A stretch of DNA of 62,615 bases, the filler included, from Stramenopiles sp. TOSAG23-2 (Eukaryota): NCBI GenBank assembly GCA_900128395.1. It is 11 parts of 11 records of this genome, joined end to end, with 100 filler letters (N's around TTAATTAATTAA, not from the genome) between each part and the next. Parts side by side here need not be neighbours in the genome. Positions count along the whole stretch, not along the records: positions 36,500 to 43,670 come from LT650351.1; 10 more parts are not named here. One strand, written 5' to 3'. The notes beneath the pieces are model-generated. The model was not told the origin of the DNA, made no database searches, and was given only the letters and a program-made list of their open reading frames with translations. Shown here one piece after another: positions 1 through 62,615 of the stretch (positions are counted from its first letter, which is position 1; each line of letters begins with the position of its first letter). Position numbers and translations under genes: made by a program.

Positions 1-208
1 ACTTTATGGCTGAACTAGCTGACTTAGAAAACAGTGTAAATGAAATGTATGTCCGTCAGGGCAATTTATAAAAAAATGTGCGGTTTATAGAACACATTAA
101 ATTGTTAATACTTGTACAAAGATGAGTATTACTATAATACATATATATATATATATGATATAATTCGTCATCAGGTAATTTCTCTCCCTTCTTTTTCATT
201 TTTTTATT

Positions 209-2046
209 TTAAAATGAAAAATTGAATTGTGCCAACATGATACCAAATGCTTGAAATGGTGTTACACTACCTTTAAAATCCAGATGAAAATCATTAGCAT
301 CGACTTTTCCAAACTGCAACATAATATCACTTAAATCTGTAATATCAACATCTTTATACCAAATGCTTGAAATGGTGTTACACTACCTTTAAAATCCAGA
401 TGAAAATCATTAGCATCGACTTTTCCAAACTGCAACATAATATCACTTAAATCTGTAATATCAACATCTTTTTTAATTTTACATGAATTTACTTCACATA
501 GTTGAAAATTTTTAACCGATGGTAGCAATACTCGGCCACCAAAATTCAAACGATAACTTCCACGAACGAATGTTGGACTTTTATTTCCTAAAATCTGAAA
601 TTTGTCATTTTCATTCACTTCGATTGCCTCAGTTGGTGGTACAATATATCCATCCCTATCGATATCAACGATGGAATATAATTTTTCTTTTAAATTTTGT
701 CCACCATTTTTTAATTTCATGTGACCATTATTATTCACATTTGGCACTAAAACTCGCATGACCCTTGGATCTGTATCTTGTTTGATACGAGCTAAGGCAC
801 CTTGATGTTCTTTACTAAAAATTATACTTGCATGCTCACGTTCAATTGTATCATATAAAGTACATGCTGAACCACCAAAATTAGTACGTAATTTACCAAT
901 GTAGTTACTAGATTTTTTGGTAAATGATGTATTGCTACTATCTGCATTTGTCATATCGAATATATGATAATTTGGAGTTTTTCCTTTTTTACTTTTAGTT
1001 GCAGCCAATATGCATTGAATAGGCTCATTTTCATCATTTTGCAAATGCATGTAATAGGCCGTTTGTTTAAAAATGCCACCTTTTTCTCTTATTATTAAAC
1101 ATTTTTTGAATTCATCCCTACTAAAGTGACAAGATGAAACAGGCTTTAAAGGTGATCGTAGACCACCACTGAATGATGAGTTACTATTATAACTTTTTTG
1201 ATAATGAAACGACCCACTTCGTTTTGTTTTTTTACGTGCACTTTCAGTAGAAAAATCATTTGAGTTATTCTCATTTTCATCGTTATTAACTTCGTCATCC
1301 TCATCGTCGCTGTTCTCAGTTGTTACTACCACAGTGTCAAATTTGGAGCTTAAGTTCCTTTTCTTTAACGTTGATACTTTGACACCAGAAATATTTTTGA
1401 CATTATTATCAGATGGGGAAAGTTCAATAGGATGTTTTGGTGCTTCAAACTTCGGCGGCGATGGTGGTTTCGGGACAGTCCTTTTCTTCTTTTTCTTTTT
1501 ACCATTATTTTTTTTTTTCCTCTTTGATTTTTTCATATTGTTATTATTATTATTATTATTTCCTACTACTTGTTCTTTATCTTGTTCCCCGTCGTTGCCA
1601 TTGTTATCAGTATTACTATTTCTTTCCATCATTTTAGCCTTTGATGTACGTTTTTTTGATGATTTGAGCTTGGATTTACCATTTGTATTATTGCTTTTCT
1701 TTTTACGAGATTTCTTTTTTTTGGGAATGAAATCTTCCACATGTTCAATTACTGTTTCTCCTTCATCGAATTTACCTTCAAATGCACGAAGAGTATTTTG
1801 CAAAGGCTTTCTAACACTTGGACTTGGTAAAAAATCACTCTCACTTTCACTATTTTTCACACTTTGATGCACTTTGAACGGGACAACTTCATTTTCATCA
1901 CAGCTTGATAAATCACCAATATCTCTTTCAGGCGATGTAGACCAAAAATCTTCCTTTTCATTCACCTTCCCTTCATCCATGGAACTATCCAATGCATCCT
2001 CATTCAATTTCTCCCCGTAAAAGACTTCATTTCGAGAGGAGAACAT
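209..2046 (-). CDS. Tubby-like protein (low-complexity N-terminus, C-terminal Tub domain); 3' end interrupted by a 116-bp exact tandem duplication
   Basis: Tub motifs NYIGKLRTNFGG, SYRLNFGGRVLLPSVKNFQL, LQFGKV..DFHLDF...TPFQAFGI. Removing one copy of the 240-355/356-471 duplication gives the ending QAFGIMLAQFNFSF* with the stop at 209-211. The ORF track ends at 331 because of the frameshift. Confidence 0.9.
240..471. repeat. Exact 116-bp tandem duplication inside the tubby gene
   Basis: ataccaaatgcttgaaatgg...aatatcaacatcttt occurs at 240-355 and again at 356-471. Confidence 0.95.
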
Positions 2047-2643
2047 TTATTATATTTAAATATATTATATTTTATTAAACTTCAAGAAACAATTATTTAC
2101 TACTGAAGAAGGATAACAGCGTCAATATATCAGTTATAGCAAAATCAAATTATGAATTAATATTACTATGAATATATATAGATTTTAATATACATATATA
2201 TTGAGGTATAAAAGCTTATACAAGTAGATGTATTTGATGTATTATTATTATGATGGAGAAAATATTTTTTTTTTATTTTTTTTTTCTAACGTTCTTATTA
2301 TTATTTTATATATATTATACTACTATAATAATAAATAAATTCTCCATCACCATTTTTTCACGATCGTGCCAGCCCGGCCAGCCCGGCCAGGCTTAGGTGG
2401 AGGTGAAAAATTTATGAATTTATTAAATTAATTACATACGTCAAAATTTGATATTCTAATAAGTATAAAATTGATGTGTGTGTGCCTAACATTCCAATCA
2501 AATTAATAATAATGGTGGAAAAACAACAAAAAAAAACAACATGTTAATGTATCTATGCCAGTATATGATCGCATATATTTATTTTGCGTAATGGATCAAA
2601 ATGGATACAATCCAATGCATTAATTTATTGATCAAACTGAATA

Positions 2644-4773
2644 ATGTCATTTGCACATAGAAAATTAATTAGATGCATTGTTCTATTTATCGCAGCCATA
2701 TTTCTTATTTTCGTGGATGCGAAAGAAAAACGTCATCATAAGGATAATCAAAATGGAAAAAAAGCTCGTCATAAAAATATGGACAAAATTCAATCTAAAT
2801 GCATTAAATATGGAAAGAGAAAAATGTATTTGGAAGCTTATTATTGCTTTGCATATCATCGTAAGAAGTTAGAGTCAAAAGATTCTACTTCCAAAACGCT
2901 ATTAAATAAATATTTCAAAAACGAAGCATTAGCATTGGCACGTGCAGGCATGAAAAATAATAATATTGAAAATATAAAATTGGCAATTAGTAAATTTAAT
3001 AATTTAATTATACAAAATACAGAAGAAGATGATACTAAAATGCAAAAAATACAATTTCAGATCAGAAAATTAAAAAACTTTATGGCTGCGTCCATAAACA
3101 AGGCAAAAGAAGACATTACAAGCACGGAAGAGCCACACCCGTTAGATACGAATGTTATAGACCCAAAATCACGTATACCAAAAAAACACCCATTGACATC
3201 TAAATTTATAGAACGGGTTGATTATAATGATTTGAAACGGGAAATTAATAATAATAATAATAATCATCATGGTCACAACTACAACAACAATAACATTTTA
3301 AATAATTTTTTAAAAGAAAGAAATCAACCCGTCATCATAACAAATGGACCAATAAAACATTGGGATGTATATAATAATATATCTTGGGAAGCATTGGAAA
3401 TGAATTTGCCCGAAATGATAGATGGTATTCGATTTACAAAATCACGCTTTAATTTATATCGAACACATGTACCAAGTACAGAACAAAGAAATATGCCAGT
3501 CGATGAATTTTTTGATTTATTATATGATATTGAAAATAAAAAAGTTAATTTGCATCGCCGAATCAATTTAATTGATGAACATGATGAAAAACTTATCTAT
3601 CCCTACTATACTGGACAAATGCCAAATGATATCGACTTCGAAAATATGAATTTATTAAATGTATCTATATGTAAAATACTTGCTGGAGGTGATGACCATT
3701 GTGGTGGCCATCCTTCGTTGAAAAAGGATAATTCGCATAAATCACCTACAATTAATTTATGGATTGGTGCAAGCAATGTCACTGCACGATTTCATTATGA
3801 TCATACGGAAAATACTTTTGTGCAATTTTTAGGTAGAAAACATTTTTTACTTGCTCCACCAAATCAAACATCAAAATTCTACCTGTACCCAGCAGGATCT
3901 AATTATCACCGTCAATCACAAATTGTAGATGCATATGATATGAATACCATTGAAAATGAATTTCCAAATTTTTTAAAAGTACAACATTTACAAGAAGGTG
4001 TTGTTTTTCCGGGCGAATTGTTGTATATACCATATTATTGGCTGCATAGTGTTACCAGCTTGGATCCATCATTTGCATTTAGTTTTTGGTCATACCCACC
4101 GCTGGTACAACAACAAATCGATGTATCTTCAAATGTAGCATCACATGTATTTTATAGCAAACTGGAATATATGCTACGTTTAAGAAATAATGATGATGAT
4201 GGGGATACAAATAATCGATTTATTGATGATGTCATGGTAGCAGTAAAACATAAATTTATCATCGACTTTGTCATTGCCATACATGATGGTGATATCGAAA
4301 AAAGTAGTATGTTTATAAAACAGATGTTTATGGAGTCAAAGTTTTATCATAAAGATAGTAGAAAGCAGTTTTGTGATTTGTATTACGTTGAAAGTAAAAG
4401 TAAGGATGAGCAAATGAGCGAGAAAGATAGATTATTATTAAATAAGTGTCCATTATACACAAATAATATCAGTGAAATATTATTACCGGATGTCAAAGAG
4501 TTAATTAAAAAGCATGTTTCAATACGCAAAGATGCGTTACTGATGGATCCATTTACCAAATTAAATGCATTTGATCCTGCAGCAGCAGCTTCAATTGAAA
4601 TTCTGATTCATGCATTGTTAAGTGAAAATATAAATTTTGATCATGGGGATAAATTTAGTAAACAAGTATGTTGGTATATTGAACAATGTTTGTATCCAAG
4701 CTTGTTATTACGATTAGATGATGAAATTAAAGACACACATACTCTTCAGTTTGAAATAAATGCTAATGGTTAA
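2644..4773 (+). CDS. JmjC (cupin-like, 2OG/Fe(II)) hydroxylase with N-terminal signal peptide
   Basis: NLWIG...ARFHYDHTENTFVQFLGRKHFLLAPP (HxD) and PGELLYIPYYWLHSV (distal His). Hydrophobic leader IRCIVLFIAAIFLIFVDA. Confidence 0.88.
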   Translation: MSFAHRKLIRCIVLFIAAIFLIFVDAKEKRHHKDNQNGKKARHKNMDKIQSKCIKYGKRKMYLEAYYCFAYHRKKLESKDSTSKTLLNKYFKNEALALARAGMKNNNIENIKLAISKFNNLIIQNTEEDDTKMQKIQFQIRKLKNFMAASINKAKEDITSTEEPHPLDTNVIDPKSRIPKKHPLTSKFIERVDYNDLKREINNNNNNHHGHNYNNNNILNNFLKERNQPVIITNGPIKHWDVYNNISWEALEMNLPEMIDGIRFTKSRFNLYRTHVPSTEQRNMPVDEFFDLLYDIENKKVNLHRRINLIDEHDEKLIYPYYTGQMPNDIDFENMNLLNVSICKILAGGDDHCGGHPSLKKDNSHKSPTINLWIGASNVTARFHYDHTENTFVQFLGRKHFLLAPPNQTSKFYLYPAGSNYHRQSQIVDAYDMNTIENEFPNFLKVQHLQEGVVFPGELLYIPYYWLHSVTSLDPSFAFSFWSYPPLVQQQIDVSSNVASHVFYSKLEYMLRLRNNDDDGDTNNRFIDDVMVAVKHKFIIDFVIAIHDGDIEKSSMFIKQMFMESKFYHKDSRKQFCDLYYVESKSKDEQMSEKDRLLLNKCPLYTNNISEILLPDVKELIKKHVSIRKDALLMDPFTKLNAFDPAAAASIEILIHALLSENINFDHGDKFSKQVCWYIEQCLYPSLLLRLDDEIKDTHTLQFEINANG

Positions 4774-5411
4774 AAAAATGATGAACACAAATTATATGGA
4801 GAGTGTCTCTTCGTAATTAATGCACACATGGAAAGACAAAACTGTTTTCAAAAAATAGAGATAAATTGTGTACATAATATTACTTTTAATAATATAAATG
4901 AGATTGTCTCTTAGGAAATTAACGCACACATGGGAAAATAAGATTTTTTGATACTGATATTATATTTGTATTTTATCGTAGTGTTATAAATTTGATACTC
5001 GTATATAATGATGGTTAAAATCTAAGTTATAATATTTTTACACTTCTCGTGTTAAAGTAATATGCTCAATACTCAATCGCAAGAATAATATGTCTTTTTT
5101 ATATTCCTCCTGATCTTATCTGTTATGGGTCATATATTTTTTTAATTTGAATGGCCACAAAAACACGGTGCAGGTGCGCATTTTAGCAGGACGCCGGGCT
5201 CATTCGACAACGGTGAGGCTGTCAAAGTGGAAGATCCTGTTGTGAACAACAATCGGTAACTAGCCGGATAAAGATCTTGAAGTGCACGGTTGTGGGGGAG
5301 TATATATATATTGCATAATATATATATATAACTACTACTACTACTACTACTACTACTTGTATTTTTTTAAATCACTTCAAGTCGTAAAAATAAATCTCAC
5401 ACACACATCTC

Positions 5412-6854
5412 TCAATCATTCATCTGATCATCTGACCAAAATGTCTTCTTCATAGTCTTTTTACGATCCATTTTCCCAACATGATAATCTCCATCATTTT
5501 TATTTGCATGCCTTCCTAAATTATGGGAAGTCGTATGAAGTGCAATAGTACCCTTTGCAACTTGGCTTAATAAATTTGCTTCTTGCTTATCTTTTTCTAA
5601 TGACATCCATTTTCCCAACATGATAATCTCCATCATTTTTATTTGCATGCCTTCCTAAATTATGGGAAGTCGTATGAAGTGCAATAGTACCCTTTGCAAC
5701 TTGGCTTAATAAATTTGCTTCTTGCTTATCTTTTTCTAATGACATTGCAAACGACGAACGCCGTGTACCTCGCGTTTTCAGGCGTTTAAGCAAGTCATCA
5801 AGCGTTTTCAAAACGGTATCTAATGTTTTCGGTTTGGCAACACTTTTTATGTTGCATAAAAATGTTGATTGTCGTTTTACTAATATTTTTGAATCTTTTT
5901 TCATAGCAGTTGTTAAATCATCAATCTCCGCTTTAAATACAAGTGTATACTTCGCTTTTGCACCTTTGCCATGCTTTTCACCAAATATAAGTAAATCTTT
6001 AAATAGAAACAATGTACAATTTTTATGTTTTTTCATCTTATTACGTTCTATAATTTCTATGACGCATCCTGGTATTTCTGTTGCATAAACACGTGATGCT
6101 TCTACAATTTGTTCAGATGGGAAATAATTTTGTATTTTCCAAACTGCACGTTGATTTTCCATACGCCGTATACTTTCATTGACATCCATTGTGACATCCG
6201 CTAACAATGCGACACAGCGTTGTAATGGCTCATAATCATCATGATACGTAGACGTATGCTTCAATAATTCTTGTATTAATAATTTATAACGTGGAATACG
6301 TTGTACAGGTTGAATTAACAAACTTTCTAATGTTAATGCACCTCGCAAAGATCTTTTTTTTTCTATCGCCTCAATAAATTTTTTAAAATGTTTATTTTTT
6401 TTCAGATGTATAATTTCATCAACAGCTTGCATATGATTCCCTGCATAGAATGCATAACCTCTTAAATATGGTGCCATTTCTAAAAATGCCAATGCAATCA
6501 TAAACGAATTTTCAGTGACACTACTTGATGCATTTGCATCTCTTCTCAATATTTTCAATAAATGTTCAGAATGTATACGTTTTAACGTTTCTAAATTACC
6601 AAAAATTCTACGTACAGAGTCATATGTTATAAAACTATTTTCTTTTTCACATTCTCTTTGTAATGGTTTGTAATATTCTTCAATGATTTCGTTCAATGCG
6701 CCAACGTATGTTTCCTCTGTTTTCAAAATTTCTTTGCATATTTCTGCACGTGCTGCTAGCTTTTTTCTCTTTAAATCTCCATTTTCACTGTAAAAAGAAA
6801 CAGATTTTGGCAATAAAGAATTATTTTTTTTATTATTATTATTACTATTATTAC

Positions 6855-6901
<47 letters not shown>

Positions 6902-7179
6902 CTAGTGTTACTAAAGGCTGATGATGATATTTCTAATCTTAAATGTTTACCTTGCAACGACTCGCGAAACAAAGCCCTGCCTTCCTCTGCCCTATTTATA
7001 GTGCCAAATGATGGCGCATGCGTTCTATTTGGATTTGGTCCTTTCGGCGTTGTTGGTGGTGCAATAAAATTTCTCCCACTTACGTTTAAAGATGTATTTG
7101 TTGCATTGATATCTAACTTTGGATTTGAGTGACCAAAACTTCTTTTAAAACGATTGGAATATTTTGAATTCCTACTCAT
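5412..7179 (-). CDS. Rho guanine-nucleotide exchange factor (DH-PH); 3' end interrupted by a 139-bp tandem duplication
   Basis: DH motifs EILKTEETYV, IFGNLETL, LESLLIQPVQRIPRYKLLIQELLKHT; PH-like LFLFKDLLIF. Removing the duplication joins the C-terminus to ...GKMDRKKTMKKTFWSDDQMND* (stop at 5412). Confidence 0.9.
5466..5745. repeat. Exact tandem duplication, period 139 bp, inside the RhoGEF gene
   Basis: atccattttcccaacatg...tctaatgacat starts at 5466 and again at 5605, with a 2-nt overlap at the junction. Confidence 0.95.
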
Positions 7180-7217
7180 GATAGTAATTAAGACAACAGT
7201 ACATAGAGTTCGTAAGT

Positions 7218-7317
7218 NNNNNNNNNNNNNNNNNNNNNNNNNNNNNNNNNNNNNNNNNNNNTTAATTAATTAANNNNNNNNNNNNNNNNNNNNNNNNNNN
7301 NNNNNNNNNNNNNNNNN
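7218..7317. other. Artificial contig linker
   Basis: N44-TTAATTAATTAA-N44, which places stops in all six frames. Confidence 0.99.
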
Positions 7318-7719
7318 TAGCAAAAAAAAGAAGAAAAAGCATCATAATACTGAAAATGATCATATATTAGTGAAAAATGGTTTTAAATGGTTTATTAAAA
7401 AATATGTAAAAGGTACGAAAAATGGTAACAGTAAAGAAGAAATTATACGTAACAATGAGAAAGTATCGATTATTATGGAAGTGTTGAATAATAGTCTGGT
7501 TGATTTGTAAGAAGAGAGAGAGTGTGTGTGTGTGTGTTGTGTAGAGTGTGAGTTTTTCAGATGACACATTCATGAATAATTTAAAATTTCAGTTTTATAT
7601 ACTTCGTATTTTTTTTTTATTTTTATAATTTAATTGATGATTTAATGTAAAAAAAATTACGACGTAAAAAAAAATTAGTTTAAAAAATAAAAATAATAAA
7701 AACACACACATCTTATACA

Positions 7720-8880
7720 TCATACCAGGTGATATTGCTTCGGTAATAAAAATTTTTTTTTTTTCCATAAATTATTATACACGTATATACCAAATTTTGG
7801 TGCCACGGAACTGATAACAGCTAAAGCAAGAGATGCAACACGAGCTTGTGTAATTTTTATTCCAAATATACTTGCTTCCGGGATAATAGTGTCATAATTG
7901 GATATCAAATATGTTCTATCCTGTCGGGGCATCACAGTGTTACGATGTAATAATTCACGAAGTGTCCATGAATAACATTTATCAATACGCGTTAATAACA
8001 CTAATGGGGCAACTATTTCTATTCCATACACTGCAATCAAAACAATTGACGTACTGGAATCATCAGGATCCTTGTATATCAAAATTGAATGATACGTTAA
8101 TCCCATTACACCACTGCCAAACAATATACTCAATGGTACTTGTAAATAATTGGCAGATGCTTCCAATACCATTTTCCAAATGTCTAATAATTTTGCTTGC
8201 AACCTTTCCACTTCGGTTCCTCTCATCATTTCCATCAATTCCATTTTTTCTTGCGACACACTGATATGTACTAAAAAAAGACAACGGGTAGATATAACAG
8301 CCAAACCAAAAATTTGAGACCGAAACACGCCAAGAATTTTAAAAATTATATCTTCAATTACCTCCTTTGTATTGGCATTTTCTTTCTCATGCGCATCGTA
8401 AATCACACCAACAGTCGCAGCACTCAATACAAATAACACTAAAACGATTTTTGCAATTTTATTGATGTACTGTAAATCCTCCTCTTCAACTATCGCATCT
8501 GCAAATTTATTCCGTGTATAGGAAAGTGACAATTGTAGCAATAGTCCTAAAGTACAAAATAGACTTTCCCAAATTATTTGAAATGTTTGCCTGTGAAACG
8601 TGTCAAAGTAAGGAGCTTTCAAACTTCCAGTAATCATTAAAATCCAATAGCAACTCCATGAAAATGGAATGATAGACCAAAACAATGTTTTCCAATTCCA
8701 TTTTTTATAATTTCGTATATTGATGGGATAAAGACAACCAAAAAGATTTAAAGTTTGCAACCAAAATGGTTCACCATCTGCATTTTTTTCAACACCAATT
8801 TGTTCTACTTCGATAGAAGACGAATTTCTTCTATCATTTATTAAAGATGTTTGTATGGCAAAATTATTATCTTGTTCCAT
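7720..8880 (-). CDS. Seven-TM membrane protein, gustatory-receptor-like / 7TMIC candidate
   Basis: About 7 hydrophobic segments, long helical loops before TM5 and TM7, and a TM7a-like ASIFGIKIT followed by a final hydrophobic helix. The first ATG is at 8880; the ORF track starts at a TTG at 8898. Confidence 0.6.
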   Translation of the reverse strand: MEQDNNFAIQTSLINDRRNSSSIEVEQIGVEKNADGEPFWLQTLNLFGCLYPINIRNYKKWNWKTLFWSIIPFSWSCYWILMITGSLKAPYFDTFHRQTFQIIWESLFCTLGLLLQLSLSYTRNKFADAIVEEEDLQYINKIAKIVLVLFVLSAATVGVIYDAHEKENANTKEVIEDIIFKILGVFRSQIFGLAVISTRCLFLVHISVSQEKMELMEMMRGTEVERLQAKLLDIWKMVLEASANYLQVPLSILFGSGVMGLTYHSILIYKDPDDSSTSIVLIAVYGIEIVAPLVLLTRIDKCYSWTLRELLHRNTVMPRQDRTYLISNYDTIIPEASIFGIKITQARVASLALAVISSVAPKFGIYVYNNLWKKKKFLLPKQYHLV

Positions 8881-9785
8881 CTTTTTAATTTTTTTCAATA
8901 TATATGTATATTAATAAATAGACAAACAATTGTTTGAATACGTGTTCAAATTGTTTTTGATATATTTATATAATTAGTCTTAATAATAATGTATATGATC
9001 CCAGTGTCCAGATGTCCAGATTAAGATGTCCAGTAGTATAGCTATTAGTGTGTGTGATAAGTTGCATAAATAATTATGGGTTAATTATTATTATTATGTG
9101 ATAAAAAAACATATAATACTAATACACAAATCAAGTTCACATCATTTTCCTTCGGTGATAGAGGCCGATACAAATATCGTAGGGGCCAAAGAACAAATTC
9201 CTAAGAATCCACTAACGTACACCACACAACAAGAATTTGAATAATCATAAAACGTTTTTGGATATTTTAACAGGTACACATAATTAGCTGCTCCCTCCAT
9301 TTTTTATCGTTTTTTTTTTTTATTGACATGCTCAACCATAAGGAGAAGACAGCATTGATTTTCTACCACTTTTATCCAAACGATTCGTTACTTTTGTCAC
9401 GCCTGAAAGTTTGATCAATGCTAGCATAGCCATAGCATTGTTGTAAAACCAAAATCTATAAATATAAATGAAGGATAAAAGTTTAAAAAACATAGACTTT
9501 GCATATTTTAATGCTCTGTACTTGCTATTTATGACACTCAACTTTTAACACCATCAAAATAACAATACACACTATTAAAAAAAACATCTACCAATAAAAT
9601 AACACTACACACTATTGAAAAAACAATGACACACAAAAACATATATATACATACATACATACATACACAGATAGACAGATAGAAAAGAAATAACAAACAA
9701 AACAAAAAACTTTTTTGTTTAATTATTTCAATGTATTATTTTGAATAAATTTGTTACCAAAAAACAAAAAAACAAAACAAACAAA

Positions 9786-11280
<1,495 letters not shown>

Positions 11281-12048
11281 GTTGTTTATCTTCAATCTTA
11301 GCACCGTTTTTGTGATTTTATTTGTACGCAAGATAAAAATTTATATATATATTTTTGCAACATGTTATTTTTTTATAAATATGTGTAGAAAATAAATTGT
11401 CAAAAGAACACATGTAAACCGTGTCTCCATTTATATAAAAATGAAAGTGTGTGTGTGTGTGTGTTTGTTGTCATTTTTTTATTTTTTACAAAAAATAAAA
11501 TAAAAAACAATATCATATTATAAAAATCATAAATATAGATTAGAGAATATTATCATTAGAAAAAAAATATTGTTGTGTGTGTGTATATATATATAATACA
11601 TGTATAACATGTAAATTGTACATAAAGTTACGCGTTAAATAGTACATATCATATGATACCAGCATACCAGTTCTGCGTAATCTTATACACACACATCTCT
11701 GATATAATAATATAAATGATGGTGATGCATGAAAAAAAAAGATATTTATTTTGTTCTTTTTCGTCGTGTACTAAGTACATATGTAATTGTAATCACCTGC
11801 TATTTTAAGGACAAAAAGATAAATAGGGGATATTTTTTAAATGAAAAAAAATATATGGAATAATAAAATAAAAAAAAATTATAATAATAATAGTCTATAA
11901 TACAATGTAAATGCACTAATAATAATTTCAATAATAGATATAAATAAAAATCAATTAATTTCTATTTATACATATATATAAAACATATTCCAATATATAT
12001 TATTTCAATTATACACGGACGAAGACGGCAAAAGCCAAACAGTCGTAT

Positions 12049-13992
12049 ATGAGTGGTGTTGTCGCAGCAAACAAACCACCTGCAACAGAAGAAAATGATG
12101 ATGGTGATGATTGTTGCCACCGATATTTGATCTTGTGGTCATCCACTTGGCATTGTTGTGATTGTAAACTAGAAATAAAAGATTCAGAAAGAGTGTCGCG
12201 AGAGGAGGCTTTCGCAAACGCAGCAGAAACTGAAGATAAGGAGCGCGGCGTTGCACCAGCAGTGTATTCTCACCAAATGGGCGTGACTGTTGATTGGCTC
12301 GTAAAATGGACAGAAGCTCAGCAATGTTGGAATTTCCCAACGTGGAAGGTTCAGCACACAATCATCAAACCCTTGACAGAACTACAGAGATGCAGGTTCA
12401 CTGAGCTTGAACCATCAGACGAAAACAAATTAGATGGAGTAGTTGGTCCAGCTGACATATTTGTATCGCATTGTTGGGGTTCCTGTTTTGGAGACTTGGT
12501 GGCGGCTCTAGCAGATTGCTGTGATGGTTCACAGCGTGCTTGGGTCGATATATTTGCAGTTCGACAATGGCCCGGTAACGGTGCAGATTTGGACTTTGCA
12601 GGTGTAGTTTCTCGGTGCGCATGCGTTGTGTTAGTCTGTGTTCGCCTTGAAATCATTGAAAAGCTTACCTGGTTTGAAATCCAAGAGATGGCTGGAAAAA
12701 TTGACGTGCCATCTGCCGCGCGAAGATCAATACCGTTTTTTCGCGTTTGGTGTTTAGTGGAATTACAGGCAGCACTTTCTTCAGGCATTCCTGTCATTAT
12801 GCAAGGTGGTTGCCGTGATAGAGATTTAAATTGGCCAAATATAATATTCACGCCATCATATGATATGCTGTCAAAGTTAGAAGCGCTAGTTTCTGTGGAG
12901 CATGCAGATGCTACAATAGCAGAAGATAAGCGTCGAATCTTGGCTGAAGTACGCGCCACCCCAGGTGGTGCTGCTAAGTTGAACAAATCTGTACAGGCAG
13001 CAATTTATGCTGCACGAATTGGACACAAATATAAAATTGTTACTCGCGCTGCAATTGGTGGAAAAGAGGCATTGCAATCCATTAAAGAGTATTGTTCATC
13101 AGTCAACAAAGGAAATGCAAAAGAAAATGTAAACCATTTAATTGTTGCTGCTGCAGCTGGAGGCTATGAGACAGTATTTGATTCACTTTTGATTGCAGGT
13201 GCAGAAATTGATCCTCAAAATGAAGACGACCTTCCACACTTTTGCTATACAAATAAATACGATGATGATGGAGGTGAAACGGAAACCATAACCTCTTTAA
13301 TGGCAGCATCTAGAGCTGGAAAGCTAGACATGGTGAAGAAGATTGTTGAATTGGGAGTGGATGTAAATCGCAAAAACACTCGAGGGAAAACAGCATTGCA
13401 GTTTGCAGCAGCTAGAGGACACACCGAAATAGCACAAGTGCTGCTTTCTTTTGGTGCTGATATAGAATCAAGTGATCATATTGTAGGGCGCGCGGCACTA
13501 GCAGTTGCTGCTGGAAACTTGTACAACACCAGTTGCATTGAGCTTTTATGTTCTGTTGGAAAAGCAAATATTGATGCTATAGATTTTGCAGGTCGAACTG
13601 CTTTAGACCATGCATTGATTCGAAATGTGAAAGATTCAGTCTGTCTATTATTGAAGCTCAGAGATGATGCGAAATTACCAGTGGCTGACAAAACAGGTCG
13701 GACAACTTTATTTCATGCAGTACGCTATGCTGATTATGAAATTGTGGCAGAATTACTTAAGTATGGTGCAGATCCGAATGTTGCGTTACCAGATGGCACT
13801 ACACCTTTGATGATTGCAGTAGAAGCAGATGGTATTGGGAAAGGGCGAGAAAATATTGTTTCATTATTGTTGCAAGCAGGCGCAAAATTGGATACAGAAG
13901 ACGAAGATGGGGAAACGGCACAAAGTTTAGCCGAGTTGTGGGAAAATGCCACATTAATTGATTTATTTAAGAAGGATACACTCCTTTCGTAA
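12049..13992 (+). CDS. HET/TIR-like domain plus C-terminal ankyrin repeats
   Basis: N-terminal motifs DIFVSHCWG, AWVDIFAVRQ, PFFRVWCLVE. About 7 ankyrin repeats (GKTALQFAA, GRTALDHA, GRTTLFHAV, GTTPLMIAV, GETAQSLA). Confidence 0.85.
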   Translation: MSGVVAANKPPATEENDDGDDCCHRYLILWSSTWHCCDCKLEIKDSERVSREEAFANAAETEDKERGVAPAVYSHQMGVTVDWLVKWTEAQQCWNFPTWKVQHTIIKPLTELQRCRFTELEPSDENKLDGVVGPADIFVSHCWGSCFGDLVAALADCCDGSQRAWVDIFAVRQWPGNGADLDFAGVVSRCACVVLVCVRLEIIEKLTWFEIQEMAGKIDVPSAARRSIPFFRVWCLVELQAALSSGIPVIMQGGCRDRDLNWPNIIFTPSYDMLSKLEALVSVEHADATIAEDKRRILAEVRATPGGAAKLNKSVQAAIYAARIGHKYKIVTRAAIGGKEALQSIKEYCSSVNKGNAKENVNHLIVAAAAGGYETVFDSLLIAGAEIDPQNEDDLPHFCYTNKYDDDGGETETITSLMAASRAGKLDMVKKIVELGVDVNRKNTRGKTALQFAAARGHTEIAQVLLSFGADIESSDHIVGRAALAVAAGNLYNTSCIELLCSVGKANIDAIDFAGRTALDHALIRNVKDSVCLLLKLRDDAKLPVADKTGRTTLFHAVRYADYEIVAELLKYGADPNVALPDGTTPLMIAVEADGIGKGRENIVSLLLQAGAKLDTEDEDGETAQSLAELWENATLIDLFKKDTLLS

Positions 13993-14522
13993 ATTGAAGT
14001 GTAACACTTTTGCTTTTTAATGAAATAAAGACCCGATTTTTCAGAGAGACCTGTGATGTGAGATGTAATTATTATGATACCAGATATATACCCATGGGTT
14101 ATAATATTTAACACATTACAGAGACACATTGATCAAACAAAATGAAATATGAATTTTAGATTTTCACATAAATTTTTACATCCTTCAAATACAGAAAATG
14201 CTGTAGAGATTTTCTTTTCAGAGAGAGAGAAAAAAGTTTTTTTTACTTCAAAATTGACCAGATAATTACCAACAGGTATTATATCATACTTTCCGTAATA
14301 TGAAAACAAATATGCATATGATATAAATATATCAATATATATATTTACGAGGCTAAATATGAGATATTAATTTTTTTCGTATGTGCATACTTTTCTTCTT
14401 TTCTGGTGATTTTATAATCTTCTGTCAAAAGCAACAAACTGCATTCTCTCATTATGATTATTCGCCAATATTTTTATTTCTTTTGTTATTTAATGGGTTT
14501 GTTATTGATACAACTTCTTCGC

Positions 14523-14622
14523 NNNNNNNNNNNNNNNNNNNNNNNNNNNNNNNNNNNNNNNNNNNNTTAATTAATTAANNNNNNNNNNNNNNNNNNNNNN
14601 NNNNNNNNNNNNNNNNNNNNNN
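14523..14622. other. Artificial contig linker
   Basis: N44-TTAATTAATTAA-N44. Confidence 0.99.
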
Positions 14623-14839
14623 AGTCTGAAAACATGCTTGATGTATATATGTTAAAAGATTTTACATAATAGTATTTTAAATTGCAACATTTTTATATTT
14701 TTTATTGTATTTTCTCAACGCTTTTTCTACCATTGACCTACCAAACCCTTCTTCACGAAATTTCAATGTTCCATATATTTAAATATCTTAATTATATACT
14801 CTAAGTACAAACAAATCCTATCAAAAACATTCAGAAACA

Positions 14840-14995
14840 ATGGTCAAATTTACATCAAAATCCGAAGTAGCACAAGCCTGCATGACTGCTATTCACTATA
14901 ACAAATTGCGCACCAAAATCAGCAACAAAAAGTATGCCAAACTAGTCAAAACAGTAGAGGCCGGCTATAAAAATGGTACTATCGAGAGTGTATGA
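14840..14995 (+). CDS. Small hypothetical protein (51 aa, MVKFTSKSEVAQACMTAIHY...)
   Basis: Read manually from ATG 14840 to TGA 14993-14995, with an A-rich leader. It falls below the ORF-track cutoff. Confidence 0.4.
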   Translation: MVKFTSKSEVAQACMTAIHYNKLRTKISNKKYAKLVKTVEAGYKNGTIESV

Positions 14996-16080
14996 TTAGC
15001 AACTCGTGGCATTTTTAGGCTTGGATAAAACTGGCATTTCGGGACTCGTGCCATTTTTTTGCCCATTCTGTGTGATGCTAGCCCTCCCAAAGATTTTTTG
15101 CAAGGTTCTATCCTAGTGCTATGCTGGAACTCCCATTCTATTTACATAGTAACTTCCCAAAGATTTTCGGTACTTGTACGTACTCTAGAGCTCCTATCAC
15201 TATAAAACCCTAACATTTCGGGTACTATCCTTAAAAACGAGCCATCAACACCAAATAACATTACATATACCACACGTTCACCTCAAATATCCAAACATCG
15301 AGAGACATTGCCATGGTATAATACATTTAATATATCGTAAATATAAAGGACTCATCTCTCTTCCACATGTTCTATAATCAGCAATATTATCAGAGTCTTC
15401 AAAATATAAATTATTTTTTTTAAATGGAACACATGTTCAATTTCTATTATGAATAGTGTTAATAAATTAGTATAAAACTTTATACCTATCAAACTCGATT
15501 ATAATGACGGTCTGTGCCGGTTTGCATCAAAATCGCCCGACGCTCCGCGGCATGCGCGGTGCAGTTTAGCAACACTATAGTACTTAATGTGCTGCCAAAT
15601 GAAAAACCATTTTCTAGGCTGTTTTACCTATTGTCGCTGCCAAAGTTACCTATCACAAGCAGCTAGCACAGGATAGCACAGGAAAACTGGCTCATAATGG
15701 TATATCCACGCTACGGTTTTTGGTACTTTTGGTCCTTAAAAAATACTTACACAGTTGCTAGGATATATGTATTGTAACAAGTGCAAATATATCTATACTA
15801 TAACCTGAAGCGTTGGTTCTAAAACACATCGACACAACATTACTAGTATGGATTTCCAAAGATTTGACTATAAAAAGCAAATGTCGTTGTACATGATTTA
15901 CAACTTCAAAACAACTTGCCACCAACGTAGACATAGGCAACTGTATAAATAAATAATTAAATGTAAATTAATAAAAAGATTGTATGCAATTTCCTCAAAA
16001 CACTTGGCATAAGCGAAACACCCACAACGAATCAAATAAAAAAAGACAGTATAGATGAAAATAATAAACGTAACGGACAT

Positions 16081-17070
16081 ATGAAGAAACAAGCATTGAA
16101 AAACTTAAATGTCTTGCGGAAGAAGAAAGAAGTGAAAAAAGTTACGCTGCAACAAGTGTCTTCGACACGTGATATGATTTTCTTGGGCACTGCGAGAGAA
16201 GTTGGCACAGTAGAAAACCTTGCAAAAACGAAACATGATAACAGGCGTGTTGGTTGTGGCAAGCTTGTTGCGTGGGAGATGCACGAGAAAATAAGAGGAA
16301 AGACTCCACATTGGACGAATAATGGTGATGAAAAATCAGCAATAAATTACACACCCGGTGGCAATTGTGAAAAACAGCATAATAAAAATATTAATTGCGC
16401 AAATTCTACAAAAAATACTGACCATATCATTGTGTCTAAAAAATATAGCAGTCGTAGAACAAGTAACAAAAAGAACAAAGAGAAGGATAAAATGAAAAGG
16501 ATGGAGCAGCAAATTGCAAATAGTATAAGAAATTTCGTTGCTCCGGTCGATGCAGAAGACAATTCTTCGTTGAACAGAACGCCTAAAATCCTCGAGACGT
16601 TAAAACTGATGAAACAAAAGCAAAGACGACGGCGTAAAGGTTGCAAAAAAAGTACCAAAGCCTTTAAACAAAATAACAAAGTAACTAAAATTTTGAAAAA
16701 GAAACAAAAGAGTCCAACAACTAAAACGAGCGAGAAGCAGAAAAAGCAGCCCAAAATTGCAGCTGCTAAAACGAGCGAGAAACCACAGCCTCAAGTGTTG
16801 GGGGGAAATGATGTAAAGCAGGAATGCAAAACACCCAAAACAGAAACGAATGTTCATTACAAAAATGTTCAGGTGCCGGAAAATGTGCGGAAGGCGTGGG
16901 ATACGCTGGATCGGTTGGATGAACCAAATGAAATCTCACCCTTTCAAGGGTTCTTTAGTTATAGCAACTCTGACGCTGTGGGTTTGGTGAGTGATAATGT
17001 GCAAATTGATATCGTCAGTTTATTAAAGGATTTTGTTGCGAATGAACGAGTTGAAGTTGAGGTGGCGTAA
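16081..17070 (+). CDS. Hypothetical Lys-rich protein (putative viral)
   Basis: 329-aa ORF with a basic low-complexity middle and no recognised domain. Confidence 0.6.
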   Translation: MKKQALKNLNVLRKKKEVKKVTLQQVSSTRDMIFLGTAREVGTVENLAKTKHDNRRVGCGKLVAWEMHEKIRGKTPHWTNNGDEKSAINYTPGGNCEKQHNKNINCANSTKNTDHIIVSKKYSSRRTSNKKNKEKDKMKRMEQQIANSIRNFVAPVDAEDNSSLNRTPKILETLKLMKQKQRRRRKGCKKSTKAFKQNNKVTKILKKKQKSPTTKTSEKQKKQPKIAAAKTSEKPQPQVLGGNDVKQECKTPKTETNVHYKNVQVPENVRKAWDTLDRLDEPNEISPFQGFFSYSNSDAVGLVSDNVQIDIVSLLKDFVANERVEVEVA

Positions 17071-17277
17071 TGGAAGACATCCATCCACATAAATTCGGTG
17101 CCATGCATGCCCCACGCTGATCATCTATAGGGGTGAGACCAATGCACAAATATTTATATATATATTATTTTGGCGTTTGGGGGCATCTTCATATCCCATG
17201 CTAATGATGGCACCCAAAGGTCTCTTGCATCAGAGAAAAGATAGTATATATACAAAATTTTGCCCCTAAAAAAATAC

Positions 17278-17916
17278 ATGTTTCAACACAGCACCACCGA
17301 GATTTACAACAACGAAATTATTTTTTTTGGAAGACAAGAAACTGGCAAATCTGTTGCCGTGAGGATCCAAGGCTATCAACCACATGCTATCATCCGGTGC
17401 TCTGCACCACTGGACACAGTTTCGTCTGTGCTAAAACAAGCAGTGAGTGAAAATTACATCTGGAGAAGAAACACCCAGCATAACGAACACCTGAACTTAG
17501 GGTCGTTTCATGATGGTATTTGTGTGAAAGAGACGAAAGGAAGGTCCATTACAAGTGCGGAGAAGGAAGAAACGTTTTTTAAAGTAACAGCCAACAACAT
17601 TGATATCTTCACCTGCCTTGAACATGTGTTGCAAAAACGGTATAGTTACATTTACAAACAATATCACGATGGTTCTTATGTGTCAAGAAGAAAGTCGTTA
17701 ACTCTGTTTGTGGAACGATTTGACCGCGTATCGCTGCTAACTCAATACTGTGTGGTAAATAATATTGCTACATGTACCACACTGAGATGGATGGGTACAG
17801 AAGCAAACCAAAAAATAACAACATGCGACAAAGAAATCGAAGGAAGTGAAATTAACATGACCCCGGCTAGACCGCGAAACCACCCGACGACCAACCACCC
17901 CTGCCTACTAAACTAA
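17278..17916 (+). CDS. Stand-alone protein resembling the N-terminal domain of family B (delta-like) DNA polymerase
   Basis: IIFFGRQETGKSVAVRIQGYQPH, FFKVTANN, LLTQYCVVNNIATC and KITTCDKEIE follow the order of PolB/Pol-delta N-terminal motifs. No exonuclease or polymerase motifs follow. First ATG at 17278. Confidence 0.6.
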   Translation: MFQHSTTEIYNNEIIFFGRQETGKSVAVRIQGYQPHAIIRCSAPLDTVSSVLKQAVSENYIWRRNTQHNEHLNLGSFHDGICVKETKGRSITSAEKEETFFKVTANNIDIFTCLEHVLQKRYSYIYKQYHDGSYVSRRKSLTLFVERFDRVSLLTQYCVVNNIATCTTLRWMGTEANQKITTCDKEIEGSEINMTPARPRNHPTTNHPCLLN

Positions 17917-17918
17917 AC

Positions 17919-18371
17919 CTAGATCTTCTTCTCGATTCGCAACCTTTTGTAGCCCTCACCAGTGTCCTGTATTATTCCCCGCATGAACTCTCGGTATCTC
18001 GCATCGGTGGCGTTCAACATCTGGATACCAAACTCATGGTTTAGAAATTCTTGTACCTCCAAAAAAAGGCTGCGACGAGAATACGCCCTGCGGGGTATTT
18101 TGCGGTAGTTCTTCTCAAAAAAATCTCCCAGTACCACTTGCAAATCCACCTTTGGCGGCGGGCGCTCGTACTTCCTCAATTTCGCTTCTAGAAATGACAC
18201 GCGCAACAGAAGCTGGCTGCAATCTTGGCATCCAACCAATTCGTGCACCAGTTGTTTTGTTTGTAACATCCTGCCGTTGTGCAATACGAAGTCATAGCTT
18301 CTCAACTTGTTTAGCATCTCTGGGTTGTGGAACCTTTTGCCAGTGGATAAATATTGTCTGATATCATCCAT
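17919..18371 (-). CDS. Hypothetical protein; CxxC plus C-terminal segment resembling a D5/primase-helicase-type winged helix
   Basis: 150-aa ORF ending 2 nt from the convergent gene. It contains CQDC and the pattern DFFEKNY...SRRSLFLEVQEFL...GYKRLRI. Confidence 0.55.
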   Translation of the reverse strand: MDDIRQYLSTGKRFHNPEMLNKLRSYDFVLHNGRMLQTKQLVHELVGCQDCSQLLLRVSFLEAKLRKYERPPPKVDLQVVLGDFFEKNYRKIPRRAYSRRSLFLEVQEFLNHEFGIQMLNATDARYREFMRGIIQDTGEGYKRLRIEKKI

Positions 18372-18404
18372 TTTATTTGTATGTATCCAGTTTAAATACA
18401 GGAT

Positions 18405-18842
18405 TCAATCAAACACATAAGGTTGAATTGGTTCGATTGCTCGTTTCGGGACTGTTTTTAGTTTGTTCGCGATAGAAATTTTGTGCTGGCTGAGTCGCAT
18501 CCATGCATTGATTGACGTGGCTTTCATTCCGTTTTGATAAATATCATCAAGCAGCCGTGATTGCATGGTTTTGATTGTTCGGATATCCTTTGTAATACAA
18601 CCTCTTAAAGACAATAGATGTTGATCAAAATGTACTTGGAAGTCATTGAAATCAATGTCTTTATGTTCTTTGTCCAACGGCTGGTTCGTGCGTTTACGAA
18701 AGACGTCGTACATGATCTTATACATGTGTCTTTTCTCGGAACAATCAGATAGGTTGTCGTGCATTTGCAGCAAGTAATCGACATTCGTATGATTGCACAA
18801 AAAGCACGTGGGTTGATCATCGTCAAGGTTCAATACACTCAT
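18405..18842 (-). CDS. Hypothetical protein with CxxC...HxxxH putative zinc site
   Basis: 145-aa ORF with CFLC near the N-terminus and VHFDQHL, followed by amphipathic helices. Confidence 0.6.
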   Translation of the reverse strand: MSVLNLDDDQPTCFLCNHTNVDYLLQMHDNLSDCSEKRHMYKIMYDVFRKRTNQPLDKEHKDIDFNDFQVHFDQHLLSLRGCITKDIRTIKTMQSRLLDDIYQNGMKATSINAWMRLSQHKISIANKLKTVPKRAIEPIQPYVFD

Positions 18843-19064
18843 CTCTCATGTGAAATAAAAAAAGGAGGATATATATACAACATTATGGTAGAACATCGTG
18901 GCGTAAAATTCATTGGATGCAAGCACAAACAGCAGCCAGCCGCAGGCGAACATAATAAACAACAACAGTGAAATCTTTCAACATACAAAAAAGAATCCAG
19001 TGGATATCAAACTTTTGGAAAACAGAATAATGAAGGTATATATACTTTAAATTGATTAGTCAAG

Positions 19065-19400
19065 ATGAAAATTACAAAACGACACACCGACTTACTGGAC
19101 AAGGTATGCAAAGCATTTCACTTTCACAATGCATTGGACACTACCACTGTTATTTCAAGAAACGACGCGGTAGCTGCAATCCCGGTGATACTGAGCCTAA
19201 AGCAACAGCTATTGAAAGAATACCCATACGATTTTACATTAAAATTGAAAGGCGCTTTTGTGGACGATCCCAAATGGGCAATGACTGTGCTTCGGCAGCT
19301 AATGCGTGCGCACAAGCGCAGGGTAATCAGTGAGAGAAAGTACAAGTGGTGCAAAGCAAAACAGAAGAGTGTGTCGATGTACAGATACAATTTGTTGTAA
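19065..19400 (+). CDS. Small basic protein resembling a conserved large-DNA-virus hypothetical family
   Basis: 111 aa with KWAMTVLRQLMRAHKRRVISERKY...YRYNLL, recalling the ITxLRQ..R...Y.L.S.EK...Y pattern I remember from NCLDV ORFs (not searched). Confidence 0.6.
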   Translation: MKITKRHTDLLDKVCKAFHFHNALDTTTVISRNDAVAAIPVILSLKQQLLKEYPYDFTLKLKGAFVDDPKWAMTVLRQLMRAHKRRVISERKYKWCKAKQKSVSMYRYNLL

Positions 19401-19494
19401 AGGGTATCTAGGTTCTTTCTTTTTGGCGTCAACCCTTTCTGCAACTATAAGTAAGACCAAACTATATAAAATTAATAAAGTGCATATTTGTTGC

Positions 19495-19788
19495 ATGATG
19501 AATGTTTTATGTGTACACGCTGTCGAACTCTACACTGTGCTATATTTGAGTTTCTTAAGTTGCTGTGTTTTCTATTGTGATGAACAAGTAACATGGTCGA
19601 TTGTTCTTCAACTGTGCATATATGAAATGGCATTGGTGTCATGCCTCAACCATGTCCAACAGAACGATTCCATTTTCTCCCTCAATCGTTGTAATGGTGC
19701 ATGGTGGAATTGTTTTCCTTTGTTGCACGTGATTTTTTCCGCGTTGCTTCGTATGCTTCTGCCAGTTGATCAAAATTTTTTACTGTAA
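19495..19788 (+). CDS. Small hydrophobic (2-3 TM) hypothetical protein
   Basis: 3' part of ORF 19330-19788. The ATG at 19495 lies 32 nt after TATATAAA at 19463. Confidence 0.45.
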   Translation: MMNVLCVHAVELYTVLYLSFLSCCVFYCDEQVTWSIVLQLCIYEMALVSCLNHVQQNDSIFSLNRCNGAWWNCFPLLHVIFSALLRMLLPVDQNFLL

Positions 19789-20471
19789 TTCGTCTCACAC
19801 TTTGCAATGGTTTGATTCAACTTCACGCGCTCTTCTAGCAAAAATTTCCCCTCTTTAACAGCTTGCTTCAGGCTGGTTTGCGCTTCCCTTAACAACTTCA
19901 AGCGCTTCAAATGTCTATCAAAGCTTTTCAACGCAGCTTTGTGCTTTTCAATCTCCTTAGTTACCTGACAAAGTTTTTTATCGGAATTTTTTTTTTTCAT
20001 AGTAGCATCTCTCATGCGTAAAAGCGGCTGCTTTAAATTTTCATCATGGATAAACGCACGGTCACTGCACTCTTTTTGCTTTTTACCAAGTGTTATCTTG
20101 TTTGCGCAAAGCAAATCACCGTCTTGTTTTTTTAACAAAGGGTTGTGTTCTGCTGATATCCTTGCAGGTAATTTTACAATGGCGTCTCTTAAGTCCCTGA
20201 TTTTACACAGTTCTTTCTCTTGAACCTCATGAAAGGCGCCATGTTCTTTCTTGATATGAACATGCATAATTTTGATAGTATGTTGATAGTGTTTACACAT
20301 ATCCATTGCTACCTTTGCTTCCGTCTTCATGCTGCTTATCTGTTTATTTAACTCGGCACGAGTTGCCTTGGCCGCAATATGTTCTTGCTCGTAATTCATC
20401 TGGTTCCAATCCACACCTCGAGACAATTCAGAAATCGGAGCTAAAATGTCCTTGGTTCCATCACCCTCCAT
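19770..20471 (-). CDS. Coiled-coil hypothetical protein
   Basis: 233-aa Lys/Glu/Leu-rich ORF with heptad character. Confidence 0.55.
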   Translation of the reverse strand: MEGDGTKDILAPISELSRGVDWNQMNYEQEHIAAKATRAELNKQISSMKTEAKVAMDMCKHYQHTIKIMHVHIKKEHGAFHEVQEKELCKIRDLRDAIVKLPARISAEHNPLLKKQDGDLLCANKITLGKKQKECSDRAFIHDENLKQPLLRMRDATMKKKNSDKKLCQVTKEIEKHKAALKSFDRHLKRLKLLREAQTSLKQAVKEGKFLLEERVKLNQTIAKCETNYSKKF

Positions 20472-20741
20472 GGCATCATTGGATACTTCGCGTTTTATCC
20501 TCGACGGAGTTGTGGTTGTTGTTGGTTGGAACAGATCGCATATATATTACAATTGCAAGTAAAAACAATACTTAAATGTAGCTATTACTGTTGTAAAATT
20601 TTTGATAAAAGTATATAGTGGTACTTTGTTCTTTATACCCCCATTTCAGGCTTTACAGTCTTCTATTTGCTTCGTTCGGTTTGTAATATCTTGGTCCACA
20701 CATGCGTTCGCGTCCATAGCAAGTCGAAAAGACCGCATATA

Positions 20742-20930
20742 TTACAATTGCAAGTAAAAACAATACATAAATGTAGCTACAACTATTGTAAAAATTTTGA
20801 TAAAAATATATAGTGGAATTTCGTATTCTCTAAAATACGCCCAGCACACATACAATAAAAAGTACCAAACACCAGCGTGAGCTGGAAAATTCGGATGGAA
20901 CAACACTTCGAAAAAACGTTCAGGATCCAT
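20742..20930 (-). CDS. Small two-TM hypothetical protein
   Basis: 62 aa with an ATG start and two hydrophobic segments. Confidence 0.45.
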   Translation of the reverse strand: MDPERFFEVLFHPNFPAHAGVWYFLLYVCWAYFREYEIPLYIFIKIFTIVVATFMYCFYLQL

Positions 20931-21040
20931 GTTTCCGTTTCTCTTGTTGGTATTTTCTTTCTAGATGTTTTTACATTAAGAAGTATTCGATAAAATATAA
21001 CAAGCTATATTTATAATAGTGTATTTCTAACACTTAATGC

Positions 21041-21178
21041 ATGCGAAAACGAACAACACAACGTGCAAAACAACAACGGGAGGGAATACTCGAGAGGTTG
21101 TTCGTAGTAGTCTACAACAATTACGAAACCTATGTGAGGACATTTTATCATCGAAATAGCATTGGTCGAAAGCCATAA
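21041..21178 (+). CDS. Small hypothetical protein (45 aa, MRKRTTQRAKQQREGILERLF...)
   Basis: Read manually. TATATTTATA at 21006-21015 lies upstream of the ATG. Confidence 0.35.
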   Translation: MRKRTTQRAKQQREGILERLFVVVYNNYETYVRTFYHRNSIGRKP

Positions 21179-21316
21179 ACAGCCGAACACGGCATATTTG
21201 AAGAATAGGAAGGATTGTAATGTGTGTATGGGATGGGCGTAAACAAGTACACGATGTGCAATAGTCAAAAGTATAAGAAACTACAACACAATGCATTTTA
21301 CACACACACGCAACTA

Positions 21317-21827
21317 CTACAAGCTAACCGTTACCGTATCGCCTTTCGTTTTCGTATTCTTCACGTCTGGCGCGGTCGCCTTGCGTTTCGTCTTCCTTTT
21401 TTCTTCCTTCGTCGCGTTTGCTGCTTGGACTTTCCTATCTATCTCGTTGCCGCCGACCAGTCCCTCTTTTCTCTCTCTCTCTCTCTCTTGTTCCCGTAAC
21501 TTTTTCTTCTTTCTTTTGTCCGCCAATTTTTGAATCTTTATTTTAATCGTCCTCTTTTTTTTCTTCATCTTGCTTTTTATGTTTATCACTGTCCCCAACG
21601 ATGGCCCATCCTTCACCGCAACGCCACCCTTTCCCTTGACGTTGGTATCAGTAGTCGTAGTTTCAGCCTTATTTGGATTCTTCTTCTTCTTTCCACTAGC
21701 TGGTGGAAAAACCACGGTTTTCTTAGGTTTGGCCGAAAATAAATGATTTGCCAATGCACCTTCATTCAATGACAACCTTCGCGTATTCTTAACCGCAATG
21801 GATTTCGGGTTAACAACAGACGTGAAT
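21317..21827 (-). CDS. Lys-rich hypothetical protein, 5' truncated by the contig end
   Basis: The frame of ORF 21317-21775 stays open to the contig edge (…FTSVVNPKSIAVKNTRRLSLNEG…). Confidence 0.55.
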
Positions 21828-21927
21828 NNNNNNNNNNNNNNNNNNNNNNNNNNNNNNNNNNNNNNNNNNNNTTAATTAATTAANNNNNNNNNNNNNNNNN
21901 NNNNNNNNNNNNNNNNNNNNNNNNNNN
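21828..21927. other. Artificial contig linker
   Basis: N44-TTAATTAATTAA-N44. Confidence 0.99.
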
Positions 21928-22189
21928 GCTGGACAGCACCTACTACAGTATATTCTATCCTAATCGGCCTTACCTTAACCTGTGGCACTGTGGTAAAATA
22001 ATAATAGCTACTAATAATAATTAATAATAATCTTAATAATAAATCTTAGTTTATTAATTTAAATTATTAGATACATACTGTATATATTCCCATATACATA
22101 TATATATATATATATATTTGACACTACACATATATACAATACAAAATTATAAATACATGTAATATCTACAAACTACCATCATATAAGAC

Positions 22190-25100
22190 ATGGCAGAAGA
22201 AGAATATGTGCGTGTACGCTTTCGCGTTGCAGTGAATACGGAGTTAGGGGATACCGTACATATATTAGGAGATCAAGAATTAGGTTGTTGGGATAAAAAT
22301 AAATCCGTAGTATTAGTTACAACGCCAGCATCTTATCCAATATGGCAAACATCTAGACCACTACGTTTACAAAAAGGTGTTCGTTTACGATACCGATATG
22401 CCATTTACAATGCTGGTAAATTTCAAAACTGGGCAAATAATACGACTGAAAACAGTGGATATCATCATCTAACGCCTACACTTAGTTTCGATATCAACGA
22501 TCCTATTTTAAGTTTTAATAAAGACTATGATATGACAGTTCAAGATACTAATTTATTAGTTGCAACTATGGAACAAAATGATGGTAATAGCACTGCTGGT
22601 GATGCCGGTGGAAGCAACGATGATGCTTTGCAAAATACAATTACTCGAAATAGCCCTACTACTTTAATATCGGAATTTGTACGTGAAAATGATAAAGTAA
22701 ACAATATTGATGAAGAGGATGACGATTATGAAATTGGACTCAACGAGGATTTAACTTCGCGTGAACTGAGACGTCATAAAACTGGTTCTGTCAATACAAC
22801 TGCAAAACGTGTCTTTTTAGTTACATACAATTTACCCCTAGTGATACGATATACCGTTAAGGGGAAATGGGACGTAACGTGGGATTTGGATCAATTAAGT
22901 GCACGTAGTGAAAATAGTATTGCTGATAAAATGGATACATTATGGATTGGTGTTGTTACTGGTGTATTTGTTGAATCGACGAAGAAAAATTTACGTACGG
23001 ACGATTTAACAGATGAGCAACGAAAAACGTTGACGGAAAAATTAAAGTCAATGGATTGCTATGCTGTATTTGTTGGCAGCAAGGTTCATGAAGATTTTAA
23101 TGTTGGATTTTGCAAATCCGTCTTATGGCCGATGTTGCATAATGCACAAGCGCTTACGCATTTAAACGAACAAATGCGTGATTATAAAAAATATTGGCTT
23201 GGGTACCAACGTGTAAATGAATTAATTGCTGCTCGCGTTGCAAATTTATATAAAGAAGGGGATTTTATATGGATCAATGATTATCATTTATCATTACTAC
23301 CACGAGCGTTAAGAACACGATTGCGAGAAGAATCTGTTACTATTGTTATTTTTTTCCACGTTCCATTTCCAACATCAGAAGTATTTCGATCATTACCAAC
23401 AAGAACGGAGATGTTGCAAGGTATATTAGCTGCAAATGTTGTTGGGTTCCATACATTTTCACATGCAAGGCATTTTTTAACTGCATGTGCTAGATTTGTT
23501 GGAGTAGGATCGCAAAGTCAAATGGGTGACTTGTGCATCAATTACGAAGGCCGCAGTGTCATGGTATGTACCAATCATGTTGGCATTGAATCAGCAATGA
23601 TTATGCGAGAATCGAAATCGAAGCCCGTAGTCGCAAAGGCAAAAGAGTTACGAGCGAAGCACAATGGGCGAACATTATTTGCATCTTTTGAATATTTACA
23701 ACGTTTGAATGGGGTAGCATTAACATTATTAGCGTATGAAATCTTTTTACAAACGTATCCACGCCAACGTTCGAAAGTATGTCTTGTTATGCGATGTGCA
23801 GAAATTGATGAAAGAAAACACGATTCAGACAAGACGAAGGGGGAGTGCGAGGAATTAGTTGCTCGTATAAAGAAACAATTTGGTGAGGAAGTGATCGATT
23901 ACGAGTCATTTTCAACTGGTATCAATGGATGGCAATTTGACTTTACACGGAATGATCGTTTAGCATTGTGGGTAGCCAGTAAAGTACTAATCAAAACATC
24001 TGTACAAGAAGGTTTGAATATGACTCCGTTAGAATTTGTATTAGTCAAAGAACCACCTAATGAAGGTATTGTTGTTCTGAGTGAATTTACCACCGCATGT
24101 GCTGTTTTAAATGGTGCTATTCGAATTAATCCATGGGATATGAAAACGGTCGCAGATACATTATATCAAGCGTATCAAGCTGGCAATGTAGAATGTAGAA
24201 AGCGTCGTGCGAGAGATGTAGAATATATTTCAATGCTACCGTCGTCAGAATGGACAAATCGAATTTTACTTGATGCAGAAAGAACGAAAAGATCAACGGA
24301 TGCAACTGATATGGAGGAATTAAGGCCCGGTCAAAGGCGCGTTTTAAGGCGTGGTGTAATGAAATTAGATGCAGCGTCAGTCAAACGTAGCATAGCTTCT
24401 GCAAAAGATGAAGGAAGACCGTGTGTATATTTATTTGACTACGGGGGGACATTAATACAACGTGAAAATTCAAATAAGCAAAACAAACAACAGTTTTTCG
24501 GTGTGACACGAAGAGCGCCAAGTGAAATGACTAAAAGATGGTTGCGAGAATTATGTTCAAATCCTATGAATGCAGTTTTTGTTGTAAGTGGTGCATCAAC
24601 AAAAGTGTTAAATAAAAATTTTGGTGAGATAGCAAGATTAGGCTTAGCGGCTGAGAATGGCATGTATTTTTCTTGGGATTCTAGCAACGCTAGTAAAACA
24701 AGATTAGAAAGGAATTTTAATGAAGAACCTGATGATGATAATCAAGCAAATCAACCATTTGCTCCTCAAATGGTACGGCGTAATTTTTCAAAGCATGTGC
24801 GGAAGTATAAGGATTTGGATGTCACAATTGGAGGGAGGTTTGGTCGCCAATGGGCTGGATTAGCAAATACGAATGATTCCAATGATTGGTTAGAATGGAA
24901 AGCAACTGCAATTCCAATTCTACAAAATTATACAAGTAGATGTGCAGGGTCTAGATTACGCACCTCGGAAAATCATTTAAGTTGGGATTTCCGATTAGCG
25001 GATCCTGAATGGGCTAAAATCAATGCGAAACATTTAAAAACTGAATTGGAAGAAGCATTGGCAGAACATGATGTGACAATAGAAGTATGGAAAGGATCGG

Positions 25101-25426
25101 TCAATGTTATACCTAGTGGTATGACAAAAGGCTTAGTAGTTGAACATATTTTAGAGGAGGTTCAAAATATTTATGGACGCCGTGCTGGTATGATATTTTG
25201 TATCGGTGATGATCTTGCAGATGAATCAATGTTTGAAGTTTCATTAGAATATGAAAGCGAAAAATTAAAGCAACGAAACAGAAATGATACAAAACGTGTA
25301 TTTACATGTTGTGTTGGTAAGAAACCTAGTAGAGGTGAATATTATGTAAATAATGTCGATGATGTCCAAAATTTATTAAGAGATTTAGTCCAAGGAAGTG
25401 GTTTAGATTTGCAAGGATATTTTTAA
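22190..25426 (+). CDS. TPS: Trehalose-6-phosphate synthase/phosphatase-family protein with N-terminal CBM20
   Basis: CBM20-like start (TELGDTVHILG..ELGCWD...YPIW). GT20 motifs GFCKSVLWP, WINDYHL, FFHVPFPTSEVFR, LSEF, GAIRINPWD. HAD-type C-terminus LFDYGGTL, LAAENG, IGDDLADESMF. Confidence 0.93.
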   Translation: MAEEEYVRVRFRVAVNTELGDTVHILGDQELGCWDKNKSVVLVTTPASYPIWQTSRPLRLQKGVRLRYRYAIYNAGKFQNWANNTTENSGYHHLTPTLSFDINDPILSFNKDYDMTVQDTNLLVATMEQNDGNSTAGDAGGSNDDALQNTITRNSPTTLISEFVRENDKVNNIDEEDDDYEIGLNEDLTSRELRRHKTGSVNTTAKRVFLVTYNLPLVIRYTVKGKWDVTWDLDQLSARSENSIADKMDTLWIGVVTGVFVESTKKNLRTDDLTDEQRKTLTEKLKSMDCYAVFVGSKVHEDFNVGFCKSVLWPMLHNAQALTHLNEQMRDYKKYWLGYQRVNELIAARVANLYKEGDFIWINDYHLSLLPRALRTRLREESVTIVIFFHVPFPTSEVFRSLPTRTEMLQGILAANVVGFHTFSHARHFLTACARFVGVGSQSQMGDLCINYEGRSVMVCTNHVGIESAMIMRESKSKPVVAKAKELRAKHNGRTLFASFEYLQRLNGVALTLLAYEIFLQTYPRQRSKVCLVMRCAEIDERKHDSDKTKGECEELVARIKKQFGEEVIDYESFSTGINGWQFDFTRNDRLALWVASKVLIKTSVQEGLNMTPLEFVLVKEPPNEGIVVLSEFTTACAVLNGAIRINPWDMKTVADTLYQAYQAGNVECRKRRARDVEYISMLPSSEWTNRILLDAERTKRSTDATDMEELRPGQRRVLRRGVMKLDAASVKRSIASAKDEGRPCVYLFDYGGTLIQRENSNKQNKQQFFGVTRRAPSEMTKRWLRELCSNPMNAVFVVSGASTKVLNKNFGEIARLGLAAENGMYFSWDSSNASKTRLERNFNEEPDDDNQANQPFAPQMVRRNFSKHVRKYKDLDVTIGGRFGRQWAGLANTNDSNDWLEWKATAIPILQNYTSRCAGSRLRTSENHLSWDFRLADPEWAKINAKHLKTELEEALAEHDVTIEVWKGSVNVIPSGMTKGLVVEHILEEVQNIYGRRAGMIFCIGDDLADESMFEVSLEYESEKLKQRNRNDTKRVFTCCVGKKPSRGEYYVNNVDDVQNLLRDLVQGSGLDLQGYF

Positions 25427-25495
25427 AAAGAGAGGGAGCGATATTTTATTACGCGAGTATAAATTACATATTTCTCTTTATATATATATATAGCA

Positions 25496-25547
<52 letters not shown>

Positions 25548-25616
25548 TGCTATATATATATATAAAGAGAAATATGTAATTTATACTCGCGTAATAAAAT
25601 ATCGCTCCCTCTCTTT

Positions 25617-28600
25617 TTAAAAATATCCTTGCAAATCTAAACCACTTCCTTGGACTAAATCTCTTAATAAATTTTGGACATCATCGACATTATTTACATA
25701 ATATTCACCTCTACTAGGTTTCTTACCAACACAACATGTAAATACACGTTTTGTATCATTTCTGTTTCGTTGCTTTAATTTTTCGCTTTCATATTCTAAT
25801 GAAACTTCAAACATTGATTCATCTGCAAGATCATCACCGATACAAAATATCATACCAGCACGGCGTCCATAAATATTTTGAACCTCCTCTAAAATATGTT
25901 CAACTACTAAGCCTTTTGTCATACCACTAGGTATAACATTGACCGATCCTTTCCATACTTCTATTGTCACATCATGTTCTGCCAATGCTTCTTCCAATTC
26001 AGTTTTTAAATGTTTCGCATTGATTTTAGCCCATTCAGGATCCGCTAATCGGAAATCCCAACTTAAATGATTTTCCGAGGTGCGTAATCTAGACCCTGCA
26101 CATCTACTTGTATAATTTTGTAGAATTGGAATTGCAGTTGCTTTCCATTCTAACCAATCATTGGAATCATTCGTATTTGCTAATCCAGCCCATTGGCGAC
26201 CAAACCTCCCTCCAATTGTGACATCCAAATCCTTATACTTCCGCACATGCTTTGAAAAATTACGCCGTACCATTTGAGGAGCAAATGGTTGATTTGCTTG
26301 ATTATCATCATCAGGTTCTTCATTAAAATTCCTTTCTAATCTTGTTTTACTAGCGTTGCTAGAATCCCAAGAAAAATACATGCCATTCTCAGCCGCTAAG
26401 CCTAATCTTGCTATCTCACCAAAATTTTTATTTAACACTTTTGTTGATGCACCACTTACAACAAAAACTGCATTCATAGGATTTGAACATAATTCTCGCA
26501 ACCATCTTTTAGTCATTTCACTTGGCGCTCTTCGTGTCACACCGAAAAACTGTTGTTTGTTTTGCTTATTTGAATTTTCACGTTGTATTAATGTCCCCCC
26601 GTAGTCAAATAAATATACACACGGTCTTCCTTCATCTTTTGCAGAAGCTATGCTACGTTTGACTGACGCTGCATCTAATTTCATTACACCACGCCTTAAA
26701 ACGCGCCTTTGACCGGGCCTTAATTCCTCCATATCAGTTGCATCCGTTGATCTTTTCGTTCTTTCTGCATCAAGTAAAATTCGATTTGTCCATTCTGACG
26801 ACGGTAGCATTGAAATATATTCTACATCTCTCGCACGACGCTTTCTACATTCTACATTGCCAGCTTGATACGCTTGATATAATGTATCTGCGACCGTTTT
26901 CATATCCCATGGATTAATTCGAATAGCACCATTTAAAACAGCACATGCGGTGGTAAATTCACTCAGAACAACAATACCTTCATTAGGTGGTTCTTTGACT
27001 AATACAAATTCTAACGGAGTCATATTCAAACCTTCTTGTACAGATGTTTTGATTAGTACTTTACTGGCTACCCACAATGCTAAACGATCATTCCGTGTAA
27101 AGTCAAATTGCCATCCATTGATACCAGTTGAAAATGACTCGTAATCGATCACTTCCTCACCAAATTGTTTCTTTATACGAGCAACTAATTCCTCGCACTC
27201 CCCCTTCGTCTTGTCTGAATCGTGTTTTCTTTCATCAATTTCTGCACATCGCATAACAAGACATACTTTCGAACGTTGGCGTGGATACGTTTGTAAAAAG
27301 ATTTCATACGCTAATAATGTTAATGCTACCCCATTCAAACGTTGTAAATATTCAAAAGATGCAAATAATGTTCGCCCATTGTGCTTCGCTCGTAACTCTT
27401 TTGCCTTTGCGACTACGGGCTTCGATTTCGATTCTCGCATAATCATTGCTGATTCAATGCCAACATGATTGGTACATACCATGACACTGCGGCCTTCGTA
27501 ATTGATGCACAAGTCACCCATTTGACTTTGCGATCCTACTCCAACAAATCTAGCACATGCAGTTAAAAAATGCCTTGCATGTGAAAATGTATGGAACCCA
27601 ACAACATTTGCAGCTAATATACCTTGCAACATCTCCGTTCTTGTTGGTAATGATCGAAATACTTCTGATGTTGGAAATGGAACGTGGAAAAAAATAACAA
27701 TAGTAACAGATTCTTCTCGCAATCGTGTTCTTAACGCTCGTGGTAGTAATGATAAATGATAATCATTGATCCATATAAAATCCCCTTCTTTATATAAATT
27801 TGCAACGCGAGCAGCAATTAATTCATTTACACGTTGGTACCCAAGCCAATATTTTTTATAATCACGCATTTGTTCGTTTAAATGCGTAAGCGCTTGTGCA
27901 TTATGCAACATCGGCCATAAGACGGATTTGCAAAATCCAACATTAAAATCTTCATGAACCTTGCTGCCAACAAATACAGCATAGCAATCCATTGACTTTA
28001 ATTTTTCCGTCAACGTTTTTCGTTGCTCATCTGTTAAATCGTCCGTACGTAAATTTTTCTTCGTCGATTCAACAAATACACCAGTAACAACACCAATCCA
28101 TAATGTATCCATTTTATCAGCAATACTATTTTCACTACGTGCACTTAATTGATCCAAATCCCACGTTACGTCCCATTTCCCCTTAACGGTATATCGTATC
28201 ACTAGGGGTAAATTGTATGTAACTAAAAAGACACGTTTTGCAGTTGTATTGACAGAACCAGTTTTATGACGTCTCAGTTCACGCGAAGTTAAATCCTCGT
28301 TGAGTCCAATTTCATAATCGTCATCCTCTTCATCAATATTGTTTACTTTATCATTTTCACGTACAAATTCCGATATTAAAGTAGTAGGGCTATTTCGAGT
28401 AATTGTATTTTGCAAAGCATCATCGTTGCTTCCACCGGCATCACCAGCAGTGCTATTACCATCATTTTGTTCCATAGTTGCAACTAATAAATTAGTATCT
28501 TGAACTGTCATATCATAGTCTTTATTAAAACTTAAAATAGGATCGTTGATATCGAAACTAAGTGTAGGCGTTAGATGATGATATCCACTGTTTTCAGTCG

Positions 28601-28853
28601 TATTATTTGCCCAGTTTTGAAATTTACCAGCATTGTAAATGGCATATCGGTATCGTAAACGAACACCTTTTTGTAAACGTAGTGGTCTAGATGTTTGCCA
28701 TATTGGATAAGATGCTGGCGTTGTAACTAATACTACGGATTTATTTTTATCCCAACAACCTAATTCTTGATCTCCTAATATATGTACGGTATCCCCTAAC
28801 TCCGTATTCACTGCAACGCGAAAGCGTACACGCACATATTCTTCTTCTGCCAT
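25617..28853 (-). CDS. TPS: Identical inverted copy of the CBM20-TPS/TPP gene (probably artefactual)
   Basis: Translation identical to 22190-25426; it is the mirror arm of the palindrome. Confidence 0.6.
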   Translation of the reverse strand: MAEEEYVRVRFRVAVNTELGDTVHILGDQELGCWDKNKSVVLVTTPASYPIWQTSRPLRLQKGVRLRYRYAIYNAGKFQNWANNTTENSGYHHLTPTLSFDINDPILSFNKDYDMTVQDTNLLVATMEQNDGNSTAGDAGGSNDDALQNTITRNSPTTLISEFVRENDKVNNIDEEDDDYEIGLNEDLTSRELRRHKTGSVNTTAKRVFLVTYNLPLVIRYTVKGKWDVTWDLDQLSARSENSIADKMDTLWIGVVTGVFVESTKKNLRTDDLTDEQRKTLTEKLKSMDCYAVFVGSKVHEDFNVGFCKSVLWPMLHNAQALTHLNEQMRDYKKYWLGYQRVNELIAARVANLYKEGDFIWINDYHLSLLPRALRTRLREESVTIVIFFHVPFPTSEVFRSLPTRTEMLQGILAANVVGFHTFSHARHFLTACARFVGVGSQSQMGDLCINYEGRSVMVCTNHVGIESAMIMRESKSKPVVAKAKELRAKHNGRTLFASFEYLQRLNGVALTLLAYEIFLQTYPRQRSKVCLVMRCAEIDERKHDSDKTKGECEELVARIKKQFGEEVIDYESFSTGINGWQFDFTRNDRLALWVASKVLIKTSVQEGLNMTPLEFVLVKEPPNEGIVVLSEFTTACAVLNGAIRINPWDMKTVADTLYQAYQAGNVECRKRRARDVEYISMLPSSEWTNRILLDAERTKRSTDATDMEELRPGQRRVLRRGVMKLDAASVKRSIASAKDEGRPCVYLFDYGGTLIQRENSNKQNKQQFFGVTRRAPSEMTKRWLRELCSNPMNAVFVVSGASTKVLNKNFGEIARLGLAAENGMYFSWDSSNASKTRLERNFNEEPDDDNQANQPFAPQMVRRNFSKHVRKYKDLDVTIGGRFGRQWAGLANTNDSNDWLEWKATAIPILQNYTSRCAGSRLRTSENHLSWDFRLADPEWAKINAKHLKTELEEALAEHDVTIEVWKGSVNVIPSGMTKGLVVEHILEEVQNIYGRRAGMIFCIGDDLADESMFEVSLEYESEKLKQRNRNDTKRVFTCCVGKKPSRGEYYVNNVDDVQNLLRDLVQGSGLDLQGYF

Positions 28854-29115
28854 GTCTTATATGATGGTAGTTTGTAGATATTACATGTATTTATAATTTT
28901 GTATTGTATATATGTGTAGTGTCAAATATATATATATATATATATGTATATGGGAATATATACAGTATGTATCTAATAATTTAAATTAATAAACTAAGAT
29001 TTATTATTAAGATTATTATTAATTATTATTAGTAGCTATTATTATTTTACCACAGTGCCACAGGTTAAGGTAAGGCCGATTAGGATAGAATATACTGTAG
29101 TAGGTGCTGTCCAGC

Positions 29116-29215
29116 NNNNNNNNNNNNNNNNNNNNNNNNNNNNNNNNNNNNNNNNNNNNTTAATTAATTAANNNNNNNNNNNNNNNNNNNNNNNNNNNNN
29201 NNNNNNNNNNNNNNN
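29116..29215. other. Artificial contig linker
   Basis: N44-TTAATTAATTAA-N44. Confidence 0.99.
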
Positions 29216-30356
29216 AATTTTGTTTGGATGGGGCCAAGTACTATCGTCGTTTAACACAACTGTAAAGATTCCATGGCCACCGTATTTCAAAATGCTTTTA
29301 AATACCATTTATGGGCCATTTAATATCGATATTTTTGAATATTTTGGTGTTTTTCGATGCACAATCAATACAAACTATATTGCGGCTTTTCAATGGCACA
29401 TGCTTTTACCAATTGCCATGTTTAGTACGTATTTGCTGGCATTCTCATTAACATGGTTACATTATAAATGTTACAAAATATGTCCTAAGCAGAAGCACCG
29501 ACCTCTCTATAGTACACGCATTTTAATCACTAGGTTGAATAAAATGGTAACCTTTACTTGGCTACTGATGTATCCGGGAATAGGCCAACGGATTTTTAAA
29601 GTATATAAATTGACAAAGTATGGCAGCAAAGAGTACATGGATTCTGATTTATCAATTTCTAGTGATTCTGCCGAATATATCTATTTGAGAGGCTTGGCCT
29701 GGATGTTTACAGCATTTTATGTATTTGGGGTGCCATTGTATTATGGCATCAATTTATATTTAAATCGGCACATTATTCAAATGGATCCAAAAGATCAAGA
29801 CAAGCCTTTGGACGACGAAAATCGCAAGAATATTTTGAAAGTTCGAGAAACTTATGGCATTTTATATTCAGAATACGAAGCCAAATATTATTATTTTGAA
29901 GTTATCGAAATGGTAAGAAAGATCGTTCTTACTGGGGTTTTAATTCTTTTAAGTAATGGAAGCATGGTTCAAATATTCTGTGGTCTAATCATTTGCTGCC
30001 TGTATTGGATATTGATTACTGATTGGAAACCTTTAGAAAGCTCCCAAAATGATTTTCTACAACAACTTGTATCTGGTCAACTATTCTTGACACTTGGAAC
30101 AGGTATGTTATTAAAAGGTCATCTTTATGAAGTTGCCGCAGGGACAACAACTGGTATGGATAACCATGCTGTTGATATTATTTTAACAGTTGCAACTTCT
30201 TGCGTTTTCCTTATTCTCGTTTACATCATCATTGATGACTTAACTAGCTTATTTAAAAGTTGTAAATTTACAAAGACGACAGAAAAGTCGAAGGCAAAAG
30301 ATCTAGATACTAACTCCACTAAAATTGTACCTCATAAGTACCCCGACAACAGATAA
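29216..30356 (+). CDS. C-terminal multi-pass membrane domain of a large protist receptor-like protein, 5' truncated
   Basis: QVLSSF...IPWP, YVFGVP and YGILYSEYEAKYYYFEVIEMVRKIVLTG, plus 8-9 hydrophobic segments. This pattern is typical of the expanded TRP-like/GPCR-related membrane family of protists. Confidence 0.75.
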
Positions 30357-30926
30357 CATCCTCTAGTCACAGCCACTCAAAAGGTGGCAGTGAGGCGTTC
30401 AGTGTTGATAATAGAATGCAACCAGTTGGAAAAAAGAGTAAATATTGGCTGTTTTGAATCGGTTGTTTGAGAGGATTAGAGAGGATTAGAACACGTCATT
30501 GGTATACGAACGAAAAAAGCTTGAAAATATATTTGCGTGTTTGGGCGGTCATCCACTAGAAAACAAGGGTGTTCGTAAGAATAATTCTATATTTGTACAT
30601 AGTCGCCAAATACGTATGGACATTTTTTAATTGCAATGTCAACCAATATGGGAACCAACTTGGTATTGGCACCATCGTGAAAAGAAATGCTGATAAAAAC
30701 ATTTGGTATACGATATTTTCATTGAAAATTAAACGCAATAAAATCAACGTATTTTTTATTTTATTTTTTAGATTGCACGTTTTGATACAATATATAAACT
30801 GTCTCTCTCTTCTCTTCTCCAAAACCTTATGCACAATCCGTGAAATTGTTGATTGAACCACCTGTCGAATCCATTGACATGTTCGTGGTTGTTGTGGTAG
30901 TTGTGGTATCTTTTCCAGAAACTAGA

Positions 30927-30949
30927 CTAACCCTAACCCTAACCCTAAC
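30927..30949. repeat. Interstitial telomere-type repeat (CCCTAA)n
   Basis: CTAACCCTAACCCTAACCCTAAC, the reverse complement of about 4 TTAGGG units. Confidence 0.75.
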
Positions 30950-30951
30950 TA

Positions 30952-31236
30952 TATCAAATGACAAATGGCACACAATGACACATAATTGAATATGAATACT
31001 TGACAGGTGAAAATTAGACTACCACCAACTATATTTTTCATATTTCTACCTATCAAATGACAAATGGCACACAATGACACATAATTGAATATTAATACGT
31101 GAAAGGTGACAATTAGACTACCACCAACTATATTTTTCATATTTCTACCTATCAAATGACAAATTAAAATGGCACACAATGACACATAATTGAATATGAA
31201 TACGTGAAAGGTGAAAATAAGACTACCTCCAACTAC
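30952..31236. repeat. Diverged minisatellite, about 99-bp unit, about 2.9 copies
   Basis: tatcaaatgacaaat...ggcacacaatgacacataattgaatat...agactaccaccaact starts at 30952, 31051 and 31150, with substitutions and a small insertion. Confidence 0.9.
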
Positions 31237-31537
31237 ACACACAATATGATATCAAATTTATTAAGATCGATGGATTGTGTGTTGAATAATAAATGGATAC
31301 AAATTGATTGATTGATACAAAAAAACAATGACCTATCGATAGACGTGGATAGAGATAGATCTTTTTTGCATAGTTTCTTTTACATATATATATATATATA
31401 TATATATTTATAGAACGATTAATATATATATACAGAGTATTATATACATACATATATTTTTTAAATAAAGGAAAAAGCACGAGAAACAAATTATATATAT
31501 TATAATATATAATAATAATAACAAAAAATCATCAAAA

Positions 31538-33394
31538 ATGAGTCACATGGTACCAGATAATGGACATTTTGCTCAATATCAACAACAATTATTACAACAA
31601 CAACATGCAAATATGATGATGATGATGAATCAAGTATCCGGGCGAAATCAAGGTCAAAAACCTGGTGGTGGTGGCAATGGTAAAACACCTAATCGACCGG
31701 GTGCAACGACTAATACCACTACAAAGAGGAAGAAAATTAAATTACCACGAACCTGTTTTGTTATATTTCGTTCAGAACAAAATGCTGATATTAAAAAAAA
31801 GCATCCAAATTTAGATTTTGGTGATATTTCTAAAGAAATTGCACGAAGGTGGAAATCATTATCCCCGGAAGATAAATTAATATGGATCAATAAAGCAAAA
31901 GCGGAGAAAGAAGCATGGGAAGCACAACATGGTTCCGTACAAGAATATAAACAACAACAACAAGCTGCTAGCAATACCCCATTAGCACAAGAAAGGCGTG
32001 TGCAAGAGTTACAAGCAAGATATTCCGCATTTGCTTTTTTTAAACGTGTTTTTAATAAAAAAGTACGACTTGAATTAAAAAATCATCATGAACGAGTGCA
32101 ACAAGAACGTGCAAAACAAGCTGCTGGCGCTGCTATTACTAAAATAGTAGAATCGTATGAAGGGAAAGAAGTTCCTGAAAACATTGAAGAGTTAAAAGCA
32201 AATGTTGCAAAAGAAGCTGTTGCACAAGTAGTTGAAGAGGGAAAGAAAATGAAGAAAAAAAACAAAGGTCCTGATAAAGACAAATTAGAGGAAATGGCAA
32301 GGCAACGTTGGAAGGAAATGACTGCAGCGGAACGTGCTGAATTTGACCAGAAATCACAGAAAAAATTGAAAGAGTTATCATTAGCAGTTGAAAAAAGCAA
32401 AGCACGATGGAGTGCAGCAGATGCCATTGAAGATCCTATTTTAGGAAAATATCCAATTGCACATGTCTTGCAATTTACACATGCAGTATGGAAATATGTA
32501 GATGAAAAAACAGAAACAAATCTTGGTAATGGTGAACGTGTGGAACATATTGATTGGACAAAAGTTTCTAAAATTTTATATACATTCCCATTGCGTTTAA
32601 ATTGGATGCCACATGAATGTCAACGTGTATGGAAATATATTACGTATGGTGACACATCCGTAGATCCAAGAAGTAATAATTATAATGATAGCATGGAAAT
32701 GTTAGATGATTCCGATGTAGAAGATATTAAAGAAAGTATTGGTACGGGTGGATTTCCACAATATCAAGCACAGCAAGAAGCGGAAGAAAAAGCATTACAA
32801 AAAGCAAGAAAACAACAGCAACAAATGTTGCAACAACAATTAATGATGCAAGATGGTGAAAATAATACTGAAAAAAAAGAAGTTGACAATGTAGAAAGTA
32901 AGAAAAAAGAAGATTCAAATAATAATAATAATGATAATAATAATGATACAACAGAGGAAAGAAGTGAACAAGTGTCGTCAAATACTAATAGCGATGAAAA
33001 AGAACAAACTGTAGTTGATAAAAAAGCTGATGAAAATAAGGAAGATGGTAACAAACCGGAAAATACAACGCCAGAAGAAGTACAACAAGATACTGATGAT
33101 ACACCAGTAGTTGTACAACCAGATGGAGGAGAAGAAACACAAAAGGATGATGGAGACGATACAAACAAGGTTGTTGAAGATAGTGATGAAAAAAAACATG
33201 AAGTGTTGAACAATGAAAGTAATGAAGAAACGATTGATGTTGCACTGACAACAACAAAGACACAAAGTAAAAAAAAGAAAGAAAAAGCGAATAAGAAAGC
33301 AAAAGTTAGTAAAAAACGACCGAGAGATGATGAGGATGATGGTGATGTCGTTGCGGATGATGGTGGTAGTAAAAAGAAGAAGAGTAAAAATTAA
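31538..33394 (+). CDS. HMG-box protein with acidic low-complexity tail
   Basis: KLPRTCFVIF...IKKKHPNLDFGDISKEIARRWKSLSPEDKLIW is an HMG box. A second split HMG-like box (SAFAFF...RWKEMTAAERAEF) and a Myb-like WTKVS...ECQRVWKY segment follow. Confidence 0.88.
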   Translation: MSHMVPDNGHFAQYQQQLLQQQHANMMMMMNQVSGRNQGQKPGGGGNGKTPNRPGATTNTTTKRKKIKLPRTCFVIFRSEQNADIKKKHPNLDFGDISKEIARRWKSLSPEDKLIWINKAKAEKEAWEAQHGSVQEYKQQQQAASNTPLAQERRVQELQARYSAFAFFKRVFNKKVRLELKNHHERVQQERAKQAAGAAITKIVESYEGKEVPENIEELKANVAKEAVAQVVEEGKKMKKKNKGPDKDKLEEMARQRWKEMTAAERAEFDQKSQKKLKELSLAVEKSKARWSAADAIEDPILGKYPIAHVLQFTHAVWKYVDEKTETNLGNGERVEHIDWTKVSKILYTFPLRLNWMPHECQRVWKYITYGDTSVDPRSNNYNDSMEMLDDSDVEDIKESIGTGGFPQYQAQQEAEEKALQKARKQQQQMLQQQLMMQDGENNTEKKEVDNVESKKKEDSNNNNNDNNNDTTEERSEQVSSNTNSDEKEQTVVDKKADENKEDGNKPENTTPEEVQQDTDDTPVVVQPDGGEETQKDDGDDTNKVVEDSDEKKHEVLNNESNEETIDVALTTTKTQSKKKKEKANKKAKVSKKRPRDDEDDGDVVADDGGSKKKKSKN

Positions 33395-33664
33395 AATTTT
33401 TTTTAAATTTATTAAATGACGCGATCAATTTATTTTTTGTAGTTGTTGTGTTTTGTGTATGCATAATATGTTTTAAATTTGGTACAACTCGTAAATTTTT
33501 TTTAAAAAATGTAACGTCTCTTGCTCGTAAACCTCCTCCATACATGTTTAGTTTACGAAAGAGAGTGCACCGTGTTTTAAATTTTTTTACGAGTTTGTGT
33601 GAAAATATTATTTAGTACGTCTTCTCTGTCTCTCTCTCCTCTTTCATTTACACCCACCTGCATT

Positions 33665-35161
33665 TTAACTACGTAAAAGTAAATCACGTAAATTTGTTCT
33701 AGGACTATTACTACTACTACTACTATTTGCATTAACCGAAACATTATCCGTTCTTTCAACATCAGTAATACTATTATTCGTATTATTATTATTACTATCA
33801 TCATTTGTTAATAATTTTCGTTTCTTTTTTTGTGCACCTAATATTTTTTGTTGATTTATATTATCAATATCACCATTTGCTACTAAATTGGTTTGCATTG
33901 CAATATCAACATTTGTTAATGGTGCATTTAATACTGCTTCCGCTGCTTTTAAATCATGATATGCATTTGCTAAGATCGTTGGCATACCTTCTACTAAATC
34001 TTCAACGGATTGATTAATCATCGATACTTTACGTTTCAATGAATTATAAATTTTTTTTTAACGTTTCTTTTTTTGTGCACCTAATATTTTTTGTTGATTT
34101 ATATTATCAATATCACCATTTGCTACTAAATTGGTTTGCATTGCAATATCAATATTTGTTAATGGTGCATTTAATACATCTTCCGCTGATTTTAAATCAT
34201 GATATGCATTTGCTAAGATTGTTGGCATACCTTCTACTAAATCTTCAACTGATTGATTAATCATCGATACTTTACGTTTCAATGAATTATAAATTTCTTT
34301 ATTAAATACTTGTGAAGTTCCATCAGAAATATTTTGGTCGTTTTTTTCTTTTTCACTTGTTAATTTTAACTCTTTTTCCTCTTCTTCATTTAAAATAAGT
34401 TCATCATTCTCATCAAAACAATCATTGATTGATTAATCATCGATACTTTACGTTTCAATGAATTATAAATTTCTTTATTAAATACTTGTGAAGTTCCATC
34501 AGAAATATTTTGGTCGTTTTTTTCTTTTTCACTTGTTAATTTTAACTCTTTTTCCTCTTCTTCATTTAAAATAAGTTCATCATTCTCATCAAAACAATCA
34601 TTTTCTTCCAATTCATCTGCTAAACTATGTACTTTTACTGCTTTTTTCACGACGGAACGTCTCATACCTTGTACATCTTTTGTTAAAACAACTAGCTTTG
34701 CTTCCAACGCATCGACAGAACGTTTTAAATTTTTATCAAACGTTTCAAGTACAGGTGATTTTGGTACATTTTTATTATTGTTGCTATTCATTTTCTCTTT
34801 GGAAAAAAAATCTTTATCTTCTTTCACAATATGAACATGTTTCTTCACGTTTTCAAATAAACTATTTTCCAATTGTGATAAACGCAATATATATGCCGTA
34901 CGTGTTTTCTGTTCCACGTTTTGATTTTTTAATATATCTCTTAATTTTTCTTGATATACATTTTGAAATGTTCTACGTAACGTGATAATATCATTTTCAT
35001 TTCTTACTTTCACTTTTTCAAAATGATGATGGTTATTGGTGGAGGATGTCTAACGTGATAATATCATTTTCATTTCTTACTTTCACTTTTTCAAAATGAT
35101 GATGGTTATTGGTGGAGGATGTCTGATATTGCCGGTCGTTGTTGTTGTTTATAAAATTCAT
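33665..35161 (-). CDS. Probable kinetochore protein NSL1/Mis14-like, fragmented by three tandem duplications
   Basis: Reconstructed as MNFINNNND...KVKVRNENDIITL...ETFDKNLKRSVDALEAKLVVLTKDVQGMRRSV...LVEGMPTIL. This resembles the Mis14 pattern EPFD..L...V..L......L...V...RR. Duplication periods are 243, 176 and 73 bp. Confidence 0.5.
33819..34600. repeat. Overlapping tandem duplications (243-bp period, slightly diverged; 176-bp period, exact)
   Basis: Copies start at 33819/34062 and at 34250/34426. Confidence 0.9.
34978..35124. repeat. Exact tandem duplication, 73-bp period
   Basis: taacgtgataatatc...ggaggatgtct at 34978 and 35051. Confidence 0.92.
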
Positions 35162-35349
35162 CTGTTTACTTTGTTTTTGTGTTGTTGTTGTTGTTGTTGT
35201 TATTTTTCTTGCATTGGAAATATTGGTTGCTCCATCGTTGTTTTCACTTTTCGTGAATATAGTATATGTTTTTTTGAAATTTTATATTATTTTTATAACT
35301 GTCTGTGAATTTGAACTAGAGAGAGAACTTGATATGGTGGTGCTCTTTG

Positions 35350-35615
35350 TATTCTAATTTCCCTATTTCAAGTATAAATTATGTGTCAACATTGATACAG
35401 TAGGTGGAAAAATCGAGGAGGAAATGAATGATATAAATTTTAATATAAGGATGAAGCATTTTTATGATTTTTGTTAATATTCTAATTTCCCATATAAGTA
35501 TAAATTATGTGACAATTGATAGGGTGAGAAATCGATGAGGAAATGAGGAAATGAAATAAGGATGAAGCATTTACATTTTTATGATTTTTTCTATGATATT
35601 CTAAATTTCCTGATA
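35350..35615. repeat. Diverged tandem repeat, about 125-bp unit
   Basis: tattctaatttccc...aagtataaattatgtg...gaggaaatga...taaggatgaagcattt...ttatgattttt occurs twice, plus the start of a third copy. Confidence 0.7.
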
Positions 35616-35970
35616 TAATGAAATAGCTAATTTCAGTTCTCTAAATCGAACTAAATCATCGTTATCCTTAACGACGAGGTAGGGTAAGTACTAGAAGTTG
35701 CTAATAGCTAATAGCTGGTTTGCGTAGAAGCATAAATTCACTACAAAATGTTTATACACTAAAATTTGAACTAATAGGTCAAATAATCATAAAAAAAAAG
35801 GCACATCAAAACGTAGGTAAATCATTTTAAAAGGGGGATAAACTTAAGGTATTTGGTGGGTGGCACGGGGCCCTAAACAACTAAACTAACTAACATGGCA
35901 ATACCATGCATGCTGGCATGCCGTTTAAAAAATAAAAATAGAAAAGAATATTTCTAGAGAGGATCGCAGT

Positions 35971-36112
35971 ACACTATTCACTTTGGGGGAAATATGTATA
36001 TATATCGTTTTCTAAAATGCCAATTTTATTTTTCATATATTGTAAAAAAATAGCAAATATCCGAAAATATAGAAAAAATGATGAATATTTCCCCCATACT
36101 GAATAGTGTTAA
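35971..36112. mobile_element. Putative MITE with 25-bp terminal inverted repeats
   Basis: acactattcactttgggggaaatat (35971-35995) versus the reverse complement of 36085-36109, acactattcagtatgggggaaatat (2 mismatches). TTAA abuts the right end. Confidence 0.6.
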
Positions 36113-36399
36113 GTGCACAGTTTTCTCACGGTTTAGAGTTTAGAGGGTAGTTAACAGGTACACACTACACACTACACACAGGACTGTGGTTATTGGCAAT
36201 GAACAAATAACCAGTGCTGTGTGCTGTGTAGGCGCATCACTTTAATGGATAATGGACCCGATTATTAGATATCAACATTTTGTGCACATCTTTTAACCTT
36301 CTCACCGGGGCAGATATTTTAGCGAGAGCACAAATTCAGACATTGAAAATTCCATTTAAAACTAAATATTAATAGTGCTATTTAATGCTAAATACTTCA

Positions 36400-36499
36400 N
36401 NNNNNNNNNNNNNNNNNNNNNNNNNNNNNNNNNNNNNNNNNNNTTAATTAATTAANNNNNNNNNNNNNNNNNNNNNNNNNNNNNNNNNNNNNNNNNNNN
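36400..36499. other. Artificial contig linker
   Basis: N44-TTAATTAATTAA-N44. Confidence 0.99.
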
Positions 36500-36526
36500 T
36501 TGCCATAAACCTTTCTTTTCCCCAAG

Positions 36527-36829
36527 TTGCTGATTCTTTTCATGTTCCTCACGTTGTTTGTTGCAACATGTTTTACCCTTAGTGCATGGTGGGGATCCAT
36601 GACATATTTTAATATGATGACAACATTCTATCAATCACGTTTTAATAAATATTTAAAAGGTTTAAAAGAAGCACATATGAAAGGGGGTGGAAAAGATGTT
36701 GAATATATTGAAAAGGAAATGAGAAATACAATCATGGTTAGAAGAAAGACAAAGAATTCTTTTGTAGATGAAAAGTCAGTTGCACTTAATATTTTAGGAG
36801 AGGAGGAGCAAGAAGTTACTCAAGTTTAA
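36527..36829 (+). CDS. Terminal exon of a membrane protein (partial)
   Basis: The acceptor-like ctttcttttccccaag ends at 36526, followed by an open frame with one TM helix and a charged tail. Confidence 0.5.
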   Translation: MLILFMFLTLFVATCFTLSAWWGSMTYFNMMTTFYQSRFNKYLKGLKEAHMKGGGKDVEYIEKEMRNTIMVRRKTKNSFVDEKSVALNILGEEEQEVTQV

Positions 36830-37025
36830 GAGAGTATTTAACACACACTATAGGCGGCACCTATAGTGTGAGAAATAGATTTCAATTTATTGCCTCAGAG
36901 TTACATTATTATTTTGACAGTAGAGTGGCACGCAGTGTGTAAATTCTAATTACGAGCGTACGACCGAAAATTGTCCGGTCGCCGCGAGTCTGTTTAAAAT
37001 AGTAAATAATTATTATTTTATTATC

Positions 37026-37934
37026 TTATGATGCACCAGTACATGCATCTTTAAAAATACATTCTGCAGCACTGCTCACCATACCATGTATATCAATATC
37101 CGATGCACCATGTTCACCAGCTTGATCAACAGAAACACCACGACCTCCAGAAATAGATTTTTTCATAATTGCTTTCACAGCAGCTTTCGCAGTATTTGCT
37201 CCACATCCAGTCAATATATTACCCTTTATTGCATCCCAACAACCTTCTAAATTCAAACTGGCTATTTGAGTGATTGGTGGCAATCCCATTGCTTTGGGAG
37301 AAAGCTCACCATTTAAACCATTCAATGTCGTTTTTATTCCTTTGGCCATTGTATCTAATCCAAGTGGATCACCTGAATACATACGAGTTCTCATACGATT
37401 TCTCAAACTTGTTTTTGTTTCTGAAGCAATTCTTTTTAAACGAAAATTTTTTACAAGACTATCATCTTCACTATTAATAGAAGGAAGATGAGGTGACAAG
37501 ATAATGTTGTCCATATTATCATCATTAAATTGTGATTTCCCGATTTGCAAAAATGAACGTGGTAATACTTGGTTATAATATTGTTGTTTACCAGTTACGT
37601 TTACTAGTTTGCGATTGTCACTGTTATCGTCCATTAAATAAGACTTTAATAACGCATTTGTCATATCAAATACAAGTTTTTCTCTATTTTTTTGATTGTT
37701 ATAATATGGATGTTGAAAGACTGGGCTATGGCCATCCTTTCCAAAAAATATATTTCGTACGCTGTTTTTAATATCTTCACTTGTAACAGTAATACTGTCC
37801 TTATTACTATTACTATTTTTAGAAGATGGAGTCTTCAATGTTAAACGATACGGTATTGAATGACTTAATTGACATATTAATAACAATATGTACAACTTGG
37901 AAAAAATGGGCAGTTTTAAATTTATATATTTCAT
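37026..37934 (-). CDS. Secreted proprotein of unknown family; short paralog of 38710-40395
   Basis: Signal peptide (LYILLLICQLSHS). Collinear similarity to the N-terminal 300 aa of the neighbour: YRLTL.TPSS, NREKLVFD.T..LLKSYL, NFRLKRIASETKTSLRNR, NLEGCW.A.KG, EC.FKDAC. Confidence 0.85.
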   Translation of the reverse strand: MKYINLKLPIFSKLYILLLICQLSHSIPYRLTLKTPSSKNSNSNKDSITVTSEDIKNSVRNIFFGKDGHSPVFQHPYYNNQKNREKLVFDMTNALLKSYLMDDNSDNRKLVNVTGKQQYYNQVLPRSFLQIGKSQFNDDNMDNIILSPHLPSINSEDDSLVKNFRLKRIASETKTSLRNRMRTRMYSGDPLGLDTMAKGIKTTLNGLNGELSPKAMGLPPITQIASLNLEGCWDAIKGNILTGCGANTAKAAVKAIMKKSISGGRGVSVDQAGEHGASDIDIHGMVSSAAECIFKDACTGAS

Positions 37935-38709
37935 CGAATATTAATATAAATGTTACTTATCCACTGTCCGACTTCTTACATTATGATTAGATTGGAGCGA
38001 GATACTCGTTTTTAGAGCATGGAAACGGTGGACCCACAGTGGTTTCTCTGAGTCGGAAGTGTGTATGCTGGTATGACGCCATGAGCCATGACGTCATGTA
38101 TAGTCTTCAGTTTTCACGTTTTCACTATGTTGGCCTTGCTATATAGAAGAAAATAAAATTTTACAATAGGCATACCATTACATTTCGTCATTATGTCAAA
38201 AAAAGCTGCTGAAAAGATATTAATAAGTTAAAGTGCATAGCGTTTCTTTTTGAGTTTAGAAGACGGGGGGCAACCATGATATGGCACAGTGTAAATTTAA
38301 TAAAAAGCAAAGATAATAAAGACTATTTTTATAAAATTATAAAACTAAACATGCAGACTTTTAATTCATATCGTCGAATAGCATTGTGAGTATGTACCAA
38401 TATATATGACGTTTCTTTTATATATTATATTATAAGACTAAATTATTATAATAAAAGGAGGAGGACTGGCACATCAGACATCAGGAATCAGGAGGAGAGA
38501 GAATAAGAAGAAGAGAAGAAGAGAAGAAGAGAATGGAAAAAAAGAAGAAGAAGACTGATAATAGTAGTTAAAATAATTAATAATAAATTGAACAATATAA
38601 TAGTACGAAAGACAAACTATTTAAACGAAAACAAATATTTTTTAGAATCCGTTGATTACTTTATTTTTTACGAAGCAAAATATTATTTGCTCATATATAA
38701 GTTCCCACG

Positions 38710-40395
38710 ATGAGGCATATTATTTTCATTACGTTGTATACGTTATTGATATTATTATTCAATTTTTTAAATATTACCGGAAATGCATTGCAATATCGGT
38801 TAACACTGACTTCCCCATCCTCTTCCAAACATGGAATTAATAGTGATAATAATGACAATAGTAAAATTTATCTTACGACAGAAGATCTCAAAACTAGTGT
38901 ACGAAATGTTTTGTTTGGAAAAAATGGCCGTAGTCTGGTCTTTCAACATAAGTATTATCACAATTCAAATAATAGAGAAAAGCTTGTATTTGATGTGACA
39001 AAAGAATTATTAAAATCATATTTAATAAAACAAAGTAGTAGTAACAGAGCTGGTGAACAATATTATAACCAGATGTCACCTTCTGCTTTTTTAGAACTTA
39101 AGAAAGACAATAAATATCTTAAATATAATAAGATTGAGAAGGCATCGCCTTCTTCTGATTCTATAAATACTGGGCAGCAACGACTGTTAAGAAATTCGAT
39201 GCATAATTTTCGTTTAAAAAGAATTGCTTCAGAAACAAAAACAAGTTTGAGAAATCGTATACGAGCTGGTACGGGAGATCCCCTTGGGTTAGATGAAGCT
39301 GCTAAAGGAATCAGAACACAACTGGATGGTTTGAATAACCAATTAACTGATAAAGCAAAATCACTCGCAGCTGCTATTCCTCATCTTCCTAATTTTAATT
39401 TAGAAGGTTGTTGGAATGCATTGAAAGGCGAAGTAAAGACTGGATGTGGAAAAAATACTGCGAAAGCTGCTATTAAAACAATTATGAAACGTACTATATC
39501 TTCTGGGCGTGCAGTTTCTGTTGGCGATGCTGCTGAACATGGTGCATCGGATAATAATATATTTGGCATGATGAGCAGTGTTGCAGAATGTGTTTTTAAA
39601 GATGCATGTGATGGTGTCTCAAATGAAGGTGATGAGCCGGAAGAAGATGCAGATGGAGGAGATGTTAATAGTGGTGCTGATGATGAAGGTGGTGCTGGGG
39701 CAGGCGCTGGTGCTGGTGGTGCTGGGGCAGGAGGTGGAGCAGGTGGTGCTGGGGCAGGCGGTGGTGCTGGTGGAGGAGGCGCCGCGGGTTCTTCGTCGTC
39801 TTCATCACCTTCTAGAAAGTCTACATCGGGTTCCTCAAATGATAATGGTTCTTCCGATGCTAAAGGGCAAAGCAGTGCAACAAATAATCCAAACCTAGCA
39901 AAAGAAGGCTCCGCTGATGGTTCAGTTAAATATAATAATCATGGCAAACGTAATAAACCAATACAAAAGGCACTGATGGGTGTACTTGAAGCTGGTGCAA
40001 AAGCAGCAAAAGTAATTGTAAAGATCAATAGTGGTGGACAAGTACGTAAAGCAGATGGAGGTAAAAATGGGGTCGATCGGACAGGATCTAATAGGCATGA
40101 TAATGGATGGGCTGCAGATGTTGCTTTATGGAACAATGGTAAGATTTTGTCAAGTGCACGTGAATCCGATCTACCAATTATGATTACATTTATGCAAGCA
40201 TGTAAAGATGCCGGAGCAACTGCTATTGGCCAAGGCAATAACTATATGGGTAATACTGGGATACATGTTGATATAGCATTGATAGGTCAATCAAAAGGTG
40301 ATATAGATGGAATATCACAAGCAACATGTTGGGGAGGACCAAATTCTAGATATGCTGGGTCTCCAGGTTATTTAAAAAAAATTATGCGTTTGTAA
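38710..40395 (+). CDS. Secreted proprotein with Gly-rich linker and C-terminal peptidase M15-like (Hedgehog/DD-peptidase fold) domain
   Basis: Signal peptide, the shared 4-Cys domain and a GAGAGG linker. The C-terminal domain has INSGGQ, RTGSNRHDNGWAAD (HxxGxAxD) and GIHVD (HxD). Confidence 0.8.
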   Translation: MRHIIFITLYTLLILLFNFLNITGNALQYRLTLTSPSSSKHGINSDNNDNSKIYLTTEDLKTSVRNVLFGKNGRSLVFQHKYYHNSNNREKLVFDVTKELLKSYLIKQSSSNRAGEQYYNQMSPSAFLELKKDNKYLKYNKIEKASPSSDSINTGQQRLLRNSMHNFRLKRIASETKTSLRNRIRAGTGDPLGLDEAAKGIRTQLDGLNNQLTDKAKSLAAAIPHLPNFNLEGCWNALKGEVKTGCGKNTAKAAIKTIMKRTISSGRAVSVGDAAEHGASDNNIFGMMSSVAECVFKDACDGVSNEGDEPEEDADGGDVNSGADDEGGAGAGAGAGGAGAGGGAGGAGAGGGAGGGGAAGSSSSSSPSRKSTSGSSNDNGSSDAKGQSSATNNPNLAKEGSADGSVKYNNHGKRNKPIQKALMGVLEAGAKAAKVIVKINSGGQVRKADGGKNGVDRTGSNRHDNGWAADVALWNNGKILSSARESDLPIMITFMQACKDAGATAIGQGNNYMGNTGIHVDIALIGQSKGDIDGISQATCWGGPNSRYAGSPGYLKKIMRL

Positions 40396-40525
40396 AAATA
40401 TATTTTTTTGTATTTTTCGAATGTTATAATATTTGCTGGTTTGCATTTTATTATAAAATATTAATAAATATATATATGGTACAAATGATAGTTCGTTTTC
40501 ACGACATCGTGCACAAATCCAACGC

Positions 40526-40867
40526 ATGCGTGTATCTAGTAATCCATTAACATATCAAGGAATGAAAGAAAGAATCAATCGATTATCATTTACTATAAAA
40601 AATGCATCATCTAACTTTAAAGACTATATTGCCAGTGGTTCTATTAGTAATGTATTAAGAAAAGTTAGTCGATCATTACCTGATTCAAGAACTATTATGA
40701 AAGGTACAGATCGGTGTGGAATGGACAAGAACAGCAATGCTGCTGCTGCTGATGGTGAAAAAAAAAGTCTTAAAGTAAAATCACGTCGTCAAAAAGATAA
40801 AAGTGGAAATGGTTTAAAACAAGAAAATGTAAACACAGGTGGTAAAGCATTACCTACACAAATGTAA
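40526..40867 (+). CDS. Hypothetical protein or gene fragment
   Basis: 113-aa ATG-initiated ORF with host-like codon style and no recognised domain. Confidence 0.35.
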   Translation: MRVSSNPLTYQGMKERINRLSFTIKNASSNFKDYIASGSISNVLRKVSRSLPDSRTIMKGTDRCGMDKNSNAAAADGEKKSLKVKSRRQKDKSGNGLKQENVNTGGKALPTQM

Positions 40868-41720
40868 AAAGAGTAGTATATAATAGATAAATTCCTCTTT
40901 TAACCTAAGAACAACTCTATCAATTTAGCAGGTGAATATGCTTAGGAAACGCAAAAAAGTGTAAATATACCTTATTGTTTAAGGTTTTTCTATGGCATTC
41001 TATTTTACACTACAAAATTGTAGAGTTACTACTTTCCTAGCACCCTCACATTAAGTATGATGTTAGCAACCAGCAATATACCCTTATGTCAGACACTTAG
41101 GTACTAAGTACCGTGGTGTTAGCAGGCAACAGTAGAAAGAAATAGGTAAACCATACAAAAACCTTAATAGTACTTTTCTTCAGGTATAGTACTGGGCCTG
41201 CCGTGAAGATCAGGACCGGTAGGATCGGGATAGCATTGGATTAGTTTTTGGAGGAGCTGTGTTTGATGGTGTTTGTATGGTAATAACACTATCTATAAAC
41301 TATACGCCTGATTGGTACCAAATATCTACTCAGCATCCTTTGATATTTGACATCGTAGGTGGTAGACACCATCAACACTAAAACAAAGCGTACTAAAAAA
41401 TACTTACACTACAATTCCCGTATACTAAAATAACTAGGCAAAACGCAGATCTGGCATCAATTCATTGGCCTGTGGCCTGTGGGGATGCTGGATGATAGGT
41501 ATATTTAGTATACTATCATTGGTGCTTAATATAGCCTGTATAAAAAGATGATGGTGTGAAGCAATTTTTATTGTTGACGTCATGGTGTCAAATATGCTGG
41601 TGTTAGCGGTAGCCTTCAAATTACTGTAAATGTATATTTATACTCCAGTCTATTTTTATTAATTATACTGTGTGTTTTATTCTTATTTTTGCTCTACTTG
41701 AGTCGGAACACACGACGCTA

Positions 41721-42484
41721 CTTCTACTTTCTCTAGAAGTTATTCCATAACCCTATATTCTAACCCCCCTTTCTGTAGAAGTTTTTGGGGCCAAAAGTGT
41801 TGTTCGCGGATTCAGCATAGACTTAGTAGAAAAAGTCATAAAGTCATGGGTGAATCGAGAAACAAAACTTTTTTCTTCCGGGGTAGTGGTCAAAACTTCC
41901 AAATATTTATTTATTTTTTTATTTCAGAAGTTTTTAAAGCCTATGTAATGCTATGTATAATATAACAATAGGGTTAAAAAACTTCTAGAGAAAGTTTAAT
42001 TGTACGCCCATGGCAAATGCAGCTAGATGTTGCAATAAACCACTTCATTGGAAGCGTTCTGATACCATAAATTTATCACTTTATTGTGGATTTATTGGCT
42101 TGCCCATTTTCATTGCTCTAATTATTTTTTTTTCCCATGGTTATTGCCTTTCGATTTGATGACATCAACGTGGTTTAAGATTGTATGGAATCACAATTTA
42201 ACAATGGTTGGAATTGTGACAGGATACAAGATTGTGGATCGTGGGGGAAAGTTTGTAGTAAGGCAAATAATCCAGATATTAGAAAAACACGGATGTGATT
42301 GCAATTATAGGAAGACAGGCAGATGGAAAAGTGTCTGTGTAAAAATTGGCAATGTCATGCCCCAGGTTCAAAATTTGTTTTACCTGAGCGGTAACACGCG
42401 CCCAGGGATTTGCTGTGTGATTTGAACCTCTACAGAAAGTGGGGATAAAGAATAGGGTTATAAAACTTCTAGATAAAGTGGAAG
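41721..42484. mobile_element. Putative non-autonomous DNA transposon with imperfect inverted ends of about 60 bp
   Basis: 41721-41783 (cttctactttctctagaagtt...ataaccctat...ctttctgtagaagtt) is an imperfect inverted copy of 42425-42484. A third partial copy lies at 41967-41995. Confidence 0.5.
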
Positions 42485-42609
42485 AAGGGCAAAATTTAAA
42501 AATTCAAAATATTTAACACCCACATACTTTACACCCACATACTTCACACCTTAATTTTTATGCGTCGTATTTTTTAGTTCAATTTTTCTCCTTCTCTACT
42601 TCTTGACTT

Positions 42610-43670
42610 TCATTTTAATCTTCTTCGACGACGACGGCGTCGACGATCGCAAGTACCACGCTTATTCCAATTTCTGTTAATATCTGTAACGGAATGACTG
42701 TTTGTATCTCTAATATCAGGACCAAACGGTCTGCACCATTTTTGATACGCGGGCTTTTTACGCGATTCTTCCCCAGTTCTCTTCCCAACGATAGCACATC
42801 TTATGAGTCTATTAATACAAGGCACTGTTGTTTTTTCTCCACTTGCAACCATACGAGGGGAACCAACTGCATGCCTAACGTCAGAGCAATCCCAATGCCA
42901 TTGTTGTGTTCTTCCACGATGGTATAACCACCATTTATGTAGATTGGGTGGACAGCCATCAGCACAACAGCCTTTTTTCTTATCCCAATCACGATTAACA
43001 GTATTAATTTTCATTGTGAATTGACCGGTGCGTGGCCAAGTTTGTCCAATTAATTCTGGCAAACATGCATCAATATCCTTTTGTGAATGTTCCTCACGTG
43101 CCCGACAATTATCATAACAGTCCCATGTCCATGCTGGTCCACTGTATATATCAAAATATCTTTCCCATTTGATATCCTTGCCGCATTTATTGTCGGTACA
43201 ACATCCCCTCTTGTCATCCCAATTTCTAATTATTTTTACATTTTTCCCACCAAATGCAGCATTACCAGTTTCTAAAGTCTTATCTATACAATATTGTTTA
43301 TGCCCATCTTTACGTGCTCTGCAATTATCGTTACAGTCATAGACGTCCCCTTTGTGGTATTGCTTTAACCAATGTTTAAACTTCTGCTCGCAATCTGGTT
43401 TTGGATCTGGTTTTGGATCTGGTTTTGGGTCAGGACCTTCACAACTACCATCATCCTGCGTTGCTTTTTTATTAAAATTCTTTGCGTTCGCATCCATGCA
43501 TCCTTTCACTGGAAGCTGACATGAGCCATCATCTTCCGTTGCCTCCGCATTATAATTAGTAGCACCCGAATTCATGCAGCCTTTGATCGGAGGTGGAAGT
43601 GGAAATTTACAAGATCCATCTTCTATTTCTGCTTCAGGATTGTAATTTTCCGCCTCAGAATCCATACATC
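42610..43670 (-). CDS. Cys-rich extracellular-type protein, 5' truncated: GCMD..A.NYN..A..DDGSC repeats, PDPK linker, three Cys/Trp repeats, poly-Arg tail
   Basis: Three GC(M)xxxAxN(Y/F)NxxAxx(E/D)DGSC units, then three units sharing (W/Y)DCxD...RxW(D/N)...GxC. The frame is open to the contig edge. Confidence 0.8.
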
Positions 43671-43770
43671 NNNNNNNNNNNNNNNNNNNNNNNNNNNNNN
43701 NNNNNNNNNNNNNNTTAATTAATTAANNNNNNNNNNNNNNNNNNNNNNNNNNNNNNNNNNNNNNNNNNNN
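43671..43770. other. Artificial contig linker
   Basis: N44-TTAATTAATTAA-N44. Confidence 0.99.
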
Positions 43771-43795
43771 TCTGAAACATAAAGTATAAAATGGA

Positions 43796-43826
<31 letters not shown>

Positions 43827-43843
43827 ATTTAATATTGTAATAA

Positions 43844-44035
43844 TTAGAAAAGCAAGCATGCTGATGATGCTTTGACATTCATGATTCCATTACTCATAGG
43901 TAATACTTGCATTGTTGGATAGAAAGACATTAAATCTCTCCCTGTTCCATTTGCACGATATGCTGGCACATAATTACGTGATGGTGATGATTTTTGTCTA
44001 GTAGTTCGCTGTGGTGGTGGTCCATCAAAATACAT
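43844..44035 (-). CDS. Probable first exon of a gene running off the contig (MYFDGPPPQ...YRANGTGRD)
   Basis: ATG at 44035. A YxxxGTGRD motif as seen in some ciliary proteins. An AT-rich intron-like tract follows and ends in TTTCAG near 43772; the donor site was not identified. Confidence 0.35.
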   Translation of the reverse strand: MYFDGPPPQRTTRQKSSPSRNYVPAYRANGTGRDLMSFYPTMQVLPMSNGIMNVKASSACLLF

Positions 44036-44116
44036 ATTTATTATTATTATTATTATTATTACAATCGTTTTTTTTTTTTCTGAATATATATATATATATG
44101 TCTTGTATAGAACTGT

Positions 44117-44243
44117 GTTTTCTGTTGAGTTGTTAAGCCTTTTCAAATGTCAATGTGTTTATTGTCGAGTTGTTCAGCCTCTGGAAATATCAATGTTTTC
44201 TGTCGAGTTGTTAAGCATAACTCTCTGCAAATGTCAATGTGTA
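44117..44243. repeat. Diverged tandem repeat, about 40-bp unit, 3 copies
   Basis: tgttttctgt(t/c)gagttgtt(a/c)agc...aaat(g/a)tcaatgt repeated. Confidence 0.65.
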
Positions 44244-44904
44244 CATACGGCCCTTGTCTTTTTAATATATAATATATATAATAATGTGTCCGTATGTACA
44301 TTTGATATCTATATATTTTCAATTGTTTTTCAAGTAACTGATATATATTTTAACAACTTGGATGTAAACATTAAGGTATTTTACCGCTAGAATACGACGA
44401 AAGTTTACCATAACTTCTATTTACATTGTATCTAGTACAGTACCACCAGTGGTATGGTGGTAGAGTGTTTCATAAAAAAAGATGAATAACAGCTTCTGTG
44501 TAAGCGTAGGAATATTTTAATGCTATTGGCATTGCTCCTTTTCCTAAAATTCCACCTGTAAATACCTGGTATACCACTGACGAGGAAGCAAAGACTAATA
44601 AGAACATTACTCACAACTTTCTGTAAATCATTTTACTCTTCATAACTAAACCAATAAATGTGATGGCTATTGTCTGAAAATTATGGCTATATTCGGAAAC
44701 TTTTCTCACTGATGGACATCGACACGAAGCACATCATCCAAATTTCCAAGAAGAATAATTAATTTTCACCAACCATAGAAATAATCGCTAAAGGAATATA
44801 TATACAATTTGATAGAATTTGTGTGTGAATAAAGACAGGGAAAAAAAGAAAACGGTATACATAGTATAAAGAAGTAAAACATACAAGTAACAACAAGAAC
44901 AACC

Positions 44905-45867
44905 ATGAAATTAGCACAAATAATAACAGTAGCAATCCTGTTGCTATCCCTCGTTGCGTCGTTTCAACAAATAGGTATATATGCCGCGGAGGAGGATAGT
45001 ACTAATGCAGAAACAACCACAGAAGATGATACGAAGAAGGATGAAGGGGATGACGATATCTTGGATCTATCTGGGGATGATATGACAGTTAAACAACCAA
45101 GTTTTGATGAACCTGTTCCTGAAGGTTGGGAACCTATTAAAGATATTGGTGCAGATTTAGCATGTTCTGCATGTGAAACTATTGTGGATAGGTTACAAGG
45201 TCAAATGAGAACGGCTGAACGTGCAGCAAAAGAACAAGTAAAAAAAGAAAGAAAATTAGCAGAAAAAGAAGACGATGGTGAGAAAAAAGAAGAAGGAGAA
45301 GATGCAGACGCAGAGAAAAAAGAAGAAGGAGAAGATGCCGATGCAGAGAAGAAAGGCGATGATAAGGATGATGCGAAAAAAAAAGATAAGAAGAAGAAGA
45401 AGGATAAAAAAGACAAGAAGAAGAAAGATAAGAAGAAGAAAGAGGATGTTAAAATTGATAAAAAAGAAGTTGCAGCATTTGTTGTGAACCAAGCCTGTAA
45501 TCATACAAATTTTATTGGTATGTCAAAAATAGGTTCCTATCCAGGTAGAAAATATACTTTTGCCAATTACGATACTGCAGGGTTGAAACCAACACATCGA
45601 AGGGATGTAACAAATATTTGCAAACATATACTCAGCGATGATGATACAAAAGCATATGTAGTTAAAGCATTAGCTGGTAGTGGGAAAACAAAAGTAAAAC
45701 GAATGAAAAGAAATTTATGTGAAAGACGTGCTAAAGTTTGTAAATCAGCTGCATTAGGGTATGAAGCAGAAAGTGCATGTGTTATGAAAAGTATGCGTGC
45801 ATTTGATAAGGGTGATTATGAGAAAGCAAAGCAATATGCAGCAGATTGTGGCGCAACTACTGTTTAA
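44905..45867 (+). CDS. Secreted saposin-like / Canopy (DUF3456)-type protein with Lys/Asp-rich insert
   Basis: Signal peptide; saposin-type Cys pattern ACSACETIV...AC...NICKHIL...NLCERRAKVC. Confidence 0.7.
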   Translation: MKLAQIITVAILLLSLVASFQQIGIYAAEEDSTNAETTTEDDTKKDEGDDDILDLSGDDMTVKQPSFDEPVPEGWEPIKDIGADLACSACETIVDRLQGQMRTAERAAKEQVKKERKLAEKEDDGEKKEEGEDADAEKKEEGEDADAEKKGDDKDDAKKKDKKKKKDKKDKKKKDKKKKEDVKIDKKEVAAFVVNQACNHTNFIGMSKIGSYPGRKYTFANYDTAGLKPTHRRDVTNICKHILSDDDTKAYVVKALAGSGKTKVKRMKRNLCERRAKVCKSAALGYEAESACVMKSMRAFDKGDYEKAKQYAADCGATTV

Positions 45868-46574
45868 TAATATGCTGCATTGGTTTGCCTACAAAAATTT
45901 TTTTTGGTCATGTGTGTGTGTGTATCATATAATATAATATTTGTGATGTATATGAGAGTGAGTTGCGCATTTTAATCGAAATATCAAAAATACTATCATA
46001 GGTATCATATATGAATACAGCAAAAAGTAAAAAATACACCGCACACGAGAAGTTATTTTCTTGTTCATATTTTAAAGCACGCTCTTCTCATCTTTCAGTT
46101 TTCTCATATCCTTACTAAAAATGTATCTGGAGAGAGATTAAAATATGTGCATCATAGTGCATAGAGTCTATGCATAATATGATATTTATTGATATGCATA
46201 TCCTTTTTCTCGTATTTTACCACAGGTATTATATAGTATATTCCTGAAATATCAATTTACATATATTTTTATCAATATAAAAATATCCATAAAATTAAAA
46301 GGCGCAAAATTTTTTTACCAAATTTACAAATAATCCTATGTAGACCAGTAGACTTGCAAGCATATAAAATCGAAAAAATAATGAGCTATATATTATTATA
46401 CCGTACAGGTAGCGAACTACCCCACAACTACCGGCTACCGGATGTCGTAGATATAGAAGGTGCTAAGTTGAAGATGGAAAACATGAAAACATATGAAGAA
46501 AAGACAATATACAAAACACATGATACGTTTCCGCCTAGACAACAAACAACTAGACAACAAACGAATAGACAATA

Positions 46575-46661
46575 ATAACAGCAGATAATCATACACAACA
46601 CTACTGCAAACACCAACAATAACAGCAGATAATCATACACAGCACTATTGCAAACACCAAC
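46575..46661. repeat. 44-bp near-perfect tandem duplication upstream of the Rh gene
   Basis: ataacagcagataatcatacaca(a/g)cacta(c/t)tgcaaacaccaac occurs twice. Confidence 0.85.
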
Positions 46662-46676
46662 CACTTTTTTTTTTGC

Positions 46677-48178
46677 ATGATAAATCAAAACAATATGAAT
46701 TATAAACCATTAGGACGACCGGGTGAAACATCATCTTCCGCAAATGAAAATGGGCATCATTATAATAATTATGGAGCTTCCATTGAGGAAATATCAAATC
46801 GTGAAGGAAAACGCTTGGCAACTATAGTTGGTGCCTTTATGGTATTCATTTTAACTATGTTTTACCTCTTTGTTGAATATCCAGAGCAAGTTTTTGAATT
46901 AAAAGAAGATGTACAATATGTTTTCTATCTAAACGTCACCATAATGATGCTTGTTGGCTTTGGGTATCTCATGACTTTTATGCGAGACTATGGATTAGGT
47001 GCAGTTGGTTTTACGTTTTTAATTACCACCATATGTATTCCTCTTGCTGTATTAACAGGACGATTCTTTGCTTCAGTGGCAAATAATGGAAGTGATGGAT
47101 ATCCAGGTGTTAAAACTGGGCGCAATGAAACGCAAGCATGGGGTAAAGTAGAGCTTAACGTGAACAGTTTATTGCAAGGGAATTTTGCAGCAGCAGCAGT
47201 ATTAATTTCATTTGGAGCCTTAATTGGAAAAATTACACCTTCACAAACCGCATTACTTGCAATATTGGAAGTACCGTTTTATTCATTTAACAAAGAAGTT
47301 TTGTGCATTGGAAAAATTGGAACTCTTGATATGGGTGGAACTATTTTTATCCATCTGTTTGGTGCATACTTTGGTTTAGCAGCGTCATGGGTACTTGGAC
47401 CTCCGCCAAAAAATTCAGATGAAAATGCAGAGCCAAGTAAAATATCTGATGTTTTCTCATTGATTGGCACTGTCATGTTATGGGTATATTGGCCTAGTTT
47501 TAATGGCGCAACTGCTCCAATTGGACAAAACCAACAATTATTGACGACGGTAAATACTGTCATGTCATTATGTGCAAGTTGTTTAACAACATTTGTTGTT
47601 AGTGCAATAATTAATGGCAAAATTTCAACAGTTGATATTCAAAATGCAACGTTGGCAGGTGGAGTAGCTGTCGGCGCTGCTTCGAATTTACACATAACAC
47701 CATTCTTTTCCTTGTTAATTGGTACACTTGCCGCTATCGTATCTGTAATTGGATTTAATAAATTACAAAGTAAATTGGAAGACGGAATTAATTTGCATGA
47801 TAGTTGTGGCGTACATAATCTTCATGGCATGCCAGCTATTTTAGGAAGTGTAAGTATACATTATACATATGTATAAATATATATATATGCAAAAGCTGCT
47901 TTTCTAACATTAAATTAATTACATATGTATTTATAAAGATTGCGGTAAGCATAGCTGTAAGTTCAATATCAGCAAAAAATCATGGCGATGTTTATTTCCC
48001 AAAAGGTAATAATCAAGGGTGGGCCCAAATCGGTGGTGCTGCGTGTACGTTTGGAGTTGCAATCGTATCCGGTTTATTGACAGGCTTTATCATTAAAAAA
48101 TGTCTTCCACGAGATGGAAACATGCAACCTTTTCAAGATGTCTTCTTTTGGACAGTCGCGACGAAGAAAGTCGATTAA
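46677..48178 (+). CDS. Rh: Rhesus-type ammonium transporter; two exons (46677-47849, 47939-48178)
   Basis: [64 protein letters not shown]. Exon 2 adds the last TM helix and the Rh-typical FQDVFFWTV. Confidence 0.95.
47850..47938 (+). other. Spliceosomal intron (89 nt, phase 0)
   Basis: GTAAGT donor, TTCTAAC branch-like site at 47902-47908, and AAG acceptor. Splicing restores the Rh frame. Confidence 0.9.
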
Positions 48179-48506
48179 AAAAAAAAAAGTCATTTTCCTC
48201 TCCGAATTTTTACTTTATTTGATTTAGCTTACTTAAAATACGTCGTGTATATTTTTTTAAATATATAAAAATTTTTATCTTCACAAGACTCATATATTTA
48301 ATACGTATCACCACACCAGCACACGAGAAGTTCGTAAAAAAATATATTTTTTTACGAGTATAATACCTCGGTATTGTTTATTTTTAAACTGTGTACACGT
48401 TCACAAAAATATTACGAACGTAAATTATATGTGTGTGCATATTTTAAAATACGCATATCATATCATATTATAATTTAATTATCATATCATAATGCATAAA
48501 TATTTT

Positions 48507-50510
48507 TTAAAGCACGCTCTTCTTATCTTCCTCTAACAATATAGATTGTTTCATCATATTTGCATCATGCCGAATTTGTCTTAATGCCTTTGCATTTTTT
48601 GCAATTAATTTCTCTACTTCATCATCATTTAAATAATCATCTTCCTCAATATCATCAATTTCTAAATCTTCTTCATTTAAATCAAAAAAACCATTTAATC
48701 CACGACGTGATTCGGATGTTGCTAATGTTTTCTTCGTATTATTGTTGTTATTCCCTTCTCCTACATTATCTTCGTCGCTATTATTACCACCATACTTGCT
48801 TTGTTTTATAAACATTGCATTGTTTTTATTTGCTTCAGATAATTCTTTTTTTAAACGTTGATTTTCTTCCCATAATTTCGTAGTGTATGTACCTAATGAT
48901 TCACTTTTTGTTGTTATGTCTGTATCAACTTGTTCCGCTATATTAGTTACAATTGTAGAACCTTTTTCAACATTATTTTTTTTTAATTCTTTTTCCAATA
49001 ATGAAATTTGTTTTCTAAGACGTTCATTTTCATTTTTAATCATAAACATATTTGCATTTTCTACACGTAATATTTGTATCTCTTGCATAATATCATTCAT
49101 ATTTTCTCCATTGCTTGTAGTATTATTTTCATTATTTTTTTTTAATTGTTCAATTTCACTTTCTTGCATTTCTACAATTTCAAATAATTTACGTATCATT
49201 TGATGTGGATCACTTGGATCAGCTAAAGATATACTATTTGCAAGTGCATCGTAACTACTATCTCGTTTTGTATTGCTATTACTTTCATCATCATCTCGAG
49301 TGTCATTTCCCCGCACTTCTTCTTCTTCTTCTTCCATTGCTTTTTGTGATCGTATATAATTACCATCTTCAATAATAATATTATTCTCATCTGTTACTTG
49401 TATATTCATTAAATTAAATTTACCACGTAAACGATCAACAAATGATCCACGTTTTTTTTTACTTTTCTTACGTTGTGCTTGTTGTTCCACTTTTTTCTTT
49501 TTCTCTTCCTCTGCACGTTTTTCCGCTGCAATTTCTTCTTCATCTTGTTGGTCTTTATTCATCACACCAGTTGCTAAATATTCCATCATAATAGGATGAT
49601 TATTTAAAAAATCAGAACGAAATAATTTTTTCGATTTTTTTGGTAATTGTTTTTGTAATTTTGCAAATGTTGCTTCTCGTGATGTTAATGATCCATCATT
49701 ATTAGTATTATTATTACTATTATTTTGTTGTTTATTATTTAATGCTAAGACAGGCGCAATGTTCAATTTTAAACTATTGTCCGTACGTTGTGCTGGTGCA
49801 GTGGAAGGCCTTTCTAATGCTGCATTTATATTACCACTACCAGCAATCGTTTTCGTCGTGGAATAATACGACATGGCTAATTCTTTATCAAGACTTTGTA
49901 TACGCTCACCATCTAAATATTGTAATTTTCGTATTTTTGTAACAATAGCATGGCGATATTCCATATCAAAGGAACATGGATTACCATCTAAATCAAGCTT
50001 TTGCAATTTTCCCAATCCTTTCAATTCTGCTACTGTATCATCTAAATCATTGATGCAATTTCGATATAGACATATTTGTTTTAATTCCGGCATAGTTTTT
50101 GATAAATTTTGTATCGAAATTAATTTATTATTGGACAAAAATAATTTTTCTAATAACGGTAGTTTAAACCCGTGTAAACTACATATATTATTAAAGTTTA
50201 AATTCAATTCAATTAATGATGTTAAAGTAGTAAATGTCTTTAACGATGAAATATTATTATGTGATAATGATAACAATTCTAAATTTTCTAATTGTTTTGC
50301 ACTATCAATTGAAAATCCAGATATATTTTGTGAACGTAATATTAACTCGGATACATGTTGTAAATCTGTTTCACCGGAATATTCAAAAATTATCGTTTGA
50401 TCAATAACACTCGTTTCTGGCTCTTCTTGCATATTTCTTTTTTTCATTGCAATCCGCCGTTCCGATTGTAAAGTACGATTTGATATTTGATCCAATGATT
50501 GATTCGACAT
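48507..50510 (-). CDS. SDS22-type leucine-rich-repeat plus coiled-coil protein (likely centrosomal/ciliary)
   Basis: LxxLxLxxN repeats (LELLSLSHNNI, LIELNLNFNNI, LEKLFLSNNKL) and the LRR cap LDLDGNPC...YR...LQYLDG, followed by a C-terminal coiled coil. Confidence 0.88.
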   Translation of the reverse strand: MSNQSLDQISNRTLQSERRIAMKKRNMQEEPETSVIDQTIIFEYSGETDLQHVSELILRSQNISGFSIDSAKQLENLELLSLSHNNISSLKTFTTLTSLIELNLNFNNICSLHGFKLPLLEKLFLSNNKLISIQNLSKTMPELKQICLYRNCINDLDDTVAELKGLGKLQKLDLDGNPCSFDMEYRHAIVTKIRKLQYLDGERIQSLDKELAMSYYSTTKTIAGSGNINAALERPSTAPAQRTDNSLKLNIAPVLALNNKQQNNSNNNTNNDGSLTSREATFAKLQKQLPKKSKKLFRSDFLNNHPIMMEYLATGVMNKDQQDEEEIAAEKRAEEEKKKKVEQQAQRKKSKKKRGSFVDRLRGKFNLMNIQVTDENNIIIEDGNYIRSQKAMEEEEEEVRGNDTRDDDESNSNTKRDSSYDALANSISLADPSDPHQMIRKLFEIVEMQESEIEQLKKNNENNTTSNGENMNDIMQEIQILRVENANMFMIKNENERLRKQISLLEKELKKNNVEKGSTIVTNIAEQVDTDITTKSESLGTYTTKLWEENQRLKKELSEANKNNAMFIKQSKYGGNNSDEDNVGEGNNNNNTKKTLATSESRRGLNGFFDLNEEDLEIDDIEEDDYLNDDEVEKLIAKNAKALRQIRHDANMMKQSILLEEDKKSVL

Positions 50511-50937
50511 TGTAGCAATTTGGGAAAAAATTTGTTGTCGTTGTTATGTGGTTTGCTTTTTTTTAAATATAGTTGTGTTTGATTGTTCGTTTCTCTGTCT
50601 TGGTATATATTATTTTCTATAAAAAATGTTGTTTATAATTATATTACATGTTAAATGTATTATTATTATAATTTGAAACAGGTTTTTTTTAACGATTTAC
50701 ACCATAACAGGTTAAGGAGAAAATAACCAGGACTGGGCAGGCTCGTCAGGCGTGTGTTGAATGTATTTATTTTTTCAATAACCTGGTTCATACCTTACGA
50801 GGCGTTAGTGCGATTTAGATTTAGATTTATATTCGATTTCGGAGGGCGTAAAACAGTAGTAGACTACCGGTACAGACAGGGATGAAGTCGCCTATTAAAA
50901 TATTATATTTCTTTTTTTTTTTTTTTTTTTTTTTTTT

Positions 50938-51037
50938 NNNNNNNNNNNNNNNNNNNNNNNNNNNNNNNNNNNNNNNNNNNNTTAATTAATTAANNNNNNN
51001 NNNNNNNNNNNNNNNNNNNNNNNNNNNNNNNNNNNNN
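50938..51037. other. Artificial contig linker
   Basis: N44-TTAATTAATTAA-N44. Confidence 0.99.
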
Positions 51038-51491
51038 GAATAAACGGGACACAACGGACCGAGCAAAGCGAGGTGTATGGGACGAAAAAAGAGGAAAAGA
51101 GAGAAAAAAGAAGAAAATTAGTATAGTATTTTGTACCTAAATGTTCCTACTATTTGTGTCCCGGGACCTATTTAAAATGGTGCCAAAACCCTAATTTTAA
51201 CACTTATACCGGATATTTTTCAATATAGTTTTTTGATTGTTATTTTATGGTACAAATAGTAAAATACTCTGATTTTCCATAAAACTCGATTCCTTTACCT
51301 AAAATTTTGATTTCGCTCCTTCGGCATCATATGATAGGAGAAATGAAACAAATCCTGTAAAAGTTGTGCTGTGAAAATTATTTCTCAAATTAAAATTAAC
51401 CTTACAGTACTATATCTATACTTAAAAAACATTTATAAATTGTAAAAAAAGGCAAATATTAGTTTATTGTCTTTTTGAGCACAAATATATA

Positions 51492-51663
51492 CTGTAACAA
51501 GTATGAATAACAACATCAAGCAGCTGAGAGTGTTTCATATATTTGATATTCCTATCATAAAGTATTTTAGATAATTTCTGTAACAAGTATGAATAACAAC
51601 ATCAAGCAGCTGAGAGTGTTTCATATATTTGATATTCCTATCATAAAGTATTTTAGATAATTT
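51492..51663. repeat. Exact 86-bp tandem duplication
   Basis: ctgtaacaagtatgaataac...agataattt at 51492 and 51578. Confidence 0.93.
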
Positions 51664-52409
51664 ACACATTTTTCGCCATGTATGAAATTTTAGAAATAAA
51701 TTACTCAGCATTGGATTTGTTAATTTTTATTATCTTGATAGGGTTTTTACTTTTCCTATTGTTTAAGTCATACTTAAGTTTGTGTCCCGGGGGGTACTAA
51801 AATGGAGAGTTTGAACTCTCCATAACTCTCCATTCTCTCCAGCTACAGTTTTTATATTCTAACAACTCTCCATTTTCCTATCAAGAGAAAATGGAGAGTT
51901 CCAACTCTCCATTTTTTTTTTGCCTATGTAATTAAATGTATGTTGTACTTAAAAAAGGTATTCTTTTGTGTCCCGGGGCTTGGAGGGGCGTGAGTCGCCC
52001 CAACAAATCTTAAATTCGATGCAGGCCGTTAGGTGTGGTTTTTCATTATACTAACAAGTATAGATTGCTAGGTCAATCAACAACATCTTTTTTTTACTCT
52101 TCTATATTCTTCTATCTATTTTTTACTAAAACACAATAAAATAAATAAAACTTTATTACAATTTACAGATACAGAGATATATACATCATCTTTCTCTCAA
52201 AGGTAAAGATAAAAGAAGATAGAAAGAACATTTTAATATTATCATTATTATTGTTATTATTTCTTATTAGTATCATATAAAATAAAAGAATTGAAAGAAA
52301 CTTTATATATATTAATATTTGTGAGGAAAATATCGAAAAGAATATAAGAATTAACACATTATTTTTATAATATATATAAAATATTTTACAAGTAAAAATA
52401 ACTATTTGG

Positions 52410-52440
<31 letters not shown>

Positions 52441-52441
52441 G

Positions 52442-53101
52442 ATGTGTTGTTCATGCTGTGTATCTTTATTGAATTTTTTCAATAGGATTATTAACTTTAT
52501 ATTATGTATAGCTGGTTTGTGCGTGTTTTCTTGGGGAATGTATTTATTTTCATTAGCAGAATGGCAACCACAAGCAACTATTATTATAATTATTAGCACA
52601 GGCTTTGTACTTGCTTTAACTACTGGTGTATTTAGTGTAGTTGGACATAAAAAACCAACGTATATAACAGTCTATAAAGTTATGATCATTTTATTGATCT
52701 TGTTCAACATAGTATTGGCATGTGCATGTTTAATACCAGAACTACAAGATGATATTATTGATGAAGTAACGGGAGGTGCAGATAAAAGTTTAAAAGCAAA
52801 ATTGAAAAGCAATATCATCTTATCCGGTTACATTTTAGCTGGGATCACGGTGTTAGAAATTTTATCCCTCGTATTAGGTCAATGTAGAAGAAACGATTTG
52901 TTATATCGTAAAGAATTGTCATTAAATGAAGAAGCTGATAGTAGATATGAATATCAAGTATTAGAAAATGGAAAACGTACAAAGAGTTTACAAAATATTA
53001 CGTTAAGCGTTGATGATGACCCAGATGATTTACGTAGTAATTATCAAAAAAAATACGCACATTTATATGAAAAATATGGAATTAAACGCGAAAAAGTTTA
53101 G
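52442..53101 (+). CDS. Four-TM tetraspanin-like protein (TOM2A-like)
   Basis: Cys-rich N-terminus MCCSCC, four TM segments with a short extracellular loop, and C-terminal YEKYGI resembling the TOM2A-type REKYGL. Confidence 0.7.
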   Translation: MCCSCCVSLLNFFNRIINFILCIAGLCVFSWGMYLFSLAEWQPQATIIIIISTGFVLALTTGVFSVVGHKKPTYITVYKVMIILLILFNIVLACACLIPELQDDIIDEVTGGADKSLKAKLKSNIILSGYILAGITVLEILSLVLGQCRRNDLLYRKELSLNEEADSRYEYQVLENGKRTKSLQNITLSVDDDPDDLRSNYQKKYAHLYEKYGIKREKV

Positions 53102-53641
53102 AAAAATTCAAGTAAAAAACACATTGTATAATAATATGGTTTGCATGTGTGATATCGCTTATTTTACAAAACCACAATGTATCTATATATGTGACATGCG
53201 AGAGAGAGTTTGGCACCACAAGAAGATCTAGATATATACATTATATATATATATATATATATTATATATATCCAAAGTCCTCCTCTATAAAATATATATA
53301 TATGTTTTTATCTTCAATATTTATTTCATTTATTCTATATACCCGAGAGTAAAAAAACGCATAAGCACATACAAGACACATACACAGTATTATTAATACA
53401 CAGAAGAAAGTATTTGTGTTTTATGTACCTGGTATATTAATAGTACAATATTTCTCCTATCAACAACCACCCTCGCCAGAAAAATGACCACACACACGAC
53501 ACACGCACAAAAATAATAAACTGGAAAACAAATATATGCCACATGATATATTTATTAGAATCGAAACATGTAGATGAAAAAGAAATAAATTATATATATA
53601 TATATATATATAAGGATCTATAATGGAAAATACAAGGAACA

Positions 53642-54148
53642 ATGAATCAATGGCCAACGTTTGATGATGATGATAGCATAAATCATACAGATGTAAAAAA
53701 AAGGAATGGGACAAAATCATCCATAAAAAATGTAATATATATACCAGATAATAATTATAAAAAAAAGAAAAATAATAATATTGAAGACATTATTGATATT
53801 GATAATAAAAAAAATAAGAAACTTAGTGAAATGGAAGATATTAGAAAGCGAAAAGAGCTCTTTAGGGAATTAAGAGGTCAAGTGCAATCGTTGGGGGCAA
53901 CACAATTTCGTGGTTGGGATAAACGTGATTGGATTAAAAAAAAAGAAAAAAGTATGGGAATGAAATCACAAAAAAATCAAAAAATTCCACGCAAAATTAT
54001 GAATGGTATAAAAAAGAAACAAAATGAAAAAATTCAACGTAGAGAAAAAGAAGCGAAAGAAGCTGATGTTGTACTTGGAAAATATAAAAAAAAACGTAAA
54101 GGTGGTCGATTTGATATGAAGAAGAAAAAAAAAGTTTCTAGAAGGTGA
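53642..54148 (+). CDS. Basic nucleolar protein, C1orf131/DUF4602 (Faf1-like) candidate
   Basis: QVQSLGATQFRGWDKRDW...MGMKSQKNQKIPRKIMNGIKKK...EKEAKEAD matches the family pattern as I remember it. Confidence 0.6.
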   Translation: MNQWPTFDDDDSINHTDVKKRNGTKSSIKNVIYIPDNNYKKKKNNNIEDIIDIDNKKNKKLSEMEDIRKRKELFRELRGQVQSLGATQFRGWDKRDWIKKKEKSMGMKSQKNQKIPRKIMNGIKKKQNEKIQRREKEAKEADVVLGKYKKKRKGGRFDMKKKKKVSRR

Positions 54149-54312
54149 AATCAGTTTTAATGTAATAAAATATTGTGATATATTCTGTATTTTTTATTTT
54201 ATATTTTTTTTTATTTTCATATCTATCATTTCGAAGAATCCAATTCTTCTTTTTTTCTCTCCATTACACGCTATATATGATATATATAAAAAATTCTCTT
54301 ATTTATATATAT

Positions 54313-56772
54313 CTACTTCTTCATTCCTGGTCTATCTTTTTCAAATGGTAATCTTGTCATTTTTTCTTCTGCTAATTTATGTTTCTCTGCTTCCAATTCA
54401 TCTAACAATGTCCATGGTATTTTTGAAGCATATGGTTGCACTTTCCGTTTTCGTGGTGGTGTCGGCGGATTTATTTCTTCATCTAATGCTTGTCTTACTT
54501 TATCCTCCGCTTCTTTCAATGCATCTTCCAATGACATTGATTCTAAATCTATATTTGCTGCAATTGCATTGCCTTCAACCGCTTGACGCAATGGACTGCC
54601 ACTTTCCACTATAGCTAATTGTTGGTTTTCTTGTTGTGCCGATGGGACTGGACCTTGTGAACCTGGTTCATCTTTTGGCATTGTAACGAAATTATGTTTT
54701 GGAAATCCATCATTTACAATCAAATCAGCATTTGCTTCCTCCATATTATCATACAGTGGTTTCAATAATGCGCCATATTGTATCATTTGATTCATAGTAG
54801 ATTGTAAATGAACAGCATCAAACACGGCGGCAAGTGAACTGTCTGTACCCATTCTACCCACTTTCTTGCCTTGGCGGCCAAGCATAATATTTGCACCACC
54901 CATGTAAAATGTATTATGTTCAGGTCCTGCCAATGCAGAATCATCCCACGGTTGACCTGGTTTCCTAGCTTTATCCGGTTTGCCAGTTTGTGTGAAAAAT
55001 TTAACTTGCCATTTTCTTTTTTGATCGGCGATTGATGTACGCTTTGCGAATGCATTCAATTGCCATTTGCGTTCTGAATCACGTTTCCATAATCCTGTTA
55101 ACTCTGCCTCTCGCCTTTCTTGACAACGTCTCATATTTTCAAATGCTACTTGGAATTCCCTCGTAACACGATCTCGCTCTTCCTCCAATTCACGAAGCTC
55201 AAATTCAGTTTTAAATATACAATCATGCTTAGTCGAAGTAACTTTATCCCTATAATCTTTCACATTTGCATCTAATGCATCCGTGAAACCTTGTCGAACA
55301 GCACGTGGAGAAACAGCTTGCCTTTCGTTTTTAAATCCCACAAAATCGTATTCAACGCCATAAACATCATCCCTGGCATGGTCTAAATCTTGCCTTGCCC
55401 GTATCAATCGATGCTCAAAATCACCTTTTTCAAAAATTTTTCGTTTCTCTTGTTCTATTTCCGTATAATATTGATCTTCCACACGGAAACGATCGACTAA
55501 ATCATTCCTATATCGTGTCTCTCTTTCCCATAATAATTTTGTACGTTTACGTCGAACAATCATACCTCGGAAACGACATTGTATTAATAACGCTGCTCTA
55601 TCATTTTGATTTCGCAACCTATGACATAATAAACGACCTAAATGCCCTCTAACTACACGTTGTATTTTAGAAACTTCACGATTTAACCATGTACGATCTG
55701 CAATTGCACGTCCAACAACACCACGCCATAAACGTTGAATTTTTGTTGCAGCAACTTGTGCTCTTGCACGCCAAAAACGTTGCCGTGCCAACCATCCACG
55801 TGCAACACGATTCATATGCGTAGCTGCAACATATTCCAATGCTTTTTGTATTTTCCATTTTTTACGTTCTAAGACACCTCGACAAATTGATTGTGTAACA
55901 ATGACAAGAAATAATTTACGTCGATACCAACGACGTACAAATTCTCTTGCAACGACACCACGGACTATTTTTTGTATACTTGTAGCTGCTTTGACTTTTA
56001 TTAAATATTCTTTCCAAAACTTCAATCTTAAATAACGTTTATATGCACGTTGTATAACAATTGCAGCAAAAGATTGTTTACGCTCTATTTCAAACAATAT
56101 TTCCATAGCTCTACTACGCACTCTAACTTCACGTTCTTTCGGTCTACGTTCTCTAATAGCACGGCGTAATTTCTTATTTTCTTTTCTATATATTGTACCA
56201 TTCATACTTTTTTTCCATGCTTTTTTATCCCATTTTTTCGGCCCTTTAATTTCACCCCTTTCTATTTCCTTTAATCTTGCAATATCGGCATCTGATAATC
56301 GTGCTGCCAATGCGGATTTCCCCATAACACGTTTAATTTCACCTTTTGTTAACGGCTTGCCTTCCCTAACCATAATACCACGACGACGTTGTTCTGCAGA
56401 CGATGGACGGTTAGGATTTTTATAAATTTTCCATAATTCATCAACTGCACCTGGTACAATATCACCACCAGGCAACGTTAAAAAATGTGACAACTCTTTC
56501 AATGCAGCTTCTTTTTCGCTATTCATTTCATGATCAAGCATACCAACAACCCACATATTATTCAATTCAGAAGTGCATTGTTGTGCAGTTTTATTTATAT
56601 CATCATGTAATTTTGGAAAAGAAACTTTACTATATGGCATATATTTCGCCGTGTCCTGATCTAAAGTTAAAGGCAAAGAAACAAAAACTGCCTTTTTTTT
56701 CTTACTCTTCCGCTTCCTATATTTTCTCGCCCCTGGTAATACCAGGTTTGGTAAGGACATGGATTGATCCAT
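54313..56772 (-). CDS. Multi-IQ-motif calmodulin-binding coiled-coil protein
   Basis: IQRAYKRY, IQKIVRG, IQRLWRG, IQRVVRG, IQCRFRG and further degenerate IQ motifs. Confidence 0.88.
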   Translation of the reverse strand: MDQSMSLPNLVLPGARKYRKRKSKKKKAVFVSLPLTLDQDTAKYMPYSKVSFPKLHDDINKTAQQCTSELNNMWVVGMLDHEMNSEKEAALKELSHFLTLPGGDIVPGAVDELWKIYKNPNRPSSAEQRRRGIMVREGKPLTKGEIKRVMGKSALAARLSDADIARLKEIERGEIKGPKKWDKKAWKKSMNGTIYRKENKKLRRAIRERRPKEREVRVRSRAMEILFEIERKQSFAAIVIQRAYKRYLRLKFWKEYLIKVKAATSIQKIVRGVVAREFVRRWYRRKLFLVIVTQSICRGVLERKKWKIQKALEYVAATHMNRVARGWLARQRFWRARAQVAATKIQRLWRGVVGRAIADRTWLNREVSKIQRVVRGHLGRLLCHRLRNQNDRAALLIQCRFRGMIVRRKRTKLLWERETRYRNDLVDRFRVEDQYYTEIEQEKRKIFEKGDFEHRLIRARQDLDHARDDVYGVEYDFVGFKNERQAVSPRAVRQGFTDALDANVKDYRDKVTSTKHDCIFKTEFELRELEEERDRVTREFQVAFENMRRCQERREAELTGLWKRDSERKWQLNAFAKRTSIADQKRKWQVKFFTQTGKPDKARKPGQPWDDSALAGPEHNTFYMGGANIMLGRQGKKVGRMGTDSSLAAVFDAVHLQSTMNQMIQYGALLKPLYDNMEEANADLIVNDGFPKHNFVTMPKDEPGSQGPVPSAQQENQQLAIVESGSPLRQAVEGNAIAANIDLESMSLEDALKEAEDKVRQALDEEINPPTPPRKRKVQPYASKIPWTLLDELEAEKHKLAEEKMTRLPFEKDRPGMKK

Positions 56773-57291
56773 TGTTCTCTCAATTTATTTATATGTATGT
56801 ATGTATTTATGTATGTATGTATGTTCTTTGTCTGTGTACTTTCTTCTGTTTATTTTAATAAATGTATTATAACGGTAACGAGTTTAAGTGATTTGGTTTT
56901 GGTTTTGTTTTATTTTAGTAGAGTTCTTAGTAGGATACAAAATCAAAAGGTGTCATACTTTTTTAAAAATATTATAAGTATGAATGTTGTATACTAATAT
57001 TCCTATTTGACCAAAAATCACATTGATAGGACTCCGTACTCCGACTCTTGAACTTTTACATCATTTGTGATTTCTGGTATAGCTGGTAGCTGGAGTAGTT
57101 TGTGTTGCTGCAACAGCAGCAATGGTGATGGTACATTTGGTTTTTAATGCATCTTCAATATTTAGTTTTATCTCATTTAACACTTCTGTTAGGTCAATTG
57201 TGAATTTGCCTGATACTGTGTATGGATATATTGAAACATATTTGCCTGCTGCTTTGTTGGCAACAACTTTACCTAAGTTGTTCCAAATTGC

Positions 57292-57549
57292 TTGCAGTTA
57301 TTTGGGATCGAATTGAAGAAAGCAAGAAATGATGTAGCAAAAAGGCTAAAGGATGCAGAGGCTGGATTGAAAAGGGAAAAAGAAACTGTTGTATCTTTGA
57401 AATTATTGTTGAAAAAAAAACAAGATCAAGTCAACATGAAAGCTAAAAAAGTTCAAGAAAAAAGCACTGAAATAGCAGGATTGAAACGTACAATATTGAA
57501 ACTGGAGAAACAAGTTGAAAACCTTCAACCTAGCTCTAGCTCTATCTAA
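57292..57549 (+). pseudogene. Coiled-coil coding fragment without a clear start
   Basis: ELKKARNDVAKRLKDAE...ILKLEKQVENL shows heptads, but there is no upstream ATG or evident acceptor. Confidence 0.3.
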
Positions 57550-58037
57550 TATGAGTAATTGAATTATAAAATATTAATTATTTGAATATTAAATCTCTAT
57601 GTCGTGTATCATATATATATTATTATAGCTATATATGTAAATGTGTAATATCTAATATGAGTAATTGGAATTATAAAATATTAATTAATAAATAAATAAT
57701 AATATGAGTATTATACGTTATCAAAATATCAGGTGGTATTTCCGTGCTAAAATAATAACGTTTACATATAAATAAAAAAATGCCGTACGGCGAGGGCCCT
57801 ACATTTGTTTTTTAAGGGGTGTGAGTTAGGATGAGGTGATTTTTTTTGTATATTTGCAGCAATCTGGCAATCTAAATCCTGGCAATGTTTGTAAAGTCAA
57901 TAAATTTAGCACAAATTTCACTAGAAATGAGTGCTAAAATCGTAAATAGCGGAAGGCTACCATTGTTGTACTATAATTCCTTTTTTATACTGTTGGTTTT
58001 AACATTTCACCCTATGTGACATTTTTCAATTTTAAGA

Positions 58038-58197
58038 CCTGCTGTATACCTACTATTTTATGGTGATTTGTGACATATAACACCTGCTGTGTACCTGGGG
58101 CAAAACGGAGAAATATCGCCTGCTGTGTACCTGGGAAAATTCGGAAAATAAAGCCTGCTGTGTACCTGGGAAATTTGGAGAAATATCGCCTGCTGTG
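58038..58197. repeat. Tandem repeat, 35-36-bp unit, running off the contig end
   Basis: cctgctgtgtacctggg...gga(g)aaata at 58083, 58119, 58154 and 58189, with a variant at 58038. Confidence 0.9.
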
Positions 58198-58297
58198 NNN
58201 NNNNNNNNNNNNNNNNNNNNNNNNNNNNNNNNNNNNNNNNNTTAATTAATTAANNNNNNNNNNNNNNNNNNNNNNNNNNNNNNNNNNNNNNNNNNNN
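58198..58297. other. Artificial contig linker
   Basis: N44-TTAATTAATTAA-N44. Confidence 0.99.
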
Positions 58298-58794
58298 GCT
58301 CCAGTATATATTAAAAAATGTTTTGATTCAATAATCATTTTAGCTAATTCTTTAACTTTTTCTTGTAAAACTGGAAGCTCATCGACGTATTCATGTGCTT
58401 TTCTTGAACTGTATCCAGGTCGTGCTTCTGCATCACATTCAGTAATCATTTTTGGAAACATCCAATTTTTATTGCCACGATGACCATGTGCTTCATAGTA
58501 TGTATTTTCAACTTGAAGGCGTTTTGTCGTTTTTGGGATTTTCGTTTTTGGAATAATTACATCAGTTGTAAATGCATGAGCTGTTGTTACTTTTGTAATA
58601 GTCGGTTTTAATATATCTTTAGTATTGGCTAAATTTTCACTTGATAGAAAATTTTGTCGTTGTTGATTTTGTGCTTGATTATTATAAGTATGTGTATCAT
58701 TTGACATTACAGTGGGGATAGTTTTAACAACTGTTGTTGTTTCTTTCAACGACGCACGTTTTTGTTTAATTTGATTTGCAAAATATGATGCCAT
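58298..58794 (-). CDS. Sirtuin (class IV, SIRT6/7-like) N-terminal part, 3' truncated
   Basis: EYVDELPVLQEKVKELAKMIIESKHFLIYTGA is the segment that precedes the sirtuin GAGIST motif. Confidence 0.8.
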
Positions 58795-58859
58795 TTAAAA
58801 ATTTTTTCGAAAGAACGTATATTACGATTTTTTACTAGTTATTTGCGTGTGTATATATT

Positions 58860-58995
58860 ATTTTTCGTTGTATAATTATGAAGTGTTACTATTTGGTTAT
58901 CTTTTTTGTTGTATAATTATGAAATGTTATTATTTGATTATCTTTATTTTTCGTTGTACAAATATGAAATGTTATTATTTGATTATCTTTTACTT
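58860..58995. repeat. Diverged tandem repeat, about 44-bp unit, 3 copies
   Basis: tttt(c/t)gttgta...tatgaa(g/a)tgtta(c/t)tatttg(g/a)ttatctt repeated. Confidence 0.75.
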
Positions 58996-59623
58996 TTCGA
59001 TCTTGTTTCTACACACTTGTTGTTTTTCCCATCTATTTATCTACATTCTACAACAAAGTCTCTAGCTAGTTATAGTAGTGTTTGTATACAAAAAGGTATA
59101 ATATTATAATAGTTTGTATAAAGCCAGAAAGCAGTGTGTGCAAAAAGCTGGGCAAAAGTAAAATATACGCACATTGAAAATAGTACAGGTACACAGTATA
59201 ATTCATAATATTAATTTTGCGGTGATTGGAAAATGACAAGTCGTATCGAAAAGTCAACAAAAAAAAACAACCACGTGCACAAGGAAAAAATTTTCTGAAC
59301 TCCTCCCCGTCTCATACTAGTATATATATTTGTATACTAAGATTCCAATTTTATTTGCTAGCACTACTAGTGTACAACTATATATACTTAATATAATGAG
59401 ACCGAAAGCAACGGCTCACCCACACCAAAACAACAACAACTTGAAGAAGAGAAGAACATTCTTCTTCTTCTTTCGAAACTGTATTCAAAAAAGAATAAAT
59501 ACATCGTTAGCTAGTTCGAAGTCGTGCTATCAATTTGAACAAGGAAGGAAATGGATACCATCCTCTGTGCACGCATTGTACGAGGTAGATAGATAAAGAC
59601 ATTTACAACGTGTGCGTGTGTGC

Positions 59624-59655
<32 letters not shown>

Positions 59656-59670
59656 GGTATGAGACTATCT

Positions 59671-59770
59671 NNNNNNNNNNNNNNNNNNNNNNNNNNNNNN
59701 NNNNNNNNNNNNNNTTAATTAATTAANNNNNNNNNNNNNNNNNNNNNNNNNNNNNNNNNNNNNNNNNNNN
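59671..59770. other. Artificial contig linker
   Basis: N44-TTAATTAATTAA-N44. Confidence 0.99.
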
Positions 59771-60855
59771 GACACTTTTTTTTTTCCCGGAGACTTTTTA
59801 AGGTCAAATCTTCAACACTCAATGTCTTGCTTCAAAATGGAACGACAATACCAGGCGTATACCATGAGCTCTACTGTGCAGGTACATAGCACTAGATACA
59901 CTAGATTATATTAGCTGTTGAATTTTGTTGTGAGAGTATTTTTAGCTGATAAGATCCAATCTTGTGAAAAACGTTATAAAAATAGAACATAAAATTATTT
60001 ATCAAGTGCACAAGTGATTGATTAAAATATCATACTATCTAAAAAGTTTCAAACCTTTGTGTATATACAACAGCGAATGTTTGAAAGGTACATATATATT
60101 TAAAAACAAAATTTTTATTAAAGAAAAATTAAAAAATGAATAATAACAAACAGGAAACGAAAATTACGGGAAAAGAAGGAAGAAAAATTAGCTCAGCAAC
60201 CAGAAGAAAAGGAAATGATGCTGAAAAAATGAAAAAAATATAGTAAATATTAATTTATGGCTAAATATAAAATCATTAATTCTGAAATAATGTTTTTAAA
60301 ATATTTGTACGTACGAAGAGTAACATACAAAAGTAATGTAAAAATGATAATATGATATATTGAATATTTTTTTATAAAATAATTCATAGCACCATATGTT
60401 CGTATATTTTTTGATTTCAATGTCTTAAATTACCAACATTCCCATTTTGGTATATCTAGAAATGTACCTGTATATCCGAACAATTTTAAAAATGATATTT
60501 TTCTGTTGACATCCAAATTAACACTATTCAGTATTGAAAAGGGATGAATTAGTACGAGCAGCCGTTATTCGCAGTATCAGCTTGTTAAGTGCTATTCACA
60601 TGCTATTCAGGCTAAAATTACTACGACAAAATCTTTTTGCTCAGATCACAGTCTTTTCTTCTTCTTCTTTTTATTATTTATTATTATACAGTATTAGTCT
60701 CTTTCAACCATGAACATTGTAATGAACGTTAGCTCTACTACCTTTCGCTAACTCACTTTCAGCCAACAAATTGGATTCAGCATTATGCAGGCTAACTAAT
60801 TGAGTTGAAATAGCTGTTCTTAATTCTAAGTCGCGTCGAGTGTGTCTCTCTCTAG

Positions 60856-61140
60856 CATTTCTCATTTCTTCCGATTCACGCTTTGATTGATGATATAATT
60901 GACTTAATTATGACTTTATTATTTATTTTATTTTTTTCCATTATACTGTTGAACATATTTCTTGCTATTGTGACACAGCTTTGGCAAGAATTTATGGAAG
61001 AAGATCTATGGGGTATGTGTGTTGATGATATTTTACGCGATCATGTAATAGAACGACATACGTTCCCACCATCGGGAAAAATATTAACGTGTAGTAGGAG
61101 AAAAAGAAAAAACGAGGGTGGTATCTGTTGTTATACTTAA
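60856..61140 (+). CDS. Exon or gene fragment encoding an ion-channel S6-like helix
   Basis: LFILFFSIILLNIFLAIVTQLW resembles the LLN.F.AI S6 motif of TRP/voltage-gated channels. An acceptor-like tctctctctag ends at 60855. Confidence 0.5.
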   Translation, partial: HFSFLPIHALIDDIIDLIMTLLFILFFSIILLNIFLAIVTQLWQEFMEEDLWGMCVDDILRDHVIERHTFPPSGKILTCSRRKRKNEGGICCYT

Positions 61141-61143
61141 AAA

Positions 61144-61243
61144 NNNNNNNNNNNNNNNNNNNNNNNNNNNNNNNNNNNNNNNNNNNNTTAATTAATTAAN
61201 NNNNNNNNNNNNNNNNNNNNNNNNNNNNNNNNNNNNNNNNNNN
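61144..61243. other. Artificial contig linker
   Basis: N44-TTAATTAATTAA-N44. Confidence 0.99.
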
Positions 61244-61329
61244 TGGAGAACAAAAGATCTTGTCTTGCGATTGAGTATTGAGCATATAATATGGCACGTT
61301 TCGCGGACTATGATACACGCCACACTGAT

Positions 61330-62615
61330 TTATTTCTTTTCGCTATCATACTGTAAACAACTATTTTTGTCATCAAATACTTCAACAAGCTGCATCATAC
61401 CAATGCCTTGGTGTGCGGTTACATGACAATGGAAGGGAAACTTCCCAACATAATCTGTTGCCTGTATGCGAAATGTTACTGTTCCTCCAACTGGCACCTG
61501 CACAGTATCACGATAATCTCCTGGGGCCAAATTTTCAATAATTAATTGTCCACTCACACCAAGTGTTTGATTTACTATTTGGAATGAATTTTGATGTATA
61601 TGAAAGCTGTGCATCCATCGATCTAATTTGTTCATTGCATTTACGATGGTCCATTCCTCCACCAAATTCTTAACCATGCAATGCTCTGTTCGATTTGTGA
61701 AACTTTTGCCATTTATTGAATATTGACCGCCATTTAGAAATTGTCCAATAAATTTTGGAATTATACTTTTTTCAACACCGTATGCTGTTAAATTATAAAT
61801 AACTCTGTAATAACGATCAACCCTTTTATCCAGGAGATTAGGCAATTGCACCTTCTGTCGATTAAAATCATGCATGTTCAATACATCAGTTGGTTTCGCT
61901 GTAATACTGTTGCTACTCTCAACAACAAGTTTTGCTAATAATTGAGGAAAGAGCACAGGCTCATACAAGGTTTTAGAACCATGTATCATATTACTATCGT
62001 GTACTCCACCTCGTAAACTTGTGAGATTAAATGTACCTACAATAGGGCACTTAATTGCAAAATCAACGCGACTTCCAGCAGTAACGACTAATGAAGCAGT
62101 AACATTTCTAGGTTGGTTTAAATATATACCATCCATTGCTAATATTTTAATATCACAATCATGGTTTAACAAATCATTAAAACCGAAGCGTATAGCAGAT
62201 TGATGTGAGGATTGTACTAATCTAAAACGTTGGAATACACCAGCTTCTAAATAAATTTCGGGTTGATAGATCCCGTTAAAAAGGATATATGTGCAATCTA
62301 AAGGCTGTGTCAATTGTGCAAAATCGAGTTTTGTGCCTGGCCAATTTTTGCCACCACAATTTGAATATCGTGGGAAATTTTTTTTGTCAAGTACTTTTTG
62401 TAAAGGTAAACGGTCTCCACTAGGCCACATGAAATTATCCATACAAAAATAACACACAATATTTTCAGTATGAAATCGTGTAGGGTTGCTATGCGATACC
62501 TCATGTATAATCAGTACTTTTTCTTCCATTTTAGGCATATTGCTACCATTCTCATCATCTTCAACAATAAATTGTACGGGAACGCCAATCAGCTGCACTT
62601 GCTGCATGTGTATAT
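61330..62615 (-). CDS. Multicopper oxidase (laccase-like), 5' truncated
   Basis: Copper motifs HSFHIHQN and FHCHVTAHQGIGMM, plus LAMDG and RDTV. The N-terminal HxH motifs lie outside the window. Confidence 0.9.
   Translation of the reverse strand, partial: IHMQQVQLIGVPVQFIVEDDENGSNMPKMEEKVLIIHEVSHSNPTRFHTENIVCYFCMDNFMWPSGDRLPLQKVLDKKNFPRYSNCGGKNWPGTKLDFAQLTQPLDCTYILFNGIYQPEIYLEAGVFQRFRLVQSSHQSAIRFGFNDLLNHDCDIKILAMDGIYLNQPRNVTASLVVTAGSRVDFAIKCPIVGTFNLTSLRGGVHDSNMIHGSKTLYEPVLFPQLLAKLVVESSNSITAKPTDVLNMHDFNRQKVQLPNLLDKRVDRYYRVIYNLTAYGVEKSIIPKFIGQFLNGGQYSINGKSFTNRTEHCMVKNLVEEWTIVNAMNKLDRWMHSFHIHQNSFQIVNQTLGVSGQLIIENLAPGDYRDTVQVPVGGTVTFRIQATDYVGKFPFHCHVTAHQGIGMMQLVEVFDDKNSCLQYDSEKK

Follow-up and report, generated by a model that had tools for sequence, protein, structure and literature searches.

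A truncated family B DNA polymerase on a contig of putative large-DNA-virus origin in the assembly of Stramenopiles sp. TOSAG23-2

One contig in the assembly of Stramenopiles sp. TOSAG23-2 raises the question of whether it belongs to the protist or to a large DNA virus and, if the latter, to which lineage and in what state. The window (the whole stretch of DNA analysed, 62,615 nucleotides) consists of 11 contigs with N spacers between them, of which the focal one (14623-21827, 7205 nt) is a single contig with N runs at both boundaries. The genes of the other contigs are ordinary eukaryotic ones, with Pfam domains in eight of ten long ORFs scanned (Tub, JmjC/cupin, RhoGEF, ankyrin, TPS/TPP, HMG, LRR and IQ), and no repeats common to the focal and other contigs were found. 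As originally predicted, no host housekeeping gene was recognised on the focal contig: none of nine ORFs scanned reached the Pfam cut-off, and none of seven had a meaningful PHROG match.

The GC content of the focal contig is 0.385 (0.295-0.361 in the other ten contigs), and its tetranucleotide correlations are 0.83-0.92 with the other long contigs versus 0.88-0.97 among those contigs. GC3 is 0.45 in eight focal ORFs (range 0.32-0.59) versus 0.234 in 16 host ORFs (range 0.16-0.33), and RSCU correlations with the host set are -0.18 to 0.59 for focal ORFs versus 0.67-0.94 for host ORFs; the pooled focal RSCU gives r = 0.48, whereas all of 200 random three-gene host subsets had r of at least 0.89 with the remainder of the host set. 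The codon usage of the focal contig is foreign, far outside the host range. It sustains the claim of a composition unlike the host's, for which the absence of microsatellites and poly-Asn tracts is a weak argument, contig 36500-43670 being equally devoid of them. Coding density is not unusual (~74% of 16081-21827 versus ~75% for contig 1-7217, by hand sums of ORF lengths); the difference from host contigs is one of gene size.

Eight ORFs are plausible, fewer than the ten or so packed ORFs first reported: a lysine-rich, putative 329-aa ORF (16081-17070, +), a polymerase ORF (17278-17916, +), a 150-aa ORF (17919-18371, -), a 145-aa ORF (18405-18842, -), a 111-aa ORF (19065-19400, +), a coiled-coil-like 233-aa ORF (19770-20471, -), a membrane-like 62-aa ORF (20742-20930, -), and a lysine-rich ORF lacking its 5' part (21317-21827, -), the frame of which is open to the contig end. 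The 2-nt gap at 17916/17919 is present, between convergent ORFs; the overlap at 19770-19788 is present also, but one of its partners, a hydrophobic ORF with a GTG start (19330-19788), is probably no gene and overlaps the 111-aa ORF in another frame.

The polymerase ORF (alternative start at 17260), predicted to be PolB-N-like, was confirmed by homology as a truncated family B DNA polymerase, of which the N-terminal domain remains (residues 1-194). It is 96% identical to P0001 and 54% identical to P0002, and its profile had 26 matches at E<=1e-3 among 1.84 billion representatives; there is no Pfam match on the stump itself, and DNA_pol_B and exo1 domains are present in all nine long relatives scanned. 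A metagenome contig, L081, encodes an intact 831-aa PolB (Pfam 1.9e-68), to residues 1-194 of which, and to these only, the stump is 64% identical. Homology ends at 17862-17874, the last ~18 codons of the ORF being unrelated to polymerase and followed by a stop, and a tblastn search of the focal contig with residues 195-831 of the L081 protein found no trace of them (next best match, E 0.23). The end of homology precedes the DIET motif of P0002, P0075 and L081, and neither Exo I nor polymerase motifs A-C were found in the stump. Judged by its sequence, the ORF is a family B polymerase by its N-terminal domain and lacks the motifs of a functional enzyme. With the exonuclease and polymerase active sites gone, the focal copy cannot rely on an enzyme of its own for replication, a consequence that the original prediction missed along with the 194-residue limit of the stump. 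The breakpoints of truncated relatives are scattered over many residues. In L081 and P0004, the sequence at motif C is SHTDS (by eye); its usual form is GDTDS. A cellular replicative polymerase (Pol delta, zeta or alpha) was considered and rejected: the C-terminal cysteine-rich zinc module of cellular polymerases, which we take to be Pfam zf-C4pol, is absent from all nine full-length relatives and from the L081 PolB (E<=1e-3 or 0.1). The best solved relative of P0009 is Pol delta, across the catalytic core only.

In L081, the intact PolB is followed directly by a homologue of the 111-aa ORF (L081:2940-3284; 31% identity over 99 residues, E 7e-16), which is taken as the intact arrangement. On the focal contig, ~1.2 kb with the 150-aa and 145-aa ORFs on the opposite strand replaces ~640 polymerase residues, and the 111-aa ORF, of which two variants occur in the independent run X2, comes next. 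One X2 contig consists of 17090-17189, 1500 other letters and 17858-19117, and a second covers 19098-21823; since these contigs keep the order of the 150-aa, 145-aa and 111-aa ORFs, the gene order is not peculiar to this assembly, and parts of the architecture are common to independent marine DNA runs. The 145-aa ORF represents a conserved viral family (C-x-LC ... H-x3-H ... LSxHK ... PYxF-end) with 41 relatives (55-82% identity for the best 40) and 48 invariant columns in an alignment of 28 sequences. Its profile matches one ORF each in G005 (E 1.3e-12) and G006 (E 6.8e-9), large IMG/VR records of 179 and 227 kb that also encode related polymerases, among 2264 ORFs; loci of the other polymerase group, ~960 kb in all, gave no match.

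Of the remaining ORFs, the 329-aa one belongs to no Pfam family, nor does the 150-aa ORF, for which an IMG/VR search found no close relative and the best Atlas score of 0.80 is a lead only; an X2 contig spans the whole of the latter. The coding status of the 233-aa ORF is doubtful: it has no relatives among proteins of 128-408 aa, and a 10-nt deletion at 20325 in the main X2 strain would put it out of frame, so that some focal ORFs may be spurious. The 3' end of the 62-aa ORF lies, with a TATA-like motif, inside a tandem duplication (20542-20824; 88-nt copies, 90% identity, 195-nt spacing), of which the copy at 20542-20629 is degenerate. At the left end, a 51-aa ORF fragment (14840-14995, +), additional to the eight, seems to be the beginning of a longer gene that has been cut short: after 14994, contigs of runs X2 and X3 continue otherwise than the window, with an identical loose end in both runs, and their continuation keeps the reading frame (read by hand). 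The stretch at 14676-15345, without a long ORF, is high-copy or very abundant in X2 (contig depth 173-498, versus about 27-32 over 17756-21827), and X2 and X3 contigs abandon the window sequence at 14676, 14994, 15122 and 15170. Noncoding GC at the left end (0.341) lies between host (0.294) and viral (0.365) values and favours neither.

The PolB N-terminal domain, the 111-aa and 145-aa ORFs and the foreign codon usage speak for a large-DNA-virus origin, in agreement with that part of the original prediction; the lineage, there left between Nucleocytoviricota- and Mirusviricota-like, looks mirusvirus-like from the genes of the relatives, short of proof. In two trees, from which cellular, herpesvirus and named NCLDV polymerases are absent, the clade of L081 and P0004 falls with 15 polymerases, separated by a split of 100% support from 55 or 18 others, and all ten phmmer matches of the stump are loci on the L081 and P0004 side. 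The clade of the window, L081 and P0004 (831-871 aa) differs from the other polymerases of the same side in its 29-32% identity to them and its very long stem (2.2 changes per site). Mirusvirus core functions include heliorhodopsin, TBP, Snf7, Snf2 ATPase, RING finger and histones (PMC12768974). Among the related records, G005 encodes Snf7, heliorhodopsin, RNA polymerase subunit B and a Snf2/RING protein, G006 heliorhodopsin and TBP, and L001/G001 heliorhodopsin; these accessory functions were found in the relatives only and not on the focal contig, and Snf7 is absent from all three records of the other polymerase group. The focal polymerase and 145-aa ORF group with records having mirusvirus core functions, a point in common with the PolB-bearing Mirusviricota ('Demutovirales', PMC12768974), which the contig also resembles in its marine setting and in how few of its genes can be annotated. 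Endogenised mirusvirus sequences are likewise described with abnormally short marker ORFs (PMC10827195). Unlike Mirusviricota, the focal contig has no HK97 capsid, portal, triplex or terminase that could be seen, an absence of capsid and terminase already remarked in the original prediction, and the herpes-type terminase family PF02499 (DNA_pack_C) was found in none of five records. G005 has two large ORFs, of 1378 and 1455 aa, that gave no match in Pfam or PDB; the 1378-aa one also lacks a usable match in the Atlas.

Contigs from X6 and X7, poly(A)-selected seawater RNA libraries from two runs of different studies, lie over most ORFs (16236-17180, in pieces from both libraries; 17168-17836; 17937-18104, from X6 and without differences from the 150-aa ORF; 19621-20385, from X6; and 21238-21823, past which contigs of both runs extend with the same sequence), although they are no proof of transcription, as DNA can occur in such libraries. 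Three of them depart from the window sequence at 17836-17848, in three different ways, and no canonical GT...AG boundary fits at these points (17836 and 17848) unless three bases match by chance. One seawater RNA-library contig of the window's type continues past 17848 as VSNSTVIVSI, matching VVNSTSIVSI of L081 at 8 of 10 positions (by hand), which indicates that the polymerase also exists alongside in longer or intact form. A TATA-like palindrome, GTATATATAC (17244-17253, +), lies 25 nt upstream of the polymerase ATG, and similar motifs precede the 145-aa ORF (18869-18878) and the 111-aa ORF (19036-19045). With at most one mismatch the motif occurs 18 times in the window (3.7 expected; 18 reached in none of 100 shuffles), and it is found also ~100 nt upstream of host ORFs and before the PolB of L081. 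Transcription by the host nuclear machinery would fit the motifs 25-34 nt before the ATG together with the poly(A)-library coverage of most genes.

That the contig might simply be cellular DNA with fast-evolving orphan genes, either the protist's or a contaminating eukaryote's, is largely refuted and hardly credible: no relatives are detectable for five of the eight ORFs, the TATA-like motif is that of host genes and the coding density is host-like by the hand sums, but three genes have viral relatives, one of them syntenic with an intact viral-type polymerase, and the codon usage is not the host's. Less improbable, though still unlikely, is a fragment of a Nucleocytoviricota giant virus, endogenous or free and not mirusvirus-like. 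Neighbours such as ribonucleotide reductase, a papain-like protease and patatin are also common in giant viruses, and in BFVD the L081 polymerase model has NCLDV polymerases as its best named matches (EhV-86, Medusavirus and HaV01, at 17-22% identity, in a database that may lack mirusviruses). Like endogenous elements of Nucleocytoviricota, the locus combines a delta-like family B polymerase devoid of the cellular zinc module with foreign codon usage and fragmented genes in a protist assembly. Mirusvirus and NCLDV polymerases are related (PMC10827195), and a few NCLDV lineages have heliorhodopsin (PMC12768974). Unlike such elements, however, the focal contig has no NCLDV hallmark gene, including no NCLDV capsid by Pfam scan, and its relatives lack the expected matches: Capsid_NCLDV (PF04451) was found in none of six related records (G001-G006), one of them with direct terminal repeats, versus 5-6 matches in each of three records of the sister PolB group that served as a positive control, and neither Capsid_N (PF16903) nor the A32-type packaging ATPase (PF04665) was found in G005 and G006, the two records searched. 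Neither of these Nucleocytoviricota hallmarks, the double-jelly-roll capsid and the A32 ATPase, was seen on the contig or in the related records searched. Most of these records are fragments (CheckV 7-50%; direct terminal repeats in G005 only), with a chance of ~0.16, estimated by hand from completeness, that all six miss one capsid gene. Snf7, present in G005, is not found in nucleocytoviruses, as far as the account in PMC12768974 goes.

The truncation itself could be an artefact, if whole-genome amplification or assembly had joined the 150-aa and 145-aa ORFs to residue 194 of an intact polymerase. Contig 21928-29115 of the same assembly is a 7188-nt perfect palindrome, an inverted self-copy that shows amplification chimeras to be present and leaves a join at 17848-17918 some possibility, and the three discordant departures of RNA-library contigs close to this point are in its favour; but two joins would be required, of which the right one (145-aa to 111-aa ORF) is bridged by the independent X2 contig over 17858-19117, the same contig leaves only 1500 nt between 17189 and 17858, too short for an intact polymerase, and residues 195-831 are nowhere on the contig, so we rate this explanation as very improbable. 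A virus that is free and replicating at present, whether infecting, attached or ingested, and that truly lost its polymerase, replicates in the host nucleus and keeps the stump as a leftover with no decay of the whole element, has about the same modest chance as the giant virus fragment. Its 145-aa ORFs are intact and of equal length in 28 aligned variants at 58-78% identity, a sign of purifying selection as in active viruses; the codon usage shows no drift in the direction of the host; poly(A)-library contigs from both studies overlap the ORFs; and the main X2 strain has no room for an intact PolB, which would need at least 2.6 kb. Two major mirusvirus orders, Okeanovirales and Styxvirales, are described as intron-rich, with genes inside introns, a trans-spliced terminase, PolB absent and nuclear replication predicted (PMC12768974). 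The focal virus would resemble these in its dependence on host replication, its poly(A) transcripts and an essential gene interrupted by unrelated opposite-strand genes, and would differ in retaining 194 residues of PolB. Against a free virus stand the lack of any virion gene on the contig, the coexistence of longer or intact polymerase versions, and the many breakpoints of truncated relatives and the frame-shifting deletion in the 233-aa ORF of X2, which look like decay or chimeras.

We lean, with some reserve, towards a piece of a large dsDNA virus that groups with mirusviruses rather than NCLDV, in which the polymerase has been cut and the copy has decayed in an integrated or persistent state. 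As the polymerase cannot work, this copy is probably rearranged and decaying, whether integrated, persistent or defective, and signs of decay are seen in the truncated PolB, the 51-aa ORF cut at 14994, the 10-nt indel between strains and the degenerate tandem copy; no junction with host DNA was seen among the reads and contigs compared with the focal contig. Such an element would depend on passive copying, whether as integrated DNA, by the host's nuclear enzymes, or helped by an intact relative. The viral homology of three genes, the truncation, the foreign codon usage and the recurrence of the order of the 150-aa, 145-aa and 111-aa ORFs in an independent run are shown directly. Mirusvirus affiliation, nuclear transcription and the decayed, integrated or persistent state are all inferred.

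Distinctly less probable than the free virus or the giant virus fragment, though not negligible, is that a mirusvirus-like lineage is seen here while losing its polymerase, with intact, longer-remnant and 194-residue versions at the same locus in related strains or, more boldly, that the stump serves as first exon of a polymerase, the remainder of which is encoded elsewhere and added in the RNA, as has been reported of the terminases of mirusviruses. The contig is a lead to a virus-host pair, not proof of one; if either polymerase loss or a split exon were the case, its occurrence in or with an uncultured marine protist would point to a host for the lineage.

The focal contig (7205 nt, positions 14623-21827) is the third of the 11 contigs in the window, which are ordered by length with paired 44-N spacers between them. 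Its leftmost 1.4 kb lacks a long ORF; accepted as plausible from the ORF list are a 329-aa ORF (16081-17070, plus strand), a polymerase stump resembling the N-terminus of PolB (17278-17916, plus strand), o150 (150 aa; 17919-18371, minus strand), o145 (145 aa; 18405-18842, minus strand), o111 (111 aa; 19065-19400, plus strand), o233 (233 aa; 19770-20471, minus strand), a 62-aa ORF (20742-20930, minus strand) and an ORF open at the contig end (21317-21827, minus strand). The tight packing of the original prediction was confirmed for the 2-nt gap between ORFs at 17916/17919, whereas the overlap at 19770-19788, although present in the ORF list, depends on a GTG-started hydrophobic ORF that was rejected as a gene. 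Searches of Pfam gave no match at the cut-off for any of nine focal ORFs, PHROG gave no meaningful match for any of seven, and the contig gave no hit in Rfam (E <= 1) or in a tRNA scan. IMG/VR scans with the stump alignment, a related polymerase (P0004), o150 or o145 yielded no close relatives. A resemblance of o150 to archaeal hypothetical proteins (best Atlas score 0.80) was taken as chance, and o233 has no similarity to a 235-aa ORF of L081, a JGI metagenome contig that carries an intact relative of the polymerase.

The other ten (host) contigs are plainly eukaryotic and mutually consistent, with Pfam domains in eight of the ten long ORFs scanned (Tub, JmjC/cupin, RhoGEF, ankyrin, trehalose-phosphate synthase/phosphatase with CBM20, HMG box, LRR and IQ), all of them uninterrupted under the standard code. 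Their GC3 is 0.16-0.33 (16 ORFs, pooled 0.234), and that of eight focal ORFs is 0.32-0.59 (pooled 0.45). Relative synonymous codon usage of each host ORF correlates with the remaining host set at r = 0.67-0.94, and the corresponding values for the focal ORFs against the host set run from -0.18 to 0.59. The expectation that composition would be unlike the host is borne out for codon usage, the pooled focal r of 0.48 comparing with a minimum of 0.89 among 200 random three-gene host subsets against the rest; tetranucleotide correlations, proposed as a further comparison, are only moderately lower (0.83-0.92 versus 0.88-0.97 for host contigs). The AT microsatellites and poly-Asn tracts said to be largely missing are indeed absent from the focal contig, but they are absent from one host contig too, and their counts were discarded as a discriminator that fails to separate the focal contig from all host contigs. 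Coding density, from ORF lengths summed by hand, is host-like; the focal contig stands apart in gene size and codon usage, not in coding density. Noncoding GC along it reveals no host-virus junction, and no join to host DNA came to light.

The host contigs have repeats of their own. An inverted repeat (37034-37850 versus 38794-39616), about 860 nt long with 70% identity, connects the ORFs at 37026-37934 (minus strand) and 38710-40395 (plus strand). The two ORFs probably represent divergent paralogues, arranged head to head, of a host gene that lacks annotation. Tandem duplications of 86-244 nt, either perfect or nearly so, occur at 240-471, 5466-5745 and 51492-51663 and at several places within 29216-36399. 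Some of them fall inside long ORFs, and they may represent either true coding repeats or stutter in the assembly.

The identification of the stump as PolB-N-like is upheld by homology. Its relatives include P0001 (96% identical) and P0002 (54% identical), of which P0002 extends further and reaches the DIET exonuclease motif; a profile of the two matched 26 proteins at E <= 1e-3 among 1.84 billion representatives, and L081 (3990 nt), the single locus recovered by a scan of JGI metagenome contigs, encodes an intact polymerase of 831 aa (Pfam 1.9e-68). PDB and Pfam searches with P0002 and P0001 gave no polymerase match because these fragments are too short. All nine long relatives scanned have DNA_pol_B and DNA_pol_B_exo1 domains, one of them with an intein, and none has the cellular-type C-terminal zinc module; Pol delta is the best solved relative of P0009, another of these polymerases, over the catalytic core. 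The stump matches residues 1-194 of the L081 polymerase at 64% identity, as far as window position 17862, and residues 195-831 have no match elsewhere on the focal contig (next best E-value 0.23). With homology limited to residues 1-194, the stump is without exonuclease or polymerase motifs. A 114-aa gene located 43 nt after the L081 polymerase is homologous to o111 (E 7e-16), and being next after PolB there, it indicates that the ancestral order of PolB followed by o111 has been kept in the window, where about 1.2 kb with two antisense genes occupies the place of the missing polymerase remainder. Relatives of the L081 type occur in many forms, truncated at differing points. On the IMG/VR contig L083 (9995-13125), the polymerase gene falls into two ORFs of 746 and 310 aa that overlap, through either a frameshift or a sequencing error.

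There is a residual chance that the truncation is a chimeric join created by assembly or amplification, processes that have left their mark elsewhere in this assembly: the contig at 21928-29115 is a perfect 7188-nt inverted copy of itself (self-match 100% over the full length), an amplification or assembly hairpin chimera rather than a gene duplication, so that the two trehalose-phosphate synthase ORFs on it, each of 1078 aa, mirror one another. Two contigs of an independent marine sequencing run (X2), of 6177 and 6924 nt, are consistent with the focal contig and argue against a chimera. One matches 17090-17189, continues with 1500 other letters and then matches 17858-19117, and a second spans 19098-21823 and apparently extends about 4.2 kb further, so that independent data repeat both the gene order o150-o145-o111 and the remainder of the right arm. 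The X2 strain, with 1500 nt at the place of the polymerase, also has insufficient room for an intact gene. The match at 17090-17189 is a 100-nt intergenic island of 98% identity in the main X2 strain, in which its flanks (the 329-aa ORF and the stump) are replaced or more than 10% diverged.

Three different departures from the window sequence, at 17836 and 17848, are seen in contigs from RNA libraries. One contig, from library X6, continues the stump in frame as VSNSTVIVSI (hand translation), agreeing at eight of ten places with VVNSTSIVSI of L081, which indicates that longer or intact versions of the window's polymerase type exist in the sea. From these sequence comparisons, we read the truncation as real, strain-variable decay or rearrangement, and the copy in the window is rather likely to be defective or decaying. 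A stump that cannot polymerise would leave this copy to be replicated passively or by other enzymes.

The feature is, with high confidence, real and viral in origin. Among 80 IMG/VR polymerase loci, collected with an alignment of full-length relatives, all ten phmmer matches of the stump are confined to L001-L009, L082 and L083, and seven tblastn matches (E about 1e-3 or better) point in the same direction. The polymerases of L081 and P0004 group with 15 others in a split from the rest that has 100% support (FastTree, 73 rows; IQ-TREE LG+C20, 35 rows); the IQ-TREE analysis places them between the clades of the large IMG/VR records G006 and G005 (94% SH-aLRT), although on a stem of 2.2 changes per site. 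A structure model of the L081 polymerase (pLDDT 82) ranks NCLDV (Nucleocytoviricota giant virus) polymerases first in BFVD, identities being 17-22% for those that are named and no higher than 23% across the whole list.

Records on the stump's side of the split, most of them fragments, have no Capsid_NCLDV match (0 of 6), nor A32 or Capsid_N (0 of 2 each), and they encode Snf7 (G005), heliorhodopsin (G005, G006 and G001), TBP (G006), RNA polymerase B and a Snf2/RING protein (G005), and ribonucleotide reductase (L083). On the other side, all three records have five or six Capsid_NCLDV matches each, and none has Snf7. In the account of PMC12768974, mirusvirus core functions include heliorhodopsin, TBP, Snf7, Snf2 ATPases, RING proteins and histones; Snf7 is described there as so far not found in nucleocytoviruses, and PolB and nucleotide metabolism as kept by one mirusvirus order and lost by two others. 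The two records G005 (with direct terminal repeats) and G006 (labelled a provirus), which comprise L098-L119, look like mirusviruses, without an NCLDV capsid or A32 match; PDB and Atlas searches with large unannotated ORFs of G005 found nothing. Thus, of the Nucleocytoviricota-like and Mirusviricota-like affinities originally entertained, the gene content of the related records, set beside the cited core functions, makes mirusvirus-like the better option. On that basis, the focal contig would be mirusvirus-like rather than NCLDV, an assignment made with moderate confidence.

The o145 family extends this relationship beyond the polymerase. Its relatives number 41, of which the best 40 share 55-82% identity and most come from short contigs, and it is widespread in marine data; the 28 sequences aligned are of equal length, with 48 columns invariant and PYxF conserved at the C-terminus, and o145 is, as judged from its sequence conservation, a gene under selection. 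Its predicted structure is helical (pLDDT 69), with no BFVD match at E <= 1e-3. The G005 (179 kb) and G006 (227 kb) records were chosen because their polymerases are among the stump's nearest relatives, and the o145 profile matched one ORF in each (E 1.3e-12 and 6.8e-9, respectively) among 2264 ORFs, with the C-x-LC, H-x3-H, LSxHK and PYxF positions aligned; a local hmmsearch of sampled NCLDV-type loci of the other polymerase group, about 960 kb in total, gave no match. In G006 the o145-family gene adjoins the heliorhodopsin gene, and a RING protein was the sole Pfam finding among the neighbours of the G005 homologue.

Three focal ATGs are preceded, at 25-34 nt, by a palindromic TATA-like motif, GTATATATAC, which is also present before the L081 polymerase and with at most one mismatch occurs 18 times in the window against 3.7 expected. 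In host contigs (e.g. 22080, 31424, 44796 and 9641) it tends to sit some 100-110 nt ahead of long ORFs, in keeping with a strong TATA-box consensus in this protist. Contigs of poly(A)-selected seawater RNA libraries, which can contain DNA, overlap most focal ORFs, and stretches without them (e.g. 18238-19442) are uninformative either way. Runs X8-X20, which share little of the sampled sequence words, do not count towards habitat. Together, the motifs and the poly(A)-library contigs would suggest nuclear transcription by host machinery. At the left end, 14676-15345 has an X2 contig depth of 173-498 versus about 30 for the rest (6-15 times deeper), and contigs of other runs leave the window there, one of the break points being the stop codon of a 51-aa ORF, with two runs sharing the same alternative continuation after 14994. 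This stretch may be repetitive DNA, viral or from a host, or a fragment of a very abundant unrelated element; the focal element as a whole may be integrated, episomal or persistent, defective, or ingested.

According to PMC10827195, many eukaryotic assemblies contain mirusvirus markers in the form of abnormally short ORFs, and by that description this kind of element is already known. Among the titles and abstract openings listed for viruses in single-cell genomes of uncultured flagellates, none describes the polymerase clade or the o145 family, and supplements of the mirusvirus papers may list them; against those listings, the focal member, the polymerase clade and the o145 marker appear to be new. 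As a conserved marker, the o145 family could serve to fish for this viral group. For the most part, mirusvirus hosts have yet to be identified according to the papers, which describe a single characterised integrant in a chromosome (PMC12768974; PMC10827195). A viral fragment in an apparent single-cell protist assembly would offer a divergent branch that bears a polymerase a candidate link to a host, and a stump beside intact relatives bears on the loss of replication genes when large DNA viruses move to the nucleus.

What the first reader, a model, noticed from the sequence alone, without database searches (positions are those of the whole stretch)
39940..40395. Bacterial/phage-type M15 zinc peptidase-like domain in a eukaryotic gene: possible horizontal transfer
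Seen: RNKPI...INSGGQ...RTGSNRHDNGWAAD...GATAIG.G.NYMG..GIHVD. Established: the Hedgehog/DD-peptidase (M15) fold binds zinc through HxxGxAxD plus a downstream His, and M15 enzymes cut peptidoglycan stem peptides. All three ligands appear intact (His 40096, Asp 40117, His 40264). Inference: this SGGQ/RTGS.RHD variant is one I associate with proteobacterial and phage virion proteins. Here it has host-like AT-rich codons and a eukaryotic-style leader, suggesting an old, ameliorated transfer.
Basis: partly seen in the sequence, partly recalled or inferred. Interest (0 to 1): 0.75.

Follow-up and report, generated by a model that had tools for sequence, protein, structure and literature searches.

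The report
Phage cell-wall peptidase domain in protist gene
An expressed gene of an uncultured marine eukaryote ends in a zinc-peptidase-type domain whose nearest relatives sit in marine bacteriophage proteins, a further example of eukaryotes borrowing bacterial cell-wall-cutting enzymes.

Summary
ORF 38710-40395 (+) encodes a 561-aa protein. Its last ~169 residues carry the quoted motifs, with His/Asp/His at exactly 40096, 40117 and 40264.

No Pfam, PHROG, NCBIfam or PDB sequence model hits the domain. Other evidence places it in the Hedgehog/DD-peptidase (LAS, M15-type) superfamily:
- The AlphaFold model (pLDDT 92) matches that fold in two independent structure searches.
- A profile-profile comparison with Peptidase_M15_3/DUF882 proteins gives 95% probability and aligns the three metal ligands.

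The closest relatives (58-61% identity) are ~360-aa proteins on marine phage contigs, one of which carries an alphaproteobacterial tmRNA. More distant relatives are fused to peptidoglycan-binding, lysozyme and gp5 tail-spike domains.

The window is a chain of unlinked contigs, so the eukaryotic neighbours prove nothing. Eukaryotic status rests on other evidence:
- PolyA-selected metatranscriptome contigs from three studies cover the ORFs on this contig, and little or none of the spacer upstream of the gene.
- One RNA contig spans the fusion junction.
- Two other assemblies are colinear with the gene.

Best reading: a phage or bacterial peptidase domain, captured by a marine protist and fused behind a secretion leader, that probably cuts bacterial cell wall. 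"Old, ameliorated" cannot be tested, because the phage homologues are equally AT-rich. A precedent exists (rusticalin), so this is a new member of a known kind.

The parts
38710..40395 (+). Whole gene: 561-aa protein (P0001). No joint (intron) seen inside it in the RNA contigs laid on it.
38710..38784 (+). Hydrophobic N-terminal leader (about aa 1-25), read as a secretion signal. This is an inference; no signal-peptide predictor was available.
   Evidence: Kyte-Doolittle 12-residue maximum of 2.77 at residue 4. The paralogue and P0003 also start with hydrophobic leaders.
38785..39624 (+). Lineage-specific N-terminal domain (about aa 26-305) with four conserved Cys and a conserved FRLKRIASETKTSLRNR stretch. 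Fold unknown.
   Evidence: No relatives outside its own cluster. 53% identical to the neighbouring paralogue. AF2 model unusable at pLDDT 35.7.
39625..39885 (+). Low-complexity acidic / Gly-Ala / Ser-rich linker (about aa 306-392), variable in length between strains.
   Evidence: cluster members of 542-570 aa. 3-nt deletion at 39678 in RNA contigs of 3 runs.
39886..40392 (+). C-terminal LAS / M15-type zinc-peptidase-like domain (aa 393-561). It is homologous to residues 191-358 of the phage protein P0018.
40096..40098 (+). His463 (H71 of the domain), putative zinc ligand 1. Invariant.
40117..40119 (+). Asp470 (D78), putative zinc ligand 2. Invariant.
40264..40266 (+). His519 (H127), putative zinc ligand 3, in the motif HVD. 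Invariant.
37026..37934 (-). Divergently oriented paralogue (302 aa). It has the leader plus N-domain only and stops where the linker begins in the target gene. It is covered by polyA-library RNA contigs.
36400..36499 (.). Artificial spacer (N44-TTAATTAATTAA-N44): left end of the finding's contig.
43671..43770 (.). Artificial spacer: right end of the finding's contig.

Best explanation
The gene belongs to an uncultured, AT-rich, intron-poor marine eukaryote. It encodes a secreted (or food-vacuole-targeted) protein built from four pieces: a hydrophobic leader, a lineage-specific N-domain, a low-complexity linker, and a C-terminal domain captured from a bacteriophage or its bacterial host.

The captured domain belongs to a family without any Pfam model, inside the LAS / Hedgehog-DD-peptidase (MEROPS M15-type) superfamily. 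In phages and bacteria this family sits on virion, tail-spike and cell-wall-lytic proteins, where it presumably opens peptidoglycan by cutting stem peptides.

In the eukaryote the domain keeps every invariant residue of the family, including the His-x6-Asp...His zinc triad. It therefore most likely still works as a zinc-dependent peptidoglycan peptidase, used to digest or kill bacteria as prey or competitors.

Shown: homology, fold, ligand conservation, phage affinity, presence in polyA-selected RNA libraries, and the fusion junction in both DNA and RNA.

Inferred: secretion, zinc binding, catalytic activity, bond specificity and biological role.
For: Homology and fold:
- 984 relatives at E<=1e-3.
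- H71, D78 and H127 are among 12 invariant columns, and the window's protein carries all 12 invariant and all 13 nearly invariant residues.
- AF2 model with pLDDT 92.2 and pTM 0.89.
- Foldseek PDB: ChiX E 5.5e-4, Ply500, LysECD7, RB49/T5 L-Ala-D-Glu peptidases, MepA, Shh.
- VIA-align: 10 of the top 11 rows have the same fold, Z 5.3-6.8.
- BFVD: 13 hits at E<=1e-3, all phage. The named ones are 'Cell wall hydrolyse', 'Peptidase M15A, C-terminal', 'Peptidase M15' and 'Endolysin'; just below the threshold (E 1.3e-3) comes 'Murein endopeptidase K'.
- hhalign against ten Peptidase_M15_3/DUF882 proteins gives probability 95%, E 3.7e-8. It aligns S49~S32, H71~H51, D78~D58, H127~H92 and W149~W101.

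Cell-wall context:
- Of 68 relatives scanned, 19 carry peptidoglycan-binding or lytic Pfam domains (PG_binding_1 8, SH3_3 2, SLT/SLT_3 4, Phage_lysozyme2 2, GH19 1, Glucosaminidase 1, Transglycosylas 1, the last one below its cut-off).
- 2 of the 68 carry Gp5_OB.

Phage affinity:
- 58% identity with P0018, confined to the domain.
- 3 of 3 IMG/VR loci are syntenic.
- The 93-kb contig has RNR, exonuclease, ligase, tail-fibre-like genes, tRNAs and an alpha_tmRNA at 145 bits.
- In a careful tree the eukaryote trio is a clade (100/99) that is joined with the 28 marine phage-type proteins and set apart from 17 other relatives (96/91).

Eukaryotic, expressed and fused:
- RNA contigs from polyA or oligo-dT libraries of 3 studies cover 39162-40344 and the paralogue.
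- They give almost no cover of the upstream spacer 37971-38659, which a DNA run does cover.
- X15 record 4 spans 39491-40170.
- No joints lie inside the gene.
- L012 and L013 are colinear at 98.8% and 97.9%.
- About 56-60% of the contig is coding (coordinates), against tightly packed phage loci.

Precedent: rusticalin-like secreted proteins of tunicates, lancelets, a coral and Trichoplax have the same plan (PMC6339383, abstract and section 7 read).
Against: - No sequence model of any M15 family reaches threshold on the domain. Only 1 of 31 family members gave a weak PF08291 hit, E 0.011.
- Structural Z-scores of 5.3-6.8 are in the range the tool warns can be common arrangements. The case rests on their consistency together with the hhalign result.
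- The SGYR arginine that is invariant in the M15_3 set is Gln in SGGQ. No general base could be assigned. D129 of HVD is Gly in many family members.
- No enzyme of this family has been assayed, as far as my searches show.
- The contig carries no gene with a eukaryote-only Pfam domain. The clearly eukaryotic genes of the window lie on other, unlinked contigs.
- Contigs of an RNA library cannot by themselves prove transcription. The DNA run laid (X2) gave no contig over 39860-40339.
- The AU test does not reject the phage clade excluding the eukaryote sequences (p 0.59). Nesting, as opposed to a sister position, is therefore unresolved.
Confidence: 0.7

Rival explanations
1. The domain was captured as described but no longer acts as a hydrolase. 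Instead it serves as a peptidoglycan- or matrix-binding, sensing or signalling module, as the zinc site of Sonic hedgehog does in animals.
For: Hedgehog N-domains share the fold and keep the same triad without a proven peptidase role in signalling (PMC6027127 and PMC8052667, abstracts in search listing only). The substrate-binding Arg of SGYR is replaced, and no catalytic base could be assigned.
Against: All 12 invariant and 13 nearly invariant family residues are kept, in the eukaryote copy as in the phage copies. SGGQ is the family's own consensus, not a eukaryote-specific change. Relatives are fused to lytic domains.
Confidence: 0.15
2. The contig is not from a cellular eukaryote. It would instead come from a large DNA virus of eukaryotes, or be a phage or bacterial contaminant binned with eukaryotic contigs.
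For: The window is a chain of unlinked contigs. The finding's contig has no eukaryote-only Pfam domain. Large viruses of eukaryotes also make polyadenylated RNA (recalled). One contig of the set is a palindromic chimera.
Against: Coding density is only about 56-60%, with 0.8-1.7 kb AT-rich spacers and divergent genes. Phage loci, in contrast, are packed on one strand. Other features that argue against it: low-complexity linkers, hydrophobic leaders, a lineage-specific paralogue pair, and cover in polyA or oligo-dT libraries of 3 studies that largely follows the ORFs. GC and GC3 match the other eukaryotic contigs, although they match the phage too.
Confidence: 0.07
3. The protein acts on peptidoglycan inside the cell, either on the wall of a plastid or endosymbiont during division or to control it, rather than on prey.
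For: An N-terminal leader is also the first part of targeting signals to complex plastids (recalled). Some eukaryotes keep organelle peptidoglycan (recalled).
Against: No plastid or symbiont marker was seen on this contig. The donor family is virion- and lysis-associated. Two different N-terminal architectures carry the domain.
Confidence: 0.05
4. The transfer went the other way: a eukaryotic domain was picked up by marine phages.
For: The AU test leaves a sister relation open.
Against: The family has 984 representatives at E<=1e-3. Wherever I could read their context it is bacterial or phage: PG_binding, SH3_3, SLT, Gp5_OB, Roseococcus and Acetobacteraceae MAGs, a Schitoviridae virion protein and phage-only BFVD hits. 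Only three eukaryote-type sequence clusters were seen.
Confidence: 0.03

Closest known systems
Rusticalin and rusticalin-like proteins of tunicates, cephalochordates, a coral and Trichoplax (PMC6339383)
   Same: Both are secreted eukaryotic proteins with a taxon-restricted N-terminal part, a linker and a C-terminal Hedgehog/DD-peptidase-fold domain. In both the zinc ligands are conserved and the domain is attributed to transfer from bacteria or phages. The structural match to phage A500 endolysin 2VO9 also appears in my searches.
   Different: The recipient is different (a marine unicellular eukaryote, as inferred) and so is the N-domain (not beta-defensin-like repeats). The peptidase subfamily also differs. 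Rusticalin matches Pfam clan CL0170 and 2VO9 by sequence (paper, section 7), whereas this domain hits no Pfam model and is nearest to M15_3/DUF882. Here the donor lineage can be narrowed to marine phage contigs at 58-61% identity. Direct homology between the two proteins was not tested.
Pfam Peptidase_M15_3 (PF08291) / Peptidase_M15_2 (PF05951, DUF882, YcbK/MepK-like)
   Same: Profile-profile probability is 95%, E 3.7e-8. The shared motif order is S-G-x-x ... H-x6-D ... G-x-G-I-G ... H-V-D ... W-G. A true PF08291 gene (71 bits) lies two genes downstream of the phage homologue.
   Different: The domain stays below every Pfam threshold. It has SGGQ instead of SGYR and a longer insert between the SGGQ motif and the His. 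It has an extra 'YMG' loop before HVD and a longer C-terminal tail.
Phage L-alanoyl-D-glutamate endopeptidases (T5, RB49, Ply500, LysB4, LysECD7) and Serratia ChiX
   Same: These are the best structural matches. Foldseek gives probability 0.96-1.00 for the four best of them (ChiX, Ply500, LysECD7, RB49) and 0.80 for T5. VIA-align gives Z 5.3-6.1 for Ply500, LysB4, RB49 and T5. All are zinc-dependent peptidoglycan stem-peptide cutters of phages.
   Different: Sequence identity is only 15-19%. Those enzymes are endolysins or a secretion-linked enzyme, while this family sits mostly at the end of large virion or tail proteins. Bond specificity is unknown here.
Other laterally acquired peptidoglycan hydrolases of eukaryotes, e.g. 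Trichomonas NlpC/P60 enzymes (PMC10461829 and PMC12612818, abstracts in search listing only)
   Same: The same evolutionary logic applies: a microbial eukaryote uses a bacterial-type wall hydrolase against bacteria.
   Different: The fold and chemistry are unrelated (cysteine peptidase versus zinc LAS). The donor there is bacterial, here it is phage-like.
Hedgehog N-terminal signalling domain
   Same: The fold and zinc triad are shared.
   Different: No sequence-level match, no Hint/intein autoprocessing domain, and no sign of a role in signalling. The nearest kin are phage proteins.

Membership tests
LAS / Peptidase_MD superfamily (Hedgehog/DD-peptidase fold, MEROPS M15-type) | Hedgehog/DD-peptidase alpha/beta sandwich fold | tested here: met
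   AF2 pLDDT 92.2. Foldseek PDB top hits are ChiX, Ply500, LysECD7, RB49/T5 peptidases, MepA and Shh. In VIA-align, 10 of the top 11 rows have the same fold at Z 5.3-6.8. BFVD gives 13 phage hits at E<=1e-3.
LAS / Peptidase_MD superfamily (Hedgehog/DD-peptidase fold, MEROPS M15-type) | His-x6-Asp plus a downstream His as zinc ligands, in register with the family's ligands | tested here: met
   H71, D78 and H127 are invariant in 31 sequences. They align with the invariant H51, D58 and H92 of ten M15_3/DUF882 proteins. That these three are the metal ligands in M15 enzymes is recalled knowledge and is stated for 2VO9 in PMC6339383, section 7.
LAS / Peptidase_MD superfamily (Hedgehog/DD-peptidase fold, MEROPS M15-type) | A catalytic base / substrate-binding Arg near the metal | tested here: inconclusive
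   The Arg of SGYR is Gln in SGGQ. R70 and D72 are invariant or nearly invariant, and D129 is variable. No coordinates were available for inspecting the site.
LAS / Peptidase_MD superfamily (Hedgehog/DD-peptidase fold, MEROPS M15-type) | Zinc binding and peptidoglycan peptidase activity | not testable with these tools
   Needs purified protein.
Pfam Peptidase_M15_3 (PF08291) | Score at or above the family's gathering threshold | tested here: not met
   0 families at E<=1 for the window's domain. 1 of 31 family members reached E 0.011. Related at profile level only.
Eukaryotic peptidoglycan hydrolases acquired by horizontal transfer (rusticalin type) | Prokaryote/phage-type catalytic domain whose eukaryotic copies are few and group with prokaryotic or phage sequences | tested here: met
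   The eukaryote trio plus 28 marine phage-type proteins form a clade with 96/91 support against 17 others. The quick tree of 144 rows agrees. Nested versus sister position is unresolved.
Eukaryotic peptidoglycan hydrolases acquired by horizontal transfer (rusticalin type) | The gene resides in, and is expressed from, a eukaryotic genome | tested here: inconclusive
   PolyA or oligo-dT RNA contigs of 3 studies largely follow the ORFs. The gene layout looks eukaryotic. There is no physical link to a eukaryote-only gene.
Eukaryotic peptidoglycan hydrolases acquired by horizontal transfer (rusticalin type) | N-terminal secretion signal | tested here: inconclusive
   A hydrophobic leader is present. 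No dedicated predictor was run.
Hedgehog signalling proteins | HH signal domain by sequence, followed by a Hint autoprocessing domain | tested here: not met
   No Pfam family on the 561-aa protein. The domain is C-terminal and the protein ends 42 residues after H519.

The most novel reading that the evidence does not exclude
A widespread marine bacterivorous protist has domesticated the wall-piercing peptidase module of virion proteins from phages of marine alphaproteobacteria. It has spread the module into at least two different secreted architectures (P0001 type and P0003 type) as a prey-digesting or bactericidal enzyme. This would be gene flow from phage to predator along the microbial food chain. 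It would involve a large LAS subfamily (about a thousand 50%-identity representatives) that has no Pfam model and no studied member.
Probability: 0.4. Interest if true: 0.6.

Novelty: new member of a known kind. Interest (0 to 1): 0.45.

Why it matters
If the enzyme is active, it adds a marine, unicellular case to the short list of eukaryotes that arm themselves with bacterial or phage cell-wall hydrolases. The donor lineage here is unusually well defined: phages carrying an alphaproteobacterial tmRNA. It also points to a large, unannotated branch of the M15-type superfamily on phage virion and tail proteins. That branch deserves a family model and a biochemical specificity assignment. The gene occurs in metagenomes and polyA metatranscriptomes of 13 studies, so the organism and the gene may be ecologically relevant to bacterivory in the sea. 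The general principle, however, is already established.

Tried and rejected
- **Sequence models.** Pfam, PHROG, NCBIfam and PDB sequence searches on the domain found nothing. A PDB profile search with A1 gave only a chance UvrB hit, E 1.6.
- **N-domain.** No relatives outside its own cluster were found among proteins of 308-982 aa. AF2 on an 8-row alignment gave pLDDT 35.7, so no fold search was attempted.
- **Amelioration test by GC and GC3.** It is uninformative, because donor-like phage genes have GC3 of 0.19-0.22, against 0.19 for the domain.
- **Nesting of the eukaryote clade within the phage clade.** Only 4% of 200 bootstrap trees keep the phage proteins as one clade. The AU test, however, does not reject that clade (p 0.59, with the constrained tree 1.97 lnL better). 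I claim grouping, not nesting.
- **Viral hallmark searches in the 93-kb contig.** PF07068 (Gp23) and PF04451 (NCLDV capsid) gave no match. The controls did not ring either, and the record is a fragment, so this is uninformative.
- **Window's own genome.** None is held.
- **Earlier findings of this scan.** None by place or by sequence.
- **Cultured-phage collection.** Only 4 records matched, all Agrobacterium phage OLIVR1-3, at 31% identity.
- **GTDB genomes.** Only 2 loci were confirmed, because the pattern scan needs close relatives.
- **Protein Atlas.** Nearest clusters are bacterial or Uroviricota, one with PF08291 on 32% of members; these are leads only. On the TPS-TPP protein of another contig it says only 'Eukaryota', so the lineage of the organism stays unknown.
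- **DNA run X2.** It showed no contig over 39860-40339. Only about 55% of the run was read and contigs drop variants, so this is not evidence against the junction. L012, L013 and RNA record 4 do span the junction.
- **RNA loose end at 36554.** The 30-nt continuation seen there was not found anywhere in the window.
- **Literature.** Four searches found no paper on this subfamily or on an M15-type transfer into a marine protist. Subscription journals are not covered. I did not open the supplementary lists of PMC7379824 (98 eukaryotic proteins with prokaryote-type domains), which could contain relatives.
Full report
**What is there.** The ORF at 38710-40395 (+) encodes 561 residues. The three proposed ligands are coded exactly where stated: CAT at 40096, GAT at 40117 and CAT at 40264. 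These are His463, Asp470 and His519.

The protein has four parts:
- a hydrophobic leader, with a Kyte-Doolittle 12-residue maximum of 2.77 at residue 4;
- an N-domain of about 280 residues;
- an acidic / Gly-Ala / Ser-rich linker;
- a C-terminal domain of about 169 residues.

**The window is not one molecule.** Ten spacers of the form N44-TTAATTAATTAA-N44 cut it into separate contigs. The finding's contig is 36500-43670. The clearly eukaryotic genes of the window all lie on other contigs: Tub, RhoGEF, ankyrin, CBM20-TPS-TPP, HMG box, ammonium transporter and IQ. They are no evidence for this gene's context.

The finding's own contig holds:
- a divergently oriented 302-aa paralogue at 37026-37934 (-). 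It is 53% identical to the leader plus N-domain and ends just where the linker starts;
- the target gene;
- a 113-aa ORF;
- a Cys-rich repeat ORF at 42610-43665 (-). None of these matches Pfam.

**Is the domain of M15 type?** Direct sequence models say nothing. Pfam, PHROG, NCBIfam and PDB sequences gave no hit.

The domain is nevertheless a member of a big family. There are 984 representatives at E<=1e-3, 231 at E<=1e-10 and 4 at E<=1e-30 among 1.84 billion cluster representatives. In an alignment of the window's domain with 30 short relatives, the invariant positions are S49, G51, G67, R70, H71, G74, D78, G115, Y120, M121, H127 and G150. The consensus reads SGGQ ... RTGSxRHDxGxAAD ... GATGIGxGxxYMG ... 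HVD ... WG.

The structure evidence is as follows:
- AlphaFold2 on this alignment gave pLDDT 92.2 and pTM 0.89.
- Foldseek against the PDB ranks ChiX L-Ala-D-Glu endopeptidase first (E 5.5e-4). Then come Ply500, LysECD7, the RB49 and T5 L-alanoyl-D-glutamate peptidases, MepA and many Hedgehog N-domains.
- The Foldseek-independent search of 48,161 chains gives Hedgehog, the Streptomyces DD-peptidase, Ply500, MepA, VanX, LysB4 and the RB49 and T5 peptidases in 10 of its top 11 rows. Their Z-scores are 5.3-6.8. Rank 10 is the zinc-binding C-domain of VldE. Unrelated folds follow from Z 4.4. These Z values alone are middling; their unanimity is what counts.
- Against predicted viral structures, 13 hits reach E<=1e-3 and all are from phages. 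The named ones are 'Cell wall hydrolyse' of Agrobacterium phage Atu_ph03, 'Peptidase M15A, C-terminal', 'Peptidase M15' and 'Endolysin'. 'Murein endopeptidase K' follows just below the threshold, E 1.3e-3.

The sequence bridge comes from the phage contig itself. Two genes downstream of the phage homologue lies a true Peptidase_M15_3 gene (PF08291, 71 bits). I collected ten proteins of that kind, which carry precomputed PF08291 and/or PF05951 labels. hhalign between the two alignments gives probability 95% and E 3.7e-8 over 99 columns. It aligns S49 with S32, H71 with H51, D78 with D58, H127 with H92, D129 with D94 and W149 with W101. Each of these six positions is invariant in the M15_3 set (single-sequence versions).

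The domain is therefore a distinct, unmodelled branch of the LAS / Peptidase_MD superfamily, nearest to M15_3/DUF882. It is not a member of any Pfam M15 family by threshold. Only 1 of 31 family members gave even a weak PF08291 hit, E 0.011.

**What the family does elsewhere.** I scanned 68 relatives with Pfam:
- 19 carry cell-wall binding or lytic domains next to this domain: PG_binding_1 in 8, SH3_3 in 2, SLT/SLT_3 in 4, Phage_lysozyme2 in 2, and GH19, Glucosaminidase and Transglycosylas in 1 each (the Transglycosylas match is below its cut-off).
- 2 carry Gp5_OB.
- 3 have sub-threshold DUF2345 matches.
- None of the families listed is an M15 model.

In the cultured-phage collection only Agrobacterium phages OLIVR1-3 match (4 records, 31% identity). 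In OLIVR1 (Schitoviridae) the match lies in an 822-aa 'virion structural protein', directly upstream of the virion RNA polymerase. This fits a virion-borne wall-opening enzyme. That function is an inference from context.

**Nearest relatives.** The closest non-eukaryote-type proteins are proteins of about 330-376 aa from marine metagenomes, at 45-61% identity. Similarity is confined to the domain: P0001 residues 396-559 against P0018 residues 191-358, 58% identity, E 6e-51.

Three of three IMG/VR loci that encode them share the same gene order: RNR large subunit, RNR small subunit, a 99-aa ORF, the homologue, a 264-293-aa ORF, the M15_3 gene, and a 202-aa ORF.

The 93-kb record also has an exonuclease, a DNA ligase, tail-fibre-like and virion-structural PHROG matches, several tRNAs, and an alphaproteobacterial two-piece tmRNA (RF01849, 145 bits, E 2.9e-40). 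A tmRNA only makes sense in a bacterial host. These are therefore bacteriophages, probably of marine alphaproteobacteria.

**Trees.**
- In a quick tree of 144 non-redundant domains, the three eukaryote-type sequences form a clade (SH-aLRT 97). They are the window's protein plus P0003 and P0004, which have an unrelated N-terminal half. This clade lies inside a starred clade of 16 together with 13 marine phage-type proteins.
- In a careful tree of 48 rows, the trio has 100/99 support. Trio plus 28 phage-type proteins are separated from 17 other relatives at 96/91. The phage proteins form a clade of their own in only 4% of 200 bootstrap trees.
- The AU test does not reject that clade (p 0.59).

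I therefore claim grouping with the marine phage lineage, not nesting. The direction phage/bacterium to eukaryote rests on breadth. The family is huge and, wherever its context could be read, bacterial or phage. Only three eukaryote-type clusters were seen.

**Is it a eukaryotic, expressed, fused gene?** The contig looks eukaryotic. It is about 56-60% coding, with AT-rich spacers of 0.8-1.7 kb, divergent paralogues, low-complexity tracts and hydrophobic leaders.

The stretch occurs in 20 listed runs of 13 studies. Six of these runs, from four studies, are polyA or oligo-dT RNA libraries. I laid contigs of three RNA runs from three studies, plus one DNA run:
- RNA contigs cover the paralogue and 39162-40344 of the target gene.
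- X15 record 4 (677 nt, 3 mismatches, one 3-nt gap) runs from 39491 to 40170. It thus spans the end of the N-domain, the linker and the start of the peptidase domain.
- X19 record 13 matches 39913-40341 without a mismatch.
- The upstream spacer 37971-38659 has no RNA cover, while the DNA run covers 38136-39234.
- Downstream of the gene, only one of the three RNA runs shows sparse cover.
- No joint lies inside the gene, so it appears intronless.

Contigs cannot give strand or transcript ends, and an RNA library can contain DNA, so expression is well supported rather than proven.

At DNA level, two other public contigs are colinear with the window. L012 matches 38334-40400 at 98.8%. L013 matches 36958-40458 at 97.9% and includes the paralogue. 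A 24-member protein cluster of 542-570-aa forms also exists.

**What cannot be said.**
- 'Old and ameliorated': GC3 is 0.19 for the domain, 0.21 for the N-domain, 0.19-0.25 for ORFs of the other contigs, and 0.19-0.22 for the phage homologues. Donor and recipient cannot be told apart by composition.
- The lineage of the eukaryote is unknown.
- The N-domain has no relatives and no usable model.
- Bond specificity, zinc binding and activity are untested.
- The invariant Arg of the SGYR motif in M15_3 is Gln here, as it is throughout this family.

**Mechanism proposed.** The leader takes the protein into the secretory or endolysosomal route (inferred). The C-terminal domain binds zinc through His463, Asp470 and His519, and cleaves a peptide bond of the peptidoglycan stem or cross-link. 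This is inferred from superfamily membership, full conservation of family invariants, and the company the domain keeps. The organism uses it to break down the walls of ingested or neighbouring bacteria (inferred by analogy).

After capture, the domain was combined with at least two different N-terminal parts (P0001 type and P0003 type; 81% identical domains). The stand-alone paralogue suggests that the P0001 type arose by adding linker plus domain to the 3' end of a pre-existing secreted-protein gene.

**Comparison and novelty.** The plan is that of rusticalin-like proteins, which combine a signal peptide, a taxon-restricted N-part, a linker and a phage-type Hedgehog/DD-peptidase-fold domain with conserved ligands. 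Those are ascribed to phage-mediated transfer (PMC6339383, abstract and section 7 read; PMC7379824, abstract read, also reports a fungal protein with a Peptidase M15 domain).

Laterally acquired NlpC/P60 wall hydrolases of Trichomonas are a functional parallel (PMC10461829 and PMC12612818, abstracts in the search listing only). The kinship of Hedgehog with bacterial M15A peptidases is also in print (PMC6027127, abstract in the listing).

Three things are new here: the subfamily (no model, no studied member), the recipient (a marine microbial eukaryote), and the well-defined phage donor lineage. My four literature searches found no report of this. Supplementary tables were not opened.

Verdict: a real and well-supported case, and a new member of a known kind.

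Noticed in passing
window 7218-7317, 14523-14622, 21828-21927, 29116-29215, 36400-36499, 43671-43770, 50938-51037, 58198-58297, 59671-59770, 61144-61243: The window is a chain of separate contigs joined by N44-TTAATTAATTAA-N44 spacers (six-frame stop linkers). The first eight pieces are each about 7.2 kb and the next two are 1373 bp each. Neighbourhood across a spacer means nothing.
   Followed up: yes
window 21928-29115: This contig looks like a palindrome. Identical 1078-aa CBM20 + trehalose-6-phosphate synthase + phosphatase ORFs lie at 22190-25426 (+) and 25617-28853 (-), with identical Pfam scores. The contig ends are reverse complements of each other. It is probably an amplification or assembly chimera rather than a true inverted duplication.
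   Followed up: partly
window 42610-43665 (-): A 351-aa Cys-rich ORF with repeated units of the type 'GCM..A.NYN..A..DDGSC', a PKPD repeat and an Arg run at the end. It has no Pfam match. PolyA-library RNA contigs of three runs cover it, with many strain differences. It may run off the contig end.
   Followed up: partly
window 36500-36554: RNA contigs of three studies all leave the contig at 36554 and continue with the same 30 nt, which occur nowhere in the window. A DNA run reads on. This could be a splice junction of a gene at the contig edge or an assembly breakpoint.
   Followed up: partly
L002 16662-16969 (IMG/VR contig, 93 kb): The marine phage contig that encodes the closest non-eukaryotic homologue carries an alphaproteobacterial two-piece tmRNA (RF01849, 145 bits). 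It also carries at least eight tRNA-like genes across the fetched parts, next to RNR, ligase, ABC-transporter-like and PRPP-synthetase-like genes. CheckV completeness is 25%, which suggests a very large phage.
   Followed up: partly
window 39625-39885, especially 39678: The Gly/Ala/Ser linker varies in length between strains. RNA contigs of three runs show a 3-nt deletion at 39678. Cluster members range from 542 to 570 aa.
   Followed up: partly
window 39208-39258 (aa 167-183) and paralogue: The stretch FRLKRIASETKTSLRNR is identical in both paralogues, although they are only 53% identical overall. The dibasic LKR could be a pro-protein processing site, which is speculation.
   Followed up: no
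L002 9959-12632, L001 9959-12629, L003 3283-6082: In all three phage loci the homologue (362-375 aa) is followed by an unannotated 264-293-aa ORF and then a true Peptidase_M15_3 protein of 262-263 aa. The phage thus carries two different LAS-type peptidase genes two ORFs apart.
   Followed up: partly
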